A stretch of DNA of 64,000 nt from positions 157,844 through 221,843 of the forward strand of contig JBBTRC010000010.1 in assembly GCA_038065355.1 (NCBI GenBank), written 5' to 3'. The DNA comes from Patescibacteria group bacterium (GTDB taxonomy: Bacteria > Patescibacteriota > Minisyncoccia > Phycocordibacterales > UBA918). Under the pieces are notes generated by a model. That model saw nothing but the letters and a program-made list of their open reading frames with translations, made no database searches and was not told the origin of the DNA. This document shows, piece after piece, positions 1 through 64,000 of this stretch. Positions within the stretch are counted from its first letter, which is position 1, and each line of letters begins with the position of its first letter. The translations under genes were made by a program, and so were the position numbers.

Positions 1-40
1 TCACCGCGCCACAGTGACAGCTTCCTTTGTGTGTTTTCAT
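1..40 (-). CDS. partial CDS (N-terminus only; gene continues beyond the window start): GFA/CENP-V-like Zn-binding family protein
   Basis: The reverse complement of 1-40 reads MKTHKGSCHCGAV. This matches the conserved GSCHCGAVRF N-terminal motif of the glutathione-dependent formaldehyde-activating enzyme family. Confidence 0.35.
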   Translation of the reverse strand, partial: MKTHKGSCHCGAV

Positions 41-137
41 ATCGCGTAGTATAGCAAATGTAATTGACAGAGGGCGACTAGAAAAGTCGCGGAAGCGCCG
101 TATACTTATGAGCATTACATAGATTAATCAACACATC

Positions 138-200
138 ATGGCCAAAGGACACGATCGTAAAAAGGAAGTGAAGAAGCCGAAGAAAGATAAGAAGAAGTAA
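138..200 (+). CDS. micro-ORF encoding a 20 aa lysine-rich peptide, MAKGHDRKKEVKKPKKDKKK
   Basis: ATG at 138 and TAA at 198-200, immediately followed by a strong hairpin terminator. It is below the length cutoff of the ORF track. Confidence 0.25.
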   Translation: MAKGHDRKKEVKKPKKDKKK

Positions 201-206
201 AGAAAA

Positions 207-241
207 AAGCCGCCGGTGCCTTTGGCACCGGCGGCTTTTTT
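207..241. terminator. bidirectional rho-independent terminator
   Basis: aaaaaagccgccggtgcc ttt ggcaccggcggcttttttc: a 12 bp GC-rich stem flanked by an A-run and a T-run. It serves the micro-ORF on + and the minus-strand gene ending at 242. Confidence 0.8.
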
Positions 242-2323
242 CTAAGCCTCAGCTCGCCACTTCTTCAAAGCTTTTGAGAAAAAGAGCGAAACGACAAATA
301 TGACAACCGAGAGCGCTAAGAATTTCGGATCAAAGGCATCGAAAGAGAGACCCATCGTACGAAGTTCTTCAAGGTCAACCGCCGCGCCAAGCGCGACAAA
401 GGTAGTGAGTCCGGGCATGATGCCTATCAAGGTGGCCAAGAAATACTCGCGCCACTTGGCGCCGACAACTCCCGACCCATAATTAGTAAGATCAAACGGC
501 ACGTAGAAGAGGCGCATCAAAAGTACCGCCTCAAAGGAATTGTTGCGAAGCTTCTCCACCCAGTTGCCGATGATAGTGTCTTCGAGCCGGAGACCTTTGC
601 CGAAGAAACGACCAATCGAGTAGGCAAAGTTGGCCGAGGCGTTCTCGCCGATAATAGTGAACAGTATGCCCCACCAGAATCCAAACAAAGCCCCAGACAG
701 CGCGGTGAGAAGTGTGGCGGGGAAAAGAATTAAGGGGCGAACAGCATAGAGCACCATGTAAGTGATCGGGCCCCACACGGTACTGGTGAAGAAGTCGAGC
801 AGGCTAAGGAGCACATCGGCGTACGAGAGGTGATTGCTGATGCGATACTGCTGAAAGCCAAAAATGAGCGAGAGCCAGAACAGGCCGGCGATCAGTTTGG
901 GAGCATTACGCCGGAAGACGCCGCCGATGTCCTTTTTGAGATCGCCAAACTGTCTGGCCACAAACTGATCGCCGGCCTTCTTCACGATGAGAGAGTAGGT
1001 CGGATAGGCGTAAATCAAGCCCTGCAAACTCCAGAGCGATATTTTTTGATCAATCGCCAGCGTGAATATTGTGATGAGCTCGCCAGCGGCCGGGCCGATG
1101 AGGTGAGCGCCGAGCACGGTACCGCTCAAGCGACGGGCGATGACGACGAGGAGACCGTCGGTCGCTTCGTCAGTCTTGGCTCGATCATTTTGTGTGAACG
1201 GCACTTCTACCCGCATCAGCTGATCCTCGGTGTACTTTTTGCGTGCTTCGTCCCATGACATACCGACTTGAGCTACTTCAGGGAGCGTGTAGGTGACTTT
1301 TGGTACGGCCTTTTGTCTGTTCACCCGGAGGAGTCCTTTGCTCACCACATGAGCGACGACCTGCCGCGCGGTGTCGTCGGCGGTGTGGGTAAACTTCAGT
1401 CTTTGCGCTACATCACCAAGCGCGTACACCTGTTTGTTTGAGGTGCGGTACTGGCTGTCGACCAAGACAGCGTTCGCGTCGTGCTTGATGCCGGCCTTCT
1501 CAAGCCCGGGCGGAATATTGGGCACGCGACCGATGGCGATAAGCACCTTATCGAATGAAACACGTTTCTCGCCGACTATGTCCGTTCCATTTTTTATATC
1601 AAACACGGCCTCTTTTCCCTCGATGCGATTGATAAAGGCATTTAGTTCAATATGTACACCTAGTTTTTCAAAGGCACTTCGGAGTACCGGGCGAATCGCC
1701 ACGTCTTCCAGTCTTCCGAATTCGGTGTCAATCGCGGTGATGGTGACGTGGCTTCCGAGCATGGCAAAGGCTTGGCCCATTTCGAGACCAATCGGGCCGG
1801 CACCAATGATGAGGAGTTTCTCCGGCGCTTCGGAGAGGGTAAAAATGTTTTGATTAGTGAGTATGTCAGCCTGGTCGAGTCCAGGAATAGACATGAGGCG
1901 GGGAGAAGAGCCAGTCGCGATGACGGCGTGGGTGTAGCGGTATTCTAGGCCACCGACCGTAAGGGAACACTTGGAATGAAATACTGCTTCGCCCATGACC
2001 ACGTCAATGCCAATTTTTTGAAAAGTTTCCGGTGTTTCTTCCGCCAGTATGTGGTTGACGATGTCGCGGACGTAGGTGAACGCGCGAGCGCGGAAGGCCT
2101 CGCCTTCCACGCTCTTCCCAGCCACCTGTGTCGCTCGATAATACTCCTTGGCGTGATGCAAAAGCGCCTTACTAGGTACACAGCCGGAGTTGGTGCACTC
2201 GCCACCCATGTGCTCTCGCTCCACCAACAACACTTTCTTTCCCACTCGACTGAAGCCGACCGCCGCCGTGAGACCACCCGAACCGGCGCCGATGACGACC
2301 ACGTCGTATTGTTTTGTTTCCAT
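242..2323 (-). CDS. fusion protein: N-terminal class-I FAD/NAD(P) pyridine nucleotide-disulfide oxidoreductase fused to a C-terminal DedA/TVP38 membrane domain
   Basis: 693 aa ORF. The N-terminus has the GxGxxG motif VVVIGAGSGG and the redox-active CTNSGC (CxxxxC) site. The C-terminal ~200 aa are multi-TM with DedA-like motifs (FGFWWG, RFFGKG, RLFYVPFDLTNYGSG). The usual C-terminal HPTxxE catalytic motif is replaced by YPTYSL. Confidence 0.75.
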   Translation of the reverse strand: METKQYDVVVIGAGSGGLTAAVGFSRVGKKVLLVEREHMGGECTNSGCVPSKALLHHAKEYYRATQVAGKSVEGEAFRARAFTYVRDIVNHILAEETPETFQKIGIDVVMGEAVFHSKCSLTVGGLEYRYTHAVIATGSSPRLMSIPGLDQADILTNQNIFTLSEAPEKLLIIGAGPIGLEMGQAFAMLGSHVTITAIDTEFGRLEDVAIRPVLRSAFEKLGVHIELNAFINRIEGKEAVFDIKNGTDIVGEKRVSFDKVLIAIGRVPNIPPGLEKAGIKHDANAVLVDSQYRTSNKQVYALGDVAQRLKFTHTADDTARQVVAHVVSKGLLRVNRQKAVPKVTYTLPEVAQVGMSWDEARKKYTEDQLMRVEVPFTQNDRAKTDEATDGLLVVIARRLSGTVLGAHLIGPAAGELITIFTLAIDQKISLWSLQGLIYAYPTYSLIVKKAGDQFVARQFGDLKKDIGGVFRRNAPKLIAGLFWLSLIFGFQQYRISNHLSYADVLLSLLDFFTSTVWGPITYMVLYAVRPLILFPATLLTALSGALFGFWWGILFTIIGENASANFAYSIGRFFGKGLRLEDTIIGNWVEKLRNNSFEAVLLMRLFYVPFDLTNYGSGVVGAKWREYFLATLIGIMPGLTTFVALGAAVDLEELRTMGLSFDAFDPKFLALSVVIFVVSLFFSKALKKWRAEA

Positions 2324-2442
2324 AACGTAATTATACGGTGCCGCTTGGTAATTGTTTCATCACAAAAAGAAAACCCGTTCATTCCGGAATGAACGGGTTT
2401 TCTTTTTGTCATAAAAGTTTGGGGTGAGCGTATAATTACGTT
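2324..2442. promoter_or_regulatory. divergent promoter region with dyad architecture
   Basis: A 14 nt inverted repeat (aacgtaattatacg at 2327-2340 and cgtataattacgtt at 2425-2438) abuts both divergent start codons and places a TATAAT 8 nt from each ATG. A central GC hairpin, aaaacccgttcattccggaatgaacgggtttt, lies at 2369-2405. Confidence 0.55.
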
Positions 2443-3768
2443 ATGAGCATACACAATATTTTAGAGGAGCTACGACAAAAGTACTCCCACCAACCCACTT
2501 TTATACAAACTGCCACTGAGATTTTAGAAAGTATTGCACCGTATTTAGAGTCGCTCCCTGCGACTGAAGCCGACTACCGACTGGTGCGCCGGATGCTCAT
2601 TCCCGAACGAATTATTACCTTCCGAGTGGACTGGTTGAATGACCAAGGAGTGCTAGAGACCAACACCGGCTATCGCATCCAATACAACTCCGTCCTTGGG
2701 CCATACAAGGGTGGCTTGCGGTTTGATCCGTCAGTCACCGAAGACGTGCTCAAATTTTTGGGACTGGAGCAGATTTTCAAGAATGCCTTGACTGGCCTCC
2801 CGCTCGGTGGCGGTAAAGGCGGTAGTGATTTTAATCCGAAGGGCAAGAGTGACAACGAGATCCGCAGTTTTGCGCGGGCATTTATGATTGAACTCCATCG
2901 TCATATTGGCTTAGACCTCGATGTGCCGGCTGGCGACATTGGCGTCGGTGGTCGTGAGATCGGCTATCTGTTTGGCATGTACAAACAATTAGCACGAGGA
3001 AACGCCGGCGCACTGACCGGCAAGGACCCACTCATCGGCGGCTCACTTGGCCGTACCGAAGCGACCGGATATGGCATTGTGTATTTTGCTGAAGCGGTGG
3101 CAAAAGAGCACGCACTTGCGCTCTCTGGTATGAAGGTGGTGGTATCTGGCTCGGGCAATGTAGCAGAATTTACCGCCCGCAAGCTCATAGAGAAGGGCGC
3201 TGTTGTCCTCACACTCTCCGACCGTGGCGGCTATCTCTTCAAAGAGACCGGCTTCACCCCGGCTGACATCGACACGCTGGCACGTGAAAAGGATGCTGGA
3301 AAAGCACTCAAAGATATTGCCACTCCCGGCGCCACCTACCACGACGGTACGCCTTGGCAACACGTCGCGGCGGATGCATATTTCCCCTGTGCGACACAAA
3401 ATGAAGTGAGCAAAGCGGACGTCGAGGTGATGGTCAAATCGGCCAAGCTCATTGTCGAAGGCGCCAACATGCCACTCACGCTTGAGGCGCTCGCGCTCGT
3501 GCGTAAGGCAGGCATTCCGCTGGCGCCGAGCAAGGCGGCCAATGCTGGCGGGGTAAGTGTGTCTGGCCTTGAGATGGTGCAGAACGCGGAGCACCTGTCG
3601 TGGACATACGAGCAGGTGGACACTGAGCTACAAAAAATCATGCAACACATTCATTCGCTCTGTGTTGAGAACGGCCGAGCCGCCGACGGACACGTTGACT
3701 ACGTAAACGGCGCCAACATCGCTGGTTTCAAGCGCGTCTTTGAAGGTATGAAAAAATTGGGGTGGTAA
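2443..3768 (+). CDS. gdhA: NADP-specific glutamate dehydrogenase
   Basis: 441 aa with the Glu/Leu/Phe/Val dehydrogenase signature GGGKGGSDFNPKGKSDNE and typical GDH N- and C-domains. Confidence 0.9.
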   Translation: MSIHNILEELRQKYSHQPTFIQTATEILESIAPYLESLPATEADYRLVRRMLIPERIITFRVDWLNDQGVLETNTGYRIQYNSVLGPYKGGLRFDPSVTEDVLKFLGLEQIFKNALTGLPLGGGKGGSDFNPKGKSDNEIRSFARAFMIELHRHIGLDLDVPAGDIGVGGREIGYLFGMYKQLARGNAGALTGKDPLIGGSLGRTEATGYGIVYFAEAVAKEHALALSGMKVVVSGSGNVAEFTARKLIEKGAVVLTLSDRGGYLFKETGFTPADIDTLAREKDAGKALKDIATPGATYHDGTPWQHVAADAYFPCATQNEVSKADVEVMVKSAKLIVEGANMPLTLEALALVRKAGIPLAPSKAANAGGVSVSGLEMVQNAEHLSWTYEQVDTELQKIMQHIHSLCVENGRAADGHVDYVNGANIAGFKRVFEGMKKLGW

Positions 3769-3788
3769 AAAGGTAAAACTTGGACAGG

Positions 3789-3827
3789 AAAAAGACGGCC
3801 CCAGAGCGGACCGTCTTTTGTTTTTGC
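3789..3827. terminator. terminator between convergent gdhA and the minus-strand gene
   Basis: aaaagacggcc...ggaccgtcttttgtttttg: a stem followed by a T-run. Confidence 0.55.
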
Positions 3828-3856
3828 ACTGATGCTAGTCGGTGCGAGTGACCTCA

Positions 3857-4288
3857 TTAATCTTTTGAGTGATTCGGGTCGGCGAGGAGTCGTAACCCTC
3901 GAATTTTTTGTGCGGTCGATTCGGTGAATCCAGTGAGAAATTGGTCGAATGAGATCGATTCGTATCTCCCGTCACATTCTTTGAACCTCGGATCATTCTT
4001 CAGGTTGAAGGAGTTCCAGACGTACCAGCCGTCGGCGCACTGTCGAACGAGTCGGCCGTATACTTCCCCATCTTCGTCAGGTTTGGCGATTTGGAAATAG
4101 AAGTGATCACCCTCCCCGTCGAATCCCACGACCTGCAACTGCATTTGCCTGTATTGGGTGAGACTGTCTTCAAAGCAAACTTTAGCCCATGTTCGATTCG
4201 GCTTACTGGCGCAATCGATACCATTGGCGAATGCCGACGGTGCCATCAGCATGAAGAACACAACAAAGACTACAAAGATCTTTTTCAT
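3857..4288 (-). CDS. hypothetical small secreted protein (signal peptide, 4 Cys)
   Basis: 143 aa with the N-terminal signal sequence MKKIFVVFVVFFMLMAPSAFA. No recognisable domain. Confidence 0.6.
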   Translation of the reverse strand: MKKIFVVFVVFFMLMAPSAFANGIDCASKPNRTWAKVCFEDSLTQYRQMQLQVVGFDGEGDHFYFQIAKPDEDGEVYGRLVRQCADGWYVWNSFNLKNDPRFKECDGRYESISFDQFLTGFTESTAQKIRGLRLLADPNHSKD

Positions 4289-4407
4289 GAGATTTCTTCC
4301 TCATAAAGAGGCGGAATTGCCTCGAGAACTAAAGGGGATAGTAACATTAAATTATATTAAAGTCAATATTTTGCAGAGAGTGTCACCAGGCGAGGCTACA
4401 CCTTTGT

Positions 4408-4441
4408 GCCGCCAGAAACGCTTTGCGTTTCTGGCGGCTTT
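4408..4441. promoter_or_regulatory. perfect 14 bp hairpin in the divergent region upstream of fusA
   Basis: gccgccagaaacgc tttg gcgtttctggcggc followed by ttt. Confidence 0.5.
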
Positions 4442-4512
4442 GACGTATAGTAGCGGCGTTAATCCTCTCGGGAGGTTTATTTTTTAGTTTAGTTAACTTT
4501 TTATTATTTGTT

Positions 4513-6684
4513 ATGGCACGAGCATTTCCACTAGAACGACTCCGCAATTTCGGTATTGTCGCGCATGTTGACGCGGGCAAGACTACCACGTCTGAACGCG
4601 TGCTTTTCTACACCGGCGTGAGTCACAAAATCGGCGAAGTGCACGACGGCGCCACCGTGACCGACTGGATGGAGCAGGAACGCGAACGCGGCATCACCAT
4701 CACTGCCGCTGCCATTTCTTGTAACTGGTCAAAGACTAACGTGGCTGACCGAAAAGATACCTCGCAGATGTACTCTTTCAACATCATCGACACGCCCGGC
4801 CACATCGACTTTACCGCCGAAGTGAAGCGCTCAATGCGCGTCTTAGACGGCGCGGTGGTCGTATTTGACTCGGTCGCCGGCGTCGAACCGCAGTCGGAAA
4901 CCAACTGGGGTTATGCCGACGAAGCCGGTGTCCCGAGAATTTGCTTCATCAACAAAATGGATCGCATGGGCGCCGATTTTGAAAAATCGTACAAAAGCAT
5001 CCTTAACCGTCTTTCCAAGAAAGCGGTGCGCCTCCAGATCCCGTGGGGAAGTGAAGGCAACTTTAAAGGTGTCGTCGACCTCATGAAAATGAAAGCCTAC
5101 ACTTTTACCGGTGAGATGGGTATGACGGTCGTTGAACAGGAGATTCCAGCCGAACTTCTTGACGAGGCAAAGAAATATCGCGCCGAACTAGTCGAACGCG
5201 TGGTTGAACACGATGACGCACTCATGGAACGCTTTTTGGCTGGTGAAGAGCCAACTGTCGAAGAGCTCATGATGACGCTCCGCAAAGCAGTGATTGCCAA
5301 CCAAATTTTTCCCGTCCTCACTGGTTCGGCGCTCAAGAATGTCGGCGTACAGCTCGTGCTCGACGCAGTGGTTGATTACCTTCCCGCGCCAACCGACCTG
5401 CTACCGGTCAAAGGCATCAATCCTAAGGACGACTCGGAAGTCGAACGGAAGCCAGCTGACAGCGAACCCTTTGCGGCGCTCGCCTTCAAGCTCCAGACCG
5501 ACCCCTTCGTCGGCCAACTGACCTTCTTCCGTGTGTATTCTGGCACGGTGAAATCCGGAAGCTACATCTACAACTCTACTAATGGTGAGAAAGAGCGCCT
5601 CGGCCGCATCGTCCGCCTCATGGCTGACAAGCGAACCGAAATCGAAGAAGTGTTCGCGGGCGAAATCGCCGCCGGCGTCGGACTGAAAGACGTGAAAACC
5701 TCACACACCCTCTGTGATGAAGCCAAGCCGATTATTTTGGAACAGATCACCTTCCCGGAACCAGTTGTCGCGATGCGGGTTGAACCAAAGACAAAAAATG
5801 ACCAAGAAAAGATGGGTACCGCGCTCAAGAAACTGGCAGACGAAGATCCAACTTTCAAAGTTTCAACCGACGACGAGACCATGGAAACGATTATTGCTGG
5901 TATGGGCGAACTCCACCTTGAAATTCTTATCGACCGCATGAAGCGGGAGTTTGGTGTCGAAGCCAACGTCGGCGCGCCACAAGTGGCCTATCGCGAAACT
6001 ATCCAACGCGAAGCTGAAGCCGAATACAAATACATCAAACAGTCAGGCGGCCGCGGTCAGTATGGTCACGTGAAGATCAAGATCCGCCCGATGCAGCCGC
6101 TCGGTGAAGACGAAACAGTGAAGAAGAACGTCACTCGTGAAGACCACTTTGAATTCATCAACAACATCAAGGGTGGCGCGATTCCTGGTGAGTACATCCC
6201 AGCGGTTATGAAGGGCGCCAAAGAGGCGATGGGACGCGGATTTGTGGCGGGCTACAAGATGGAAGACATTTCGGTCGAACTCTTTGATGGTAGTTACCAC
6301 GATGTCGACTCGTCTGAAATCGCCTTTAAGCTGGCCTCTATTCACGCCTTTAAGGCGGCGGCGGCCAAAGCCGGCGCGGTCTTGCTCGAACCAATCATGA
6401 AGATTGAAGTGCGCACTCCGGAAGAGTTCATGGGTGACATCAACGGCAATATCTCCAGCAAGCGCGGCCACGTCGAGGGTATGGACGATATCGGCGACAA
6501 GAAGGTGATTACCGCCAAGGTGCCATTGTCGGAAATGTTTGGCTACACTAATACGCTCCGCTCGATGACGCAGGGTCGCGCGTCGATGATGATGGAATTC
6601 CACCACTACGATGTGGTACCAAATAACGTCGCAACAGAAATCAAGAAAGCCCGCGGAGTGAAAGATGTGGAAGAAGAAGCGTAA
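4513..6684 (+). CDS. fusA: translation elongation factor G
   Basis: 723 aa with the [10 protein letters not shown]1 motif, DTPGHIDF, and full EF-G domain order. It has a ~10 aa insertion before the DTPGH motif. Confidence 0.95.
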
Positions 6685-6718
6685 GCTTCGCCCCACCTTG
6701 CAAGACTTTACCTTTTCT

Positions 6719-6757
6719 GAAAAAGCGGGGCGGCCCAAAGGGCCGCCCCGCTTTGCT
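6719..6757 (+). terminator. rho-independent terminator after fusA
   Basis: aaaagcggggcggccc aaa gggccgccccgctttg. Confidence 0.8.
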
Positions 6758-6796
6758 ATAATAAAAAGTATTATATAGTCTATTTAAACAAAAACC

Positions 6797-7669
6797 ATGG
6801 AAGGTGCACCAAAAAATAATAACGAAAGGAAAACTGGCAGATGGAAGAACATGCTGGGTGCAGCTATGGCACTTGGCTCGGCTTCTGCTATGTCGCCCGA
6901 AGCGGAGGCACAACAACCTCCACATTCTTACGAGGAGACTGTAGAGAACAAACAAGAAGTTATTGAACAGAGCCGTTCTCAGGCGATTACAGATTTAAAA
7001 GATATTGCTATGAGTACTGCGTGGCGAACCGAAGATGGTGAAGACAAAAACCAGATTGCAGCAGCCGCAGAACATGATGTAAAATACATTCTCAAAGCGT
7101 ATGTAGCCACTTTTGATACAGAGCGACCGCAGACTTACGATGAAGGTCGTCTAGACAGGACCATTCCGTCGCAGGCAGCACACGAAGCGGCTTTGATCGA
7201 ATTTAGTAATTTATTTGAAGCCGATCCAGACCTTCAAAATAGTCCACATGCTCTGCTGTTTAAGACTATGTTAGAAAACGTGGTTGCACACGGCATAAAC
7301 CCATCGAACCAAAAACTTGAATCCAAGTGGCAAAGACGAGATCGAATAATCGGAGAAGCAATAGAAGAAGCCGACAAACTCTTGGAAGAATCCGATAAAT
7401 CTATTGTAAAAATCCAAGAAAAACGGGAGGAATTAGACAAAGAGTATGAAGAGTTACAGGCCAAGTTCGAAGATCTGCGCCGGCGTGGAATCTTGAAGAA
7501 TCCAGAAGATAGGGTGTCACCTGAAGAAGCGCGTGACGAACGAATACAGTTTCTTAAAGACAAACGAGACAAGGCAGATGGGGGAGGGGGTGATTTGTCC
7601 AAGCAGGAATATCGCGAACTCAATCGTCTTATGGAAGAGCGACGTAATGAGAGAAAGGGTATAAAGTAA
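6797..7669 (+). CDS. hypothetical charged coiled-coil protein inserted between fusA and tuf
   Basis: 290 aa, K/E/R/D-rich with heptad-like segments (EEADKLLEESDKSIVKIQEKREELDKEYEELQAKFEDLRRRG). An Ala-rich signal-like N-terminus (AAMALGSASAMS) is possible. Confidence 0.6.
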   Translation: MEGAPKNNNERKTGRWKNMLGAAMALGSASAMSPEAEAQQPPHSYEETVENKQEVIEQSRSQAITDLKDIAMSTAWRTEDGEDKNQIAAAAEHDVKYILKAYVATFDTERPQTYDEGRLDRTIPSQAAHEAALIEFSNLFEADPDLQNSPHALLFKTMLENVVAHGINPSNQKLESKWQRRDRIIGEAIEEADKLLEESDKSIVKIQEKREELDKEYEELQAKFEDLRRRGILKNPEDRVSPEEARDERIQFLKDKRDKADGGGGDLSKQEYRELNRLMEERRNERKGIK

Positions 7670-7935
7670 AACAAGGCTGATTGTGGGGAAGTTGGTAGCG
7701 GGGGGTGGGGGCGGGCCGCTTTTGTGGCTCAACATATTGCAAAAAAGAACAACTCTGGTACCATAGCGCCACCGCCACAGGTGTTCTGTGCGTGGAGCGT
7801 AATATTAGTGCTCTTTCACACGTTTGAGTGTTCAAACACTGCGCGATGTTCTCGCGCCGCACTGTTTGCACACTCGCCACTGCTTTTAGCAATTGTGTGC
7901 GGTTTATTACTTCAATACTAATTTAAGTATTTAAC

Positions 7936-9129
7936 ATGGCAGAAACATTTGATCGTTCAAAGCCGCACATCAACGTCGGTACCATTGGTCACGTCGACCA
8001 TGGTAAGACGACCTTGACCGCCGCTATTCTCTCCACTTTGAATTCTCGAAGTGGTGAAGGTTATAAAGCAAACGTAAAAGGCGTTGATGATATCGACAAG
8101 GCGCCAGAAGAAAAGGCCCGCGGTATCACTATTTCGCTCTCTCACTCGGAATACGAAACTCCGAAGCGTCACTACGCGCACATTGATGCGCCTGGTCACG
8201 CTGACTACATTAAAAACATGATCACTGGAGCCGCCCAGATGGACGGCGCGGTGCTGGTCGTTGCGGCCACCGATGGTGCGATGCCGCAAACTCGTGAGCA
8301 CGTGCTCCTGGCCAAGCAGGTGGGTGTGCCAAAGATCATTGTCTTCCTCAACAAAGTTGACATGGTGGACGATGAAGAAATGCTCATGCTGGTTGAAGAA
8401 GAGCTTCGAGAGCTTCTCACCAAAAATGGCTATGACGGCGCCAACGCACCAATCATCAAAGGGTCTGGTCTCAAGGCGCTTGAAGGTGATGCAAAATACC
8501 AAGAAAAAGTCGTCGAACTCGTCACCGCTATGGATGACTATTTCCCAACACCAGTCCGCGAGCTCGATAAACCATTCTTGATGCCGGTTGAAGACATCTT
8601 CTCAATTGAAGGTCGCGGCACCGTCGTGACTGGCCGTGTTGAACGCGGAAAGGTGAAGGTGGGTGAAGAAGTAGAAATTGTTGGTATCAAACCAACCGCC
8701 CTCACTACCGTCACCGGTGTTGAAATGTTCAATAAACAGCTCGACCAAGCGCAAGCAGGCGACAACGCCGGTATCTTGCTACGCGGTACTAAGAAAGAAG
8801 ATATTCACCGCGGTCAGGTATTGGCGGCCAAGGGCTCAGTGACCCCGCACACCGAATTTGAAGCGGAAGTCTACGTGCTTTCCAAGGACGAAGGCGGTCG
8901 TCACACCCCATTCTTCTCTGGGTACAAGCCACAATTTTACGTTCGCACTACCGACGTGACCGGCGATGTAAGCCTGGCTGAAGGCACCGAAATGGTTATG
9001 CCGGGCGATACCGCCACCTTCAAAGTGAAGCTTGTGGCTCCAGTAGCACTTGAAGCCCAGCAAAACTTCGCCATCCGTGAGGGAGGTAAGACCGTTGGCG
9101 CTGGCGTGGTCACCAAGATTATCGCGTAA
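7936..9129 (+). CDS. tuf: translation elongation factor Tu
   Basis: 397 aa with [22 protein letters not shown] and NKVD motifs. Confidence 0.97.
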
Positions 9130-9156
9130 GCGCCTCTGTACTAGGGCATTATCTGT

Positions 9157-9495
9157 ATGGCAACACACACCGCAAAAACCACTGGTGAAATTAACAAGCT
9201 ACGTATTCGTGTGCGCGCGTACGAGAATAAAATTCTCGACGCCAGCACGAAGCAAATTATTGACACCGCCTTGCGTTTTGACGCTAAGGTAGTTGGACCG
9301 ATTCCTCTTCCCACGGAAATCAAAAAATACACCGTCAATCGTTCGACGTTCGTGCACAAGGACGCGCGAGAACAATTTGAGATGCGAACTCACAAGCGAG
9401 TCATCGACATCTTAAATCCGAGTCCGAAAGTAGTCGAAGCCCTCACGAACCTCTCACTTCCGTCGGGAGTTAACATTGACGTGAAAATGATGTGA
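9157..9495 (+). CDS. rpsJ: 30S ribosomal protein S10
   Basis: 112 aa with S10 family conservation (IRVRAYENKILD...PLPTEIKKYTVNRS). Confidence 0.93.
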   Translation: MATHTAKTTGEINKLRIRVRAYENKILDASTKQIIDTALRFDAKVVGPIPLPTEIKKYTVNRSTFVHKDAREQFEMRTHKRVIDILNPSPKVVEALTNLSLPSGVNIDVKMM

Positions 9496-9536
9496 AGTGA
9501 GCAAACGAGCGCAAGCGACTATTGCGAACTTCCTCA

Positions 9537-9572
9537 GAAAATTGTTCACTCCTAGAACAATTTTTTGAGCAG
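9537..9572 (+). terminator. terminator after rpsJ
   Basis: aaaattgttc actccta gaacaattttttg: a 10 bp stem followed by a U-run. Confidence 0.6.
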
Positions 9573-9616
9573 AACCATTGCAGTCCAGGCTGTTGTTTAT
9601 CATTCCTAGGTTTGTT

Positions 9617-9657
9617 GCCAACACAAAAGCCGCGCCCCTTTGGGGCGCGGCTTTTCG
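9617..9657 (+). terminator. second terminator-like hairpin in the rpsJ-rplC gap
   Basis: aaaagccgcgcccc ttt ggggcgcggcttttcg: a perfect 14 bp stem. Confidence 0.65.
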
Positions 9658-9716
9658 TTATCCCCACAGACGCCTTGTTTTTCAGAAACTATGCCCCGAT
9701 AATACAGGGACAACAG

Positions 9717-9752
9717 GAGGCGACCCTAAAAGGGTCGCCCCTTTCTGTTGTA
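9717..9752 (+). terminator. third terminator-like hairpin
   Basis: ggcgaccct aaa agggtcgcc followed by cctttctgttg. Confidence 0.55.
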
Positions 9753-9835
9753 TTCCTGTAGTTATAGTTGGAAACATAAGCACAGGAGTGACGCGAGAAT
9801 AGTTCTTTTAGTTCTTTTTTAACAAAAAATATCTA

Positions 9836-9967
9836 TGGATAAACTTCCACCAGATAGTTTGACGTTTATGGGCGAAGACAGTTGGATGGTGCAATGTTTA
9901 AGTCTAGCGACCGTTGGTATGCTGGCCTACTTACAGATTGCACCCGCCGTAAGTCAAGTTCTATAAA
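9836..9967 (+). CDS. candidate small ORF, 43 aa, MDKLPPDSLTFMGEDSWMVQCLSLATVGMLAYLQIAPAVSQVL
   Basis: ATG to TAA with a terminator hairpin (aaagccgagc tcc gctcggcttttgtgttg, 9988-10022) 20 nt downstream. The C-terminus is hydrophobic. There is no SD, but this genome rarely uses SD. Confidence 0.25.
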
Positions 9968-10115
9968 ATTATGTAAACGTACAAACACCCCCAAAGCCGA
10001 GCTCCGCTCGGCTTTTGTGTTGTCTTGCTAATTTTTAATAAATCCGTATACTACCGGGAGCTTTTAAAGACCTATGTACCGAGGCGTTTTTAACGCTAGG
10101 GACCAATGGGCACAA

Positions 10116-10170
10116 ATCGCGCGGTTTTGGCGGCGAGCTTGTGCTCGCGCCAAAACCGCGCGATTTGTTG
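10116..10170 (+). promoter_or_regulatory. very stable ~25 bp hairpin 45 nt upstream of rplC; candidate attenuator or leader structure
   Basis: caaatcgcgcggttttggcggcgagc ttgt gctcgcgccaaaaccgcgcgatttg has one bulge and is followed by ttgttgt. Confidence 0.5.
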
Positions 10171-10211
10171 TAAGGGTCAAAAAGCCACATTTTATTATTT
10201 AATCCACACAC

Positions 10212-10838
10212 ATGAAGTTTATTGTCGGAACCAAAACTGGCATGACCCAAGTGTTCGACGAAGCCGGCACCTGTCGCGCGGCGACGGTGCTCAAAGTTGA
10301 TCCGGCCGTTGTCTCACAGGTGAAAACTCCAGAAAAAGACGGCTATACGGCTATCTTGCTGGCTTCTGGCACGCAGAAGGAACATCGCCTGAAAAAGGCT
10401 CAGAAAGGCCAGTTTGGCAGTGCGGCGATCGCTCGCGAATTTCGTCCGGACAGCGGGCAAGAAGCAGTGGTGGCAAATCTTGCGAAAGGCACAGCAGTGG
10501 ACGTGTCAGCCTTCACTCCAGGCGACACCATCACCGTGTCGGCCGTTTCCAAAGGAAAAGGTTTTCAAGGAGTGGTGAAACGTCACGGCTTTGAGGGCGG
10601 ACGCCGTAGCCACGGTCAGAAACACTCTGAACGCGAAGCCGGATCTATCGGCGGCGGCGGCCGGGCCGGCGGCCGTGTCGCAAAAAATATGCGCATGGCT
10701 GGCCGCATGGGTGGCGATACTATTACTGTCAAAAATCTCACGGTCCTCCAGGTCAATAAAGACGAAAACGTCCTTATAGTGTCAGGCGCCATCCCCGGTC
10801 GAAAAGGAACATTAGTCGAGGTCTACAGCGCGAAGTAA
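10212..10838 (+). CDS. rplC: 50S ribosomal protein L3
   Basis: 208 aa with L3 family motifs (KTGMTQVFDE...SKGKGFQGVVKRHGF). Confidence 0.95.
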   Translation: MKFIVGTKTGMTQVFDEAGTCRAATVLKVDPAVVSQVKTPEKDGYTAILLASGTQKEHRLKKAQKGQFGSAAIAREFRPDSGQEAVVANLAKGTAVDVSAFTPGDTITVSAVSKGKGFQGVVKRHGFEGGRRSHGQKHSEREAGSIGGGGRAGGRVAKNMRMAGRMGGDTITVKNLTVLQVNKDENVLIVSGAIPGRKGTLVEVYSAK

Positions 10839-10848
10839 CCACACTCAT

Positions 10849-11529
10849 ATGAATGCAAAAGTATATTCCCAAGAAGGAAAAGAAGCGGGGAGCGTGACGC
10901 TTCCTGAGACGGTCTTCGGTGTAGCCTGGAACGCAGATCTCATCCACGACGTAGTCATTGGCATGCAAAGAAACGCGCGCGCCAACACCGCCCACACGAA
11001 GTTTCGTGGCGAAGTACGGGGCGGCGGCAAGAAGCCGTGGCGACAAAAGGGCACCGGCCGAGCCAGACATGGTTCAACTCGTTCGCCTATCTGGGCGGGC
11101 GGCGGTGTGGCCCACGGGCCGCGCACCGAACGCGACTACAGCGTAAAGATCAACAAGAAGGTGAAAGCGAAAGCCCTCGCAACGGTCTTGTCTAAGAAAT
11201 TTGCTGATCAAGAAGTGGTGTTCGTTGAGTCGCTGAAACTCAGCGCGCCCAAAACCAAGGACGCGAAAGCAGTCGTGATCGCCATCGCGAAGGGTGCTAG
11301 TCAGGACGCGCTCGCAACGAAACGCAAGAATTCAGCAGTCATTGTGCTTAGCGGTCGAGACAGTGCGACCGAAAAAAGCTTCCGTAACTTCGGCAACATC
11401 GAAGTGATGCAAGCCAAGGATATCAACCCGGTTGATCTCCTCACTTATAAGTATGTGGTAGTGGCCGATCCGAAAGCGTCAATTGAAATCTTCGAGAAAC
11501 GCGTCGGCACACCAGTTAAGTCAAAGTAA
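10849..11529 (+). CDS. rplD: 50S ribosomal protein L4
   Basis: 226 aa with KPWRQKGTGRARHGS... typical of L4. Confidence 0.95.
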   Translation: MNAKVYSQEGKEAGSVTLPETVFGVAWNADLIHDVVIGMQRNARANTAHTKFRGEVRGGGKKPWRQKGTGRARHGSTRSPIWAGGGVAHGPRTERDYSVKINKKVKAKALATVLSKKFADQEVVFVESLKLSAPKTKDAKAVVIAIAKGASQDALATKRKNSAVIVLSGRDSATEKSFRNFGNIEVMQAKDINPVDLLTYKYVVVADPKASIEIFEKRVGTPVKSK

Positions 11530-11530
11530 T

Positions 11531-11902
11531 ATGGCTCTTTTTGGAAAAAAGAAAGAAACCAAAGCAGCGCCTGTCGTGGCCAAGAAGGGAACGAACGCAC
11601 CACGCGTGCTCCCGACCGTCCGCGATCTTGACTCCGTCATCGTTCACCCGCGTATCACTGAAAAGGCGGTCGCGCAAAGTGAGCAAAACGTGTACACCTT
11701 TGTGGTTCGCAAGGATGCGACAAAAGGTGTCGTGGCTGACGCAGTCAAAGCGCTCTACAACGTGACGCCGATGAAGGTCAACATCGTGAATAAACGACCG
11801 ACACATCGCCTCAAAGGCTCTACCAATCGTTTTGTGAAAGAGGCTGGTATGAAAAAGGCGTACGTGTATCTTAAAAAAGGTGACACCATTAACCTCGTCT
11901 AG
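11531..11902 (+). CDS. rplW: 50S ribosomal protein L23
   Basis: L23-like sequence (VIVHPRITEKA...YTFVV). The start is taken as the ATG at 11531 (MALFGKKK), 1 nt after the rplD stop. The ORF-track start at 11483 would overlap rplD. Confidence 0.85.
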   Translation: MALFGKKKETKAAPVVAKKGTNAPRVLPTVRDLDSVIVHPRITEKAVAQSEQNVYTFVVRKDATKGVVADAVKALYNVTPMKVNIVNKRPTHRLKGSTNRFVKEAGMKKAYVYLKKGDTINLV

Positions 11903-11908
11903 CATATT

Positions 11909-12769
11909 ATGAAATTTTATCGACCAACCTCTGCTGGACGTCGTGATAGTTCAGTCATTGAGTACAAGAAAAAGCTGACGACTACCCAAAGTCAGCCGCA
12001 TAAATCACTCACCAAGGGCAAACGCAGTACCGGCGGTCGCAACAGCCAAGGTCGTACGACCAACTTCTACCGCGGCGCTGGCAACAAGCGTACTTACCGA
12101 GAGATTGATTTTCGTTACAACAAAAAAGATGTACCGGCGAGAGTCGAATCAATCGAGTACGATCCAAACCGTTCCGGCTTTATTGCACTCGTCTGCTATG
12201 CAGACGGTGAACGCCGCTACATTCTCGCGCCGCAACAGCTTGAGAAGGGTACCGAGATTATCGTCTCAGAGACCGCCAAACCTACCGTGGGCAATCGTTT
12301 GCCGCTTCATGCCATTCCAGTCGGTATGTTTGTCTACAACGTAGAGATCAAACCCGGCGCTGGCGCCAAGCTCGCTCGTTCGGCTGGCAACTACGTGGAA
12401 GTAGTGGCTCAAGATGAGAACTACACCACGCTCAAAATGCCATCGACCGAAATCCGCAAGGTAATAAAAACAGCCTGGGCTTCGATTGGTTCTGTTTCAA
12501 ACGAAGAAAATCGTTTGGTGGCAATCGGCAAGGCCGGACGTGCTCGCCACATGGGACTTCGTCCGAAGACTCGTGGTACAGCGCGGAACGCAGTCGACCA
12601 CCCGCACGGAGGTGGTGAAGGCCGTAGTCCTCGCGGTCACCGCCGCAGTCGTACGATGCAAGGTCGTCCGACCGGTAAAGGTCAAAAGACCCGATCACCA
12701 AAGAAATATTCCAATCCCTTCATTGTCGAACGCCGCAAGCCCGGCCGTCTGATGGGCGGATCGCGGTAA
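11909..12769 (+). CDS. rplB: 50S ribosomal protein L2
   Basis: 286 aa with the conserved L2 core and HPHGGGEG motif. Confidence 0.96.
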   Translation: MKFYRPTSAGRRDSSVIEYKKKLTTTQSQPHKSLTKGKRSTGGRNSQGRTTNFYRGAGNKRTYREIDFRYNKKDVPARVESIEYDPNRSGFIALVCYADGERRYILAPQQLEKGTEIIVSETAKPTVGNRLPLHAIPVGMFVYNVEIKPGAGAKLARSAGNYVEVVAQDENYTTLKMPSTEIRKVIKTAWASIGSVSNEENRLVAIGKAGRARHMGLRPKTRGTARNAVDHPHGGGEGRSPRGHRRSRTMQGRPTGKGQKTRSPKKYSNPFIVERRKPGRLMGGSR

Positions 12770-12773
12770 CACA

Positions 12774-12803
12774 AAAACACCCCCTTGCGGGGTGTTTTTG
12801 TGT
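12774..12803 (+). terminator. terminator after rplB
   Basis: aaaacacccc cttgc ggggtgtttttgtg. Confidence 0.75.
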
Positions 12804-12899
12804 GAGCACCTGACTTTCGTCAGGTGTGTACCGCGATCCGAGCCGGAGCGTTGTGAAGTGCGCAATTCCTAGCGCACAAAACAGCGGGAGAGGTTGCGA

Positions 12900-12943
12900 A
12901 CACAGCCAAAATCACGTACTTTCGTGCGTGATTTTGGCTGTGT
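12900..12943 (+). promoter_or_regulatory. 17 bp perfect hairpin upstream of the acidic protein gene
   Basis: acacagccaaaatcacg tactttcgtg cgtgattttggctgtgt. Confidence 0.5.
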
Positions 12944-12980
12944 TACACTACCTATATATCAGCATGTAATCGTTATCATC

Positions 12981-14168
12981 ATGAGTACTATTCGCTTCCA
13001 CGTCTATCTAATCACCTTTAGTTTTTTCACATTTGGTTTTTTCTTTGTTCCGACTTTTTCATTTGCGGCCAATGAATGCTCGTTCACCCGCCAGCTGGAA
13101 GTCGGTATTGACGGAGAGGACGTGCGCTGTCTTCAACGTTACCTAAATGCGACTGGGTTTGTCATCGCGGATAGCGGTCCCGGTTCGCCCAGCAACGAAA
13201 CCTCACTCTTCCGTGACAAGACTAAAGAGGCGGTGATTCGTTGGCAAATAGCCAAAAAAATAACTCCAGCGAGCGGTATCTTTGGACAAAAATCCCAAGC
13301 CGCCTATCTGATCGACCAAGTGGCCCTCTTGCGGCCGCCAGTCACCACTACTCCGGTTGTGGTGCAGGCACCGTCGCCAACTCCGCAGGTGGCCGGTATT
13401 TCAACTTCCCAGCCTTCAAAACTGCAGGCAGAATTGGAACAAGCCATCCTTGATGCGATAGACATATTTGAGGACGCCGAAAACGAGATAGAAGACGCGC
13501 GAGACGAAGGGAGGAGCACTGATGGATTCGAAGATGATCTCAACGATGCGCGCGACGAACTCTTTGCCGCCATCCGATCGTACTTTGACGAAGACTGGGA
13601 GGACGGGCTCGGCCAAGCGGATGACGCCTTTGACGCCGCCGAAGATGCCTTTTCCGATGCGGGTGGAGAAACGGAAGAAGACGACGCTGAAGAGCTTCTT
13701 GATGAGGTGAATGACGCACTCAAGGATGCCGAGGAAGAGATAGAGGACGCGAAAGATGATGATAAAGATACCGACGACGCTGAAGACTACCTCGACGACG
13801 CCGAAAACACCCTGAATGATGCAGAAGACGCCTTTGACGATGAAGACTACGACGAAGCGATTGATCTCGCAGAAGAAGCGGAAGACTTAATCGACGACGC
13901 GCTTGATGCAATTGGTGATAGTGACGACGAATCCGATGCGGAGGATGCGCTCGATGATGCGCAAAATGCGTACGACGACGCCAAGGATGAGATTGAAGAG
14001 GCGGAAGATGATGGCGACGACGTCGAGGACGCACTTGACCTCTTAGACGAAGCGAAAGACCTACTTGACGACGCGGAAGACGCCTTTGACGATGAAGACT
14101 ACGACGAAGTGCTTGATCTGGTCGAGGAAGCGGAAGACCTCATCGACGAAGCGCTCGACGAGATTTAG
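12981..14168 (+). CDS. secreted hyper-acidic repeat protein with an N-terminal peptidoglycan-binding (PG_binding_1-like) domain
   Basis: The start is taken at the internal Met (MSTIRFHVYLITFSFFTFGFFFVPTFSFA signal), because the upstream part of the ORF overlaps the hairpin. Residues ~35-110 (GEDVRCLQRYL...GIFGQKSQAAYL) resemble the PG-binding repeat. The C-terminal ~250 aa are roughly 60% D/E, with two ~84 aa tandem repeats (DAEDAFDDEDYDE[AV][IL]DL[AV]EEAEDLID[DE]ALD) also visible as ~100 bp DNA direct repeats at ~13820-13920 and ~14070-14165. Confidence 0.65.
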   Translation: MSTIRFHVYLITFSFFTFGFFFVPTFSFAANECSFTRQLEVGIDGEDVRCLQRYLNATGFVIADSGPGSPSNETSLFRDKTKEAVIRWQIAKKITPASGIFGQKSQAAYLIDQVALLRPPVTTTPVVVQAPSPTPQVAGISTSQPSKLQAELEQAILDAIDIFEDAENEIEDARDEGRSTDGFEDDLNDARDELFAAIRSYFDEDWEDGLGQADDAFDAAEDAFSDAGGETEEDDAEELLDEVNDALKDAEEEIEDAKDDDKDTDDAEDYLDDAENTLNDAEDAFDDEDYDEAIDLAEEAEDLIDDALDAIGDSDDESDAEDALDDAQNAYDDAKDEIEEAEDDGDDVEDALDLLDEAKDLLDDAEDAFDDEDYDEVLDLVEEAEDLIDEALDEI

Positions 14169-14175
14169 GAAATAA

Positions 14176-14212
14176 AAAAGCGGCGCGGCCTAGAGGCCGC
14201 GCCGCTTTTTGC
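14176..14212. terminator. bidirectional terminator
   Basis: aaaaagcggcgcggcc taga ggccgcgccgctttttgcg. Confidence 0.8.
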
Positions 14213-14240
14213 GTTGTATAAATTCGATACGCCTATTTTC

Positions 14241-14555
14241 TCACACTCCTGGCTTTCGCTCACGCTCCTTAAATACCCAGTCACGAAGTTGCTTGCTGGC
14301 TTTGAGCGCGGCAAAAACAGTGCGGGGATTGCTGTTTGTGTGTACGGCTACTCTCTGACTACTCTGGCCGCTCACTAGTAGCTCAAAGCCAGCTTTCGTA
14401 TGCACTGCCGTCACAAATCTTGTCCCGCTACCAGTGCGGTTTGGCCGGATTTCGCCCGGCGCGATCATTTTGATACCTGGAATTTTCTTAAGTTCTGCGA
14501 CCACAATAGCGGCTGTTTCTGTGAGAGAAGAATGTTCGCGACCGCGGGGCTTTGC
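14241..14555 (-). CDS. hypothetical small protein (~104 aa)
   Basis: Minus-strand ORF MAKPRGREHSS...; no family recognised. It sits between the acidic protein and the pentapeptide-repeat gene. Confidence 0.4.
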   Translation of the reverse strand, partial: AKPRGREHSSLTETAAIVVAELKKIPGIKMIAPGEIRPNRTGSGTRFVTAVHTKAGFELLVSGQSSQRVAVHTNSNPRTVFAALKASKQLRDWVFKERERKPGV

Positions 14556-14582
14556 CATATTTGAGAGCATAGCACAAAAGAA

Positions 14583-14612
14583 AGGCCGGACGCGCGTTGC
14601 GCGTCCGGCCTG
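14583..14612 (-). terminator. terminator after the pentapeptide-repeat gene
   Basis: ggccggacgcgc gttg cgcgtccggcc (11 bp stem) followed on the minus strand by tttcttttg. Confidence 0.7.
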
Positions 14613-14622
14613 GGACTAAAGA

Positions 14623-15198
14623 TCACGTCTGCATGCCCGGTCCAAGCGGACTCGATTTGTCGATCATAGCTTGGACATCTTCACGCGAAAGACCGAGCAT
14701 TCTTCTGGCTGTCGAAGTTGAGACGAAAATACCATTCTTGTGAAGCAGAAGTTGCTGAGCCAGAACTGGGTCAGAAGTAGTGACACTATTTCTGAACCAG
14801 GCGTAAACAAAAATCCATGACGCATTACCCATTACGTCACACAAATCCACGTGTCCTTTAAAGAGGGTACTTTCAAAGTCAGCAACCCCTCTGAAGGTAA
14901 CTTCGACGAAGGTCACTAGACCGGAGAATTCCGTGTTATGGAATGAGGCGTCACTTTTAAAAACAGCACCATCGAAGTGGGTAAATTCGTGGAATTGACT
15001 GCAAATAAAATTGGCACTCTTTTCAAAAATGGCTTCTCTAAAGGAGATATCTTCTGAAAATTCGTGATTGGTTACTCTAATGTCAGTGGTAAAGATAACC
15101 TTATTGAAGTTAGTTCGACCTTGCTTGAGTGCGAGAAAAAACTCCTCCTCAGTCATCTTTTCACACACAAGAGCTTCACCGCTCTCTTCGGTACCCAT
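14623..15198 (-). CDS. pentapeptide-repeat protein
   Basis: 191 aa. The central region is made of consecutive A(D/N/S)(L/F)xx pentapeptides (ANFICSQFHEFTHFDGAVFKSDASFHNTEFSGLVTFVEVTFRGVADFESTLFKGHVDL). Confidence 0.75.
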   Translation of the reverse strand: MGTEESGEALVCEKMTEEEFFLALKQGRTNFNKVIFTTDIRVTNHEFSEDISFREAIFEKSANFICSQFHEFTHFDGAVFKSDASFHNTEFSGLVTFVEVTFRGVADFESTLFKGHVDLCDVMGNASWIFVYAWFRNSVTTSDPVLAQQLLLHKNGIFVSTSTARRMLGLSREDVQAMIDKSSPLGPGMQT

Positions 15199-15262
15199 GT
15201 GGTTATTCCTTTCAAGGTACGGAGTTTAACTGCAACAATACAATCACTTTCTAGGATTTTGT

Positions 15263-15293
15263 CAAGCGGGCGGCACCCATTTTTTGGGTGCCG
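15263..15293. promoter_or_regulatory. perfect 11 bp hairpin in the intergenic region
   Basis: gggcggcaccc atttttt gggtgccgccc. Confidence 0.4.
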
Positions 15294-15477
15294 CCCACCT
15301 TCCAAATAGTTGACTTTATTTGCCATTTTAGGTACTCTTTCCCCGTTCCAACCTTTGTCGCACGTTGTTCACCAGCTCGTCTCGTGAACGACAAAATCAA
15401 CAAAATAATGGAATGGGAGTCCCTCTTAAGGCCGGCCGTTACCTGTCTTTACCAGGGATTCCCACTCGACCGCCACT

Positions 15478-15516
15478 GAAGCGGTAATTTTTGGTTTTTA
15501 CCAAAAATTACCGCTA
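15478..15516. promoter_or_regulatory. perfect 15 bp AT-rich hairpin upstream of rpsS
   Basis: gcggtaatttttggt tttt accaaaaattaccgc. Confidence 0.45.
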
Positions 15517-15663
15517 TACGCGGTATTACCAACTAAATGAAAAGGGTAGTGCTGAGTGAAATTCGCGAAGCTTAGGAATTTTTCGAGGGAGACGTAGTCC
15601 TTCTACGATGACCGAGAAAAATTCCGTAGCGACAAAGAATTTCGCCAGCAGTACCATTTGAAT

Positions 15664-15990
15664 ATGTCACGATCACTCTATAAAGGACCCTACGTAGACG
15701 AGAAACTTCTCAAAAAAATCGCCGGAAAAAAACCCGGAGAGGGTGGCGTCGTCAAGACCTGGTCGCGCCGCTCGGTCATTTCACCAGAAATGGTCGGCTT
15801 CACCTTCGGCGTGCACAATGGCAAGAGCCATGTTGACGTGCTCGTTGCCGAAGAAATGGTCGGCCACAAGTTTGGTGAATTTTCACCAACCAAGAAATTC
15901 CATCGCCACGGAGGTAAGATGCAAAAAGAACTTGAAGTGAAGAAGAAGGAAGCTGAAATTGCCGCCGCGAAAGCTGCGAAGGCTGTGTAA
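15664..15990 (+). CDS. rpsS: 30S ribosomal protein S19
   Basis: [12 protein letters not shown]...[26 protein letters not shown]: the S19 signature, followed by a C-terminal K/A-rich tail. The ATG at 15658 is an alternative start. Confidence 0.93.
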
Positions 15991-15999
15991 TGTCCCCGT

Positions 16000-16323
16000 A
16001 TGAAAGCAATTCTAAAAAATTATCGCCAATCACCACGCAAAGTCCGTTTGCTGGCTGACGTGGTGCGCGGCAAGAAAGTCTCTGACGCACTCTCGACTTT
16101 GCAATTTATCGATAAACGCGCCTCCGGACCGTTTGCCAAACTCATTCAATCAGCCGTTGCGAATGCCAAAGGGCAAGGCAAAGATGTAGAAAAACTCTTC
16201 ATCAAGCACGTGGCCGTCAATAAGGGCGATGTCATGAAGCGCTCTATGCCTCGCGCCCGCGGTTCTGCCTCACGTATTAACAAGCGTAACAGCCATATCT
16301 TAGTTGAGCTTGGCGAGAAATAA
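16000..16323 (+). CDS. rplV: 50S ribosomal protein L22
   Basis: 107 aa L22 family. Confidence 0.92.
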   Translation: MKAILKNYRQSPRKVRLLADVVRGKKVSDALSTLQFIDKRASGPFAKLIQSAVANAKGQGKDVEKLFIKHVAVNKGDVMKRSMPRARGSASRINKRNSHILVELGEK

Positions 16324-16325
16324 TT

Positions 16326-17090
16326 ATGACACACGTAGCACATCCATATGTCCAACGTATCGGCGTCAACCGCGACTGGAAAAGCCGCTGGATTACGACC
16401 GATCCCAAAAAATTCCGTGAGTACCTGCGCGTCGATGCCGCCATTCGCAAATTCCTCAAAACTCGCCTCAAAGGCATGTCTGTTGACGCGATTGAAATCG
16501 AGCGCAGCCAAAAAGATATCCGCATCATTATCAAAACCTCACGCCCCGGTCTTATCATCGGTCGGAGCGGTGAAGGTATCACCAACCTCAAGAAGGAGAT
16601 GAGTCTCTTCCTCCGCAAACAAAAAATGAGCGGCAAGCCTGAAGTCAAGCTTGATATTGAGGAGATTCGTTCGCCAGAATCAAGCGCCCGGATCGTCGGC
16701 CAGATGGTCGCCGAAGGTCTTGAGAAGCGTCTCACCTTCCGCCGCGTCATGAAGCAGACAGTCGAAAAGGTCATGGCCAACCGCGACGTGCAAGGTGTCC
16801 GCATCATCATGGCTGGCCGTCTTGGCGGCGCTGATATGGCTCGCACTGAAGAGCTGAAGAAAGGGCGTATTCCACTCCAGACCCTGCGCGCTGACATCGA
16901 CTTTGCGCGTGTGGAAGCCAACCTGCCGTACGGTGTGATTGGTATTAAGGTATGGATCTACCGCGGCGAAGTCTTTACCGACCGCAAAGCCGGCCAGCAA
17001 GAACAAGCACCGCGTTCCACTCGCGCTCCTCGACAAGAGCAAACGCCGCACACTGCTCGTGCTCCTCGAACTCCAAAGACCACTAAATAA
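16326..17090 (+). CDS. rpsC: 30S ribosomal protein S3
   Basis: 254 aa with S3 KH and C-terminal domains, plus a ~45 aa Q/A/P/R-rich C-terminal extension. Confidence 0.95.
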   Translation: MTHVAHPYVQRIGVNRDWKSRWITTDPKKFREYLRVDAAIRKFLKTRLKGMSVDAIEIERSQKDIRIIIKTSRPGLIIGRSGEGITNLKKEMSLFLRKQKMSGKPEVKLDIEEIRSPESSARIVGQMVAEGLEKRLTFRRVMKQTVEKVMANRDVQGVRIIMAGRLGGADMARTEELKKGRIPLQTLRADIDFARVEANLPYGVIGIKVWIYRGEVFTDRKAGQQEQAPRSTRAPRQEQTPHTARAPRTPKTTK

Positions 17091-17096
17091 TCGCGT

Positions 17097-17531
17097 ATGT
17101 TATTTCCAAAAAAAGTAAAACACCGAAAGTGGCAAACCAATCGCATTAGCGAAGAGCGCCGCAATCGTCCAGATACGCGGGGTATTACCGTGTCCTACGG
17201 CGAGTACGGCCTTAAGGCCACCTCAGCCTCACGGGTGAAATCAAACCAAATCGAAGCCGCTCGCCGCGTCATCTCCCGCACGCTCGGAAAGACGGGCAAG
17301 GTGTGGATTCGCATTTTCCCCGATCGACCGATCACTAAGAAAGCCGCTGAGTTACCGATGGGGAAGGGCAAGGGCGATCCTGACCACTTCGTCTTTGAGG
17401 TACGTCCGGGCCGGATTCTCTTTGAGATCGACGGCGTTCCCGAAGATATCGCTCGCGAAGCGTTTCGTAAGGCCACCGCCAAATTACCAGTAAAAGGAAA
17501 GTTCGTGCGTCGTGAAGACACACGAGTGTAA
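17097..17531 (+). CDS. rplP: 50S ribosomal protein L16
   Basis: 144 aa L16 family (KHRKWQ...PMGKGKG). Confidence 0.95.
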   Translation: MLFPKKVKHRKWQTNRISEERRNRPDTRGITVSYGEYGLKATSASRVKSNQIEAARRVISRTLGKTGKVWIRIFPDRPITKKAAELPMGKGKGDPDHFVFEVRPGRILFEIDGVPEDIAREAFRKATAKLPVKGKFVRREDTRV

Positions 17532-17541
17532 TCGTTTCTCT

Positions 17542-17742
17542 ATGACAAATATGCAAGACATTCGCAAAAAGTCTGATAAAGAGCTCGCCGAAATGGTGAG
17601 TGAAGCGCGCAAAGACGTGCGGCAAGAACGATTTAAAGATCGTTTCAGTCGCAAGGCCGGCGCTATCCGTCAGGCCAAGCAAACGATTGCTCGTGTGCTC
17701 GGTGAATTATCAGCTCGCCGTCATAATCCTGATACCAAATAG
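17542..17742 (+). CDS. rpmC: 50S ribosomal protein L29
   Basis: The start is taken as the ATG at 17542 (MTNMQDIRKKSDKELAEM), after the rplP stop. L29 family. Confidence 0.85.
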   Translation: MTNMQDIRKKSDKELAEMVSEARKDVRQERFKDRFSRKAGAIRQAKQTIARVLGELSARRHNPDTK

Positions 17743-17745
17743 CGT

Positions 17746-17997
17746 ATGAGTACCGAATATACAAGCAACGGTCGCGTGTTCCGCGGAAAGGTGATTGCCT
17801 CAAAAATGAAAGATACAATCACGGTAGCGGTCGAGCGATATGTCAAACACCCAAAATACAAGAAGTTCCTTCGCCGCACGAAGAAGTATCTCGTGCATGA
17901 CGTGGGAAATACTGCCCAAATCGGTGATGTGGTCGACATCAAAGAAACCCGCCCGATTTCAAAGCGCAAGAGCTTTATGCTCCTAACTAGCAAGTAG
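17746..17997 (+). CDS. rpsQ: 30S ribosomal protein S17
   Basis: 83 aa S17 family. Confidence 0.93.
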   Translation: MSTEYTSNGRVFRGKVIASKMKDTITVAVERYVKHPKYKKFLRRTKKYLVHDVGNTAQIGDVVDIKETRPISKRKSFMLLTSK

Positions 17998-17998
17998 T

Positions 17999-18370
17999 AT
18001 GATTCAACCTCAATCAATCGTAAAAATCACCGACAACTCAGGCGGCAAGATCGGCCGCGTGTTTAAGGTGCTCGGCGGTTCAAAAAAGCGCTACGCTGAA
18101 CTCGGCGAAATGGTCGTGCTATCTATCCAGACAGCCGAGCCACGCAAATTAGTCAAGAAAAAGGACGTGGTATACGGTGTGGTCGTGCGACAACGCAAGG
18201 CGTTTCGCCGCGCCGACGGTTCCTACATTCGTTTTGACGATAATGCAGTGGTGTTGGTCGACAAGGAAAAGAAAGAACCAAAAGCCAACCGCGTGTTTGG
18301 TCCGGTGCCACGCGAACTCTCTGATGCAGGGTACCAGAAGATAGTTTCCCTCGCGCCAGAGATAGTCTAG
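17999..18370 (+). CDS. rplN: 50S ribosomal protein L14
   Basis: 123 aa L14 family (MIQPQSIVKITDNSGGK). Confidence 0.96.
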   Translation: MIQPQSIVKITDNSGGKIGRVFKVLGGSKKRYAELGEMVVLSIQTAEPRKLVKKKDVVYGVVVRQRKAFRRADGSYIRFDDNAVVLVDKEKKEPKANRVFGPVPRELSDAGYQKIVSLAPEIV

Positions 18371-18396
18371 CGTGGCATTGTAACTACAAAATTCCT

Positions 18397-18708
18397 ATGA
18401 AAATCAGAAAAGGAGACACCGTCAAGGTAACGACGGGCAAAGACAAAGGCAAGACCGGCACCGTGCTGACAGTTTTTCCCCAGCACAACCAAGTGCTCAT
18501 CGAAGGCGTCAACGTGGTCAAACGACACCAGAAGAACACCCGCGCCCGCTCGCAAGGACAAATCATTGAGAAGAGCATGCCGATAGATGCATCCAACGTG
18601 TCGCTCATCGAAGGTGATGTCACCGTACGCGCTTCCTACATCTTCGAAGGGGAAGGTGAGAAGCGCAAGAAGGTCCGCATTTCAAAAGTAAGCGGTAAGA
18701 AAATTTAA
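18397..18708 (+). CDS. rplX: 50S ribosomal protein L24
   Basis: 103 aa L24 KOW domain (MKIRKGDTVKV). Confidence 0.93.
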   Translation: MKIRKGDTVKVTTGKDKGKTGTVLTVFPQHNQVLIEGVNVVKRHQKNTRARSQGQIIEKSMPIDASNVSLIEGDVTVRASYIFEGEGEKRKKVRISKVSGKKI

Positions 18709-18724
18709 TCGTTAGATAAAGAGT

Positions 18725-19264
18725 ATGGAAACAGTACAGACTCGCATGCAAAAAGCATTTGACGCACTCAAAGGCACTTTTGCGTATACAAACGTCAACC
18801 AAGTACCAAAGGTTGAGAAAATAATCGTATCGGTCGGCGTTGGCCGCGTCGAAGACAAAGCCAAGTTGGCACTGATCCAAGATCGTCTAGCGCGCATCAC
18901 CGGCCAAAAGCCGGCACCGCGTCCAGCCAAGCAATCAATTGCTTCGTTCAAGCTTCGTCAAGGCGACATCGTGGGCTACCAGGTGACCCTCCGCGGCGCT
19001 CGTATGCAGCATTTCTTGGATAAGCTCATTCACCTCGCCTTGCCGCAAACTCGCGACTTCCGCGGGCTCAAACTTTCGTCAATCGACGAGATGGGCAATT
19101 ACACCATGGGCATCAAGGAACATACCATTTTCCCAGAAACGGCTGACGAAGAAATTAAAGACGTGTTTGGCATGTCGATCACTATCGTGACGACCGCCAA
19201 AAACAAGACTGAATCAGAAGCCATTCTCCGCCACATTGGCTTGCCGCTACAAAAAGCTGAATAG
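18725..19264 (+). CDS. rplE: 50S ribosomal protein L5
   Basis: 179 aa L5 family. Confidence 0.95.
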   Translation: METVQTRMQKAFDALKGTFAYTNVNQVPKVEKIIVSVGVGRVEDKAKLALIQDRLARITGQKPAPRPAKQSIASFKLRQGDIVGYQVTLRGARMQHFLDKLIHLALPQTRDFRGLKLSSIDEMGNYTMGIKEHTIFPETADEEIKDVFGMSITIVTTAKNKTESEAILRHIGLPLQKAE

Positions 19265-19546
19265 CTTTTTAGAAAGCACACTGTTGTGCTTTCGGGTAGA
19301 GGCAAGAGGCGGAGTCATGTTTTTTGCTCATTTCCATAGAGCAAAAAACAGACGAGCTCGGGTGAGAAAGTGTTGGATACTTTCGCAAGACCTTTTGAGA
19401 TATTTTGAAGAATGAAAAATACCCAAAAGGTATACCGCTTCTGTAAGAAGGAAGTTCTTAATGAGCGTAGCGAATTTAGAAACTTGACCCTGCCGCTGCA
19501 GAAACCAACTGAATAGTTGGTTCTCAGACTTCAGAACAAAAGTCAC

Positions 19547-19581
19547 CACAAAACCAGCGACATGTGTCGCTGGTTTTGTGT
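19547..19581. terminator. 16 bp perfect hairpin (one of several) in the rplE-downstream gap
   Basis: cacaaaaccagcgaca tg tgtcgctggttttgtg. Further hairpins lie at 19270-19300 and 19318-19352. This region separates the converging + ribosomal unit and the - block. Confidence 0.6.
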
Positions 19582-19637
19582 AAAAGAAAACGCGCGCAGC
19601 TGTGGCTACGCGCGAGATATCATAAACTCAAATGGTG

Positions 19638-20366
19638 TTAGAACTTGAGCTTCTCTAGGTCTTGGAGCAGGTTTTCGAAACTGACGACGACCGGCTGTCC
19701 AAGTGCATAGGCAATGAACTTTTGGTCAACGCCGAGTGCTTCGACTTCTGGACAGCCAGCCAACCTTCCGGCTAAAGCGGGAGGTTTGTCGCTTCCCGGG
19801 TCGGTATACCAGCTAATTAACTGCTTGTCCGCCTCCCGGCCAATTTGTCGGTGAAACACCAGCAAATTGTTCGTCACAGCTGTACGTTCGTCTGGTTCGA
19901 GTACTGAGCCGGCTCGACCAATAAGAAACAACCCTAAGTACTGTCGGCGCAGGTGGTCTTCGATAGTGCGTCCGTCAAATACTTTTTCGCCGAGGATTCG
20001 CACTCCTTCGGAGTCAGCAGTTTCTCGCAAGACGTTGTTTAAGTAGTCATCAAGATTAAAAACATTCGCTACCGTTTTCTGTGCTTGAGACGGCAGCGTC
20101 GCATAGGCCGCTTTAATTTCTTTGATCAACTTAATCAGGTTTGGCAAGTCGACAAATTCACCATGCGCTAATTTCCAGGCGGCGACTGTAAAACTGTTTT
20201 CTGAAAACCCGAATCGATCTTGCAGATGTTTAAGGTCAGTGCCGAGTTCAGTAAGTGTTTTCTTGAGATCAAGCTTATTCTTCATAAGACGCTCGACCAT
20301 AGACTGTAACGCTAAAGCGCCAACAAACATTGCACCGGCCCGTAACAGAGGATAGATCGCGATCAT
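19638..20366 (-). CDS. hypothetical protein with an N-terminal hydrophobic segment (last gene of the minus-strand block)
   Basis: 242 aa; no family recognised. Confidence 0.55.
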   Translation of the reverse strand: MIAIYPLLRAGAMFVGALALQSMVERLMKNKLDLKKTLTELGTDLKHLQDRFGFSENSFTVAAWKLAHGEFVDLPNLIKLIKEIKAAYATLPSQAQKTVANVFNLDDYLNNVLRETADSEGVRILGEKVFDGRTIEDHLRRQYLGLFLIGRAGSVLEPDERTAVTNNLLVFHRQIGREADKQLISWYTDPGSDKPPALAGRLAGCPEVEALGVDQKFIAYALGQPVVVSFENLLQDLEKLKF

Positions 20367-20502
20367 GCACGCTCCTTTGTAAAGATCACTTCCGTACCAG
20401 TAAACAAGTTTTTAGAATAAAAGCAAGTTTTGCACAATATAGAAAAACGGCTCGCCTGGTAGGCGAGCCGTGAGTTAAGAACAAAGTTGTTAAAACGAAA
20501 TA

Positions 20503-22158
20503 TCATTCCCAGGTGTTACCCAGTCTTGACTGTAGCTCAGTCGGCCAGGCTTTTGATTGCAAGGGATCTACCCAGACAACCACTCCAGTACGAGCGTCGG
20601 TGATAGCAATTTCTGGTGTAGCGCCAGTGATAAATTCCATCGCCCCGACCTCTGACTCGGTCTGTTTGACGGCTACGACGGTTGTCATCCAGAAAAGTCG
20701 CTCCGTCACTTCACCCTTTCGATTCGAAAATTTACGAATGAAGGGACGGTGTTCGACTGGTCGGAAGCGAGTCCAGTCGTAATTTTTCTTCGACTCTTCT
20801 ACTTTTGGTCCGACTGTACTTACGCCAATTAACTTCGTGCCCCGAGTCGAATGTTGGTATTGGTATATCAGCCTCGAACCGTCAGCCGGAATGAATAAAC
20901 TGGTCGCGAGACCTTGTTTCTCCGGATCAAATGGTTCAAGCGCAAAGTAAGCATAGAGAGCCCCTATTTTTTCACCAGGCATTTTGAAGTGCAAAGTGAA
21001 TGGTTGAGGGTTGACGTCGTCAGGCAAATTAGGAATGCGCACATCTCCACTATGCACGCCAGGGAGTGGTCCAGTGAAGCCTTCTTGGAAGCGAAAGCTT
21101 TCCGCAACGAAACGGGTTACCTGTGGTGCGACCAGATTTTGGCCGCGCAGAAAGGTGTGTTTCGAAACGTTGCGGGGAGAGACGTATTCCCCACACCCAA
21201 TTAATGGACGCAACAGTTCTGTCCAGTGGGGCCGCTTACCTTCTTGACGCACAATTTGGACACCACCAAACTCCGGTCGAGGAAAAAATAAACCGCTCCA
21301 TTTAATGAGTGAGACGACCTGTATCCATTCGCCGGTGTCATCCTGCATGTACAGAATGTTGCTGGGCTCATGGTTTAAAAATCGCCAAGGGCCAAACGAA
21401 CGCAGAGTGCACGAGTGAAGATTGTTGGAGAACAACATCTCTTCGCCAGTGCGAAACCGCACTCGGATTGGATTAGTTCGTGAGAAGTCAGGAGACGGCG
21501 ATGTAGCCGGTATACTCATGATTTCTCCGACGGATCCAGTCATACGGCCAACGAACCGTGCCGGCTGTACCGCTATTGTCCAGACGTCTCCGTGTTTGGT
21601 ATGTACCAAGTCAGGAACCGTCGGTCGTAATTGACTTTCGTCCATTCGTTCACGAATGAGTGAGTGTACGGCGTTAAGTGGCAGTACTCGCTCGTTCGCA
21701 GTTGTTGGAAGTAATCGCAGATCAACAATCTCAAGTGTTTGATACTGTTGAAAAGATGCAATGTACCGGTTGACTGGCTCTAGTCTTGCTAGTGCCACCG
21801 AAGTCAAAAGCAGACAAACGAATGTGGCAGTACCACGAACACGAATTGTCTGTTTCCGGGTCGTAAACCAAGTGATGCCGGTCAGCACCATCACGGTTAG
21901 GATGGCGCCGAAATAAATCCGAACGCCATGGATGAATGGTTGATATGCCCATCGTATATGCAGCAAGACAAGCGGCACTACGATGAGCATAGTCTTCGTC
22001 AGCCGTGGATGCTTCTTGAAAACCGATTTAATACTTACCAGTGTGTGGTGAATGAACCATCCCACCGGCGAGCGTTCCTTGCTTGCCTTTTTGGCGACAA
22101 CAGGAGCAATCGGTTTTTCAGTTTTACTCATGTCGATTTCCTCCAGTAAATCGCTCAA
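20503..22158 (-). CDS. hypothetical membrane protein: 3 N-terminal TM helices plus a ~400 aa extracytoplasmic domain
   Basis: 551 aa. It overlaps the upstream gene by 35 nt, indicating translational coupling. Confidence 0.6.
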   Translation of the reverse strand: MSDLLEEIDMSKTEKPIAPVVAKKASKERSPVGWFIHHTLVSIKSVFKKHPRLTKTMLIVVPLVLLHIRWAYQPFIHGVRIYFGAILTVMVLTGITWFTTRKQTIRVRGTATFVCLLLTSVALARLEPVNRYIASFQQYQTLEIVDLRLLPTTANERVLPLNAVHSLIRERMDESQLRPTVPDLVHTKHGDVWTIAVQPARFVGRMTGSVGEIMSIPATSPSPDFSRTNPIRVRFRTGEEMLFSNNLHSCTLRSFGPWRFLNHEPSNILYMQDDTGEWIQVVSLIKWSGLFFPRPEFGGVQIVRQEGKRPHWTELLRPLIGCGEYVSPRNVSKHTFLRGQNLVAPQVTRFVAESFRFQEGFTGPLPGVHSGDVRIPNLPDDVNPQPFTLHFKMPGEKIGALYAYFALEPFDPEKQGLATSLFIPADGSRLIYQYQHSTRGTKLIGVSTVGPKVEESKKNYDWTRFRPVEHRPFIRKFSNRKGEVTERLFWMTTVVAVKQTESEVGAMEFITGATPEIAITDARTGVVVWVDPLQSKAWPTELQSRLGNTWE

Positions 22159-22813
22159 GCACTGCTCGAGGATCTTTTTGCGGCTGTTCTGGTGCTGACT
22201 CCTCCGAAGTCGCCGACGGAGTAAGTGTCTCTAGCGGCTTGTTGACGACAGGTTCAGGGGGTGAGCTGGTAAGCGCTTCGCGAGCGTCACGCAACTTTTC
22301 CCCAACGGCGTCACCGATTTTTTCCGTAACGTCTTTGGCGACGGCACCGGCCGCATTAGCAGCTCCTCTCGCAACTTGACCAGCCATTTCGCCAGCTAGC
22401 TGCTTGAGGGTAATTTCCTTACTCTCGACTTTGTCGAGTCGAGTCGCAACCTTGTCGAGAAGGAAGTCACCGAGACGGATAAATGGCGTGACTAGATAGA
22501 ATCCAGCGACCATAAAACCCGCTTCAAGTGCCCACATGATTATCTCGACAGTGAAATCAACTTCTTCTGCCCGCCAAACTACGTACGCGCTCTGAACAAA
22601 CGAGATAATCGACGCAAACCATAGCTTGCGTCGAGCTGGTTGTCCCACAATAAAACCTCGTCGATCACTTAGTGGTAACGGGTCTTTGTGAGTCATTCGA
22701 TGCAGCCAGCGACGCGTAGGGACGCCAAATTTGGTGTCCGCCATTGCCCAAATAATTCCTAACAAAAGGAACATAATGAGCAAGCCAAGGGCCTTTGAGA
22801 AACTTATCTCCAT
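22124..22813 (-). CDS. hypothetical membrane protein: 3 TM helices plus a C-terminal amphipathic Ala/Gly/Lys-rich region
   Basis: 229 aa. It starts 3 nt after the upstream gene's stop. Confidence 0.6.
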   Translation of the reverse strand: MEISFSKALGLLIMFLLLGIIWAMADTKFGVPTRRWLHRMTHKDPLPLSDRRGFIVGQPARRKLWFASIISFVQSAYVVWRAEEVDFTVEIIMWALEAGFMVAGFYLVTPFIRLGDFLLDKVATRLDKVESKEITLKQLAGEMAGQVARGAANAAGAVAKDVTEKIGDAVGEKLRDAREALTSSPPEPVVNKPLETLTPSATSEESAPEQPQKDPRAVLERFTGGNRHE

Positions 22814-22815
22814 GT

Positions 22816-24084
22816 TTACTTCCTTTCGGTGTAGGTTTTATCTGAGTTGTAACCGACGATTTGCTTACGAGCGACTGCTCGCATTGGCTTACTCCAGGTT
22901 TGGTAGCGGTCAAGAAAAAGATTCTTATCAACCGCGTAGAGACGCATGACGTCAACTGGCCACGCTTGCACGTGACAAATTAATCGCCACACTAAGTTTT
23001 CTTCATGTCGGGTAGAAGTGTTCACTGGATGTAGCAAGCATGCTTGCACTTCCGATGAAACTGTCGGCAAAACTTGATCTTCGGTAATCTTGACAGCAAA
23101 TTCTTCGAGTTCAGCGTACACGTCCACGAATGGATGTTTACACCGACTCAAAGCACCTTTAGCATGTCCGTCGGTCATTGTGTCGACCGGTATTTCAGGG
23201 TCGACCGTTGACAAGATGAAGAGACCAAGTGTGGCTAGACGTTCTTGCAGAACGTGCGGGTGTGTTTGGTACCAACGCACGTCAATGTCGGCGACACCGC
23301 TTTCACGAATACGTGACACAACGTTTGGGTCGCGCACATGTGTTGTATAGGGTACCAATTCTGCACCGGCCTTATCTACCAACTTTTCGTTTTCAACAAC
23401 GATGAGTGCCCGCTGTCGTTGGTGCCTAAAGACGTAAACCCCTCCGAGCGCGGCGGTATAGAAGTCGTCGAACTCAGAAAATGTAAAGTCGTCGATCACC
23501 AGCTGGCGATCGTATAATTTTCCATTTTCGTTGAGGTCTTTTATTATCTTTTTTCGTAGTCCCGTGTCCATCCAAGCGTCTGTATCTTCACGCATGAATT
23601 CACCGACGAGTTGCTTTTGTTGAATTGCTTTATCAGCTAGTGTTCCAGCATGCGACACTATCTTAATAGTCCGAAGACTTTCGACGTGTGTCAGTTTCCG
23701 ATACCACGTGACACGTTGATCAATTTCAAGTGCAATGCCGGTTTCTGCTGTCAGGTTGGCAATTGCTTCCCGATTTTTCTCAAAGTATCGCTGCATCATC
23801 AATCGATCAAACGAGTGGGCCGGCATGTAAATTGGCTGGTTCTCTTGGTTGATAGTGACGATTATTCCGCGCGGATTTGCTAAACCGTGCGAAAGATAAT
23901 AGCGATTTTGAAACTCATCGGCAATTTCCGGCGACCAACCAATCCCATCGATGTGGAAATGGTCGAGCGTTGTCGGTGTTAAACCGAGCTGTTCCATGCA
24001 TACACGATATCGTTTGATTGTTTCTGGTCGGTCGATGAGAATGAGTCCACCGCCAACCAGCGCCGTTCTTGTAAGCTCCCTCAT
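22816..24084 (-). CDS. hypothetical soluble protein, 422 aa
   Basis: No recognisable motif. It is tightly linked to the downstream membrane-protein genes. Confidence 0.6.
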   Translation of the reverse strand: MRELTRTALVGGGLILIDRPETIKRYRVCMEQLGLTPTTLDHFHIDGIGWSPEIADEFQNRYYLSHGLANPRGIIVTINQENQPIYMPAHSFDRLMMQRYFEKNREAIANLTAETGIALEIDQRVTWYRKLTHVESLRTIKIVSHAGTLADKAIQQKQLVGEFMREDTDAWMDTGLRKKIIKDLNENGKLYDRQLVIDDFTFSEFDDFYTAALGGVYVFRHQRQRALIVVENEKLVDKAGAELVPYTTHVRDPNVVSRIRESGVADIDVRWYQTHPHVLQERLATLGLFILSTVDPEIPVDTMTDGHAKGALSRCKHPFVDVYAELEEFAVKITEDQVLPTVSSEVQACLLHPVNTSTRHEENLVWRLICHVQAWPVDVMRLYAVDKNLFLDRYQTWSKPMRAVARKQIVGYNSDKTYTERK

Positions 24085-24152
24085 TGTTCATCTCCGAGTT
24101 AAGGGGTTGTGGGTGGTAAGTCGGGTGGCCATTAGCCACCCGACTCAGATTT

Positions 24153-26108
24153 TCAGAGCTCAGTCTTTTCTTGCTTCAGTTCCGTATGCGCTTTTAACTG
24201 CACACGAATTCTTTTTTTCTCCGCCTCGACCTCTCGCCGAAACTGCTTTTCAGCAATGGTGGCAAAAGCGTCAAGGTAACGAGACGTCTCTTGCACCCAG
24301 ACGTCCTGCATCTTGAGGGTGCCCATGTTCTGGTGCATAAGGTCTTTAAGCATCGCACGTTTTTGCTCGTAGTCACGGCGGAAAAACACTTCTGGCTTTT
24401 CCATCCATTCGTCAGGCGGATCGAAATCCACCATTCGGGCTGACACAGCTGATTGAATGTTGCGAACTTCTCGGGACGAGAAGCCGTCAAATTCTTTCTG
24501 TACCGATGCCGCCAATACCGCGAAAAACTTAAACTCAGTCACGGCATGCTGTTTCAGAACTCGGTCAAAAATATCTCGCATTGTCGAATGCTTGGGAGCA
24601 TCGTAATGTTCGAGACTTTGTGACAGACTGACCAGCTCAGCTTGCAGCGACATGTATTCGTAGTCTGTTGGATCAGTCATGTTGGCAGTAAATTCTGGCA
24701 CAGCGTCCCGAAAATGCTTCCACCACAAGCGATCTTGGTCGAGGAAGTCTTCCCAGCGCCGCGCTCCGTTAATGGGAAAGCGAGCTTGGTGCCTTGAAAG
24801 TACGGCTGGATCAATCTGTTCCGGTAAGTTGGTGAAGGTCTCAATGACTGATGACCCCCGCTGTATATACACCGCACCAGCCCCTTCGGTGCCGGTTAAG
24901 AACTGGCTGATGACTTCACGAACGCCGGCCGATACCCCCTGCTGCATAGTTCGGTCTTGGAGTACTTGCTCGGCATCGTCAATCGCACCATACACGATCC
25001 GTTTTGGATCATTGAATTTTCTGAACCAGGCGTGCATCCGTTCGGCTGATCCACCTTGGTAGGTCGAGATGACCGTACCGCCAAGCGGATGATAGTCAAA
25101 AGGTATGCCAATCATGGTACAGATGTCATGGAACAAGGTAGCGGTCGCCGCAATTTGCAACGACTTACCAGTTCCGGGCACGCCGTGGCCGAGACGAACG
25201 TTTTGAAACGACCCAGTTAGTTCACGGAACGGATTCCGCTGCATAATCGGATCGTAACAACACACTCGAAACACCATCCGACGGGCTTCGTGTTTCGCTT
25301 CGCGGTTTCCGACGATGGTGTCGAATGAAGTGCGAGTAAACTCCACCTTCGCGCTTTCGTCCCGCGTTTCCGCGGTGAAGCCGTGAATAGTGAACTCACT
25401 GCCTTCTAGTTGGTATGAACGCTCGGTAAACGGTTCCGCAAACATGATCGTGCTCTGCACGCTCTTGATGTCTTCGAGAACTTTCTCAAAGTACACCCGC
25501 GTGAGTTTCACAAATGCTTCCGGAGTTTTTTCCGTTAATCGTTCGAGTGATTCAACGTAAAAGTAGATAAGCGAGCGGAGTGAACCAGCTCGGTTACTGT
25601 AGTCCAAACGAGGCATATCGAAATCAGGTACCGACACGCTGTTAACGGCGTCGGTGTGATACGTCGATAGTTCCCATAGGATGTAGTATGCTGCCACAAA
25701 ACGAGTGACATGCGCCATCGTCTGGTTTTTCTTGTAGAATTCTACGCGCTCAGCTTCGCTGCTGAACCCGCCACTTCTTGTCTGTTGATTGTTTAAGATC
25801 TCGAGACCGGAAGCGTTTTTGTAGAGTTCCGCGATGTGAGTCCCAAGTTCAACACCCTGCTTCACGATGTGGAGCGTGTGATTGACCTTGTCCGCTAGCA
25901 ATTTGGACTCAATCGGCCCGAATGTTCGGGCAACATCGAGTGCCTTTTTGGTAGCAGTAATGTCTCTGGTACTGCCGGCCGCGTAACCGCGGTCGGCAGT
26001 ACGATGCTGCACCACTTGATCAACATTTTCAAGTAGATCAAGGGCGGTGCGTCCGTATCGCTGCAGGTCACTACGGGTGACCTGCAGCGGCGCTTCGTTA
26101 GATTGCAT
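24153..26108 (-). CDS. AAA+ ATPase (classical AAA clade) with a ~300 aa N-terminal domain of unknown function
   Basis: Walker A GVPGTGKS, Walker-B-like IVYGAIDDAEQ, and a second region of homology (TNLPEQIDPAVLSRHQARF) that aligns to the FtsH/Vps4-type SRH. The start is taken as the ATG at 26108 (MQSNEAPLQ), which is preceded by GGAGGT and lies 5 nt after the upstream stop. The longer ORF-track start would overlap the upstream gene by 173 nt. Confidence 0.7.
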   Translation of the reverse strand: MQSNEAPLQVTRSDLQRYGRTALDLLENVDQVVQHRTADRGYAAGSTRDITATKKALDVARTFGPIESKLLADKVNHTLHIVKQGVELGTHIAELYKNASGLEILNNQQTRSGGFSSEAERVEFYKKNQTMAHVTRFVAAYYILWELSTYHTDAVNSVSVPDFDMPRLDYSNRAGSLRSLIYFYVESLERLTEKTPEAFVKLTRVYFEKVLEDIKSVQSTIMFAEPFTERSYQLEGSEFTIHGFTAETRDESAKVEFTRTSFDTIVGNREAKHEARRMVFRVCCYDPIMQRNPFRELTGSFQNVRLGHGVPGTGKSLQIAATATLFHDICTMIGIPFDYHPLGGTVISTYQGGSAERMHAWFRKFNDPKRIVYGAIDDAEQVLQDRTMQQGVSAGVREVISQFLTGTEGAGAVYIQRGSSVIETFTNLPEQIDPAVLSRHQARFPINGARRWEDFLDQDRLWWKHFRDAVPEFTANMTDPTDYEYMSLQAELVSLSQSLEHYDAPKHSTMRDIFDRVLKQHAVTEFKFFAVLAASVQKEFDGFSSREVRNIQSAVSARMVDFDPPDEWMEKPEVFFRRDYEQKRAMLKDLMHQNMGTLKMQDVWVQETSRYLDAFATIAEKQFRREVEAEKKRIRVQLKAHTELKQEKTEL

Positions 26109-27243
26109 TAACGTAACCTCCGTTGGTATAAGTGATCTTGCGATCAGGGGTTGAAAGAAGTGCTTGAACGCGTTCTCCTTTTTCAGAGTGAGCAATTTGT
26201 GCCAATCGATGAGGCAGTAGCATAAAGCCTTGGCTGTATGTTGCTCCTCGCTCGATGGCGCGCTCGTCATTGCTGGTAAGGTCGAAGAGCTCGTATCGTT
26301 GTTTTTTTCCTAGTAAGGGTATGCCTGGCCCCACGGTTTTTTTTGACTGAACTTCGTCAAAGGAAAACCGCAACACCACATCCCCATCTTCAGCGAGTTC
26401 GGAGAAGAAAAAGTTAGCCGCCAACTCTTCTGGAGTAGGTGACTCATTTAGTCGAATGAGACGCTTCGTGAACAAACGATCGAGCATAATCTTCGTTAAC
26501 CGTTTGGGGTGAATGTAGGGAAGCGACCGATCGATGTCGTGCGCCACCAGGCTCACCGAAGGTGTGCGATGGCCGACCCGACGTATCACTTGCAATAAAG
26601 CGGCGAACGCCGGGCCTTTTTCATGCATTGGGTCAATTGCCTCGTGTACATCTTGAGTAAACTCAAGGATGTACACTGCCGGGCAATGGTCGTTTGATGA
26701 GTAACACGACCACCAGAACGTATACCTGCGTTCGTGGTGTTTCTTATCGCGTGGTGCGACGTCGTGATGACGAAGCTCACCGTTCACGACTGGTAGAGTC
26801 ATGTAACGTTGATCCAAAAGATCAAGATAGCGTCGCTCGCCAATTCGCCACAGTAAATCGGAGTCGTCGCCGCCCGTTTTAAGCGCTTGGTCCAGCCAAA
26901 CTTGCTTGTGAATTCGCGAATCTACCAACTGACGTTGGTGTTCATCGCGACTGATTAGATCGATCATTGTTCCTTCAATCTCTGAATGGTTGGGAAATCC
27001 ATTTAACCCAATACTGAGTGCTTCACCGGTAAGTGAGGCGTGGGTAAACGCATACTTCAGGTGCAACGCTGCGCCCGTGTAGGCTAGTCGCGCTGCGGTG
27101 TTCTTAAGAGCATTTTCTATCATCGTTCGCTCCGGATGACCGGGGATCAAGAGATCCGCCAGCTTCGGAAGAAGCGTTGAAATTGTCGAAAATGTCTTAA
27201 AGTACTCGTTGTACGTCGATCCAGTGTCGGATACATCTGACAT
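26098..27243 (-). CDS. hypothetical protein, 381 aa
   Basis: No recognisable domain. It is immediately upstream of, and probably coupled to, the AAA+ gene. Confidence 0.55.
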   Translation of the reverse strand: MSDVSDTGSTYNEYFKTFSTISTLLPKLADLLIPGHPERTMIENALKNTAARLAYTGAALHLKYAFTHASLTGEALSIGLNGFPNHSEIEGTMIDLISRDEHQRQLVDSRIHKQVWLDQALKTGGDDSDLLWRIGERRYLDLLDQRYMTLPVVNGELRHHDVAPRDKKHHERRYTFWWSCYSSNDHCPAVYILEFTQDVHEAIDPMHEKGPAFAALLQVIRRVGHRTPSVSLVAHDIDRSLPYIHPKRLTKIMLDRLFTKRLIRLNESPTPEELAANFFFSELAEDGDVVLRFSFDEVQSKKTVGPGIPLLGKKQRYELFDLTSNDERAIERGATYSQGFMLLPHRLAQIAHSEKGERVQALLSTPDRKITYTNGGYVNAI

Positions 27244-27261
27244 GGTCGATCTCCTTTCGAA

Positions 27262-27300
27262 GTTGTTGCAAGCTCAAAAATGGGGGTCATCGCAATGCAA
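27262..27300 (-). terminator. terminator after the coiled-coil gene (minus strand)
   Basis: The minus strand reads gggggtcat cgcaatgca atgacccccattttt. Confidence 0.65.
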
Positions 27301-27322
27301 TGACCCCCAGGGTGGCCTCGAA

Positions 27323-28693
27323 TTAGAGCGAAAACTCTTTGATCGAAGCCGATGAGCCAGAGCCGTCTGTTGGTGAGCCGCCGCTTTTTGCAAAAAAGCG
27401 ATCTCGCCAGTCTTTGATCATCTGCGCGTCTTCTTGTTCGATGTAGCGAAGTTCGCTGTCGAGCTTCAACGCGATCTCTCTTTGTGCGCGCATCACGGCC
27501 GGATGTTGTTTTCCGTACGTAATACGAGCTCGCTCAACGGCGTTATACACGTCGGCTGCTCCTCGGGCAGCATCGATGCTGTCCTGTCGAGACACTGAGT
27601 TAAGTTCGTTCTGTACGTTGAGGTCAGAAAGACCTTTAATCAGTTCGACACGAATGGCGGTGATTTCTCGGTTGAGTTTCGCCGCCGCTGTGCCGATACG
27701 CACCGACCGCTCATAGTTGCCGCGGAGGGTCGTGAGACCATCGCGCTGCATGATGAGCGTCTGCATTTTTTCTTCGAGCTCTTGGGCCTCACCCATCGCC
27801 GCGTCCATTTTGGCTTTGAGTTGACCCTTTTTCTCTCGAGCGTCGTCGATTTGCTGTTGGAGTTCAGTGTACGCCGGAGTATTCCGCTCGAGCGCACCCT
27901 CGTCCATCTGTGCTTGAAGGCGAGTAACTTGGGCTTCCTGCTTCTGGAAGTCGATTTGTGCCTGCGCGTGCTCGTCGACAGCCATCTTGTGACGCTTTGA
28001 AGTTGCAGCCAAGACGGTCTTTCGACGTTCGAGCGATTTGGTAGCCATTTCGACTCGTTCACGCAGAACAGTGTTTGCTCGTTCATGCATAGCTCGAATG
28101 GCAGTGCTCGACTCCTCCATGGTGGCGTTTTGCAGAATTTCGCGCTGCCGCCGATCGGCTTTCGCCGGAGCGTCTTTTATCGCTTGTTCTGCAGATGCCA
28201 GTTTATTTTTTGCCGCAGACAGAGCACCCGCCGCTTCGTCAACTGCACCCTTGCCCCACGCAAAGAAAAGGAAACGACCTTGCTTTGACTCGGCGACCTT
28301 AAGGTCGGCGGTGGCAGCGGTGACCGCAGTTTGGGCATTTTTGCCTTCCACGTCGGCGTCGTCAATTATCTTCCGTGCGTCAGGATGCATAGTTTCCAGG
28401 TTCGCAATATCCGATCCTTGCTGCTTTGCGAGCTCGTGTAGAGCAACGGCCAGGTCAGCCAGGTCTTTTGAATCCTGAATTTCGTCAGCCATGACTTCTT
28501 CGATGGTGCGACGAATGTCGCGAACAGGAATATCCTTGGCCGTGATCTTGCCGCTTTCTTCCAGGGCTCGATCAAGGCGCGTCTCAAGTTCGACGAAGGG
28601 GTCTTTAATGTTTAGGCGGTTTTCGGCCCGAGACAGGGCTTTTGAAGCCTCTTGTTCAAGGGTTTTACCGTCTAAAGAGAACTCTTCAGGCAT
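27323..28693 (-). CDS. long coiled-coil protein, 456 aa
   Basis: Extensive heptad-repeat character, Q/E/A/K/R-rich (QKQEAQVTRLQAQMDEG...KKGQLKAKMDAAMGEAQELEEKMQTL), with an AAGGA SD-like element 9 nt upstream. It is the first gene of the minus-strand block. Confidence 0.6.
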   Translation of the reverse strand: MPEEFSLDGKTLEQEASKALSRAENRLNIKDPFVELETRLDRALEESGKITAKDIPVRDIRRTIEEVMADEIQDSKDLADLAVALHELAKQQGSDIANLETMHPDARKIIDDADVEGKNAQTAVTAATADLKVAESKQGRFLFFAWGKGAVDEAAGALSAAKNKLASAEQAIKDAPAKADRRQREILQNATMEESSTAIRAMHERANTVLRERVEMATKSLERRKTVLAATSKRHKMAVDEHAQAQIDFQKQEAQVTRLQAQMDEGALERNTPAYTELQQQIDDAREKKGQLKAKMDAAMGEAQELEEKMQTLIMQRDGLTTLRGNYERSVRIGTAAAKLNREITAIRVELIKGLSDLNVQNELNSVSRQDSIDAARGAADVYNAVERARITYGKQHPAVMRAQREIALKLDSELRYIEQEDAQMIKDWRDRFFAKSGGSPTDGSGSSASIKEFSL

Positions 28694-29020
28694 GTCATTG
28701 TCCTTTCTCTAGGTTGATTGTTTTAGAATGATATTTCGTTGTCAACGAACAGCCGAAATACCTACTAAGATATGACGGTTCGCTACCCACATGTATATAC
28801 CATTTTTAGTGTATTGTCAAGTTTTTGTAGCCTTTGGTATAGCTATAGATTGCTATTTTTGGGCTTTCTGGTATTGTAGCGGGCACGACGAACTTGGAGA
28901 TTCTAACTAGAAAACCCAGTCGTTGAAGGCGAGTTTTGGCGGCAGCCAATACGAGCCGGATTTATAAGGAAACACGTCACCAATTCTAGGTGATACGGTT
29001 TCATCACCTAACCAACATAC

Positions 29021-29206
29021 GTGGCACGAAAATCATTGATTTTGCGTTCAGTGCGCAAACCAAAGTTTAAATCGCGTGTCGTCCGCCGTTGCAAGCTTTG
29101 CGCTCGCCGCCGCGGCTACATGCGTGACTTCGACATGTGCCGAATTTGCTTCCGCGAACTCGCACACGAAGGTCAGATACCAGGCGTAAAAAAATCATCA
29201 TGGTAG
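29021..29206 (+). CDS. rpsZ: 30S ribosomal protein S14 type Z (Zn-ribbon short form)
   Basis: 61 aa with a GTG start and the CxxC...CxxC motif ([40 protein letters not shown]). A hairpin (taggtgat acggtttc atcaccta) lies at 28987-29012 just upstream. Confidence 0.92.
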
Positions 29207-29595
29207 GAGATACAATTGGCGATTTTATTATTCGCCTTAAAAACGCAGGCATGGTCGGCAAGCAGTCGGTCAAAGTACCGTACTCAAAACTCCGCCACAG
29301 CATTGCCAACAAACTAGTTGAGGTCGGCTACCTCACCGCTGTTTCAGAACAAGGTAAAAAGCCACAAGAAAAGACCCTCGAAGTGACACTCCGCTTTGAG
29401 AACGGAACACACCGCATCAGCGGCGTGAAGCGTCTCTCCAAGCCAGGTCGACGTCTCTACACGAAGGTCGCTGATATTCATCAAGTTAAGTTTGGAAAGG
29501 GGCACATGTTCCTCTCAACGCCGGGAGGCATCCTCACCAATGAGGAGGCCAAGGCGAAGCAGATGGGCGGTGAGCAACTTTTCATTATCTGGTAA
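29200..29595 (+). CDS. rpsH: 30S ribosomal protein S8
   Basis: The start is taken at ATG 29200 ([16 protein letters not shown]), overlapping the rpsZ stop as ATGGTAG. S8 family. Confidence 0.92.
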
Positions 29596-29599
29596 ATGT

Positions 29600-30130
29600 A
29601 TGAGTCGACTAGGAAAACAACCCGTAGCAATCCCGAGTGGCGTCACTGTCACAATGGACAATGGCGTGCTGACGGTCAAAGGTGCGAAGGCGACCCTCAC
29701 GCGCCCGATTAAAAAAGATATTACCATCACCGTAGAAAACGATGCGGTTACGCTCGTGCCAGGCAACACAGAAGCCGCCAAGGCGCTTTTCGGCACGTAC
29801 GCCGCTCACTTGCGCAACATGATTGAAGGTGTCACTAAAGGTTTTACAAGGATTTTGGAATTAGAGGGAGTTGGCTATCGCGCTGAAGTCAGGGGCAAAG
29901 ATTTAGTCTTGAGCGTCGGCTTCTCTCACCCAGTGCCGATGCCCATTCCCGAAGGAGTCACAGTCACAGTGGAAAAAAACACCGTCACTCTTTCTGGTGC
30001 CGACCTGGAAGTGGTGGCGCAATACGCGGCCAACGTTCGCAAGGTAAAGAAACCTGAACCATACAAAGGCAAGGGCATTCGCTACCAAGGCGAGTACATT
30101 ATTCGCAAGCAAGGTAAGAAAGCTGTCTAG
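29600..30130 (+). CDS. rplF: 50S ribosomal protein L6
   Basis: The start is taken at ATG 29600 ([12 protein letters not shown]). L6 family. Confidence 0.93.
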
Positions 30131-30141
30131 GCTATCGTCAT

Positions 30142-30492
30142 ATGGAAAAATCACAATACAAAACCCATAAGCGAGCCGTCCGCCACAAGCGTTTGCGCGC
30201 CAAGGTAGTCGGAACGGCGGCCCGGCCTCGCCTCGCCGTGTTCAAAAGCAATCAGTATGTCTACGTACAGCTGATTGACGACGAAGCGCAAAAGACGATT
30301 GCGGCCGCCGATTCGCGCGCCGAGAAAAGTGGCACGCCACTTGAAAAGGCAAAGGCGGTCGGCGGAGCGATTGCAAAAAAGGCGCACACCGCCAAGATTA
30401 CCGAAGTGGTGTTTGACCGCGGCGGATTTCGTTACCAAGGCATTGTCGCGGCGCTTGCCGATGCGGCTCGCGAAGGAGGCTTGAAGTTCTAA
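30142..30492 (+). CDS. rplR: 50S ribosomal protein L18
   Basis: 116 aa L18 family. Confidence 0.92.
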
Positions 30493-30596
30493 GTGAGCGC
30501 CAGTACTTTTTAAAGTGTGAACTTTAAAAATACTGTCGCGCGAACTTAATTCGAGAAATTTGTCCGGGGGACAAGTTTCTTGAACGAAGTGACCCG

Positions 30597-30637
30597 TAGG
30601 TTCGGAAAAATATTCTGGGAGAATATTTTTCCGAACT
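30597..30637 (+). promoter_or_regulatory. 17 bp perfect hairpin in the 180 nt rplR-rpsE gap
   Basis: gttcggaaaaatattct ggg agaatatttttccgaac. A second imperfect hairpin lies at 30503-30536. Confidence 0.5.
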
Positions 30638-30670
30638 CGCTGAATAATTACAAAAATTAAAACACTTAAC

Positions 30671-31291
30671 ATGAGTGAACAAAAACAGCCGGAAGCTACA
30701 ACTGACACCAAGTCAGAACCGGTAGTGCCAGAGATGGAAACTACCACCGATGCACCAGCTGGTGAGGAAAAGCGGGAACACAAAGGTCATCGCCGCGGAG
30801 GCGCAGATCGTCGTGGTGCTCGCCGACCTCGTCGTGGTGCTCGTCCAGAGAGAGTTCGTCCAGAATTTGACCAAAAAATTATCAGCATCCGCCGCGTAAC
30901 GCGTGTGATGGCTGGTGGTCGCCGCTTCAACTTTTCAGTCGCTATGGTCATCGGTGACCGCCGCGGCAAAGTGGGTGTTGGTATTGGCAAAGCGGGCGAT
31001 ACGCAATTGGCAATCGAAAAAGCCATTCGTGACGCCAAAAAGCACATGATAGTTGTTCCTATGAACGCTGAAGGAAGTCTTCCGCACGACGTCCATACCA
31101 AGTACGCGGCGAGCGAAGTCATGATTATGCCTGCCGCCGGTCGTGGATTGGTAGCCGGATCTTCAGTTCGTACCGTCCTTGAAATGGCTGGCGTGAAAGA
31201 CGTGACCGCCAAGATTTTTTCTCGCAGTAAAAACAAACTTAACAACGCCCGCGCCGCCGTCGAAGCGCTCAAGCAACTTAAAAAAGCCTAG
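30671..31291 (+). CDS. rpsE: 30S ribosomal protein S5 with a ~55 aa N-terminal extension
   Basis: 206 aa. The S5 dsRBD and C-domain are conserved after an acidic-then-basic N-terminal tail. Confidence 0.93.
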   Translation: MSEQKQPEATTDTKSEPVVPEMETTTDAPAGEEKREHKGHRRGGADRRGARRPRRGARPERVRPEFDQKIISIRRVTRVMAGGRRFNFSVAMVIGDRRGKVGVGIGKAGDTQLAIEKAIRDAKKHMIVVPMNAEGSLPHDVHTKYAASEVMIMPAAGRGLVAGSSVRTVLEMAGVKDVTAKIFSRSKNKLNNARAAVEALKQLKKA

Positions 31292-31294
31292 CCT

Positions 31295-31744
31295 ATGCAA
31301 CTCCATGAACTAAAAGGTAATTCCGCTCACAAGGTCGCCAAGCGCATTGGCCGCGGCGGCAAACGCGGCAAGACCTCCGGCCGAGGTGGCAAAGGACAAA
31401 CTGCCCGCGCCGGCAACAGCACTCGCCCAGAAATGCGCGAGCTCATAAAAAAGTTGCCCAAGCTCCGCGGACATGGCGTCAACCGAGCAATTGCAGTAAA
31501 TGCCGAACGCGTGCGACCGGTCGTAGTCAACGTAGCGGCGCTTGAGACGGCCTTCAAGGCTGGCGACATCGTCTCTCCGAAGACTCTCGTCGTAGCAGGT
31601 GTCATTTCGACGGTGCGCAAACAAGCCCCGCTGGTAAAGATTTTGGGGACTGGCGAACTTTCAAAGAAACTATCTGTTGAAGGGTGCCAGGTGTCAGCGG
31701 CGGCCAAAGAAAAAATCGCCAAGGCTGGCGGAAGTGTCAAATAA
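31295..31744 (+). CDS. rplO: 50S ribosomal protein L15
   Basis: 149 aa L15. It begins 4 nt after rpsE, with no L30 gene between them. Confidence 0.93.
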   Translation: MQLHELKGNSAHKVAKRIGRGGKRGKTSGRGGKGQTARAGNSTRPEMRELIKKLPKLRGHGVNRAIAVNAERVRPVVVNVAALETAFKAGDIVSPKTLVVAGVISTVRKQAPLVKILGTGELSKKLSVEGCQVSAAAKEKIAKAGGSVK

Positions 31745-31761
31745 GCGCTAGCATTACGCAT

Positions 31762-33033
31762 ATGCAGACATTTTTCCAGAAGCTAAAAATCATTGCCACC
31801 GAACCAACTATTCGTAAGCGATTACTGTTCGTACTCGGCGCACTTATCGTTTTCCGTGTGTTGGCCGCCGTGCCAATTCCGGGCGTTGACCAGACCGTGC
31901 TCGATCAATTCTTCACCAATAACCAATTCCTCGGCCTCTTGAACATTTTCTCGGGTGGCGGTCTCGCCAACCTTTCAATCGTGATGCTCGGTGTTGGTCC
32001 GTTTATTACGGCATCCATCATCATGCAGCTCTTGACGGTGATGTCGCCGGCGCTCAAAAGCATGTACACCGAAGAAGGCGAAGCTGGGCGAGCAAAATTT
32101 ACCCAGTGGAGTCGTATGCTCACCCTGCCTCTCTCTATCCTTCAAGGCTTCGGCTTCCTTACCCTGCTCCAGAGTCAAGGCGTCATCACTCACCTGACGG
32201 TGTTTGATTTTGCCCTCAACGTGGTTTTGATTGTGGGTGGCTCGATGCTCCTCATGTGGATCGGCGAACTCGTCACTGAATACGGAATTGGAAACGGAGT
32301 GTCGATTATTATCTTCGCCGGTATCGTCGCGAGCTTGCCGGCCACTATGAGCCAACTGCTCTTTTCCTACGACCCTTCTCAGTTGCCGCTCTTTCTCGGG
32401 TTTGCACTGGTGGCGCTCGCGATTGTGTACGCGGTAGTCATTATGACCGAAGCCGAACGGCCGGTGCCGATTACTTACGCTAAGCAGAGCCGCGGTGGTC
32501 ATACCTACGGAGGCAGTTCATCGTACTTGCCGCTTCGTCTCAACCAAGCCGGCGTGATCCCCATCATTTTTGCCCTCTCGATCATTCTGTTCCCACAGAT
32601 GGTGCTGAACATTCTTTCGGCCTTTAGCTTGCCGTGGGTGGCGGGTGCAAATGAGGTGGTGACGCAATTTCTAAATAACCAAACCGCCTACGGCATCGTG
32701 TATTTCGTGTTTGTGTTTCTCTTCACCTTCTTCTATACTGCGGTGACGTTTGACCCAGATGCGATATCAAAGAACTTACAGCGAAATGGCGCCTTCATTC
32801 CGGGCATTCGTCCCGGCGGACACACTGCCGAGTATCTCGGCAACCTCGTCACCAAGCTCACTTTGGCCGGCGCGCTCTTCCTGGGGCTGATTGCGGTGGC
32901 GCCGGTTGTGATGCAAATCCTCACCGGTGTCACAGCGCTCGCCATCGGCGGAACGGCGGTACTCATTGTGGTGTCGGTCGTGCTCGATTTGATCCGCCGC
33001 CTTGATGCACAAATTTCGCTTCGCGAATACTAA
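31762..33033 (+). CDS. secY: preprotein translocase subunit SecY
   Basis: The start is taken at ATG 31762 (MQTFFQKLKIIATEP). 10 TM, SecY family. Confidence 0.93.
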   Translation: MQTFFQKLKIIATEPTIRKRLLFVLGALIVFRVLAAVPIPGVDQTVLDQFFTNNQFLGLLNIFSGGGLANLSIVMLGVGPFITASIIMQLLTVMSPALKSMYTEEGEAGRAKFTQWSRMLTLPLSILQGFGFLTLLQSQGVITHLTVFDFALNVVLIVGGSMLLMWIGELVTEYGIGNGVSIIIFAGIVASLPATMSQLLFSYDPSQLPLFLGFALVALAIVYAVVIMTEAERPVPITYAKQSRGGHTYGGSSSYLPLRLNQAGVIPIIFALSIILFPQMVLNILSAFSLPWVAGANEVVTQFLNNQTAYGIVYFVFVFLFTFFYTAVTFDPDAISKNLQRNGAFIPGIRPGGHTAEYLGNLVTKLTLAGALFLGLIAVAPVVMQILTGVTALAIGGTAVLIVVSVVLDLIRRLDAQISLREY

Positions 33034-33062
33034 AACGCTTCTATATACTTCGGCAATTATGT

Positions 33063-33098
33063 ACAAAAAACCAACCCCAGAGGTTGGTTTTTTGTATG
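33063..33098. terminator. bidirectional terminator after secY
   Basis: aaaaaaccaacc ccagag ggttggttttttg. Confidence 0.8.
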
Positions 33099-33111
33099 CG
33101 CGTGTTAAAGA

Positions 33112-33837
33112 TTAAATACGTAGGGGATTGAAGTCTGTACCAATATCATAAGTGTCGATCCCTTCTCTTTCTTTGACAGCTTTTATAACTTTTCTTGTCA
33201 CTGGCAAAGCGGCAACTTCCCACAAAGTACAGAAAGTTACTGTAGAGACAATGAGCGGTACAAGTTCCGAAGGAGCAAACCAACCAGCAAAGTAGAAAGC
33301 GGTAAAGAAAGCGATAGTGTTGTCAACAAGTTGCCCAAACAATGTCGACACAACTAAACGTACATTCAAAAGTTTTTCTTTCGTTATTAGTTTCATTTTT
33401 GCCACAATATACGAGTTTGTCAGTTCACCACAGAAAAAAGCGACAATAAAACCAATCGCTACAATCGGTGACGCTCTAAAAATGGCGTTATATGCATCAT
33501 TCATTTCGAACGATGGATTAGGTACGATGCTGTATAGAAACGCTAAGCTAGACGCCAAAAACATACACGCAAACCCTGTCCAGACGATTTTTCTTGTCAC
33601 TCGATAACCATAGACTTCAGTAAAAATGTCGGCAAAAATATAGACAAATGGATAGGCAATCGCTCCCACTGAAAATACCCAGGTTCCAATATAAAATGTT
33701 TTAAGAGATGTAAACACTCCAACAATCAGTACTGTTACCCAAAGCATGGCAAATACGAGCAAGTACTTATGAGGAAGCACCGCCGTTTCTGCCGGATTCG
33801 TGATTAAGTTGTTTTTCATACGCGACGATACTAGCAA
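33112..33837 (-). CDS. queuosine-precursor (VUT/YhhQ, DUF165) family transporter
   Basis: 241 aa polytopic protein with YhhQ-like motifs (AYPFVYIFADIFTEVYGY). AT-rich relative to the flanks. The start is possibly the internal Met at 33819. Confidence 0.65.
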   Translation of the reverse strand: MLVSSRMKNNLITNPAETAVLPHKYLLVFAMLWVTVLIVGVFTSLKTFYIGTWVFSVGAIAYPFVYIFADIFTEVYGYRVTRKIVWTGFACMFLASSLAFLYSIVPNPSFEMNDAYNAIFRASPIVAIGFIVAFFCGELTNSYIVAKMKLITKEKLLNVRLVVSTLFGQLVDNTIAFFTAFYFAGWFAPSELVPLIVSTVTFCTLWEVAALPVTRKVIKAVKEREGIDTYDIGTDFNPLRI

Positions 33838-33902
33838 AAACTACTTGACCAAATCCAAGAAAGTAGTACATTTAAGTTAATTTTAAACTTAAAGTTTAAA
33901 AT

Positions 33903-34709
33903 ATGTCTAAACGAAATGTAGAGAATACGATAATACAACTCCTTGGCAACGGGAGTTTAGAAAAACAAATATTAATTGACCGGGTTGTTAAACAGTCTCA
34001 CGTGACCATTCAGGCTGTGTATAAAAACCTGCGCAAACTTACGGTGAGGGACAGTATTACAATCCATAAAAAGTCAGTTAGTCTCACGTTGTTACACATT
34101 GAAAGAGAATTACAGTATTGGGAAACTGTCTCAGGGGTCTATCACACACGGCCGCTTGCGAGCCACTTTCTCGGCTTGCGTGAAGGCGATTCACTTAGTT
34201 TACGATTTAAAAATCTGAACGAACTTGATACGTATTGGGTACATGCTTTTTTACTCTTAGAAAGACAGCTACCTAAAAACTTTCCTACGTACTCTGTCAT
34301 TCCCCACGACTGGTTCTACTATGGTCGTCGGGAGACTGATGTTTTTTGGACACAAAAACAAAAACGTAAACAACGACTCATAGTGACCCATCCTGACAAA
34401 ATTGACATGTTGGCGCTTCGCGAACGAAGGAAACAAGGTTATGAAATGACACCCAGTGTAAATCCTCTCCACCAGGAGGAGCACGAGTATTTCACAGTCG
34501 TTAGCGACTGGGTATTTAAGGTGACTATTGATAAAAAGTTACATGCAGATTTACTACGAATAACACAACAAGCACGGGCACTCGAAAATATTGATCAAGT
34601 TTCTTTACAAAAATTACTTTCCAAGCGTGGTCAAAACACCATGAAGATATACAAGAGTAAAAAACGTGCTGATGTAATAATTAAAAAAGTGCAGAAGTAC
34701 TTTGAATAG
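33903..34709 (+). CDS. hypothetical protein with a probable N-terminal winged-HTH
   Basis: 268 aa from an AT-rich region (~38% GC); no family recognised. Confidence 0.5.
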   Translation: MSKRNVENTIIQLLGNGSLEKQILIDRVVKQSHVTIQAVYKNLRKLTVRDSITIHKKSVSLTLLHIERELQYWETVSGVYHTRPLASHFLGLREGDSLSLRFKNLNELDTYWVHAFLLLERQLPKNFPTYSVIPHDWFYYGRRETDVFWTQKQKRKQRLIVTHPDKIDMLALRERRKQGYEMTPSVNPLHQEEHEYFTVVSDWVFKVTIDKKLHADLLRITQQARALENIDQVSLQKLLSKRGQNTMKIYKSKKRADVIIKKVQKYFE

Positions 34710-34729
34710 GCTATACCGCTCACCTTTGG

Positions 34730-35362
34730 TTAGTACTGATTCTTGAATGAGTACCCCATCGGGACGGCGCTGTGTCGTTGTTGCCACACATCAAGCTCAA
34801 GCCATTCTTTGTAGTTATCAAATACTGTAATGGCGACTGTTTGCGGGTCGTGCCGCGAGGTGTCGATGATGAGGTCAAAATGCTCGGTGTTGAACGGGTC
34901 GACGCCATAGACAGATTTGAAACGATTGCGCTCGGTATTCATGCGGTCCCGTACTTCGATGGCGACGGCGTCGAGGGAGTTGTTTTTTGATTCAGTGGCA
35001 CCGCGACTTTTGTTGTGTATAAGGTCTTTAAAGACGCGCGCGGTCGCGATCTCGAGGTCGAGATCGAGGTACACTTTGAACGATTCAGGTATCCAATAAA
35101 AACCCAGTCGAGAGTCAATCACAATATCCTTGTGGTCTCGAAGGGTGCGCAGTTCTTCATCCACTTTGTCATCGAGGTTGTGATCGAGAGCGGCAAGCCG
35201 GTTGTACTCTTCAAGTGTCATATGCTTTTTGGCCAGCACGTGCCTGACCACGTCGCCGGACGAGTGCCTTGTGTAGCCGAGGAGTTCGGCGACTCGATCG
35301 GCGGTCGAGGATTTGCCACTGCCGGGTTTGCCGGAGACGGTAATAATGTGCTTGCGTTTCAT
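34730..35362 (-). CDS. P-loop nucleoside monophosphate kinase, cytidylate-kinase-like family
   Basis: The start is taken at MKRKHIITVSGKPGSGKSST (Walker A). The ORF-track start is extended upstream. Confidence 0.6.
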   Translation of the reverse strand: MKRKHIITVSGKPGSGKSSTADRVAELLGYTRHSSGDVVRHVLAKKHMTLEEYNRLAALDHNLDDKVDEELRTLRDHKDIVIDSRLGFYWIPESFKVYLDLDLEIATARVFKDLIHNKSRGATESKNNSLDAVAIEVRDRMNTERNRFKSVYGVDPFNTEHFDLIIDTSRHDPQTVAITVFDNYKEWLELDVWQQRHSAVPMGYSFKNQY

Positions 35363-35422
35363 GTATGCCAAGAATACCACACCGTTGCATAAGCTTAAAA
35401 AAGCTGTTACCCTCCTTGTACT

Positions 35423-35992
35423 ATGCGTCCGACGACTCCGTTTCAAAGCATCGTTTTGATGGGTAAAATTGCATCTGGGAAAGGTACCCAGGCCCATTTC
35501 ATTGCGGACGAATTCCCGGGCACCATTTACTCAAACGGTAACAAAATGCGCTCCATCGCGAAAGAAGAAACGGTTTTTGGAAAGAAAATGAAAGCAGTCT
35601 ACGAGGAAGGTTTTCTGATGCCCGAATGGGTCGCTTCTTATTGGATGACACACGCCCTGGTTTCCGAGCACGCCGAGGAACTCATTGTTTTTGAGGGCGT
35701 CGCCAGGAAACCCAATGAAGCCGAACTTTTTCACGAAATCCACGAGTGGATTGATCGTAAGTACGTCGTCTTCAATCTGGCCATTTCGGACGATGAAGTC
35801 AGGCGGCGGAGCGCCCTGCGCGCTCGCGACGTGGCCGATACCGCATCAGTGGAAAAACGTTTGGAGGAATATCACACATACACCGCCAAGTCGATCGAAT
35901 TTTTCCGTACCAAAGGAACACTGATTGAGCTCGACGGCACCAACTCACAAAGAGAAGTGAAACAGCAAATTTTTAACTACCTTATTTTGTAA
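35423..35992 (+). CDS. divergent adenylate-kinase-family paralog (short, no LID Zn site)
   Basis: P-loop MGKIASGKGTQA. It lacks the canonical DGFPRT motif (it has FEGVARK instead). Confidence 0.6.
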   Translation: MRPTTPFQSIVLMGKIASGKGTQAHFIADEFPGTIYSNGNKMRSIAKEETVFGKKMKAVYEEGFLMPEWVASYWMTHALVSEHAEELIVFEGVARKPNEAELFHEIHEWIDRKYVVFNLAISDDEVRRRSALRARDVADTASVEKRLEEYHTYTAKSIEFFRTKGTLIELDGTNSQREVKQQIFNYLIL

Positions 35993-35995
35993 CCC

Positions 35996-36598
35996 ATGAA
36001 TCCACTCACCGTCATCTTTATCGGCCCGCAGGGAAGCGGCAAAGGCACGCAGATTGAGCGTTTGAAAAACGTGCTTGAGCATGTCGACGGTCGCCGGCGA
36101 GTGGTTGATATCCAGACCGGTCGCCGCTTCCGTGCGCTCGCGGCCAAACAAGAGACCTTTGCCGAAGATAAAATTGCCGCGACGCTCGACGCGGGTACGC
36201 TCCAGCCAGATTTTCTATCGGCGGTGTTGTGGGGCCAGGCGATGGTTGATCAGCTCGACGCCAAGAGCCACCTCTTGATCGACGGCTTCCCTCGCACTAT
36301 GGCACAGGTGCCAGATTTGGAAGACGCGCTTCACTTTTTTGAGCGAACCACACTCGACGTCATCAACTTAGTGACACCGGAAGCAATCGTGCGGACACGC
36401 ATGCAAAATAGGGCCCGCGCCGACGATACTCCAGAGTCAATCGAGGAACGGCTCCGATGGTATCGAGAAGACACCTTGCCTGTCGTTGCCTTTTACAAAA
36501 ACCGACCACAGACTGTCGTGCATGACATAGACGGCACCGCCTCGATTGACGAGGTGCACGCCAGCGTTCTGAACGCGTTAAAACTTACCTCGCTATGA
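35996..36598 (+). CDS. adk: adenylate kinase (short form)
   Basis: GPQGSGKGTQ and LIDGFPRT motifs. Confidence 0.9.
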   Translation: MNPLTVIFIGPQGSGKGTQIERLKNVLEHVDGRRRVVDIQTGRRFRALAAKQETFAEDKIAATLDAGTLQPDFLSAVLWGQAMVDQLDAKSHLLIDGFPRTMAQVPDLEDALHFFERTTLDVINLVTPEAIVRTRMQNRARADDTPESIEERLRWYREDTLPVVAFYKNRPQTVVHDIDGTASIDEVHASVLNALKLTSL

Positions 36599-37368
36599 TT
36601 ACCAAAAAATCACCAGAAGAGATCGCGCTCTTAAAAGAAGGTGGAGCGATTTTGGGAAAGATGCTCCGCGAGCTTGGACAGGCGGCCACTGCCGGTACGA
36701 CAACGCTTGATCTCGATGACTTGGCGATGACGCTCGTCGAGAAATATAACGTTGAACCGGTCTTGCTTGGCTATCATCCAGGCTTCGCGCCGCGCCCGTA
36801 TCCGGCCGCTGTCTGTATTTCGGTAAATGAATGCGTTCAGCATGGCGTCCCCAGCGACACGGTAGTACTTAAAAACGGCGACGTGGTGAATATCGACATG
36901 TCGATAGGGCACAAAGGTTTTATTGTTGACAGCGGTATCACAGTCGGAGTGGGAGAAATTTCGCCGGAAGCCCGCAAGCTCCTCGCGGTCACCGAAGAAG
37001 CCTTGGCACATGGAATCAAAGCGGCCAAGCCCGGCAATCACATCGGTGATATTGGTCATGCCGTACAGACGTTTGTTGAGTCACGCGGTTTTTCGGTGGT
37101 GGAGGTGCTCTGCGGTCACGGCGTGGGTTACAAGGTGCATGAGGAGCCGACCATTCCGAACTTTGGCAAACCCGGTACCGGGCCAAAAATAGAAGTCGGC
37201 CACGTCTACGCCATCGAACCGATTGTAAATATGGGGAAGCCCGATGTGTACTTTGATGATGATGGCGACGGCTACAGTGTCTACACCAAAGACGGCTCGT
37301 GGAGCGCCCACTTCGAGCACACGGTCGCGATTACCGAAAATGGGCCACTCATTCTCACGAAAGCCTAG
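36595..37368 (+). CDS. map: methionine aminopeptidase type I
   Basis: 257 aa with pita-bread fold motifs and metal ligands conserved. Confidence 0.93.
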   Translation: MITKKSPEEIALLKEGGAILGKMLRELGQAATAGTTTLDLDDLAMTLVEKYNVEPVLLGYHPGFAPRPYPAAVCISVNECVQHGVPSDTVVLKNGDVVNIDMSIGHKGFIVDSGITVGVGEISPEARKLLAVTEEALAHGIKAAKPGNHIGDIGHAVQTFVESRGFSVVEVLCGHGVGYKVHEEPTIPNFGKPGTGPKIEVGHVYAIEPIVNMGKPDVYFDDDGDGYSVYTKDGSWSAHFEHTVAITENGPLILTKA

Positions 37369-37422
37369 TTGTATATGCAACGAGAAATCGTTATACTGCG
37401 GCATAATTTTTAACTAATTTGT

Positions 37423-38028
37423 ATGGGGAAACAACCACACCAAGAGCGTTCGCTTGTACTGTTAAAACCTGACACGGTGCAGCGTTCTTTGGTGGGCGAG
37501 GTAATCAAGCGCTTTGAACAAACCGGCCTCAAGATCAGCGCCATGAAAATGACGGTAGCGACCGAAGCGCAACTCTTGGTGCACTACAACAAAAGTGACG
37601 AGTGGTATGAGCGGAAAGGCAAGGGGATTGTCGAGGAGCGGAAAGCGCAAGGTAAGCCTATTACCAAAGAACCAATCGAGTACGGAAAGGATATCATCCG
37701 CACCATCGTGCACTATATGACGGCCGCACCGGTGGTCGCTCTCATTCTAGAGGGTAATAAAGCCGTTAGTGTTGTCACCAAAATTGTCGGTACCACCGAG
37801 CCGTCTACCTCCGACGTCGGGACGATTCGCGGTGACTACACGGTGGATTCCTACGCACATGCCACCTACGAAAACCGAGCCGTGCGTAACTTGGTACATC
37901 AGTCTGAATCACCAGAGGAAGCTGAACGAGAGATCGCTATTTGGTTTACTGAAAATGAGATTATGTCGTACGCGACGGCGCAGGAGCGCATTATGTACGA
38001 CGTGAATTTCGACGGCACGGCCGAATAG
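37423..38028 (+). CDS. ndk: nucleoside diphosphate kinase with a ~50 aa insertion
   Basis: LKPDTVQRSLVGEVIKRFE, TIRGDY and NLVHQSES motifs. The insert (HYNKSDEWYERKGKG...) lies after the first third of the protein. Confidence 0.8.
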   Translation: MGKQPHQERSLVLLKPDTVQRSLVGEVIKRFEQTGLKISAMKMTVATEAQLLVHYNKSDEWYERKGKGIVEERKAQGKPITKEPIEYGKDIIRTIVHYMTAAPVVALILEGNKAVSVVTKIVGTTEPSTSDVGTIRGDYTVDSYAHATYENRAVRNLVHQSESPEEAEREIAIWFTENEIMSYATAQERIMYDVNFDGTAE

Positions 38029-38063
38029 TTCAAAATTGTGCCACTAACTTTGTCGCACTACTT

Positions 38064-38099
38064 TAAAACGGCGGGCCCTTCGGGCCCGCCGTTTTTTTA
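38064..38099 (+). terminator. strong terminator after ndk
   Basis: aaaacggcgggccc ttc gggcccgccgttttttt. Confidence 0.85.
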
Positions 38100-38330
38100 C
38101 ACTTTAAACTCCAGACCTCACCCACCTCACCAGCGTGCGCTCCGGGGCGCTAGCCCGAGTCTTACCCGCCGCCAAGGTGAGTGTTGCAAAGATCATGATA
38201 CATTACGAGGTGGAGTCGTGCCGGCGGGTTCGCGTTCGCTGTGTCGGAGACGAAAATCTAGGACTCTTAGGACTCCAGTCCCTGGAAACTTAGTTCTTGG
38301 CCCTGTGTGTAAACACGGGGCCATCTTTTT
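38100..38330 (+). ncRNA. candidate structured ncRNA (unclassified), terminated by a GNRA-loop hairpin plus a U-run
   Basis: GC-rich region with nested complementary segments (cctcacc/ggtgagtg; cccgccg/cggcggg), a 9 nt direct repeat (taggactct, taggactcc) and a terminal hairpin ggccctgtgt gtaa acacggggcc followed by atcttttt. The overlapping 113 aa ORF has no coding features. Confidence 0.3.
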
Positions 38331-38352
38331 GATATGTTACAATAATTCATGG

Positions 38353-38530
38353 AACCGCATCCCGTATATTCCCGAATAAAAGAGCATGGGAGTTCGAACT
38401 CGCAGGAAGCTATGAGGCTCCGAAAGGTGCTTCAGAAACGACTTGGATAGAACACCCACCTGGCTTTCGTCAGGGATATGCGCTTTGCGGTTCCGCTCAA
38501 AAACACCTCTCTCGAGGTGTTTTTTAATAA
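38353..38530 (+). ncRNA. second candidate structured RNA: ~135 nt element closed by a long-range 9-13 bp helix, followed by a terminator
   Basis: ggaaccgcatccc (38353-38365) pairs with gggat-atgcg...tgcggttcc (38466-38487). It contains an internal GNRA hairpin (gaggctcc gaaa ggtgcttc) and ends with the terminator aaaaacacctctc tcg agaggtgtttttt (38499-38528). Confidence 0.3.
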
Positions 38531-38555
38531 TGTCTGCGTGCTAGTATAGCTAGAC

Positions 38556-38927
38556 ATGCTCCAGCCGATCGTACTCGTTTTTCTCTTCTTCGGTGTCATT
38601 TTTGCCGCTACGCATACGCTGGCGGTCGATGCGTCTTTGTATTGGTACTACCCGTGGTTTGATGTGGTCATGCATACGTGGGGCGGCGTTATGGTTGCGC
38701 TTGGAGTGCTCGCACTCAAGACTTTGAAACCTTTTCGGGACATCCCTGCTTTTTGGTTTTTTATCACCGCCCTCGCTCTCGCCATCGTGAGCTGGGAAAT
38801 TTTTGAATGGTATGCTGGTTTGTATGATCCGGAGACGCACGTGCGCGATACGATAGAAGATGTGGCTCTCGGCACGTTCGGCGGGCTTGTCACCTTTTAT
38901 CTACTTACGCACAAGAAAAATCGATAA
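38556..38927 (+). CDS. small hypothetical membrane protein (3-4 TM)
   Basis: 123 aa hydrophobic ORF. Confidence 0.5.
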   Translation: MLQPIVLVFLFFGVIFAATHTLAVDASLYWYYPWFDVVMHTWGGVMVALGVLALKTLKPFRDIPAFWFFITALALAIVSWEIFEWYAGLYDPETHVRDTIEDVALGTFGGLVTFYLLTHKKNR

Positions 38928-38930
38928 TCT

Positions 38931-40295
38931 ATGGCAACCTTAGGTTTTTACGGAGGAGTTGGTTCGGTCACGGGGGCGAATTTCATGCTTGATACTGGAA
39001 AGCTAGCTCTCCTGGTTGACTGCGGACTTGAACAGGGAAATGACTTTGCTGGCAACAGCAACGCAAAGGCGTTTGTGTATGATCCGGCGGCGGTTGACGT
39101 ACTTCTAGTGACGCACGCCCACGCTGACCATATCGGCCGGATTCCCAAGCTCGTCCGCGACGGCTTTAAGGGAGTAATTTACTCAACCCCGCCAACCAAA
39201 GAACTCTGCCGTATCATGTTTGACGACGCGCTCCACATCATGGAGTACGAGGCCAAGCGTGATAAGCGTGAGCCGCTCTTTGGCGCCGCTGATATCGACC
39301 GTGCACTCTCGCTCTGGCAAACCAAGCCGTACCGAGAGCCTTTTAGTGTCGGCGATGGCATCACGGCCGAACTGTACAACGCCGGACACATTCTTGGTTC
39401 AGCCTTTTTCGAACTAACGCGCGGAGACAAAAAAATCGTCTTTACCGGCGACATCGGCAACACCCCACAGCCGCTTCTTTCGCCGCCCGATATTCCAAAA
39501 GAGTATGACTATCTCTTGATGGAAAGTGTCTACGGTGACCGCGTACACGAGGAAGTCGATGAACGAACGGCGCTTCTTCAGCACCACATTGAAGACGCGA
39601 TTGCGAAGCAGGGAACTCTCATTATTCCAGCCTTTTCACTGGAGCGTACGCAAGGCATGTTGTTTGAAATTAACAATCTCGTTGAGTCCGGCGCCATTCC
39701 GCCGATTAAAACGTATCTCGACTCTCCGCTCGCGATTCGCGTGACTGACGTCTACCGACATTCGCTCTCGTATTTGAAAACCGAAGTGCAGGAGCAGATC
39801 AACGCCGGCGATGATATTTTCTCGTTTGAGGGCCTCTCTTTTACCGAAACGGTCAAAGAATCAAATCAGATTGCTCGCTTCGGCGGCCCGAAAATAATCA
39901 TCGCCGGCTCGGGCATGAGTCACGGCGGGCGGATTCGCGAGCACGAAAAACAATTTCTCGACGACCCGCGCACCACCGTGCTTCTGGTCGGCTACCAAGC
40001 AGTCGGTGGTGTCGGCCGATTGCTCCAAGACGGAGCCAAGCAGGTATGGATTGATGGAGTGAGCGTGCGTGTCAAAGCCAAAATCGCGATGATCAGAGGC
40101 TATTCAGGCCACGCCGACCGCAACCAGCTCATCGACTTTGTGTATGCCGGCACCGAAAAGAAAAAGCCGAAACAGGTGTTTGTGACCATGGGCGAAGAGC
40201 GCTCCTCACTTTTCCTCACCCAACGCCTACGTGACTATCTGGGTGTGAACGCCATCGCTCCCGAAGCCAATGCTGAAATTGAGATCGATTTTTAA
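38931..40295 (+). CDS. MBL-fold metallo-hydrolase of the beta-CASP (RNA-metabolising) type
   Basis: 454 aa with the HxHxDH motif (THAHADHIG), downstream Asp/His motifs and a C-terminal RNA-specificity-like domain. Confidence 0.75.
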   Translation: MATLGFYGGVGSVTGANFMLDTGKLALLVDCGLEQGNDFAGNSNAKAFVYDPAAVDVLLVTHAHADHIGRIPKLVRDGFKGVIYSTPPTKELCRIMFDDALHIMEYEAKRDKREPLFGAADIDRALSLWQTKPYREPFSVGDGITAELYNAGHILGSAFFELTRGDKKIVFTGDIGNTPQPLLSPPDIPKEYDYLLMESVYGDRVHEEVDERTALLQHHIEDAIAKQGTLIIPAFSLERTQGMLFEINNLVESGAIPPIKTYLDSPLAIRVTDVYRHSLSYLKTEVQEQINAGDDIFSFEGLSFTETVKESNQIARFGGPKIIIAGSGMSHGGRIREHEKQFLDDPRTTVLLVGYQAVGGVGRLLQDGAKQVWIDGVSVRVKAKIAMIRGYSGHADRNQLIDFVYAGTEKKKPKQVFVTMGEERSSLFLTQRLRDYLGVNAIAPEANAEIEIDF

Positions 40296-40296
40296 C

Positions 40297-40968
40297 ATGG
40301 AAAAAGAGCAACAAATACGAAGTGGAATCGTTTGGGTTGTTTCTGGACTACTTACAGTTTCGTATGGCGGTATCGGTCTGCTCGGCTACCAACTTCCAGG
40401 CGTCGAACAGTTGGTGAAGCTGTTGTCACAGGTTGAGGGTTGGCAGATTTATTTGGCAGCCTCGATTTCGATATTCATTGAAGGTTTGTATTTTCTAAGT
40501 AGTCTATTTCCGGGTACCACCATTATTATGTTGTTGGCTATTTTCTCTCAGACATTCAGCTGGATTTCTTTTGCTCTGACTATCGTTTTTATTTTTATTG
40601 GATGGTGTGCCGCAAGTTTTGCCAACGTATGGTTCGCAAAATTTTATGGAGTAAAAGTGCTGAAAAACAAATCATCCAAAGTGGATGTGAGCAACAATAT
40701 TTTGATATCATGGTTTCCAGTTTTTCGAGCGACACAAGAAGTAGCCGAGATTGTTGCCGGCCGCGGTGTTCTCGAAGTTTTGCATTCAACATTTATCATA
40801 AAATTCTGGGCTAGTGTCGGAGCAACAGTCTATCTAGTCTGGTTCATTTTACTCTTTGACATTCCCCAGATGAATAACGAGGAAGGTTTCATATCCCTTT
40901 TATTCTTTGGCATTGTTTCTATCGGTGTTGGGTGCTTTGAAATTTATAAAGCAAAAAAATTGCCGTGA
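40297..40968 (+). CDS. hypothetical membrane protein (~6 TM)
   Basis: The start is taken at ATG 40297, 2 nt after the upstream stop. Confidence 0.5.
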   Translation: MEKEQQIRSGIVWVVSGLLTVSYGGIGLLGYQLPGVEQLVKLLSQVEGWQIYLAASISIFIEGLYFLSSLFPGTTIIMLLAIFSQTFSWISFALTIVFIFIGWCAASFANVWFAKFYGVKVLKNKSSKVDVSNNILISWFPVFRATQEVAEIVAGRGVLEVLHSTFIIKFWASVGATVYLVWFILLFDIPQMNNEEGFISLLFFGIVSIGVGCFEIYKAKKLP

Positions 40969-40995
40969 GCTTTAGCTCACGGCAATTTTTCGCGT
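40958..40995. terminator. bidirectional terminator between convergent genes
   Basis: aaaaaaattgccgtgagc ttta gctcacggcaatttttcgc. Confidence 0.8.
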
Positions 40996-41000
40996 GAAGT

Positions 41001-41348
41001 TTATTTTGCTATTTCAGCCACTACCCGATTGAAGGCTTCCGGCTTTTCTACGGCGAGAATCGCCAGTACCTTGCGGTCGAGGGTAATACCCTTATCCTTG
41101 AGCATTTTGATGAAGCGGCTGTACTTGACGCCATGAGGAGTGAGTGCCGCGTTGATGCGCACTGTCCACAAACGGCGGAAATCGCCCTTTTTATTCTTGC
41201 GGTGATCAAACGCATGCGACTGCGCATGATAGATAGCGTCGCGAGCCGCGCGCTTCTTTTTTGAGCGCTGGATGCGGTATCCCTTTACTTCGTCGAGGAT
41301 ATTGCGTCGGCGTTTTTGGGCCATCAGGCCTCCTTTTACACGTGCCAT
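41001..41348 (-). CDS. rplT: 50S ribosomal protein L20
   Basis: 115 aa L20 family (MARVKGG...). Confidence 0.95.
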   Translation of the reverse strand: MARVKGGLMAQKRRRNILDEVKGYRIQRSKKKRAARDAIYHAQSHAFDHRKNKKGDFRRLWTVRINAALTPHGVKYSRFIKMLKDKGITLDRKVLAILAVEKPEAFNRVVAEIAK

Positions 41349-41510
41349 ATGTATTGAGTAATTATTGGTGAGTTCGGTTTTGTAAGTTGATTAGGTTTCA
41401 AAATTTGCTGTAGCTACAGGGCGCGTGAGGAAATATTCATGAGGTGTACTTGGCGTACAGTGAATGAATATTTCCGAAACGCAACGACGTAGATGCAGCA
41501 ATTTTAAAAT

Positions 41511-41702
41511 CTAAGCGCCGGTGCCAGGCAAAAAACGACGAGTGATCCGCTTGCTCATGGTAAGAGACTGCGCGCGCTTGCGGCGAAGTCGTTGCCGGCC
41601 GGTCTGACGAGCGTTAAAGTGGTTTTGTCCTTGGCGACGCGCGACAAGCTTGCCGTTTTTGGTCACTTTAATGCGCTTGGTGAATGATTTGTTTGTTTTC
41701 AT
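41511..41702 (-). CDS. rpmI: 50S ribosomal protein L35
   Basis: The start is taken at MKTNKSFTKRIKVTKNGKLVARR. L35 family. Confidence 0.85.
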   Translation of the reverse strand: MKTNKSFTKRIKVTKNGKLVARRQGQNHFNARQTGRQRLRRKRAQSLTMSKRITRRFLPGTGA

Positions 41703-41800
41703 AGTAAAAATGGGATGATCGGGCATTGCCAAGAGAAGCGGCAAAGTGGCAAGAATATACCGTATTTATGGTTTTTTATCAAGTTTTAAGCTCTTGGCCT

Positions 41801-42472
41801 CTACACCATGCCGGCGTCGAGGAGCTCATCGAGAGACTTCTTTTTTGATTTCTGTTCTGAGGGTACGGACGGCTTGTCTGTCGATTTTTCTGGCGTTTCG
41901 GCGGCTACTTTTTGCTTTTGTGGTTTACTGCCAGCTACTCGTTCAAGCGTAGTGCTAAAGCCTTTTGGACTCTTTTTTACCGGATCAGCCACTTTATATT
42001 CGGTTGGAATGATCTTTAGAAAACGGTCTAAGCGCTCTTTAAGAAATCCTTCCTCCATGTATTTATAGCGACCCCAGAGGAAGAGATCAATCTTGACGCG
42101 GTGGCCTTCTTCGAGCCACTCGGCGATTCGCTTGGCCTTGAGCAGTTGGTCGTGCTCGCCGGTGCCGATTTTTACCTGCACGCTTTTGGTTTCGGTGACG
42201 TGCGATTTAGCTTTCACTTCACGTGCTTTTCGGCCAGTCTCGTACCGATATTTGCCGTAGTCCATGATCTTGGCGACGGGTGGGGTGGCAGTCGGAGAAA
42301 TTTCTATCAGGTCAAGTTTAAATTCCTCGGCCTTTTTGAGCGCCTCTGCCAGTTTGAGCGTACCAAGGTTGTCGCCATGAGGGCCGATGACACGGAGTTC
42401 TGGTGCTTTGATAGCATGGTTAATTTTTGTTCGTGTGTCTTTCCCCCCGCTCGCCCGATATGGTGTTCGCAA
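41801..42472 (-). CDS. infC: translation initiation factor IF-3 with a C-terminal Lys-rich extension
   Basis: IF3 N- and C-domains (LDLIEISPTATPPVAKIMDYGKYRYE). A ~50 aa K/P/S-rich tail follows. Confidence 0.9.
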   Translation of the reverse strand: MRTPYRASGGKDTRTKINHAIKAPELRVIGPHGDNLGTLKLAEALKKAEEFKLDLIEISPTATPPVAKIMDYGKYRYETGRKAREVKAKSHVTETKSVQVKIGTGEHDQLLKAKRIAEWLEEGHRVKIDLFLWGRYKYMEEGFLKERLDRFLKIIPTEYKVADPVKKSPKGFSTTLERVAGSKPQKQKVAAETPEKSTDKPSVPSEQKSKKKSLDELLDAGMV

Positions 42473-42565
42473 ATTTGTGTGGCTTATGATGTAAGGCAGG
42501 ACAGCCCGTGTATGCTGTCGTGTTGACCAAAATGTACCACACCGCCGTTGGTTTGCAAGAGATTT

Positions 42566-43576
42566 CTAACCTTGTGCGGGCGTGACAGCCTTTCGCTCGC
42601 GTAAGGAAGAACGGTAGGCGAGGCCAACAAAGACGAGGCCGACGAGACCAGTGATGATTTCCGGCACATGGACAACGAGGCTCGCGAGCATGGCGGCCGC
42701 CAGCCCAAAAATAGCCCAGTGCGCGCCGTGCTCGAGGTAGACGAGTTCGGTGAGCGTTTTTGCCCGCACAAAGTAGAGCGTGAGTGCCCGCACAAAGTAG
42801 GCGCCAATGCCGAGTCCCACCACTATGATGAGGAGGTTGTTGGTGAGCGCGAATGCACCAACGACGCCGTCGAGCGAGAAGGCCGAGTCGAGAATGTTCA
42901 GGTACACAAAGAGCGCGAGGCCGGCACCAGCAATGTCTTTTGATTCAATTGAAAGCGAGCCAGCAACTCCTTCCATAATGATGAAGAGTACGAGGCCGAT
43001 GATACCAGCGATGATCACCCCCACCTGATCGTAGTTGGTAAAAAAGGAGAGTGTCGCGAGCAATATAAGTGCGAGCGCGATTTCGACCGCTTCAAACCGT
43101 CCCCATTTCACGAGGTGGCGTTCAATAGCGGCGATCCAATGTCGCTCTTTAGCTTTATTAAAAAAGTACTTGAGTGCGACCATGAACAAGAAAATTCCGC
43201 CGAAAGCGGCAATCGATCCCTGCACCCCTTCAAGAAGACGACCGTACTCAGCGGCGTCGGTGAAGGCGAGAAGAGTCACCTGCCACGGCGACTTAAAAAC
43301 AGCCACGCTCACTATAAGAATCGGCAAGATGAAGCGCGTCCCAAAGACCGCAATCGCGATACCCCAGGTAAGAAAACGACGTTGCCAGCGCTCGCTCATG
43401 CGTTCGAGCACTTTCGCGTTGACAACGGCGTTGTCGAAGGAGAGAGTCACCTCCAACACCGACAAAATAATGACGAGAAAGAAGGCTTGAATACCGACGT
43501 AGTACCACACCACCGCACAGGCAATGAACGACAGCACAACCGGCCAAATAAAAAATGAATAGACGCTATTTTTCAT
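42566..43576 (-). CDS. TerC/DUF475-family integral membrane protein
   Basis: 336 aa multi-TM protein with the LSFDNAVVNA motif. Confidence 0.65.
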   Translation of the reverse strand: MKNSVYSFFIWPVVLSFIACAVVWYYVGIQAFFLVIILSVLEVTLSFDNAVVNAKVLERMSERWQRRFLTWGIAIAVFGTRFILPILIVSVAVFKSPWQVTLLAFTDAAEYGRLLEGVQGSIAAFGGIFLFMVALKYFFNKAKERHWIAAIERHLVKWGRFEAVEIALALILLATLSFFTNYDQVGVIIAGIIGLVLFIIMEGVAGSLSIESKDIAGAGLALFVYLNILDSAFSLDGVVGAFALTNNLLIIVVGLGIGAYFVRALTLYFVRAKTLTELVYLEHGAHWAIFGLAAAMLASLVVHVPEIITGLVGLVFVGLAYRSSLRERKAVTPAQG

Positions 43577-43648
43577 GAGTGGATTGATCCAAGAAGCCGA
43601 AGCTTATACCTATGTCAACATTCTAGCAAATGGTACAATCAAAACCAC

Positions 43649-44230
43649 ATGAGTGACGAGACATCAGTAGCAAAAAAGCCAAAACGAGCACCTCGTCGGC
43701 CGTCGGCAACGCGTGTCCGCAAAATAACTGCCGAGCAACCGGCGGTGCGCGAGTCTGAAGTGGAAACTTTGCCAAGAGAGAGTGGGCGGAAAGCGCCGAC
43801 ACCGATGGCGCGCGAGCGTGCGAGCTCGCGTCGACAACGCAATCATATTGTGGTGGCGATAATCGTCTTCCTCCTCGGTGTCGGCGCTTCAGCTGCTGTC
43901 GGCGTGACCGACGAGGGCCGCATTGACGTGATAAAAGCGATCGAAGAACGCAATGAGCGCATTCGCGCCAACACGCCAGATGCGCGTGACTCAGGCACCC
44001 CGACGGACATTGTCGTGCCGGTGCAAAACACCAACCGCGGTCCGGCTCTGGTGCCGCTACCTGACGAACAGTTACCACTAAGAGAGACGAACAGCTCTTC
44101 AACCGCGAGCAGTACCACCAGAACAGACGAAGTAGCCTCAAGCACCGAAGCGACAACCACCACTTCAACAGACGTCGAACCAGTCTTTGTCACTGATCCA
44201 TTTGAACCGGTCGTTGAACCTACGAATTAG
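43649..44230 (+). CDS. hypothetical single-pass membrane protein with a basic N-terminus and an S/T-rich C-terminus
   Basis: 193 aa. Its 3' end overlaps the convergent SET gene by 4 nt. Confidence 0.5.
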   Translation: MSDETSVAKKPKRAPRRPSATRVRKITAEQPAVRESEVETLPRESGRKAPTPMARERASSRRQRNHIVVAIIVFLLGVGASAAVGVTDEGRIDVIKAIEERNERIRANTPDARDSGTPTDIVVPVQNTNRGPALVPLPDEQLPLRETNSSSTASSTTRTDEVASSTEATTTTSTDVEPVFVTDPFEPVVEPTN

Positions 44231-44637
44231 TTTTTGGATGCTTGTGTCCGCGCCGGAATTTTACAATTTTCACAACGGCAGCCAAGCGGATAAATATATT
44301 CTTTGCAGTAGGTGGTGCCGTAATCGTAGGTCAGTTCCTCGCCGGGCAGAATTTTCTTTTTGGCGTAAATAAAAACTCGTCGCGCCCGCTCGTCAACTTC
44401 AGGGTAGCAGTTCGGTGTACAGCTGTGGTTGATGTAGCGCGCGAGGTTCTTTCTGTCCTTGCCGTCGATGGTCCACCTGGTATTGATTTCAAATAAATAT
44501 TTACCGCCACGCCGATTGGCTTCGTCTTCAGAAATACGTTCTCCGATGTATTCTGCCACCAGTTCTCCTCGTTTAAATACATCATTGGCAAAAAGACCAA
44601 GACCGGCTCGACTTTTTTTAACTCGTACGCGTGACAT
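44227..44637 (-). CDS. bacterial SET-domain protein (putative protein-lysine methyltransferase)
   Basis: 136 aa with GLGLFA...YIGE, NHSCTPNC and ELTYDYG motifs, plus a Cys-rich post-SET segment (CRCENCK). Confidence 0.8.
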   Translation of the reverse strand: MSRVRVKKSRAGLGLFANDVFKRGELVAEYIGERISEDEANRRGGKYLFEINTRWTIDGKDRKNLARYINHSCTPNCYPEVDERARRVFIYAKKKILPGEELTYDYGTTYCKEYIYPLGCRCENCKIPARTQASKN

Positions 44638-44715
44638 GCCGGAGAGTATAACAGACTCGTCTCTTTACACAGAGTTTTTATAACAAGTGCCTAAAAACTT
44701 GTTAGAATACTTACA

Positions 44716-47070
44716 ATGAGCCATGTTCTTGAGAAGTTCCTTCGGGCTACCAACTATCTCTCAGCTGCACAAATTTATCTGCAGGATAATTTTTTGTTGC
44801 AGGAACCTCTTCGAACCGAACACATTAAGCCAAGACTTCTCGGTCACTGGGGCACCTGTCCGGGCATCAATTTCACTTACGCCCACCTCAATCGCGCCAT
44901 CATTGCGCATGACCTCGAGATGCTGTTTGTGCTCGGGCCCGGTCACGGCTTTCCGGCTGTGCAAGCCAACTTATTCTTAGAAGGAACTCTCTCGAAATAC
45001 GTCCCCAAAGTGCCACACACGACCGAAGGTATCGCCTACCTGACCAAACAGTTTAGTTGGCCATACGGTTTCCCGAGCCACAGCAACCCGGAAGCGCCAG
45101 GGGTGATTCTTGAAGGTGGCGAGCTTGGCTACGCACTTTCTACCGCCTACGGCGCCGCCCTCGACAACCCCAACCTCATCGTCGCGTGTCTTATTGGCGA
45201 CGGAGAAGCCGAAACTGGCCCAACAGCCGCCGCCTGGCATTTAAACAAACTTCTTGATCCTAGTCAGAACGGTGCGGTCTTGCCGATACTGCATCTTAAT
45301 GGCTACAAAATTTCCGGCCCGACTGTTTTTGGCCGCATGAACGACGACGAGCTCACCGCTCTTTTTTATGGCTACGGGTACGAACCGCACATTGTGGACG
45401 CCTACACTGAAGAAGATGTGCATGGTCGGATGATGGCGGTCTTAGACGCGGCGGTCGAGGCTATCCGCTTTACACAACACTGCACCCGCGAGGGCACCCT
45501 CCACGAAACACCCCGCTGGCCGATGATTATTTTGCGCACGCCGAAAGGTTGGCATAGCATCGACTACATTGGTGAGAAAAAAATCGAAGACAATCACTAC
45601 GCCCACCAGGTAATTGCTGACAATGCGAAGCATGACGAAGGCGAGCGCGCGCAACTCGAAGCCTGGCTTCGATCATACAAATTTGAAGAACTCTTTGACG
45701 GTGAAAAATTTGACGCTGACATTCAGTCACTGATACCGCGAGAGGGACATAAAATGGGTGATAGCCGTCACGCGTTTGGCGGTGATCCTGTCTACCACCC
45801 GCTCACGCTTCCGCCACTTGAAAATTATTGTAGTACCAGTACGTGCGACCTTACCGATGCTATTTGCGGCACCGAGAGCGGCATGGAGAAAATCGGCGCG
45901 TACTTGCGGGACACCATGAGGGCGAATGAAGCACACCGCAACCTCCGCCTCATGTCACCTGACGAAACGTACTCCAACAAGTTGCAGGCAGTCTTTGAAC
46001 ACACCAAACGCGCGTTCGTCTGGCCGCACAAACCTTGGGATAAAGATTTGGCTTGGGATGGTCGAGTGCTGGAAATACTATCTGAACACAGTCTCCAAGG
46101 TCTCTTGCAAGGCTATGTGCTGACCGGCCGACACGGCGTATTTGTGTCGTACGAAGCCTTTATACAAATTGTAGCCAGCATGACCGATCAGTACGCCAAA
46201 TTTTTGAAAATTGCCCGCGATGTAAAGTGGCGCGGCACCATCGCCTCGCTCAACTACATCCTCACCTCAACTGGTTGGCGTCAGGAACACAACGGTTTTT
46301 CACATCAAAATCCCGGTTTTATCGACGGCATTTTGCAGCGGCAGGGCTGCTTCACCAACGTGTATTTTCCGGCTGATGCCAACACCGCGCTGGTGGCCTT
46401 CAAACGCATGCTGTTATCCACCAAAGAAATCAATGTCATGGTCGCTGAGAAGCGAGCGTTGCCGGTCTGGCGCACTCTCGCTGAAGCGCGAAAGGACGTC
46501 GAGGACGGCGTGTCAATTTGGGAGTTTGCCAGCGACGAGGATCCCCAAGTGGTATTTGCGGCGGCGGGCGACTATCCGACACAGGAAGCGCTGGCCGCTA
46601 TCAGTCTGGTGCGCAAGTATGCACCGGCTATTCGTCTCCGCTTCGTAAATATCACCTCGCTCTCAGCACTCGGTATCGGACACTCTTCGTGTCGGGTACT
46701 TCGACATGATTTTGTGTACTACTTCACCGAGAAACAACCGGTTATTATAAATTTCCACGGCTACCCACAGACCATCAAGCAGGTTCTTTTTGATTACGCC
46801 GAAGATGCCCGTCGCTTTTCCATTCATGGATATGAGGAAGCCGGCTCCACTACCACACCTTTTGACATGATGGTGCGCAACCGTGTCGATCGCTTCCACC
46901 TGGCGATGGAGGCGTTCACGCGCGCGGCGGAACACGGAGTTATTAAAATGGAGTTGGCCAAAAAATTAGTCGCCGATTTTGAAGCACAGCTGGAAGTGTA
47001 CAAAGCGTACGTCATGGAGCATGGCGATGATCCAAAAGAAATAACCAACTGGATATGGGAACCACGCTAG
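44716..47070 (+). CDS. xfp: xylulose-5-phosphate/fructose-6-phosphate phosphoketolase
   Basis: 784 aa with the phosphoketolase N-terminal signature and TPP-binding region. TAGAAT lies 7 nt upstream of the ATG. Confidence 0.93.
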   Translation: MSHVLEKFLRATNYLSAAQIYLQDNFLLQEPLRTEHIKPRLLGHWGTCPGINFTYAHLNRAIIAHDLEMLFVLGPGHGFPAVQANLFLEGTLSKYVPKVPHTTEGIAYLTKQFSWPYGFPSHSNPEAPGVILEGGELGYALSTAYGAALDNPNLIVACLIGDGEAETGPTAAAWHLNKLLDPSQNGAVLPILHLNGYKISGPTVFGRMNDDELTALFYGYGYEPHIVDAYTEEDVHGRMMAVLDAAVEAIRFTQHCTREGTLHETPRWPMIILRTPKGWHSIDYIGEKKIEDNHYAHQVIADNAKHDEGERAQLEAWLRSYKFEELFDGEKFDADIQSLIPREGHKMGDSRHAFGGDPVYHPLTLPPLENYCSTSTCDLTDAICGTESGMEKIGAYLRDTMRANEAHRNLRLMSPDETYSNKLQAVFEHTKRAFVWPHKPWDKDLAWDGRVLEILSEHSLQGLLQGYVLTGRHGVFVSYEAFIQIVASMTDQYAKFLKIARDVKWRGTIASLNYILTSTGWRQEHNGFSHQNPGFIDGILQRQGCFTNVYFPADANTALVAFKRMLLSTKEINVMVAEKRALPVWRTLAEARKDVEDGVSIWEFASDEDPQVVFAAAGDYPTQEALAAISLVRKYAPAIRLRFVNITSLSALGIGHSSCRVLRHDFVYYFTEKQPVIINFHGYPQTIKQVLFDYAEDARRFSIHGYEEAGSTTTPFDMMVRNRVDRFHLAMEAFTRAAEHGVIKMELAKKLVADFEAQLEVYKAYVMEHGDDPKEITNWIWEPR

Positions 47071-48233
47071 TCATTAATCCAGGCAGTTCGTCGCGCAAGT
47101 ACGCGCTTTTTCACGACCGTAAATCGGTGGTAGAACTCCGCTACGAAGCGACCAACATCGGCTTTGAAATGTGCGCCAGCGGCACGAACAGCCAGCAGGT
47201 TTGCTCAGCTATCAGCCGAGAAGATTTTGCGTCAGCCTTTGATCGAGTGGCCGCAGAAGTAAAAAACTACCTGCAAAAAGACCGACGCCAGCTCGACACC
47301 GTCTGTATTCGTATCGTCGCACCAGGTACGGCCTTTCAAAAACACCAGCGTATCGACGACGCGTACCTCACTGCCTTGCGGCAGAGAGAGTCGGCCGCGC
47401 CGCTCCATATCCCGACCATTCTGCTCGAAATCCAGCGCATCAGAAAACATTTTCCGACCGTCAAAATGGTAGCCGCTTCTGATAGTGCGTTTCACGCCAC
47501 CTTGCCAGAAGTGGCGCGCAATTTCAGTATTGATCGTTCCGATGCTGAAATATTTGATATCTATCGTTTTGGATTTCATGGATTGTCAGTCTCCTCCATC
47601 GTGCGTCGCGTACATGCGACGACCGGCGCCAACCCCGAACGCCTCATCGTCTGCCACATCGGCAACGGAGCCAGTGTCACCGCGGTCAAGGACGGCAAAA
47701 GCGTCGACACCACCATGGGCTTTTCACCAGCGAGCGGTCTGCCGATGGGGAGCCGAGCCGGCGACCTTGACCCTGAGGGGTTGCTCGAACTCATGCGTCT
47801 TAAGAATTTAAAAACCGCTGAAACTGAAGTGTACCTAAATACGCGCGGCGGACTCCAAGGACTGTCTGGCGATTCAGATATCAGACAATTGCTTGACCGG
47901 CGCACGAAAGGAGACGCCGTCGCGACGGGTGCGCTGGATCACTTTGCGTACCACGTACAAAAGGCCATCGCCTCGTTCACGGTGGCGCTCGGCGGACTCG
48001 ACATGGTGGTGTTGACTGGTACGGCCGCCGTTCGGAGTTCGGAGCTCCGCGCACTTCTTTTGGGGAAACTCGCACACCTTGGCATTGTGATTGACGAGGA
48101 TAAAAATCACGCCTTGGTAGGACAGGATGGAACGTGCAGCGTGCACAAATCCTCCGTGAAAGTGGTGGTGATGCGAACCGATGAAATGGGTGAAATGGCG
48201 GCCATCGTCGACTGCCTTAATCTCTCCAGCTAG
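47055..48233 (+). CDS. ackA: acetate kinase
   Basis: 392 aa (LVINPGSSSRKYALF...). It overlaps the xfp stop by 16 nt. Confidence 0.9.
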   Translation: MGTTLVINPGSSSRKYALFHDRKSVVELRYEATNIGFEMCASGTNSQQVCSAISREDFASAFDRVAAEVKNYLQKDRRQLDTVCIRIVAPGTAFQKHQRIDDAYLTALRQRESAAPLHIPTILLEIQRIRKHFPTVKMVAASDSAFHATLPEVARNFSIDRSDAEIFDIYRFGFHGLSVSSIVRRVHATTGANPERLIVCHIGNGASVTAVKDGKSVDTTMGFSPASGLPMGSRAGDLDPEGLLELMRLKNLKTAETEVYLNTRGGLQGLSGDSDIRQLLDRRTKGDAVATGALDHFAYHVQKAIASFTVALGGLDMVVLTGTAAVRSSELRALLLGKLAHLGIVIDEDKNHALVGQDGTCSVHKSSVKVVVMRTDEMGEMAAIVDCLNLSS

Positions 48234-48241
48234 GTATCAGT

Positions 48242-49561
48242 ATGAAAAAACGCCCGAGAACACCGTCGAACTACGTGCCGCTTGTGCTGTCTGTGTTGGC
48301 GTTCACGTTGGTGCTCGCCGCACTCATTGCCGTCTTGATAGTAGTTGATAAGGAAACGGTCAATTTTGAATTATTTTTCCTCACTTTCGCTGGCGTTGCG
48401 AGCCTTCTTTTGGCGCGCATTGTGTACGACAAAACGTCGTTTCGTGATCGGGCAGCACGATTGGAGAAAGAAGAGGAGACCAAGGATACGTCAACCACAA
48501 AAAATATGTACACCGAGCTGTATCTCAACAGCCCAGTGCCGTATCTTATTATCGATCGGGACGGCTCGGTAGAATCAAGCAACGTCGCGGCTTTGCGGCT
48601 TTTTGGACTCACCCAAGAGAGCATCAAAGGAATTAATATTTTTACCAAACTGAGGAGCGGCGAGCCAAATCATTTGGATTTGGTGATTGAAAAGTTCCGC
48701 AGTGGCATTTCGACCAGTGACGAAATGGTCACGGTCAAACGGCCCGACAAAGCCGAGGCCTCCGCACTTTTGTCCCTCTACCGTATCGCGACTCTGCCAG
48801 TACAGCACCTCGGATTTCTTACGCTGGTTGACATCACGAAGCAAAAACAAGCCGAAGATGCGAAATCTCAGTTTGTGTCACTGGCTTCGCACCAACTCCG
48901 AACGCCAATCGCGGGCATGAAGTGGAGCGCGGAACTTCTTGAGATGGACACCTCCGCCACCCTCTCAACGACACAGCAAAAATATCTTGACCGCCTGCTC
49001 ATAAGCATTCAGCGCATGGCTGTGTTGGTCGACGACTTCTTGCGCGTGTCTCGCTTTGAACTCGGTAACTTCACACCTGAATACGCCAACGTCTCCCTGC
49101 TTCAATTACTGAAGGACACTATGGCTGAAGTAGCGCCGCGAGTAGCGCAAAAAAGAATCATTGTAAAAACTTTTTTTGATACAGATATTGACGACATCGT
49201 GACCGACCAAAACTTACTGCGCATGATTGTGTCCAATCTCTACACCAACGCCGTGAAGTACACCCGTGAGCGAGGAAGTATCCATGTCGGGTATGGACGA
49301 AAGGACGGTGACCTCATTATTTCAATCGCTGACAACGGCATGGGCATTCCAGTTGCAGATCAGGATAGGGTATTCAGTAAACTCTATCGAGCGTCGAATG
49401 CCGTCAGGGACGTACCGGATGGTACCGGACTCGGCCTCTACATTGTCAAACAAGCAGTTAAGGTGCTCGATGGCAACGTGACGTTTTCAAGCGTGGAAGG
49501 CGTCGGCACGACGTTTGAAGTGGTCCTGCCGTACGGAGTTGCACAAAAAAACAAATCCTAG
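48242..49561 (+). CDS. sensor histidine kinase (TM, PAS-like, HisKA, HATPase_c)
   Basis: 439 aa with the H-box SLASHQLRTPIAG, and N and G boxes in the C-terminus. Confidence 0.85.
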   Translation: MKKRPRTPSNYVPLVLSVLAFTLVLAALIAVLIVVDKETVNFELFFLTFAGVASLLLARIVYDKTSFRDRAARLEKEEETKDTSTTKNMYTELYLNSPVPYLIIDRDGSVESSNVAALRLFGLTQESIKGINIFTKLRSGEPNHLDLVIEKFRSGISTSDEMVTVKRPDKAEASALLSLYRIATLPVQHLGFLTLVDITKQKQAEDAKSQFVSLASHQLRTPIAGMKWSAELLEMDTSATLSTTQQKYLDRLLISIQRMAVLVDDFLRVSRFELGNFTPEYANVSLLQLLKDTMAEVAPRVAQKRIIVKTFFDTDIDDIVTDQNLLRMIVSNLYTNAVKYTRERGSIHVGYGRKDGDLIISIADNGMGIPVADQDRVFSKLYRASNAVRDVPDGTGLGLYIVKQAVKVLDGNVTFSSVEGVGTTFEVVLPYGVAQKNKS

Positions 49562-49929
49562 CTCGCGAGTTTTTTATTTATATACTCGGCCAGTTTCTTG
49601 ATGCTCCAGTTTGGCTTGAACAGCACGTCCTCCGGCGGCAGACTCACATTTTTTGAAATGTTCTCGATCGATTCAGAAGCGGTCAAAATGACGATGTGCG
49701 CTGTTTTGCCCCAGCTATCCCGACGAATTTGACGAAATACCTCGTACCCGTCGATATCCGGTAGTCGGATGTCGAGCAGAATCAAATCCGGGTGCGTTTT
49801 CAGCGCCTGCTTCACTCCCTCACGTCCGTTTGGTGCGATGATCGGCGTGTGGCCGTTCATCGCGAGCATGTCTTCGAGTGAGGCAGACAGTTCCGGCGAG
49901 TCTTCAATGACCATCACCACATGTTTCTT
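49558..49929 (-). CDS. single-domain response regulator (receiver only)
   Basis: The start is taken at MKKHVVMVIEDSP. CheY-like, with the phospho-acceptor Asp in LILLDIRLPD. Its end overlaps the convergent HK gene by 4 nt. Confidence 0.8.
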   Translation of the reverse strand, partial: KKHVVMVIEDSPELSASLEDMLAMNGHTPIIAPNGREGVKQALKTHPDLILLDIRLPDIDGYEVFRQIRRDSWGKTAHIVILTASESIENISKNVSLPPEDVLFKPNWSIKKLAEYINKKLAS

Positions 49930-50072
49930 CATATATTTGTATGATAACGCACGACGACTCAAATTTCGAGTCGTCAAGGTGCAAAGTGAAAAATATGCAA
50001 TAAGGGGATGCGCGTCATAAAGTTGGTCGGAATGGCATGTAAGAGTTTCAAGCAGTTCCCGTCTATACCCGT

Positions 50073-50690
50073 ATGAGTAACACGAAGCGTGTTTTGTTGA
50101 TACTCACAGTCATCGCGGTGGCTGTGGGTACCTTTTTAATTATCAGATCGTGGTTCTTTAGTCAGTCCAAAGTGGTTGGAGTAACGGAATCCATTTCACA
50201 CCCGGAACTCTATCTTTCCTTCACCTATCCAAGCGGAGAAGAAGCCTACAGTCTCATTGAACGACCAGGCACTTCCGAATCGCTCACGCATGCCTTCATC
50301 ATTATGAAAACCGATGAGTACATAGCACTACAAGCAAACCAAAACGAAGGAGATGCTCCGCCGGCGATCAGTATTTTTGTTTTTCCTGAAGCTGAACCAG
50401 AAGACGTCCCAAGCACCACCGAGCGGGCCGGGCGCATTACTCGTCTCCAAAATTGGGCCACTGACAACAAAAACCTTACCTCAATTCACCTTGCCAAAAA
50501 TACTCCAGAGGTGGTCGAGCTCGATGGCGTCAAAAGTCTCTACTACCAAGCCGACGGTAACTTTGCGCAAGAGGTCTACCTGGTAAGCTACCACAACAAC
50601 ATCTACATGTTTGTCGGACAGTCACAAAAACCAACCGACCAAATTACCACTGTCTTTAAAGACCTCATCGCTTCAGTCTCGTTTGACTAG
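50073..50690 (+). CDS. hypothetical membrane-anchored/secreted protein
   Basis: 205 aa with an N-terminal TM anchor. Confidence 0.5.
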   Translation: MSNTKRVLLILTVIAVAVGTFLIIRSWFFSQSKVVGVTESISHPELYLSFTYPSGEEAYSLIERPGTSESLTHAFIIMKTDEYIALQANQNEGDAPPAISIFVFPEAEPEDVPSTTERAGRITRLQNWATDNKNLTSIHLAKNTPEVVELDGVKSLYYQADGNFAQEVYLVSYHNNIYMFVGQSQKPTDQITTVFKDLIASVSFD

Positions 50691-50809
50691 TGCTTGAGAA
50701 ACCTGCACTCGGCACGGCTTTCACCCGGCGCGGCTTTGTGCACACAGATCACTACGCTTACGAGCCAAACATGACATCATTATGGGTATAGTCAGTAACC
50801 ACAAGAGTC

Positions 50810-52528
50810 ATGTCATTCATATTGATTGTCGTTCTGTTCATCTATGCTGCCAGTCTTGGTGGTCGGATCAGCAAACTTGAGAAACTGCTTGAAAAAAATC
50901 CGAACCAATCTCCCGCCACTTCATCCGTAGCGTCCATGTCTATTTCCGAGCAAGTCTCAGCTACTGTGCCAACCATGCCTGACTCACCGTCAGCCGCAAA
51001 AGAAGATAAGCTGTGGAAATTCATCAGCGAGGATTTTTTAGTAAAGTTGGGAGCACTCTTGCTCGTACTAGCCTTTGGCTGGGTTGTGAGCTACGCTTTC
51101 GCGCACAACTGGATAGGGCCGGTCGGTCGTATCGTGCTCGGAATTGCGGCTGGTATGGCAACGATGACCTTTGCCACAGTGTGGCTTCGCACACATTTTC
51201 ACCAGGGAGGAATCTTCATGGTACTGGGACTCTCTATTTTTAACCTTACGCTGTTTGCGGCGCGGTTTTTATATGGATTTCTGTCTCCAGAAATTGCATT
51301 AGGGCTTATGTATCTTGCAGCTGTCTACGTTACCTTGCTAGCGGTATTTTATCGTAGTCAGCGTCTCGTGCTAGCGAGCTTGTTTTTTGCCGGTGTCGCA
51401 CCCCTTTTGACAGCTGGTGAGCCGGACTTCTTGGGACTCTTTTCGTACCTGATCGTACTAGTTTTGAGCTTCTTGTGGGTCGTATACGTGCGGGGGTGGC
51501 ACGCTATTGCCTTTGCGTCGCTAGTGGTTGTGGCTCTCTATAGCGTGCCCTACGTGCTTGCTCCAGCAAGTCTACCAAGCCCGTTTACAGGTTTACTTTT
51601 TGCTTTTCTCTTCACTGCGATTTTTACGCTCTTTAACAGCGTCAGTATTTTGCGTGCTCAATCACAGGTTCTCTATGAACACATCGTCACTGGCTTGAGT
51701 GCAGCTATGTTTGTGCTCTTATGGATTCTCCAAGTTGCGGCAACAAACCACCAAGTAGCTTATTTAGTTATTTGGTCCATCTTCTTCTTTGCCTTAGCGT
51801 TTGTATTTTTGTTTGTATTCAAGCATCGAAGCGCTTTCTATCTTCAAAGTGGTGTTGCAATCATTTTGCTGTTTGCGGCAACCGCCCTCAAATTAGATGG
51901 TCCAGTGCTCACCCTTGCCTATACAGTTGAGACCGGCATTCTCGTGCTCTTCTCGTATGCGCTCTTGCGCGATGTGGTAGTGACACGAAGGTTAAGTTGG
52001 TTATTTATTGGTCCAGTGCTCCTCTCGTTTGAAAGTATCGTATCAGCAGCGTGGCAGGACGGTTTTTTGCACGAAGACTTCTTTATTTTACTCGTTCTTA
52101 CTGTCACCCTGGGTGGAGTCGGCTTACTATTTAGACAATTACACCAAGCAACACCCGACAACAAACTTTCGGAAACCATAAAAACAATTCTATACACTGC
52201 CGGTACATATGCCCTTATGCTTCTATGGCTAACGCTCCATGCTGCGCTTGCTTCGGAAGATACTGCGACAACAATTGCGCTCATCATCTACACGATTTGT
52301 GGACTCGCCGCCTATATACATGGTCGCACCAATCACATCAAGCACTTTGAGTACGCAGGAATACTATTACTTACACTCGTCGTTGGGCGACTACTCATTA
52401 TCGACATCTGGAAAATGGAGCTCTTTGAACGCATCGTTACATTCTTCTTGATCGGAGCGTTGCTTATAAGTACGGCATTTTACGGTCGCACGCGTCAGTT
52501 ACTCGACGCTCAAAAGCCATCAGTATAA
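50810..52528 (+). CDS. large polytopic membrane protein (>=12 TM), possibly DUF2339-like
   Basis: 572 aa with a short N-terminal coiled segment, then hydrophobic throughout. Confidence 0.5.
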   Translation: MSFILIVVLFIYAASLGGRISKLEKLLEKNPNQSPATSSVASMSISEQVSATVPTMPDSPSAAKEDKLWKFISEDFLVKLGALLLVLAFGWVVSYAFAHNWIGPVGRIVLGIAAGMATMTFATVWLRTHFHQGGIFMVLGLSIFNLTLFAARFLYGFLSPEIALGLMYLAAVYVTLLAVFYRSQRLVLASLFFAGVAPLLTAGEPDFLGLFSYLIVLVLSFLWVVYVRGWHAIAFASLVVVALYSVPYVLAPASLPSPFTGLLFAFLFTAIFTLFNSVSILRAQSQVLYEHIVTGLSAAMFVLLWILQVAATNHQVAYLVIWSIFFFALAFVFLFVFKHRSAFYLQSGVAIILLFAATALKLDGPVLTLAYTVETGILVLFSYALLRDVVVTRRLSWLFIGPVLLSFESIVSAAWQDGFLHEDFFILLVLTVTLGGVGLLFRQLHQATPDNKLSETIKTILYTAGTYALMLLWLTLHAALASEDTATTIALIIYTICGLAAYIHGRTNHIKHFEYAGILLLTLVVGRLLIIDIWKMELFERIVTFFLIGALLISTAFYGRTRQLLDAQKPSV

Positions 52529-53980
52529 GTCTGTTCGTGTAATAAAAAGCGGCTCTGCACGCGCGGCTGTTTCGAGGCAGGTGGTTTTAAAATCCTGTGC
52601 CAGTGTTTCGCACATAGCGACGGTGTCGGTGTACGAGCCGATCTGGTTGAGGTACATGCCGACAGCACCATTTTGGCAGGACACGCTGTCTTGACGAAGA
52701 TTTTGTGAGCTACAGAGCGCAAATACCAACGCGGGTGTATGCATATTGCGTTTCATTGTTTCGGAACCAATGCCAGAGAGACAGCTTGATTTAAATTTTC
52801 CCGCCTGGCTACACAAAGAAAACATGTCCCCAAAAGACACTTTCGCGGTTTGCGAAAGGTAGGTCGGTACATAGGTGTAACACTCACCTTGTGCGATAGA
52901 ACGCGAGTTGCATACCGAAAACGGATTGTCTGGATCAACCGCTCCTTTTTCATTGGCTAAAATTTCCTGGTTGAACACTTCCATGTAGGCACCATTCTGG
53001 CAACTTTCCGCGCCGCTACCGACAAACCCCTCGGCGCAAAGAGCGAGGGAGGCGTCAAGGTTGCCGCCAGTAAAATACATGAAGCCGTGACCGACCCCGT
53101 GGTGGCACTGCCACAAGTCAAACAATCGACTGCCAAGCGATGCGTACGCGCGACACTCGGCCGCCAAGTCTTTTAATGGTTCATCTCCGGACGCGAAGTG
53201 GCTTTCAAAAAGTCCGTGAATGTAGCCCGAGTTGCAAAAGTCGCTTTGAAACGCAATCGCGTCGCCAAAACTGCCATATTTTGCATATGCCGCCTTACCA
53301 ATGTCGTGCAGAATGTCGTGACATAGCGCCGCCACTTGGTCGGCTGTGTCTGATTCTGCGCGTAGTGTTTCTATGGCCACTCGAGGGTTGGACTCTTGCA
53401 CCAGCGAGACATACTTATCACGAAGCTTTTCGTACGCGTCGGTCGCAACGCTACCAGTAAGCAGGTCATTTCCGCTTTCTTCGTTTTTTGCGAACCAGTC
53501 ACTAAGCGTGTCGACTGCTTTTCGCCACCAACTTTGCAGAGAATGAAAGATGTTAGCACTCGATTTTTCTTCACCACTCACGGTCACTGTGCCGACAAAC
53601 TGCGGCCAAAAGTGATCGTGAAAAGGGAACACCCCGTTTTTTGTAAACGTAAAAGACCAAGTCGAGCCGGGCGTGATACCGTCGCACGCGTCAAAAGTGG
53701 GAGCATGGTCAGAATCGCAATGTTCCTCAAGGCCGGTGCCGTCGTAGAGAGTGTGGCTGGGGTGATGGTCAGTGGCTGGCCAGAATTCACTTTTCCCGAC
53801 GTTTTCAAATTGCACGGTGGTGCCGGGCGGAACGGTTATCTCACTTTGACGATACCCAGATTCGTCAATATGGATAATAATCGTCGATGAGTTCGTACTC
53901 TCATGGGCGAGGGCGAGATTGGTCACCGACAGGCCGACTAGCAAAAGGAGAAACGTAGTGAAGTTGGCCATGGTCGTCAC
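52520..53980 (-). CDS. secreted Cys-rich protein with an N-terminal cupredoxin-like beta-sandwich
   Basis: 486 aa with a signal peptide, a His/Cys cluster (WPATDHHPSH...HCDSDH) and many paired Cys downstream. Confidence 0.45.
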   Translation of the reverse strand: MTTMANFTTFLLLLVGLSVTNLALAHESTNSSTIIIHIDESGYRQSEITVPPGTTVQFENVGKSEFWPATDHHPSHTLYDGTGLEEHCDSDHAPTFDACDGITPGSTWSFTFTKNGVFPFHDHFWPQFVGTVTVSGEEKSSANIFHSLQSWWRKAVDTLSDWFAKNEESGNDLLTGSVATDAYEKLRDKYVSLVQESNPRVAIETLRAESDTADQVAALCHDILHDIGKAAYAKYGSFGDAIAFQSDFCNSGYIHGLFESHFASGDEPLKDLAAECRAYASLGSRLFDLWQCHHGVGHGFMYFTGGNLDASLALCAEGFVGSGAESCQNGAYMEVFNQEILANEKGAVDPDNPFSVCNSRSIAQGECYTYVPTYLSQTAKVSFGDMFSLCSQAGKFKSSCLSGIGSETMKRNMHTPALVFALCSSQNLRQDSVSCQNGAVGMYLNQIGSYTDTVAMCETLAQDFKTTCLETAARAEPLFITRTDLY

Positions 53981-54038
53981 TATTGTACCAAAACATCTTT
54001 CATTGTTGTCTCATCAGAAAAGAGTATGATAAGACTGT

Positions 54039-54491
54039 ATGTGGCCAAAGAAGGACAAGCCAAAAATCCTCATCGTTGAAGACAACGAAAGTAACCATCC
54101 GCTCTTTAGAGAATCCTTCGAGCAGGCTGGTTTTGACGTCATCATTTCGCAAAATGCCGACGGAGAATTTGCCGAAGACGTAGCCGCGCTCAAGCCCGAC
54201 ATTATTTCGATGGACATCATGATTGGAAAATTAGGTGTTGCCATACAACGGGATGGTCTACAGACCATTCAGCTATTGAAAAGTCGCAAAGAGACAAAAC
54301 ACATTCCGATTATCGTGATGAGCAGTTTGTATGAAGAAGGGAAGGTGCGGCAGGCGAAGGCACTCGGTGCCGCCGACTTTGTCAATCTACAAGGACACGC
54401 GATTACCAGAGTACCCGACATATTCAAAAAGTACTTAACACATCCCGACCAGTACCACCCCACCCATCCGATTTTTAGGGAAATGAAATAA
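54039..54491 (+). CDS. single-domain response regulator (receiver only)
   Basis: CheY-like (ILIVEDNESN...IISMDIMIG). TATGAT lies 8 nt upstream of the ATG. Confidence 0.75.
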   Translation: MWPKKDKPKILIVEDNESNHPLFRESFEQAGFDVIISQNADGEFAEDVAALKPDIISMDIMIGKLGVAIQRDGLQTIQLLKSRKETKHIPIIVMSSLYEEGKVRQAKALGAADFVNLQGHAITRVPDIFKKYLTHPDQYHPTHPIFREMK

Positions 54492-54730
54492 AAACGAACA
54501 CCCTATCATGTTTGGTATTGGGGGAATTTCTCTTGTTCGCTCACTCCTTTGATTTACTTCATGTTTCTCTCACGAATGAGGGTTATATTGGAGATGGGTC
54601 TTTGGCAAGGTCGTCGTATTCAGTCGTGCCGTCGAATCGGTTTCGATGGCTGCTGTACAGTTATACCACTCGACATTTACCACTGCGTTGCAATAATTAG
54701 ATAGAACTTATACGTTAATGCAAAAGCATT

Positions 54731-55168
54731 ATGAAATTGTTTTATTTTTCACCGGCGTACGAAAACTGGGCGCCAACTGTCGTGCGCATATTTTTTGGAT
54801 TCCTCTTTTTGATGAGTGCGTACTATAAAATTCCCGGCACCGCGACTTTTTCGGCGCAAGTCGAAATGTCTGGCGCTGTTGGCATCCCGCTCCCATTCAT
54901 TGCAGTCATTCTTGCCTTCATTCTTGAAATAGTAGCCGGCGTTGCCCTTATTATTGGCTGGCACACTCGCACAGCGGCCATCGTGCTCGCCGCCTTTGTG
55001 GTCCTTATTATCCTTTTCTTCTACCGAGACTGGACCGATCAGGCAAATTTCGCATCTTTCATGAGCGGCCTCGCTGAAGCGGCCGGACTTATCTACATTT
55101 CAGTCTATGGAGCGCAACACGCCGCTGTCGCCAAAGACCAACCCCCGCACCACTTGCAGCGGGTTTAG
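54731..55168 (+). CDS. DoxX-family membrane protein
   Basis: 145 aa with 4 TM and a DoxX-like N-terminus (RIFFGFLFLMSAYYKI). Confidence 0.65.
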   Translation: MKLFYFSPAYENWAPTVVRIFFGFLFLMSAYYKIPGTATFSAQVEMSGAVGIPLPFIAVILAFILEIVAGVALIIGWHTRTAAIVLAAFVVLIILFFYRDWTDQANFASFMSGLAEAAGLIYISVYGAQHAAVAKDQPPHHLQRV

Positions 55169-55192
55169 CTCTTGCCCCCACCCGCCCCATAC

Positions 55193-55217
55193 AAAAACTC
55201 CCGCAAGGGAGTTTTTT
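55193..55217. terminator. bidirectional terminator at the left boundary of the AT-rich island
   Basis: aaaaactcccgc aa gggagttttttg. Confidence 0.7.
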
Positions 55218-55268
55218 GTGTGTCGAGATTTTAGCTCGAAGTTAAAATTCACCTGATCAATATCTAAT

Positions 55269-56351
55269 TTAGTGCAGAATCGTCAAAAGCGGATCAAAAC
55301 GGAATAGTTTGTTTCTGCTCCTGTTTCCAATTTCGAATACATAACCTTTTTTTTCCAGGCTTCGAATCAGGTTTGTTGCGGTTAGGTAGCTCGCACATTT
55401 CGTGTGTTCCTGGACCATTTTGATAGTGAAGATGGGAGAGATGAATAGCATATCAATGAACGGAATAATATAGGGTGACTTTACACCATTGTAGGCTCGC
55501 CGAATGTCGTAGTATAGCTCGTAAATAGCTTCGATAATTTTTTGAGTCTCGTTAAGTTGCCCAGATACAGATTGTAGAAAGAATTTAAGCCACTCCTCAA
55601 TGTCGTTTCCTTCGTCGATCGCATGTAACTTATCAATGTACTCATCTCGATGGTCCTCAAAGTATCCACTTAAATAAAGTATAGGAGAAGACAGGCGTTG
55701 TTGTTTGTGTAACACGAGAGGAATAAGCAGTCGACCTATACGACCGTTACCATCGTCAAAGGGGTGTACAGCCTCAAACTGGTAATGAGTTATACCCGCT
55801 TTGAGGAGGGCGTTTTCTTTCCCGTTATTTATGTAATCGAAAAGATTATTTATCAAACCGCGCACGTGTATGGGTTCAGGTGGGATGTAAATCGCTTTTT
55901 CAATAGAGTCTCCAGCTCTTTCTGCAATCCATACTTGCCCCTCCCTAAATTTACCCAAGAGTCCTTTATGACGTACATCCTCAAGCAGAACGCTGTGTAG
56001 GCTCTCTATTAGGTGACTAGTAACATCTCTACTTTTTCCAATTTCTCTCATCGCGAGACTCATGGCACGACGATAATTCACTACCTCACGAATGTCCGCG
56101 TGCTTAGTTTGTTCACCAGCGTCAAACATGAAAACATCTGCAACGTCACTTTGTGTGCCTTCAATCTTTGAACTCATGACAGCTTCTTTTGCTGTAAGGG
56201 GAGATATCAAAAGGTCCGGATTCTGTAACTTCTTCTGAGATCCCTCAAGCAGTCCAAGAGCGTACTCAGCAGTTGAAAGTTCGTTAGCAAACTTGTTGTA
56301 GTCAAGAGTAAGACCTTCGGTGTCAAGAGGCTTTATTTGGGCCGGTTTTTT
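55269..56351 (-). CDS. Fic/DOC-family protein (AMPylation-type)
   Basis: Fic motif HPFDDGNGRIGR. The start is taken at MKKPAQIKPL. AT-rich. Confidence 0.85.
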   Translation of the reverse strand, partial: KKPAQIKPLDTEGLTLDYNKFANELSTAEYALGLLEGSQKKLQNPDLLISPLTAKEAVMSSKIEGTQSDVADVFMFDAGEQTKHADIREVVNYRRAMSLAMREIGKSRDVTSHLIESLHSVLLEDVRHKGLLGKFREGQVWIAERAGDSIEKAIYIPPEPIHVRGLINNLFDYINNGKENALLKAGITHYQFEAVHPFDDGNGRIGRLLIPLVLHKQQRLSSPILYLSGYFEDHRDEYIDKLHAIDEGNDIEEWLKFFLQSVSGQLNETQKIIEAIYELYYDIRRAYNGVKSPYIIPFIDMLFISPIFTIKMVQEHTKCASYLTATNLIRSLEKKGYVFEIGNRSRNKLFRFDPLLTILH

Positions 56352-56437
56352 CATAAGAATAAGTGTATTCCTTGTATATAAGAATGTCAAGTTTCTTATA
56401 TACAACTCAGTTTTAGTTATAACAGCTTATAGGTGAG

Positions 56438-56896
56438 CTAAAGCGTCTTCCATCCTAGCTCATATTTTCCCGCAGGGTTCATTTCTAATTCATCAAATAA
56501 GTAAAATTTCTGGACAACTATTTTGTACCAACGATGGCCGTCTTCCTCTGACTGTTCTTCCAGAATTGAAGCATCACTATTAAATCTTTGATTGTAAGTT
56601 TGAAACGCTACTTGATCTTTTGTCACGTTATGTAACATTTCAATTAAGCCTTCAAAATAGACGCCCCGTACTGATTCGTCTTTCTTGTGTTGTCTGACTA
56701 TATTTCCCGCAATTTGGTTGTTTTGGCTTACTTCAACACTGTGACGGCGATTGGGTCGTGACACAAAGTAGAAGTTTAATTCGTCATCGTAAGAATAGTG
56801 AACTTCCGAAATCCAGGGTTTATTTTCATGGGATGTCGCAATAGACATGTGAACTATGTCTTCTAAATAGTTACGAATTATTGCCTCAACTTTCAT
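56438..56896 (-). CDS. pyridoxamine-5'-phosphate-oxidase-like FMN-binding split-barrel protein
   Basis: 152 aa, weak family resemblance (MSIATSHENKPWISEVHYSYDD). Confidence 0.45.
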   Translation of the reverse strand: MKVEAIIRNYLEDIVHMSIATSHENKPWISEVHYSYDDELNFYFVSRPNRRHSVEVSQNNQIAGNIVRQHKKDESVRGVYFEGLIEMLHNVTKDQVAFQTYNQRFNSDASILEEQSEEDGHRWYKIVVQKFYLFDELEMNPAGKYELGWKTL

Positions 56897-56991
56897 TGAT
56901 AGAGTATAGCAAAATAAAAGTCAGTTTCGAACATTCTTCAGGCTCTCAAAAATACGCAAAAGGAGCGTCGTAGAATAAAACTTGTTAGTAG

Positions 56992-57072
56992 GGAGCAGTT
57001 TTCTTCGAGTCAAAATCGATTTGATTCAAATTGAGCGCGCGTCATTTTTTGAAGCCTGTCGATTTGTAGTAG
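56992..57072 (+). repeat. intergenic ~80 bp repeat, copy A
   Basis: Matches the consensus GGAGCAGTTTTCT..AG..AAAA...TTTGATTGAAATGGA.......GAATTTTTTGAAG....GTGGATTTGTGGTAG shared with copies B-E. Confidence 0.85.
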
Positions 57073-57097
57073 TCGGAATAAGTTATAATTGTGTCTT

Positions 57098-57973
57098 ATG
57101 GAAATGTGGTTTTGGCTTGCTCTGGCTTCTGCAGTGACTGGAGGAATAGGAGCATTTACACATAAAGTTGCAGCTGTTTGGAATGTAGATATTACTGTTC
57201 TAAATACCTACTCTTCTGTTATATCAGCCACTATTCTTTTTTGTTGCACTTGGTATTTCGCGGGATTCGATTCGTTTTGGACTCTCTCGACAGTTATCGC
57301 ATTTGTCGGTGCCACAACCTACCTATTTACTCTTATATTAAAGGTTGAGTCACTTCGAGAGATAGACTCGGCTATTTTTTTTCCATTGTATAAAGTGTCG
57401 GGTCCACTATTTGCGATTATTCTGGGAATTATCTTCTTTTCAGAATCCTTTTCTCGCACCGAATGGCTAGGACTTACCTTTAGTTTACTGGTTCCGTTGT
57501 TGTTGATTACCAGATCTGAAAACACACGTCAGAAAAATCTGTACCGGGGTATCTATATACTACTGGTCGCTTCGGTTGTTGGTTCAATTTCCATTGCCTT
57601 GTTTAAATATGGGACCGATATTACTCAGAATGTCTGGCTCTATCTCCTAGTAAGTGATTTATTCTTAGCCTTTTCATCCGTCCTTGTTTTGCTCAGAAAA
57701 TATAAGTCGGGCACGGTTTTGCATATGAAATCTGAAACGACACCTCGGTCATTAAAACTAGTCGGTGTGATGGGGCTGGCTCAGGCGAGTGGCGCAGCGA
57801 CAATAATTTTTGCTTTTTCAGTTGGTGGAACACTGGGGATTGTGTACACCATCAATTCGCTTTACATCCTTATTCCGATTGTCCTCTCAATCATTTTTTA
57901 CAACGAACATTGGAACCTAAGAAAAGCTGTAGCTATACTACTTTCGGTTATGGCATTAGCGTTGCTACAGTAA
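57098..57973 (+). CDS. DMT/EamA-like 10-TM transporter
   Basis: The start is taken at ATG 57098 (MEMWFWLALAS), 8 nt after a TATAAT. The ORF track uses the upstream TTG. Confidence 0.55.
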   Translation: MEMWFWLALASAVTGGIGAFTHKVAAVWNVDITVLNTYSSVISATILFCCTWYFAGFDSFWTLSTVIAFVGATTYLFTLILKVESLREIDSAIFFPLYKVSGPLFAIILGIIFFSESFSRTEWLGLTFSLLVPLLLITRSENTRQKNLYRGIYILLVASVVGSISIALFKYGTDITQNVWLYLLVSDLFLAFSSVLVLLRKYKSGTVLHMKSETTPRSLKLVGVMGLAQASGAATIIFAFSVGGTLGIVYTINSLYILIPIVLSIIFYNEHWNLRKAVAILLSVMALALLQ

Positions 57974-57984
57974 TTTTGCTCCGT

Positions 57985-58064
57985 GGAGCAGTTTTCTTCA
58001 AGTAAAAATTTCTTTAATTGAAATGGAATGTCCGAATTTTTTGAAAATTGCTGACTTGTAGTAA
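57985..58064 (+). repeat. intergenic ~80 bp repeat, copy B
   Basis: Same family and same orientation as copy A. Confidence 0.85.
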
Positions 58065-58127
58065 GTCTATCTTTTAACAAAGTTCATTTTGATGCCAAGC
58101 TTATTTCATTGGTGTATGATTGAAATA

Positions 58128-59273
58128 ATGAAAAACAAAATATTTATTGGTGGGGCACTGAGTGTCATGGTTATTGTCGCATTTGTTTTAGTTTCCAAAT
58201 CAAATCCTCATAGTGCAGGGTCACCTATCACCTACACGGAAGATGGCGACATCAGCGTGGTATCGAGCGACGGTCAAGCTACGCTCATTTTGCCACCAAC
58301 AGCGCTGCCAGAAGGAGTGCAACCAACAGATCTCGCGATCATACCTGTGAGTGCTAGTGAAGTATTTGGAACCGACGGCGATGCAGCCGAAGGCCTTGCC
58401 TACAAGCTGCTGCCCGATGGAGCAACGTTCAGCGAGCCGGTGGTGGTGAGCATCACGAGCGGTATCACTGGCGACGTGTTGCCGACGGTGTTGCACACGA
58501 GCGGCGAGTCGGTATCGTTCCTTACCCCGCAACTTGTGATCATTGATCCTGCCCAAAACACCCAAACGCTCGCGTTCGAGGTGTCGCACTTCAGCAAGGT
58601 CGGCGTAGACGCTAACCGCGGCCTCTTCCACTACCGTTTTACCGGCGGAGGGAGTGCTAAGGTAGGTGAAACTCTCCCGTACAAGATTGAGGTGTGGCCG
58701 GATTCCTACAACCACTTCTACGACACCAAAGGTGGTTACAAATGGACCAGAGACACCTACTCAGGAGAGGGGTTTTACTACCGCTTCGCTCCTGGCGGCT
58801 GGTACGATATCAAAGATTGGAGCTTGAACGATTGGCGCGGCATCCTCACGCCTCAAAAGGTAGATGTTACAGGCCGCCGGAATCTTAAGGAGAACGACGT
58901 CTATACGTACGAGATGACCTTAACCTGCGCTGCGCCGGGTACTACCAACCCAGTCACCTCGAACATTGGCGTGGCGTACCGCTCCGCTCGAAGTAGCTCA
59001 GGTAGGGATTGGGAGTACCAGACCGACTGGACGTATCTATTCGTGTACCCATCTGACTTCACCTGTACCAGCGAGGGTGATGAACTGCCAGTCATCGAGT
59101 ACCTGAGCGGGGCCGAGTCCGCCTCGACTCGAAGCATGATTGGCTTGACGAAATACGGTGACGTCACACTGCCAAACTGGCGGTTCTTTGAAGATGGGTA
59201 CGAAGATACTGGGGAGGGAATGACCGTGATTGATCCACCGCCGCTGATCATAAACACGCCGACTGTGCGCTAA
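58128..59273 (+). CDS. hypothetical secreted or membrane-anchored protein
   Basis: The start is taken at MKNKIFIGGALSVMVIVAFVLV. A ~380 aa domain with no family recognised. Confidence 0.5.
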   Translation: MKNKIFIGGALSVMVIVAFVLVSKSNPHSAGSPITYTEDGDISVVSSDGQATLILPPTALPEGVQPTDLAIIPVSASEVFGTDGDAAEGLAYKLLPDGATFSEPVVVSITSGITGDVLPTVLHTSGESVSFLTPQLVIIDPAQNTQTLAFEVSHFSKVGVDANRGLFHYRFTGGGSAKVGETLPYKIEVWPDSYNHFYDTKGGYKWTRDTYSGEGFYYRFAPGGWYDIKDWSLNDWRGILTPQKVDVTGRRNLKENDVYTYEMTLTCAAPGTTNPVTSNIGVAYRSARSSSGRDWEYQTDWTYLFVYPSDFTCTSEGDELPVIEYLSGAESASTRSMIGLTKYGDVTLPNWRFFEDGYEDTGEGMTVIDPPPLIINTPTVR

Positions 59274-59344
59274 GGTCGCGCCGGCGGCTCGTCGTCAGGA
59301 ACAAAAATCGCTCACGCAGTGAGCGAGGCGATTTTTGTACTCGT

Positions 59345-59424
59345 GGAGCAGTTTACTAGCGACAAAAACTAATTTGGTTGAAATGGAATACCAAAATTTC
59401 TTGAAGCTGATGAATCGGTAGTGG
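59345..59424 (+). repeat. intergenic ~80 bp repeat, copy C
   Basis: Same family and same orientation as copy A. Confidence 0.85.
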
Positions 59425-59466
59425 TGGGTGCTTTACACAAGTATATACTTTGTATATACTATACGC

Positions 59467-59706
59467 ATGAAAACTAAAATTCAAAAGTGGGGCAATAGTC
59501 TTGGGGTGAGACTGCCAAAAAGTATTGCTGAGCAGAAGTCTTTGAAAGCAGGCTTGGGTGTGTCAGTAGTACTTAGAAATAATCAAATTGTGATTGAGCC
59601 AGCAGAGGAAGAATTGTCACTTAACTCGCTCTTGTCTGCGGTTACGGCAGATAATATTCACAAAGAGACAGAGTGGTCAGACGCACGCGGAAACGAGGTA
59701 TGGTAA
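59467..59706 (+). CDS. mazE: MazE/AbrB-SpoVT-family antitoxin
   Basis: MKTKIQKWGNSLGVRLPK swapped-hairpin motif. Confidence 0.8.
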   Translation: MKTKIQKWGNSLGVRLPKSIAEQKSLKAGLGVSVVLRNNQIVIEPAEEELSLNSLLSAVTADNIHKETEWSDARGNEVW

Positions 59707-60044
59707 AAAAATCCTATATCCCAGACAGAGGTGATTTGGTCTGGGTCGATCTTAATCCTACCAAAGGTAGAGAACAAGCAAAGGTGCGACCTGCAATGGT
59801 GATATCTCCTAAAACCTACAATCAAAAAACTGGCCTAGCCATTATGTGTCCAATAACCTCTGTGTCTAAAAGATACCCTTTTGAGGTTATGGTAAATGAC
59901 AAGAAGGTCTCTGGTGTTGTTTTGTCTGATCACGTCCGGTCTCTTGACTGGAAAGCGCGAAACGTAAAATATATCACTAAGGCGAAAGTCGGTATTGTTG
60001 TTGAAGTTCAAACAAAACTCGGACTGCTCATTTGCAATAAATAA
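59700..60044 (+). CDS. mazF: MazF/PemK-family toxin endoribonuclease
   Basis: MVKKSYIPDRGDLVWVDLNPTKGREQ...RPAMVISP. The start overlaps the mazE stop as ATGGTAA. Confidence 0.85.
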   Translation: MVKKSYIPDRGDLVWVDLNPTKGREQAKVRPAMVISPKTYNQKTGLAIMCPITSVSKRYPFEVMVNDKKVSGVVLSDHVRSLDWKARNVKYITKAKVGIVVEVQTKLGLLICNK

Positions 60045-60099
60045 AGAAGTTCACTCGAGGGAATGGACTCTCATGTTGTTCTATATTCTTCTACATTAT

Positions 60100-60177
60100 G
60101 GAGCAGTTTTCTCTGAGCTGAAACCAGTTTGATTGAAGTAGAGTGCACGAATTTTTTAAAGTAGTGGATTTGTGGTG
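60100..60177 (+). repeat. intergenic ~80 bp repeat, copy D
   Basis: Same family and same orientation as copy A. Confidence 0.85.
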
Positions 60178-60238
60178 AAAAGAAAACACCCCGCCGCCAA
60201 TATCGGAAGCGGGATGCTTCAGTGGCGTGGGGTGGTGA

Positions 60239-60808
60239 CTACTGTCGTGCTTTCGTTAGAGCGGCGCTGACAACTTCAGGCATCGTCTCATAGAACGTGA
60301 AAGGCTCCTTGGAGGCGGCACTGAACTCAAAGAGAATCACATCAAGTCCGTGGAATGCTCTGTCTCCACCCACCACCACTCTGGTCTGTGTCATCTCGGT
60401 GTAAGCAGTGAACTTTCCGATCTCACGTCGCGTATCCATGGCGTAAGGTTCTGGTCCAGGATGAGGACTCTGTTCACTTTCGGGTCCGAGCCAAAAAATC
60501 ACACAGCCCGGCGTGTCGCGTTCGCGGCCGGCCTGATGCAGGTAATGACGCTCCCATTCCAGCTGCCGATTGTCGGCTTTCGAGAAAGGCTGATAAAAGT
60601 GACGCGCCAGCCTGTGGCTGTCGGTCCACCGAGACGGGCAGGTGATTAGAGCCTTCGGCTCTTGGTCGATGATTGTCTCGGCCATGCTTGCCTGCCAGTC
60701 ACCACCACCTCTAATTGGTCCCGCCAGAAACAGGAGTGGTGAACTGTGTGTCGGTGTCAACTGAACGATTTTCTTCGGTACGTAGATGGTCACGGAGTCT
60801 CCTCTCAA
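60239..60808 (-). CDS. nucleoside 2-deoxyribosyltransferase-like Rossmann protein
   Basis: 189 aa with an LFLAGPIRGGGDWQ N-terminal motif; weak. Confidence 0.4.
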   Translation of the reverse strand: MRGDSVTIYVPKKIVQLTPTHSSPLLFLAGPIRGGGDWQASMAETIIDQEPKALITCPSRWTDSHRLARHFYQPFSKADNRQLEWERHYLHQAGRERDTPGCVIFWLGPESEQSPHPGPEPYAMDTRREIGKFTAYTEMTQTRVVVGGDRAFHGLDVILFEFSAASKEPFTFYETMPEVVSAALTKARQ

Positions 60809-60898
60809 AGTTGAAGAACGAATTTACAAAACAATACAATAGAAGTATTGTTTTGTAAATAGAGGTTTTAACATCTCGCCTTCGTTTCAGAAACACGC

Positions 60899-60931
60899 AA
60901 AACGAGCCTTATATGATAAGGCTCGTTTTGC
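60899..60931. terminator. bidirectional terminator
   Basis: aaaacgagcctta tatga taaggctcgttttg. Confidence 0.7.
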
Positions 60932-60945
60932 TTCAGTTTTTGGTC

Positions 60946-61024
60946 GATCAGTTTGATCCAGGTAAAAACCTCTTTGATTGAAATGGAGGCTGTGAATTTT
61001 TTGAAGATCGTGGATTTGTGGTAG
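60946..61024 (+). repeat. intergenic ~80 bp repeat, copy E (5' end more diverged)
   Basis: Same family and same orientation. It ends exactly at the ASCH stop codon. Confidence 0.8.
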
Positions 61025-61354
61025 TTATCCTCGAGTGAAGTCGAACTGGATTATTTTCAATTCAGTGTCGGGGCTAACTCTGTCACCATAATACTGTTTA
61101 TATATGATATACATCTCCTCGTCAGAACTGAATCGTTCATGACCTTCCCAGTCACTGTCATCAAGTGTACCGAGAGTTTTTGTATACAAAGTAATGACTT
61201 TTGCAGTACCAAACTGTTCTAGAGTCTCTTTGTTAAGGAAGACAAGTTCGTCTCCCGTCTGTAAGTCTTTGTCATCAAATAGTCGCCAAGTCGATGTCTT
61301 CGTACCTTCAAGTATTTGTGTACATAGTTCAGGAGCGAATTTTAATGTTTTCAT
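61025..61354 (-). CDS. ASCH-domain protein
   Basis: The start is taken at MKTLKFAPELCTQILEGTKTSTWR, an ASCH N-terminal signature. Confidence 0.7.
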   Translation of the reverse strand: MKTLKFAPELCTQILEGTKTSTWRLFDDKDLQTGDELVFLNKETLEQFGTAKVITLYTKTLGTLDDSDWEGHERFSSDEEMYIIYKQYYGDRVSPDTELKIIQFDFTRG

Positions 61355-61434
61355 GTGTCTGAGTATACCAAAAACATAAAAGCTTACCCTCACGAGTAAA
61401 CTTTCATGTTGTTCCATAGACTTCTATCTTTATG

Positions 61435-61827
61435 TGGAGATGGCGGGAATTGAACCCGCGTCCGAGTCAGGGTGCGATTATGAGTCTACAGTGCGTAGTT
61501 GATCCTTTAGTTTAAAGGTGGTGGCTAGAGGAAAAACAAAACACCACTACCTCGAGTTGTTACAAGCTCGGAAAACCTACGACAACGGCAGAGGTTTCCA
61601 CAGTCTCATGGCTATTCTACGAGACACACCGTACGAGACCCTTGGTGTGTTCGCATCGCTCCGGCGGCGTAAAATTTACGCGAATGCGGGAGCGAATCCA
61701 AACGCGCGAGCGTAAGGACTTGGTACTGCTTTGTTTGCAGATACAGGTGGAACCTTTTAACGAATTGGTTGCCATTTTCGACACTGCACACAACCGACAC
61801 GACTAACCGTCGATGCCTAGCATCCCC
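61435..61827 (-). ncRNA. ssrA: tmRNA (transfer-messenger RNA)
   Basis: The minus strand begins with the 5' end GGGGAUGCUAGGCAUCGACGG (conserved UCGACGG). The 3' tRNA-like end is GGACGCGGGUUCAAUUCCCGCCAUCUCCA: a T-arm GCGGG/UUCAAUU/CCCGC and an acceptor 3' strand CAUCUCC pairing with the 5' GGGGAUG, including G3:U70. CCA is not encoded. The internal reading frame GCA AAC AAA ... GCG UAA gives the tag ANKAVPSPYARAFGFAPAFA. Confidence 0.85.
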
Positions 61828-61921
61828 CGCAATTTTTTGAAAGGCTTTTCAAAAAATTGCGGGGAAGTTCGTGTGATTTGTAAAAGAGCAAGAGCGGTAA
61901 GGTGCACGAAGTGAGTGCACC

Positions 61922-62146
61922 TTACCGATTCTTGAAAGGATCAAAAGTATCTACTGCCCGAATGAGTTCCGGCCGGCCGTTTTTGTACATGAACACGCGC
62001 CGTTTCGACGCGGCCGGAGAAACATTCACCGGGCCAGTGCTTTCAAACGGAAATGTCGGCACGGGCAGGGACGAAAACCTCTTCTTGTTGTCCTCGTCGC
62101 AGCCCGGGCAGTGACAAAATTCGTCGCACTCACCGTACTCAGCCAT
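61922..62146 (-). CDS. small Cys-rich (Zn-ribbon-like) protein between ssrA and smpB
   Basis: The start is taken at MAEYGECDEFCHCPGCDED (C-x3-C-x-C-x2-C), ~74 aa. Confidence 0.4.
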   Translation of the reverse strand: MAEYGECDEFCHCPGCDEDNKKRFSSLPVPTFPFESTGPVNVSPAASKRRVFMYKNGRPELIRAVDTFDPFKNR

Positions 62147-62198
62147 ACGTACCTCTCTGCTACTCCACACTATATAACAACTTCAACCTCGTGTAAAG

Positions 62199-62651
62199 TT
62201 ACGCGGAATCAGATTTCAATAGTCTATTGGTGTCACGCTGGCTATCTCGTTTCTTAATGGTCTCTCGTTTATCGTATTTTTTCTTGCCTCGCACAAGCGC
62301 AATTTCAAGCTTAAGGGTGCGCTTGTCGGCATAGAGTTTCAGTGGAATGACGGTGAGGCCGGCCGTTTCCGTTTCTCGCTCGAGCTGTGTGATCTCTTTT
62401 TGGTTCAAAAGGAGTTTGCGCGGCCGCTCCGGATCGTAGCCTTTCTCCGTGTTGCCGGCTTGGTAGGGAGCAATGTGCATATTTGCCACAAATGCTTCTT
62501 TTCCGCGTACTATCACGTAGGCACCCTCTAGTCGCGCTTTGCCGGCACGGACGGCCTTTACTTCAAAGCCGCGCAACACCAAACCCGCCTCGATGGTATC
62601 GATGATGTCGTAGTCAAAATGGGCTTTACGGTGGGTGCTGTATGTCGGCAT
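62199..62651 (-). CDS. smpB: SsrA-binding protein
   Basis: 150 aa SmpB family (FDYDIIDTIEAGLVLRGFEVKA) with a C-terminal basic tail. Confidence 0.93.
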   Translation of the reverse strand: MPTYSTHRKAHFDYDIIDTIEAGLVLRGFEVKAVRAGKARLEGAYVIVRGKEAFVANMHIAPYQAGNTEKGYDPERPRKLLLNQKEITQLERETETAGLTVIPLKLYADKRTLKLEIALVRGKKKYDKRETIKKRDSQRDTNRLLKSDSA

Positions 62652-62716
62652 AACGATACAAAGTACTATAGCAAATTACTCGCCAAATCAAGCTATTTCT
62701 GTATAATGCCCTCTGT

Positions 62717-64000
62717 ATGGATACATTAAAAGAGACTGAAAATAAGGAAGAAAAAACCACCGTCCCGCCGCCAGAAACGCCTGAACCGGAGCCTCACAAA
62801 CCAACACCAAACCCTGATTCAAAAAGGAAAACCAACAATTCTGTGAAGTTGCCCCGCGGCCTAAAGGACATGCGCAAAAAAGTGCCGAAGGTTCCGCTCG
62901 GTCCCGGCAATTTTTGGAACAACATGCTGTCGACGGTTTTGCTTCTCATTTTTATCACAGCTGTTTTTTCCTACCTCACTGATTCCAACGTAAAACCTGA
63001 AGAACTCACCATTACCGACGTTGTCGGTCAGGTAAAAGCCGGCGAGATTGAATCGATCATCGTTCGCGGGGCGGTGCTTGAGATCAGTTATAAAGATACC
63101 ACCCGCACTTCTGGCGAAGCCAAACGCGAAGTCGATGCATCGGTGACCGAATCGCTCACCAATCTTGGGGTGACTCCGGAAGAATTGGCGGGAGTCAAAA
63201 TATCAGTTGAACAGGAGACTGGCTTCTTCTACTGGTTTGCCCAGTTTGCGCCGTTTCTGTTTCCGCTTGTGTTCCTCGGCGTGATTATTTGGTTCTTCAC
63301 ACGCTCTGTGAAGGGAGCGGGTATGCAGGCACTCAACTTTGGTTCTTCAAAGGCGCGCATGATCGACCCGAATGACACGAATCAGAAAGTGACTTTCAAG
63401 GACGTGGCCGGCGCTAAGGAAGCCAAGCAAGAACTCGAAGAGATTGTGGACTTCCTCAAGAATCCAAAAAAATTCCTTGATATTGGCGCTGAAATTCCAA
63501 AAGGCGTCATGATGATGGGTGCGCCCGGTACCGGCAAGACCTTGCTCGCTCGGGCAGTCGCGGGCGAGGCCGGTGTACCATTTTTCTCAATTTCCGGCTC
63601 TGAATTCGTCGAGATGTTTGTGGGCGTCGGTGCCTCGCGGGTACGAGATTTATTTTCAATGGCCAAGAAAGCGGCACCGTCTATTATCTTTGTTGACGAA
63701 ATAGACGCTGTCGGACGGGTGCGTGGCACTGGCGTTGGCGGCGGCAACGACGAACGAGAACAAACGCTCAACCAGATCCTCGTTGAGATGGACGGCTTTG
63801 AGCCAAATGCGAAGGTGATCGTGATGGCGGCCACCAACCGCCCCGACGTGCTTGACCCGGCGCTCTTGCGTCCTGGGCGCTTCGACCGTCGTGTGACGAT
63901 TGACTTGCCTGACCGGAAAGATCGAGAAGAAATCCTTAAGGTGCACGCCCGCAAGAAGCCACTCCAAGAAGACGTCAGTTTTGATATTGTGGCCCAGCGC
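62717..64000 (+). CDS. ftsH: ATP-dependent zinc metalloprotease FtsH (5' partial; continues past the window end)
   Basis: The ORF is open from ATG 62717 to the window end. It has an N-terminal TM and periplasmic region, then the AAA module ([55 protein letters not shown]). It is absent from the ORF track because no stop lies in the window. TATAAT lies 9 nt upstream of the ATG. Confidence 0.92.

Follow-up and report, generated by a model that had tools for sequence, protein, structure and literature searches.

A one-orientation array of repeat-bounded gene cassettes behind the tmRNA gene in Patescibacteria, apparently an undescribed integron-like capture site

Described systems related to the ssrA-linked array

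Genomic islands at the tmRNA gene ssrA have been described in Dehalococcoides, and the array reported here resembles them in several respects: the insertion point is the 3' end of a tmRNA gene that is present once and stays intact; the units lie in tandem and in the same orientation downstream of ssrA, with a direct repeat at each boundary; the region varies by strain or species; and some of the units do not contain integration genes (PMC3146451). The authors of that study proposed that units lacking integration genes are cis-mobilisable (PMC3146451). The boundary repeat in Dehalococcoides is 20 bp long and copies the end of ssrA on its 3' side (PMC3146451), whereas here it is ~82 nt in length and unrelated to ssrA except for 5-6 bp; in addition, the units here are mostly 0.75-1.4 kb in size with one or two genes, and a recombinase was found in none of about 30 arrays. 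Integrative islands that target tRNA or tmRNA genes and grow by accretion are more general kin of the array.

Integrons and CALINs share with the array a single fixed insertion point (attI there, the ssrA 3' end here), small cassettes with one recombination site each at the distal end, a short shared core at every junction, one orientation throughout, heterogeneous cargo that includes toxin-antitoxin pairs, and reshuffling between genomes. The differences are that the repeat here showed neither the hairpin nor the boxes of attC when tested, that no intI adjoins the array and that the anchor is an RNA gene; moreover, the cassettes here are complete expression units in either orientation, whereas those of integrons are promoterless ORFs read from a promoter of the platform.

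In the hyperplastic regions of T4-type phages, "mobile regulatory cassettes" termed PeSL were reportedly described by Arbiol, Comeau and Krisch in about 2010. PeSL modules are short, conserved intergenic sequences with features of a promoter and a stem-loop; they delimit cassettes of a single gene and are linked to modular shuffling, for which homologous recombination between regulatory repeats at any place of the phage genome is the presumed route. Short conserved modules at cassette boundaries recur in the array. Its junctions, in contrast, are precise to the nucleotide, the flanks being unrelated, and its place is fixed behind ssrA in a cellular genome. The pdif modules or IMEX are small units of one or two genes, often toxin-antitoxin or resistance genes, which are moved by the host XerC/D; pdif sites are 28-bp mimics of dif with two inverted 11-bp arms and alternate in orientation around the modules. 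Small units bounded by short sites are common to both systems, and the pdif recombinase is encoded elsewhere. Here, in contrast, no dif-like dyad is visible around the core, all sites point in one direction and the target is ssrA, not dif. The IS200/IS605-derived PATEs and IS91/ISCR elements insert in a specific orientation by a target of 4-5 nt, have no terminal inverted repeats, and have non-autonomous derivatives that are mobilised in trans; their ends are set by subterminal hairpins that the transposase recognises. Oriented insertion beside a short target and the lack of terminal inverted repeats recur in the array, whereas no significant fold is seen in the repeat and the opposite end of the cassettes lacks conservation. 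The locus described below is apparently an integron-like gene-capture site not described before.

Repeat copies, genes and end modules of the window

The window, i.e. the whole stretch of 64,000 nt that was analysed, contains five copies of the repeat, all in the + orientation, within positions 56991-61027 just past the 3' end of ssrA. Five copies in one orientation had been listed in a preliminary description of this DNA, at positions that agree with ours within 1-3 nt; its gene list is correct according to Pfam annotation, and the 3' end of ssrA does face the array, as had been stated there. The features of the region are as follows.

55269-56405, minus strand: SoFic-like Fic gene (PADLOC SoFic, E = 5e-101), distal flank
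56438-56896, minus strand: PNPOx-like gene (Pfam), distal flank
56991-57075, plus strand: repeat copy 1, distal-most, opening the EamA cassette; core GGGAG
57098-57973, plus strand: EamA-family transporter gene (Pfam PF00892, E = 8.5e-7), cargo
57984-58067, plus strand: repeat copy 2, opening the secreted-protein cassette
58116/58128-59273, plus strand: secreted-protein gene, product with an N-terminal hydrophobic segment, cargo
59305-59343: type-Z end module; terminator-like hairpin (bidirectional), then GTACTCG
59344-59427, plus strand: repeat copy 3, opening the mazEF cassette
59467-59706, plus strand: mazE, of a toxin-antitoxin pair with mazF (Pfam PF04014 and PF02452 for the pair), cargo
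59700-60044, plus strand: mazF, of the same pair, cargo
60045-60098: type-X end module of the mazEF cassette, abutting the TGGAG of copy 4 and homologous to the ssrA-adjacent flank
60099-60181, plus strand: repeat copy 4, opening the NDT-like cassette
60239-60793, minus strand: NDT-like cargo gene with weak nucleoside 2-deoxyribosyltransferase-like similarity (Pfam PF15891, E = 0.009, under the curated cut-off)
60809-60943: type-Y end module of the NDT-like cassette
60944-61027, plus strand: repeat copy 5, at the ssrA-distal end of the ASCH cassette; core degenerate, TCGAT not TGGAG
61025-61417, minus strand: ASCH-domain gene (Pfam PF04266; start codon at 61354 or 61417), cargo of the ssrA-adjacent cassette
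61355-61434: type-X end module of the ASCH cassette, abutting the TGGAG of ssrA
61434-61827, minus strand: ssrA, the tmRNA gene (ARAGORN; Rfam RF00023, 100 bits, E = 1e-38)
62199-62651, minus strand: smpB (Pfam PF01668), conserved neighbour on the other side of ssrA

A profile built from the five copies matched each of them at E = 2e-21 to 4e-19, the next match in the 64 kb having E = 0.3, and it revealed no copy outside the 4-kb array in the other 60 kb of the window. A 40-nt IUPAC pattern likewise matched the five copies and nothing else in the window, with 0 matches expected (100 shuffles). The copies are 63-74% identical in pairwise comparison, and their conservation falls into the blocks GGAGCAGTTT, AAGT.AAA, TTTGATTGAAATGGAG, AATTTYTTGAAG and GTKGATTTGTGGT. 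No decayed copies or end modules were found at 50001-56990; the SoFic-like and PNPOx-like genes of the distal flank may be older cargo. For the protein encoded at 58116-59273 no family match was found.

The last five nucleotides of ssrA (...CUCCA) appear as TGGAG at 61435-61439 on the + strand, and the gene is best read as the anchor of the array, an attB- or attI-like target. Copies 1 to 3 end about 22, 48-60 and 39 nt, respectively, ahead of + strand starts, in agreement with the earlier statement that three copies stand shortly upstream of such starts; a TATAAT hexamer (57085-57090, found by eye in the sequence) follows copy 1, and promoter-like sites lie between repeat and gene at copies 2 and 3. 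The type-X module of the ASCH cassette contains a minus-strand terminator-like hairpin (61410-61373) immediately past the ssrA 3' end and a -10-like TATACT ahead of the ASCH start. In the type-Y module of the NDT-like cassette there are a perfect palindrome of 39 nt (60822-60860) and a terminator-like hairpin (60897-60931) that is bidirectional, in addition to a promoter-like site for the minus-strand gene. A terminator-like hairpin is present at every ssrA-facing cassette end, which is expected if every cassette once lay directly behind ssrA.

The repeats had previously been suggested to be attC-like sites, MITE or REP elements, or sequences supplying promoter or terminator functions. Folding of the repeat gave a z of about 0 on both strands (from -2.9 to +1.2 for DNA folding of single copies), and the consensus fold of 37 copies reached -0.6 kcal/mol with five AU/GU pairs. 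No imperfect palindrome, no R''/R' boxes (RYYYAAC/GTTRRRY) and no extrahelical-base architecture were found in the repeat, and terminal inverted repeats are absent. Since it shows no fold, attC boxes or terminal inverted repeats and is not dispersed, the repeat is excluded as an attC, REP or MITE. A promoter or terminator role is contradicted by the adjacent genes, half of which are wrongly oriented, and by the terminators, which lie in the end modules to the left of the repeat.

These results bear on the idea that the array is the remnant of a chromosomal integron (CALIN), whose repeats would be attC sites recombined as folded single strands by IntI. A same-orientation array of short repeats, with units of one or two genes of unrelated functions and toxin-antitoxin cassettes among them, would suit such a remnant. 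However, besides the missing palindrome, boxes and fold, the genes run in both directions with their own promoters and terminators, and an intI gene is absent from the 64-kb window. Integron or CALIN membership is refuted by the fold tests, and we give this idea almost no credence.

The repeat family, its junctions and reshuffling among genomes

The repeat family comprises 38 distinct copies at about 30 Patescibacteria loci from unrelated metagenomic or MAG samples, smpB having served as a handle to locate related loci. A tmRNA gene was captured at 10 loci, and at all 10 the copies follow downstream of its 3' end, on the strand opposite to it and in the same relative orientation; another locus has them behind a tRNA-Ala 3' end. 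Each matched genome of a species-representative collection has one repeat locus, and sequence searches found no copy in phage, plasmid or viral contigs. A generic intergenic repeat of the REP/BIME or MITE kind, clustered here by chance, would also be short, AT-rich and multicopy, but such an origin is very improbable for a sequence that is ~74% conserved among species that share just 50-67% identity in SmpB, has no inverted repeats or palindrome, is confined to a single locus per matched genome and the 4-kb array of the window, and always stands behind ssrA in one orientation.

Different, reshuffled genes in the same layout recur at about 30 other loci. A unit opens with G|TGGAG and the repeat; one or two genes, at times more, follow under a promoter of their own, and an end module with a terminator closes the unit. 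After the end module comes the next TGGAG, with which a further repeat or ssrA itself begins. This pentamer is complementary to the five final bases of the tmRNA and was present at the end of all tmRNA genes examined. At one identical position, G|TGGAG, the repeat is met by more than 20 left flanks that are unrelated to one another, among them the chromosomal ones of distal-most copies. When the left flanks were clustered as 110-nt sequences, type X had 14 members, 4 adjacent to tmRNA genes and 10 to repeats, with 80-90% identity over about 60 nt, and type Z had 2 tmRNA-adjacent members and 1 repeat-adjacent member; the type-Z module of the window also abuts the tmRNA genes of loci L009 and L014. 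At L011 one and the same flank stands beside both tmRNA and repeat. Type Y abuts two repeats plus a partial copy of the tmRNA 3' end; the flanks of UBA6201 that are homologous to the module at 60809-60943 of the window stand beside a repeat and this partial copy. Many other left flanks are singletons.

The homology of shared cassettes begins no more than 11 nt from the TGGAG of the repeat in all six comparisons, and between L020 and L024 it extends up to the next TGGAG. Homologous cassettes (mazEF, a Gp49/HTH toxin-antitoxin pair, ASCH and a VOC enzyme) have differing positions and neighbours in different genomes. The Gp49/HTH pair lies beside ssrA in L020 and distally in L037; in L019 an ASCH cassette comes after it, and in L013 and L024 different cassettes do. 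Counting from ssrA, mazEF is cassette three in the window and cassette two in L014, where the pair, 71-78% identical to that of the window, comes directly after the sole repeat. The ASCH homologue of L019, which follows a repeat, is 77% identical to that of the window, and a VOC gene between two repeats is 93% identical in L008 and L021. Repeats beside homologous cassettes are 75.7% identical versus 74.4% for random pairs (p = 0.26), so that only the alignment boundaries speak for repeat and cassette travelling together. As to cassette gain or loss, for which the preliminary description had suggested comparing strains, the source population is fixed for its cassettes, so that shuffling is seen only between species. 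All contigs from the source aquifer (groundwater) have one identical array, which gives no sign of current activity.

Proposed cassette capture and its alternatives

With slightly better than even confidence, we propose that the array consists of site-specific cassettes mobilised in trans and inserted at the ssrA 3' end. That recombination sites bound the cassettes of an array at a tmRNA integration hotspot had been put forward before as a general idea; comparative support now comes from the recurrence of the repeat around different genes behind ssrA in many genomes, from the TGGAG-precise junctions and from the changes of position and neighbours of shared cassettes. The 4 kb behind ssrA would represent five small mobile cassettes, each inserted site-specifically at the 3' terminus of ssrA, and the ~82-nt repeat would be the recombination site of the cassette, functionally an analogue of an attP arm or of attC, read as double-stranded DNA. 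A circular cassette, probably with the junction end module-G|TGGAG-repeat, would undergo crossover, presumably within the 6-7-bp core GTGGAG common to the repeat and the ssrA end, and would come to lie directly behind the intact tmRNA gene, transcription of which would then be halted by the cassette's own terminator. If insertion took place again and again, at ssrA or at a repeat already present and probably with a preference for the ssrA end, older cassettes would be shifted outward and a same-orientation array would result. The recombinase would act in trans, from elsewhere in the genome or from another element, and is most likely a tyrosine recombinase.

Several findings weigh against this proposal, among them the invariance of the array in the source aquifer and the lack of copies on phage, plasmid or viral contigs. 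The adjacent integrase or recombinase that the preliminary description had suggested looking for was found neither in the 64-kb window nor at any locus searched, i.e. in 150 ORFs from 26 repeat loci and in three further 20-kb ssrA neighbourhoods. No circular contigs or excision junctions of cassettes were seen. The repeat-ssrA identity is just 5-6 bp with no inverted core-type binding sites flanking the core, and conservation extends to one side of the core alone, an unusual trait in a classical attP.

Shuffling of the units without a dedicated recombinase, by homologous recombination between repeated boundary modules as in the PeSL model, is in our judgement unlikely. The repeat and end modules would then be conserved as regulatory or protein-binding sequences, and their recurrence at boundaries would let RecA-type recombination excise and reinsert units, perhaps after natural transformation, for which cultivated Saccharibacteria are competent (PMC10633639). 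It would agree with the lack of a recombinase near any array, the stability of the array in the population and the terminator-like and promoter-like signals in the end modules; an end module plus repeat provides about 150 nt of homology at many boundaries, and a crossover within a shared X module would also place X beside both ssrA and a repeat. Homologous recombination could not, however, create junctions that join more than 20 unrelated flanks, distal chromosomal ones included, at one nucleotide. Furthermore, ssrA and the repeat have 5-6 nt in common, yet four flank types stand beside both; the repeat contains no promoter, terminator or fold and its adjacent genes lie in either orientation; and confinement to the ssrA 3' end in a single orientation is not predicted.

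A further alternative, which we regard as quite improbable, is that the units are non-autonomous derivatives of single-strand or rolling-circle transposons (IS200/IS605 PATE- or IS91/ISCR-like) served by an HUH transposase in trans. Insertion would occur 3' of the pentanucleotide CTCCA (tmRNA sense strand), and the reverse complement of the repeat would form the right end, ...CTGCTCCA. The recurrence of a 5-nt target at all junctions, the pentamer as sole target duplication, the strictly single orientation, the lack of terminal inverted repeats, the one-sided conservation and the units without their own enzyme are all consistent with this. But neither strand of the conserved end forms a subterminal hairpin (z about 0), the opposite end is not conserved across the family (types X, Y and Z and many singletons), a crude motif scan of 204 ORFs and the Pfam tallies brought up no Y1/HUH signature, and CTCCA occurs genome-wide while copies were seen only behind ssrA or tRNA-Ala.

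As to their contents, the arrays carry toxin-antitoxin pairs, restriction-modification genes, ThsA-Macro and small detoxifying enzymes, with SoFic as a neighbour, and these kinds of cargo are typical of mobile islands. The NDT-like gene is shortened to 66 aa in the sample ERZ1292633.

The repeat family and its genomic address

The preliminary description of this DNA had placed five direct copies of an intergenic repeat beside ssrA, dividing a row of genes, and the copies, the gene order and the location were all borne out. The features concerned are the following, with the copies numbered towards ssrA.

56991-57075, + strand: repeat copy 1, between the PNPOx-like and EamA genes
57984-58067, + strand: repeat copy 2, between EamA and a secreted protein without family
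59344-59427, + strand: repeat copy 3, between the secreted protein and mazEF
60099-60181, + strand: repeat copy 4, between mazEF and a weakly NDT-like gene
60944-61027, + strand: repeat copy 5, between the NDT-like gene and ASCH
61434-61827, - strand: ssrA (tmRNA gene), its 3' end facing the array, with smpB just past it

The copies are about 82 nt in length and their pairwise identity is 63-74%, concentrated in five blocks. With a profile built from the five, each copy was detected at E = 2e-21 to 4e-19 and the next best match in the 64 kb had E = 0.3; a later profile of 38 copies agreed with it on the window. A 40-nt degenerate pattern gave exactly these five matches in the window, where none is expected by chance. 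The profile searches revealed no copies in the other 60 kb, and neither fossil repeats nor end modules (the left flanks described below) were found distal to copy 1. At 54589-54600, 2.4 kb past the last repeat and in the intergenic region that separates a response-regulator gene from a DoxX gene, the sequence TGGAGATGGGTC resembles the start of the ssrA 3' end (TGGAGATGGCGG); it could be due to chance (about 0.5 occurrences are expected for the 9-mer) or be a fossil junction like the TGGAGATGTG remnant of L024, one of the related metagenome loci, which we designate by L-numbers with their own coordinates. The gene next past PNPOx, just outside the array (55269-56405, - strand), encodes a Fic-domain protein assigned by PADLOC to the SoFic defence family (E = 5e-101).

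A scan of species representatives with a degenerate pattern, one genome per species, identified the repeat in three other Patescibacteria MAGs, with a single repeat locus per genome. Scanning JGI metagenomes with a consensus pattern added 23 loci, further arrays were found in three ssrA neighbourhoods reached via SmpB homologues, and profile mapping yielded 38 distinct full copies. Each locus carries one to five units, all in one orientation. Wherever the fetched DNA includes the tmRNA gene (the window, L009, L011, L014, L015, L020, L023, L033, L035 and L037), the copies lie downstream of its 3' end on the opposite strand. In the window and the nine other loci the array begins at the base after the terminal ...CUCCA of ssrA, and the target gene is intact. 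No tmRNA gene was present in the 5-6 kb fetched on the expected side of L008 and L025; most of the remaining loci lie on short contigs or are truncated at an edge. The far-side flank is often one conserved block of response regulator, histidine kinase, acetate kinase and phosphoketolase genes, and the array is therefore a variable slot between conserved genes. At L016 (oriented 1438-1697), a repeat-bearing cassette adjoins a partial tRNA-Ala 3' end (TGGACCCGACAGGAATT), followed by an insert of about 70 nt, the rest of the tRNA pseudo-copy, a hairpin and an intact tRNA-Ala(UGC). Thus the family is not strictly confined to ssrA.

Just past the tmRNA terminator, three genomes carry a partial copy, in inverted orientation, of the tmRNA 3' end comprising T-loop, T-stem, acceptor strand and CCA (L009, 5534-5760; L011, about 1310-1450; L014, about 2330-2420; locus coordinates), interrupted by a conserved hairpin of 21-23 nt (GAAAGCAAAgCAGTTTGCTTTC). 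In L009 this segment is an insert of about 220 bp delimited by 22 nt of the ssrA 3' end in direct duplication. A similar partial tmRNA end closes L017 (oriented 1150-1234). The segment is absent from the window and has no Rfam match; it could encode a small RNA or be what is left of a different element that targets ssrA.

Unit anatomy, junctions and the search for a recombinase

Read in the orientation of the repeat, a unit begins between G and TGGAG and consists of TGGAG, the conserved stretch of about 80 nt, a cargo of one or two genes, more in a few cases, that may face either way, and an end module of 40-110 nt. The TGGAG that comes next is the start either of a further repeat (TGGAG-CAGTTT...) or of the tmRNA gene (TGGAG-ATGG...), the pentamer being the complement of the last five tmRNA nucleotides. 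Three of the window cassettes face + and two face -, with promoter-like and terminator-like sites inside them. Terminator-like hairpins in the end modules (61410-61373, 60931-60897 and 59326-59308) face the direction of ssrA transcription, and the end modules of minus-strand cargo also have a -10-like element right before the start codon, as read from the sequence; the cassettes are therefore complete expression units. The terminator of each would halt ssrA transcription were that cassette directly behind ssrA. A promoter role of the repeat itself was rejected, because half of the adjoining genes point toward it. A perfect 39-nt palindrome at 60822-60860 (ATTTACAAAACAATAC TTCTA TTGTATTGTTTTGTAAAT) overlaps the promoter-like site that precedes the NDT-like gene and may be an operator; it is the cause of a weak STnc250 Rfam match at 60842-60936.

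More than 20 unrelated left flanks meet the repeat at one identical nucleotide. When the 110-nt left flanks were clustered, flank families were found to adjoin both repeats and tmRNA genes.

Left-flank (end-module) families and the sites that they adjoin
Type X: 14 members; 4 at tmRNA genes (window, L015, L020, L023) and 10 at repeats, including window copy 4
Type Y: at window copy 5, at a copy in UBA6201 (another repeat-bearing genome) and at a partial tmRNA 3'-end copy in UBA6201
Type Z: at the tmRNA genes of L009 and L014, and at window copy 3
L011: one flank common to its tmRNA gene and its repeat

In all six comparisons of shared cassettes the alignment starts no more than 11 nt from the TGGAG of the repeat, and that of L020 with L024 runs on to the next TGGAG; each repeat is therefore assigned to the cassette that lies ssrA-proximal to it. 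Repeats beside homologous cassettes were no more similar to one another than random pairs (75.7% against 74.4%, p = 0.26). The base preceding TGGAG is G at 7 of 7 tmRNA junctions and in most copies, so that the shared core is GTGGAG. Five copies deviate at positions 5-8 (TGGAAATC, TGGAAGAC, TGGACATC), which would be compatible with a putative exchange region of 7-8 bp. The repeat shares with ssrA only TGGAG and the preceding G. Its derivation from a diverged tmRNA 3'-end copy was discarded: the shared ATTGAA and GTCCGAG stand at different offsets, and the profile gave only E = 0.04-0.3, in the wrong register. A target-site duplication of a Tn7-like/DDE element was ruled out, since the units lack conserved inverted repeats at their termini.

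The adjacent integrase or recombinase to be looked for according to the preliminary description was found neither in the window, where all ORFs were inspected by eye and the unknown ones searched with Pfam, nor in the related loci, which were covered by a 150-ORF family tally, a motif scan, Pfam searches of the large cargo genes and the ssrA neighbourhoods. The tally comprises the 25 most recurrent families among the matches listed, so singletons could escape it. The motif scan gave one match, in L032, that was spurious. A single transposase was seen among all the loci; it is of the IS30 type (HTH_38 + rve), lies inside the array of L028 downstream of the second repeat (1-984, + strand) and looks like an unrelated insertion. 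As to mobile carriers, the repeat was absent from viral contigs (two patterns) and from phage and plasmid records (BLAST), and no circular contigs were seen.

Homologous recombination among the repeated boundary modules, the main rival explanation, accounts for the missing recombinase and could yield the X-type junctions; shuffling by this route has been proposed for the PeSL cassettes of T4-type phages. It leaves unexplained the nucleotide-precise joints with unrelated flanks and the restriction to ssrA, and we consider it unlikely. The best-supported model, which we regard as somewhat probable, is that of site-specific cassettes mobilised in trans. A circular cassette with the order end module, GTGGAG, repeat would recombine with the GTGGAG of the ssrA 3' end, and repeated insertions would give a same-orientation array in which older units are displaced outward.

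Comparison of the repeat with known elements

It had been suggested that the copies be examined for bottom-strand structure like that of integron attC sites. Folding analysis gave no support for such structure: DNA folds of 10 copies on both strands gave z values of -2.9 to +1.2, mostly near 0, and did not beat shuffles, while RNAalifold yielded -0.8 kcal/mol for 5 copies and -0.6 kcal/mol for 37 copies on the + strand, with no pairs on the - strand and no real covariation in the repeat alignment. Hairpins picked by eye (AGAGG/CCTCT, GTTAAAC/GTTTAAT) occurred in differing registers and were no better than shuffles. The 37-copy alignment opens with GTGGAGCAGTTT and closes with GATTTGTGGTG, ends that are not complementary, and contains neither of the attC boxes R'' (RYYYAAC) and R' (GTTRRRY). 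Furthermore, a complete integron has an intI tyrosine recombinase gene, attI and Pc beside the array, whereas no recombinase family was found among the window ORFs or at the neighbouring loci; and integron or CALIN cassettes are mostly promoterless and co-oriented, whereas those of the window have both orientations and their own promoter-like sites. The array parallels an integron functionally, yet differs from it on every structural criterion.

The alternative proposal of a MITE/REP family was likewise given up, as there are no terminal inverted repeats and no palindromic unit, and the copies are not dispersed in the window or in the species-representative scan. The left end of the units bears no relation to the right end, and no repeat copy had an Rfam match at E up to 10. 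The pdif/IMEX modules have dif-like sites of 28 bp, in which a 6-bp spacer separates two inverted 11-bp arms, and these sites alternate in orientation, whereas by inspection of the 37-copy alignment the core lacks dyad symmetry, and all sites are co-oriented. A single-strand mechanism of the HUH type would fit the pentanucleotide target and the strict orientation, but the end hairpins are absent: IS200/IS605 PATE-like elements have Y1-recognised subterminal hairpins at both ends, whereas the conserved end of the unit here has no significant fold and the other end is heterogeneous. We hold this mechanism to be quite improbable. The multi-block, unstructured and one-sided conservation of the repeat suggests that multiple protein contacts are made on double-stranded DNA (arm-type sites) and not on a folded substrate, and multi-site double-stranded binding on the 82-nt site is predicted to involve TTGATT-type direct repeats and the TCTTGAAGA palindrome.

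Insertion at a 3' end, an intact target and tandem units of one orientation are shared with the integrative islands at ssrA and tRNA genes (IME/CIME accretion). However, such an island ends distally in a directly repeated copy of the target gene's 3' portion, typically 15-50 bp, and the array repeat is not such a copy; islands have an integrase gene, usually near the target gene (CIMEs need none), whereas none was found at the arrays. The closest described system is that of the tandem ssrA-specific islands of Dehalococcoides, which have 20-bp ssrA direct repeats and DsiB/DsiA serine recombinases in an integration module, and for which cis-mobilisable units were proposed (PMC3146451). A full-text literature search found no description of the present ssrA cassette arrangement, and a study of horizontal transfer in aquifer Patescibacteria (PMC12455944) makes no mention of tmRNA, integrons or cassettes. 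The array is best read as site-specific tandem insertion at ssrA, and it may prove a distinct cassette-capture system if the enzyme or the reaction is new.

Cassette order, cargo and possible significance

Homologous cassettes occupy different positions and have different neighbours across loci. An XRE-HTH/Gp49 toxin-antitoxin pair, 68-90% identical between loci, adjoins ssrA in L020, has an ASCH cassette after it in L019 and different ones in L013 and L024, and forms the distal unit in L037. The ASCH cassette of the window adjoins ssrA, and its L019 homologue comes after the toxin-antitoxin cassette; counted from ssrA, mazEF takes third place in the window and second place in L014. A VOC-family gene, 93% identical between L008 and L021, has repeats on both sides in each. 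Cargo in other loci includes a MamI-type restriction-modification pair, a type II restriction enzyme, HsdM, a DNA methylase, ThsA-Macro, a DUF4011 helicase, NUDIX, DUF1801 and an acyltransferase. A LOOT RNA (Rfam RF03000; 69 bits, which exceeds the gathering score) was located at 624-739 (- strand) of L025, in a long restriction-modification/ThsA stretch after the repeat, and a weak LOOT-like match is found just downstream of ssrA in L011 (1469-1583, - strand).

In the source aquifer (Hainich well H41; MAG GCA_964357995.1) the cassette order is the same in all contigs, with no strain-level order polymorphism, and the closest SmpB relatives have only 67% identity; evidence of movement thus comes solely from comparisons across long evolutionary distances. 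In sample ERZ1292633 the NDT-like gene was called as 66 aa versus 184 aa with unchanged spacing (L044, 6540-6740; L048, 9142-9342), which reflects either a pseudogene variant or a misassembly.

We tentatively propose, as a possibility short of an even chance, that the arrays represent a previously undescribed gene-capture platform of Patescibacteria, integron-like in working and different in build. The ssrA 3' end would be the fixed site, each cassette would bring a non-palindromic double-stranded partner of about 82 nt, and a recombinase encoded elsewhere, possibly a host housekeeping enzyme or one of a new family, would insert and shuffle self-expressing cassettes that supply toxin-antitoxin, restriction and other defence genes to tiny genomes. 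The genomes of CPR/Patescibacteria are very small, and gene acquisition in this group is poorly understood. If the proposal is true, a defined and recognisable locus gathers small self-contained cassettes, many of them for defence or toxin-antitoxin functions, which would make horizontal gene flow in these bacteria directly accessible to study and provide a simple sequence signature for mining metagenomes for cassette cargo. The precise reaction between the 82-nt site and the ssrA 3' end would be reconstitutable and perhaps serve as an insertion tool in the few tractable Saccharibacteria, and the concept of the cassette array would be widened past integrons to a linear double-stranded site, an RNA-gene anchor and an unlinked enzyme.

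Three other features of the window were observed. Two tandem repeats of 240-252 nt, 71% identical, lie at 13674-14165 within an ORF (12873-14165) for a highly acidic, D/E-rich protein. A co-oriented block at 20506-28708 (- strand), between ribosomal-protein operons, encodes DUF6638, an AAA ATPase and four proteins without family match. A patch of low GC content (38% versus about 50%) at 33001-34706 contains a Vut_1 vitamin-uptake transporter gene and a 269-aa ORF without family match.
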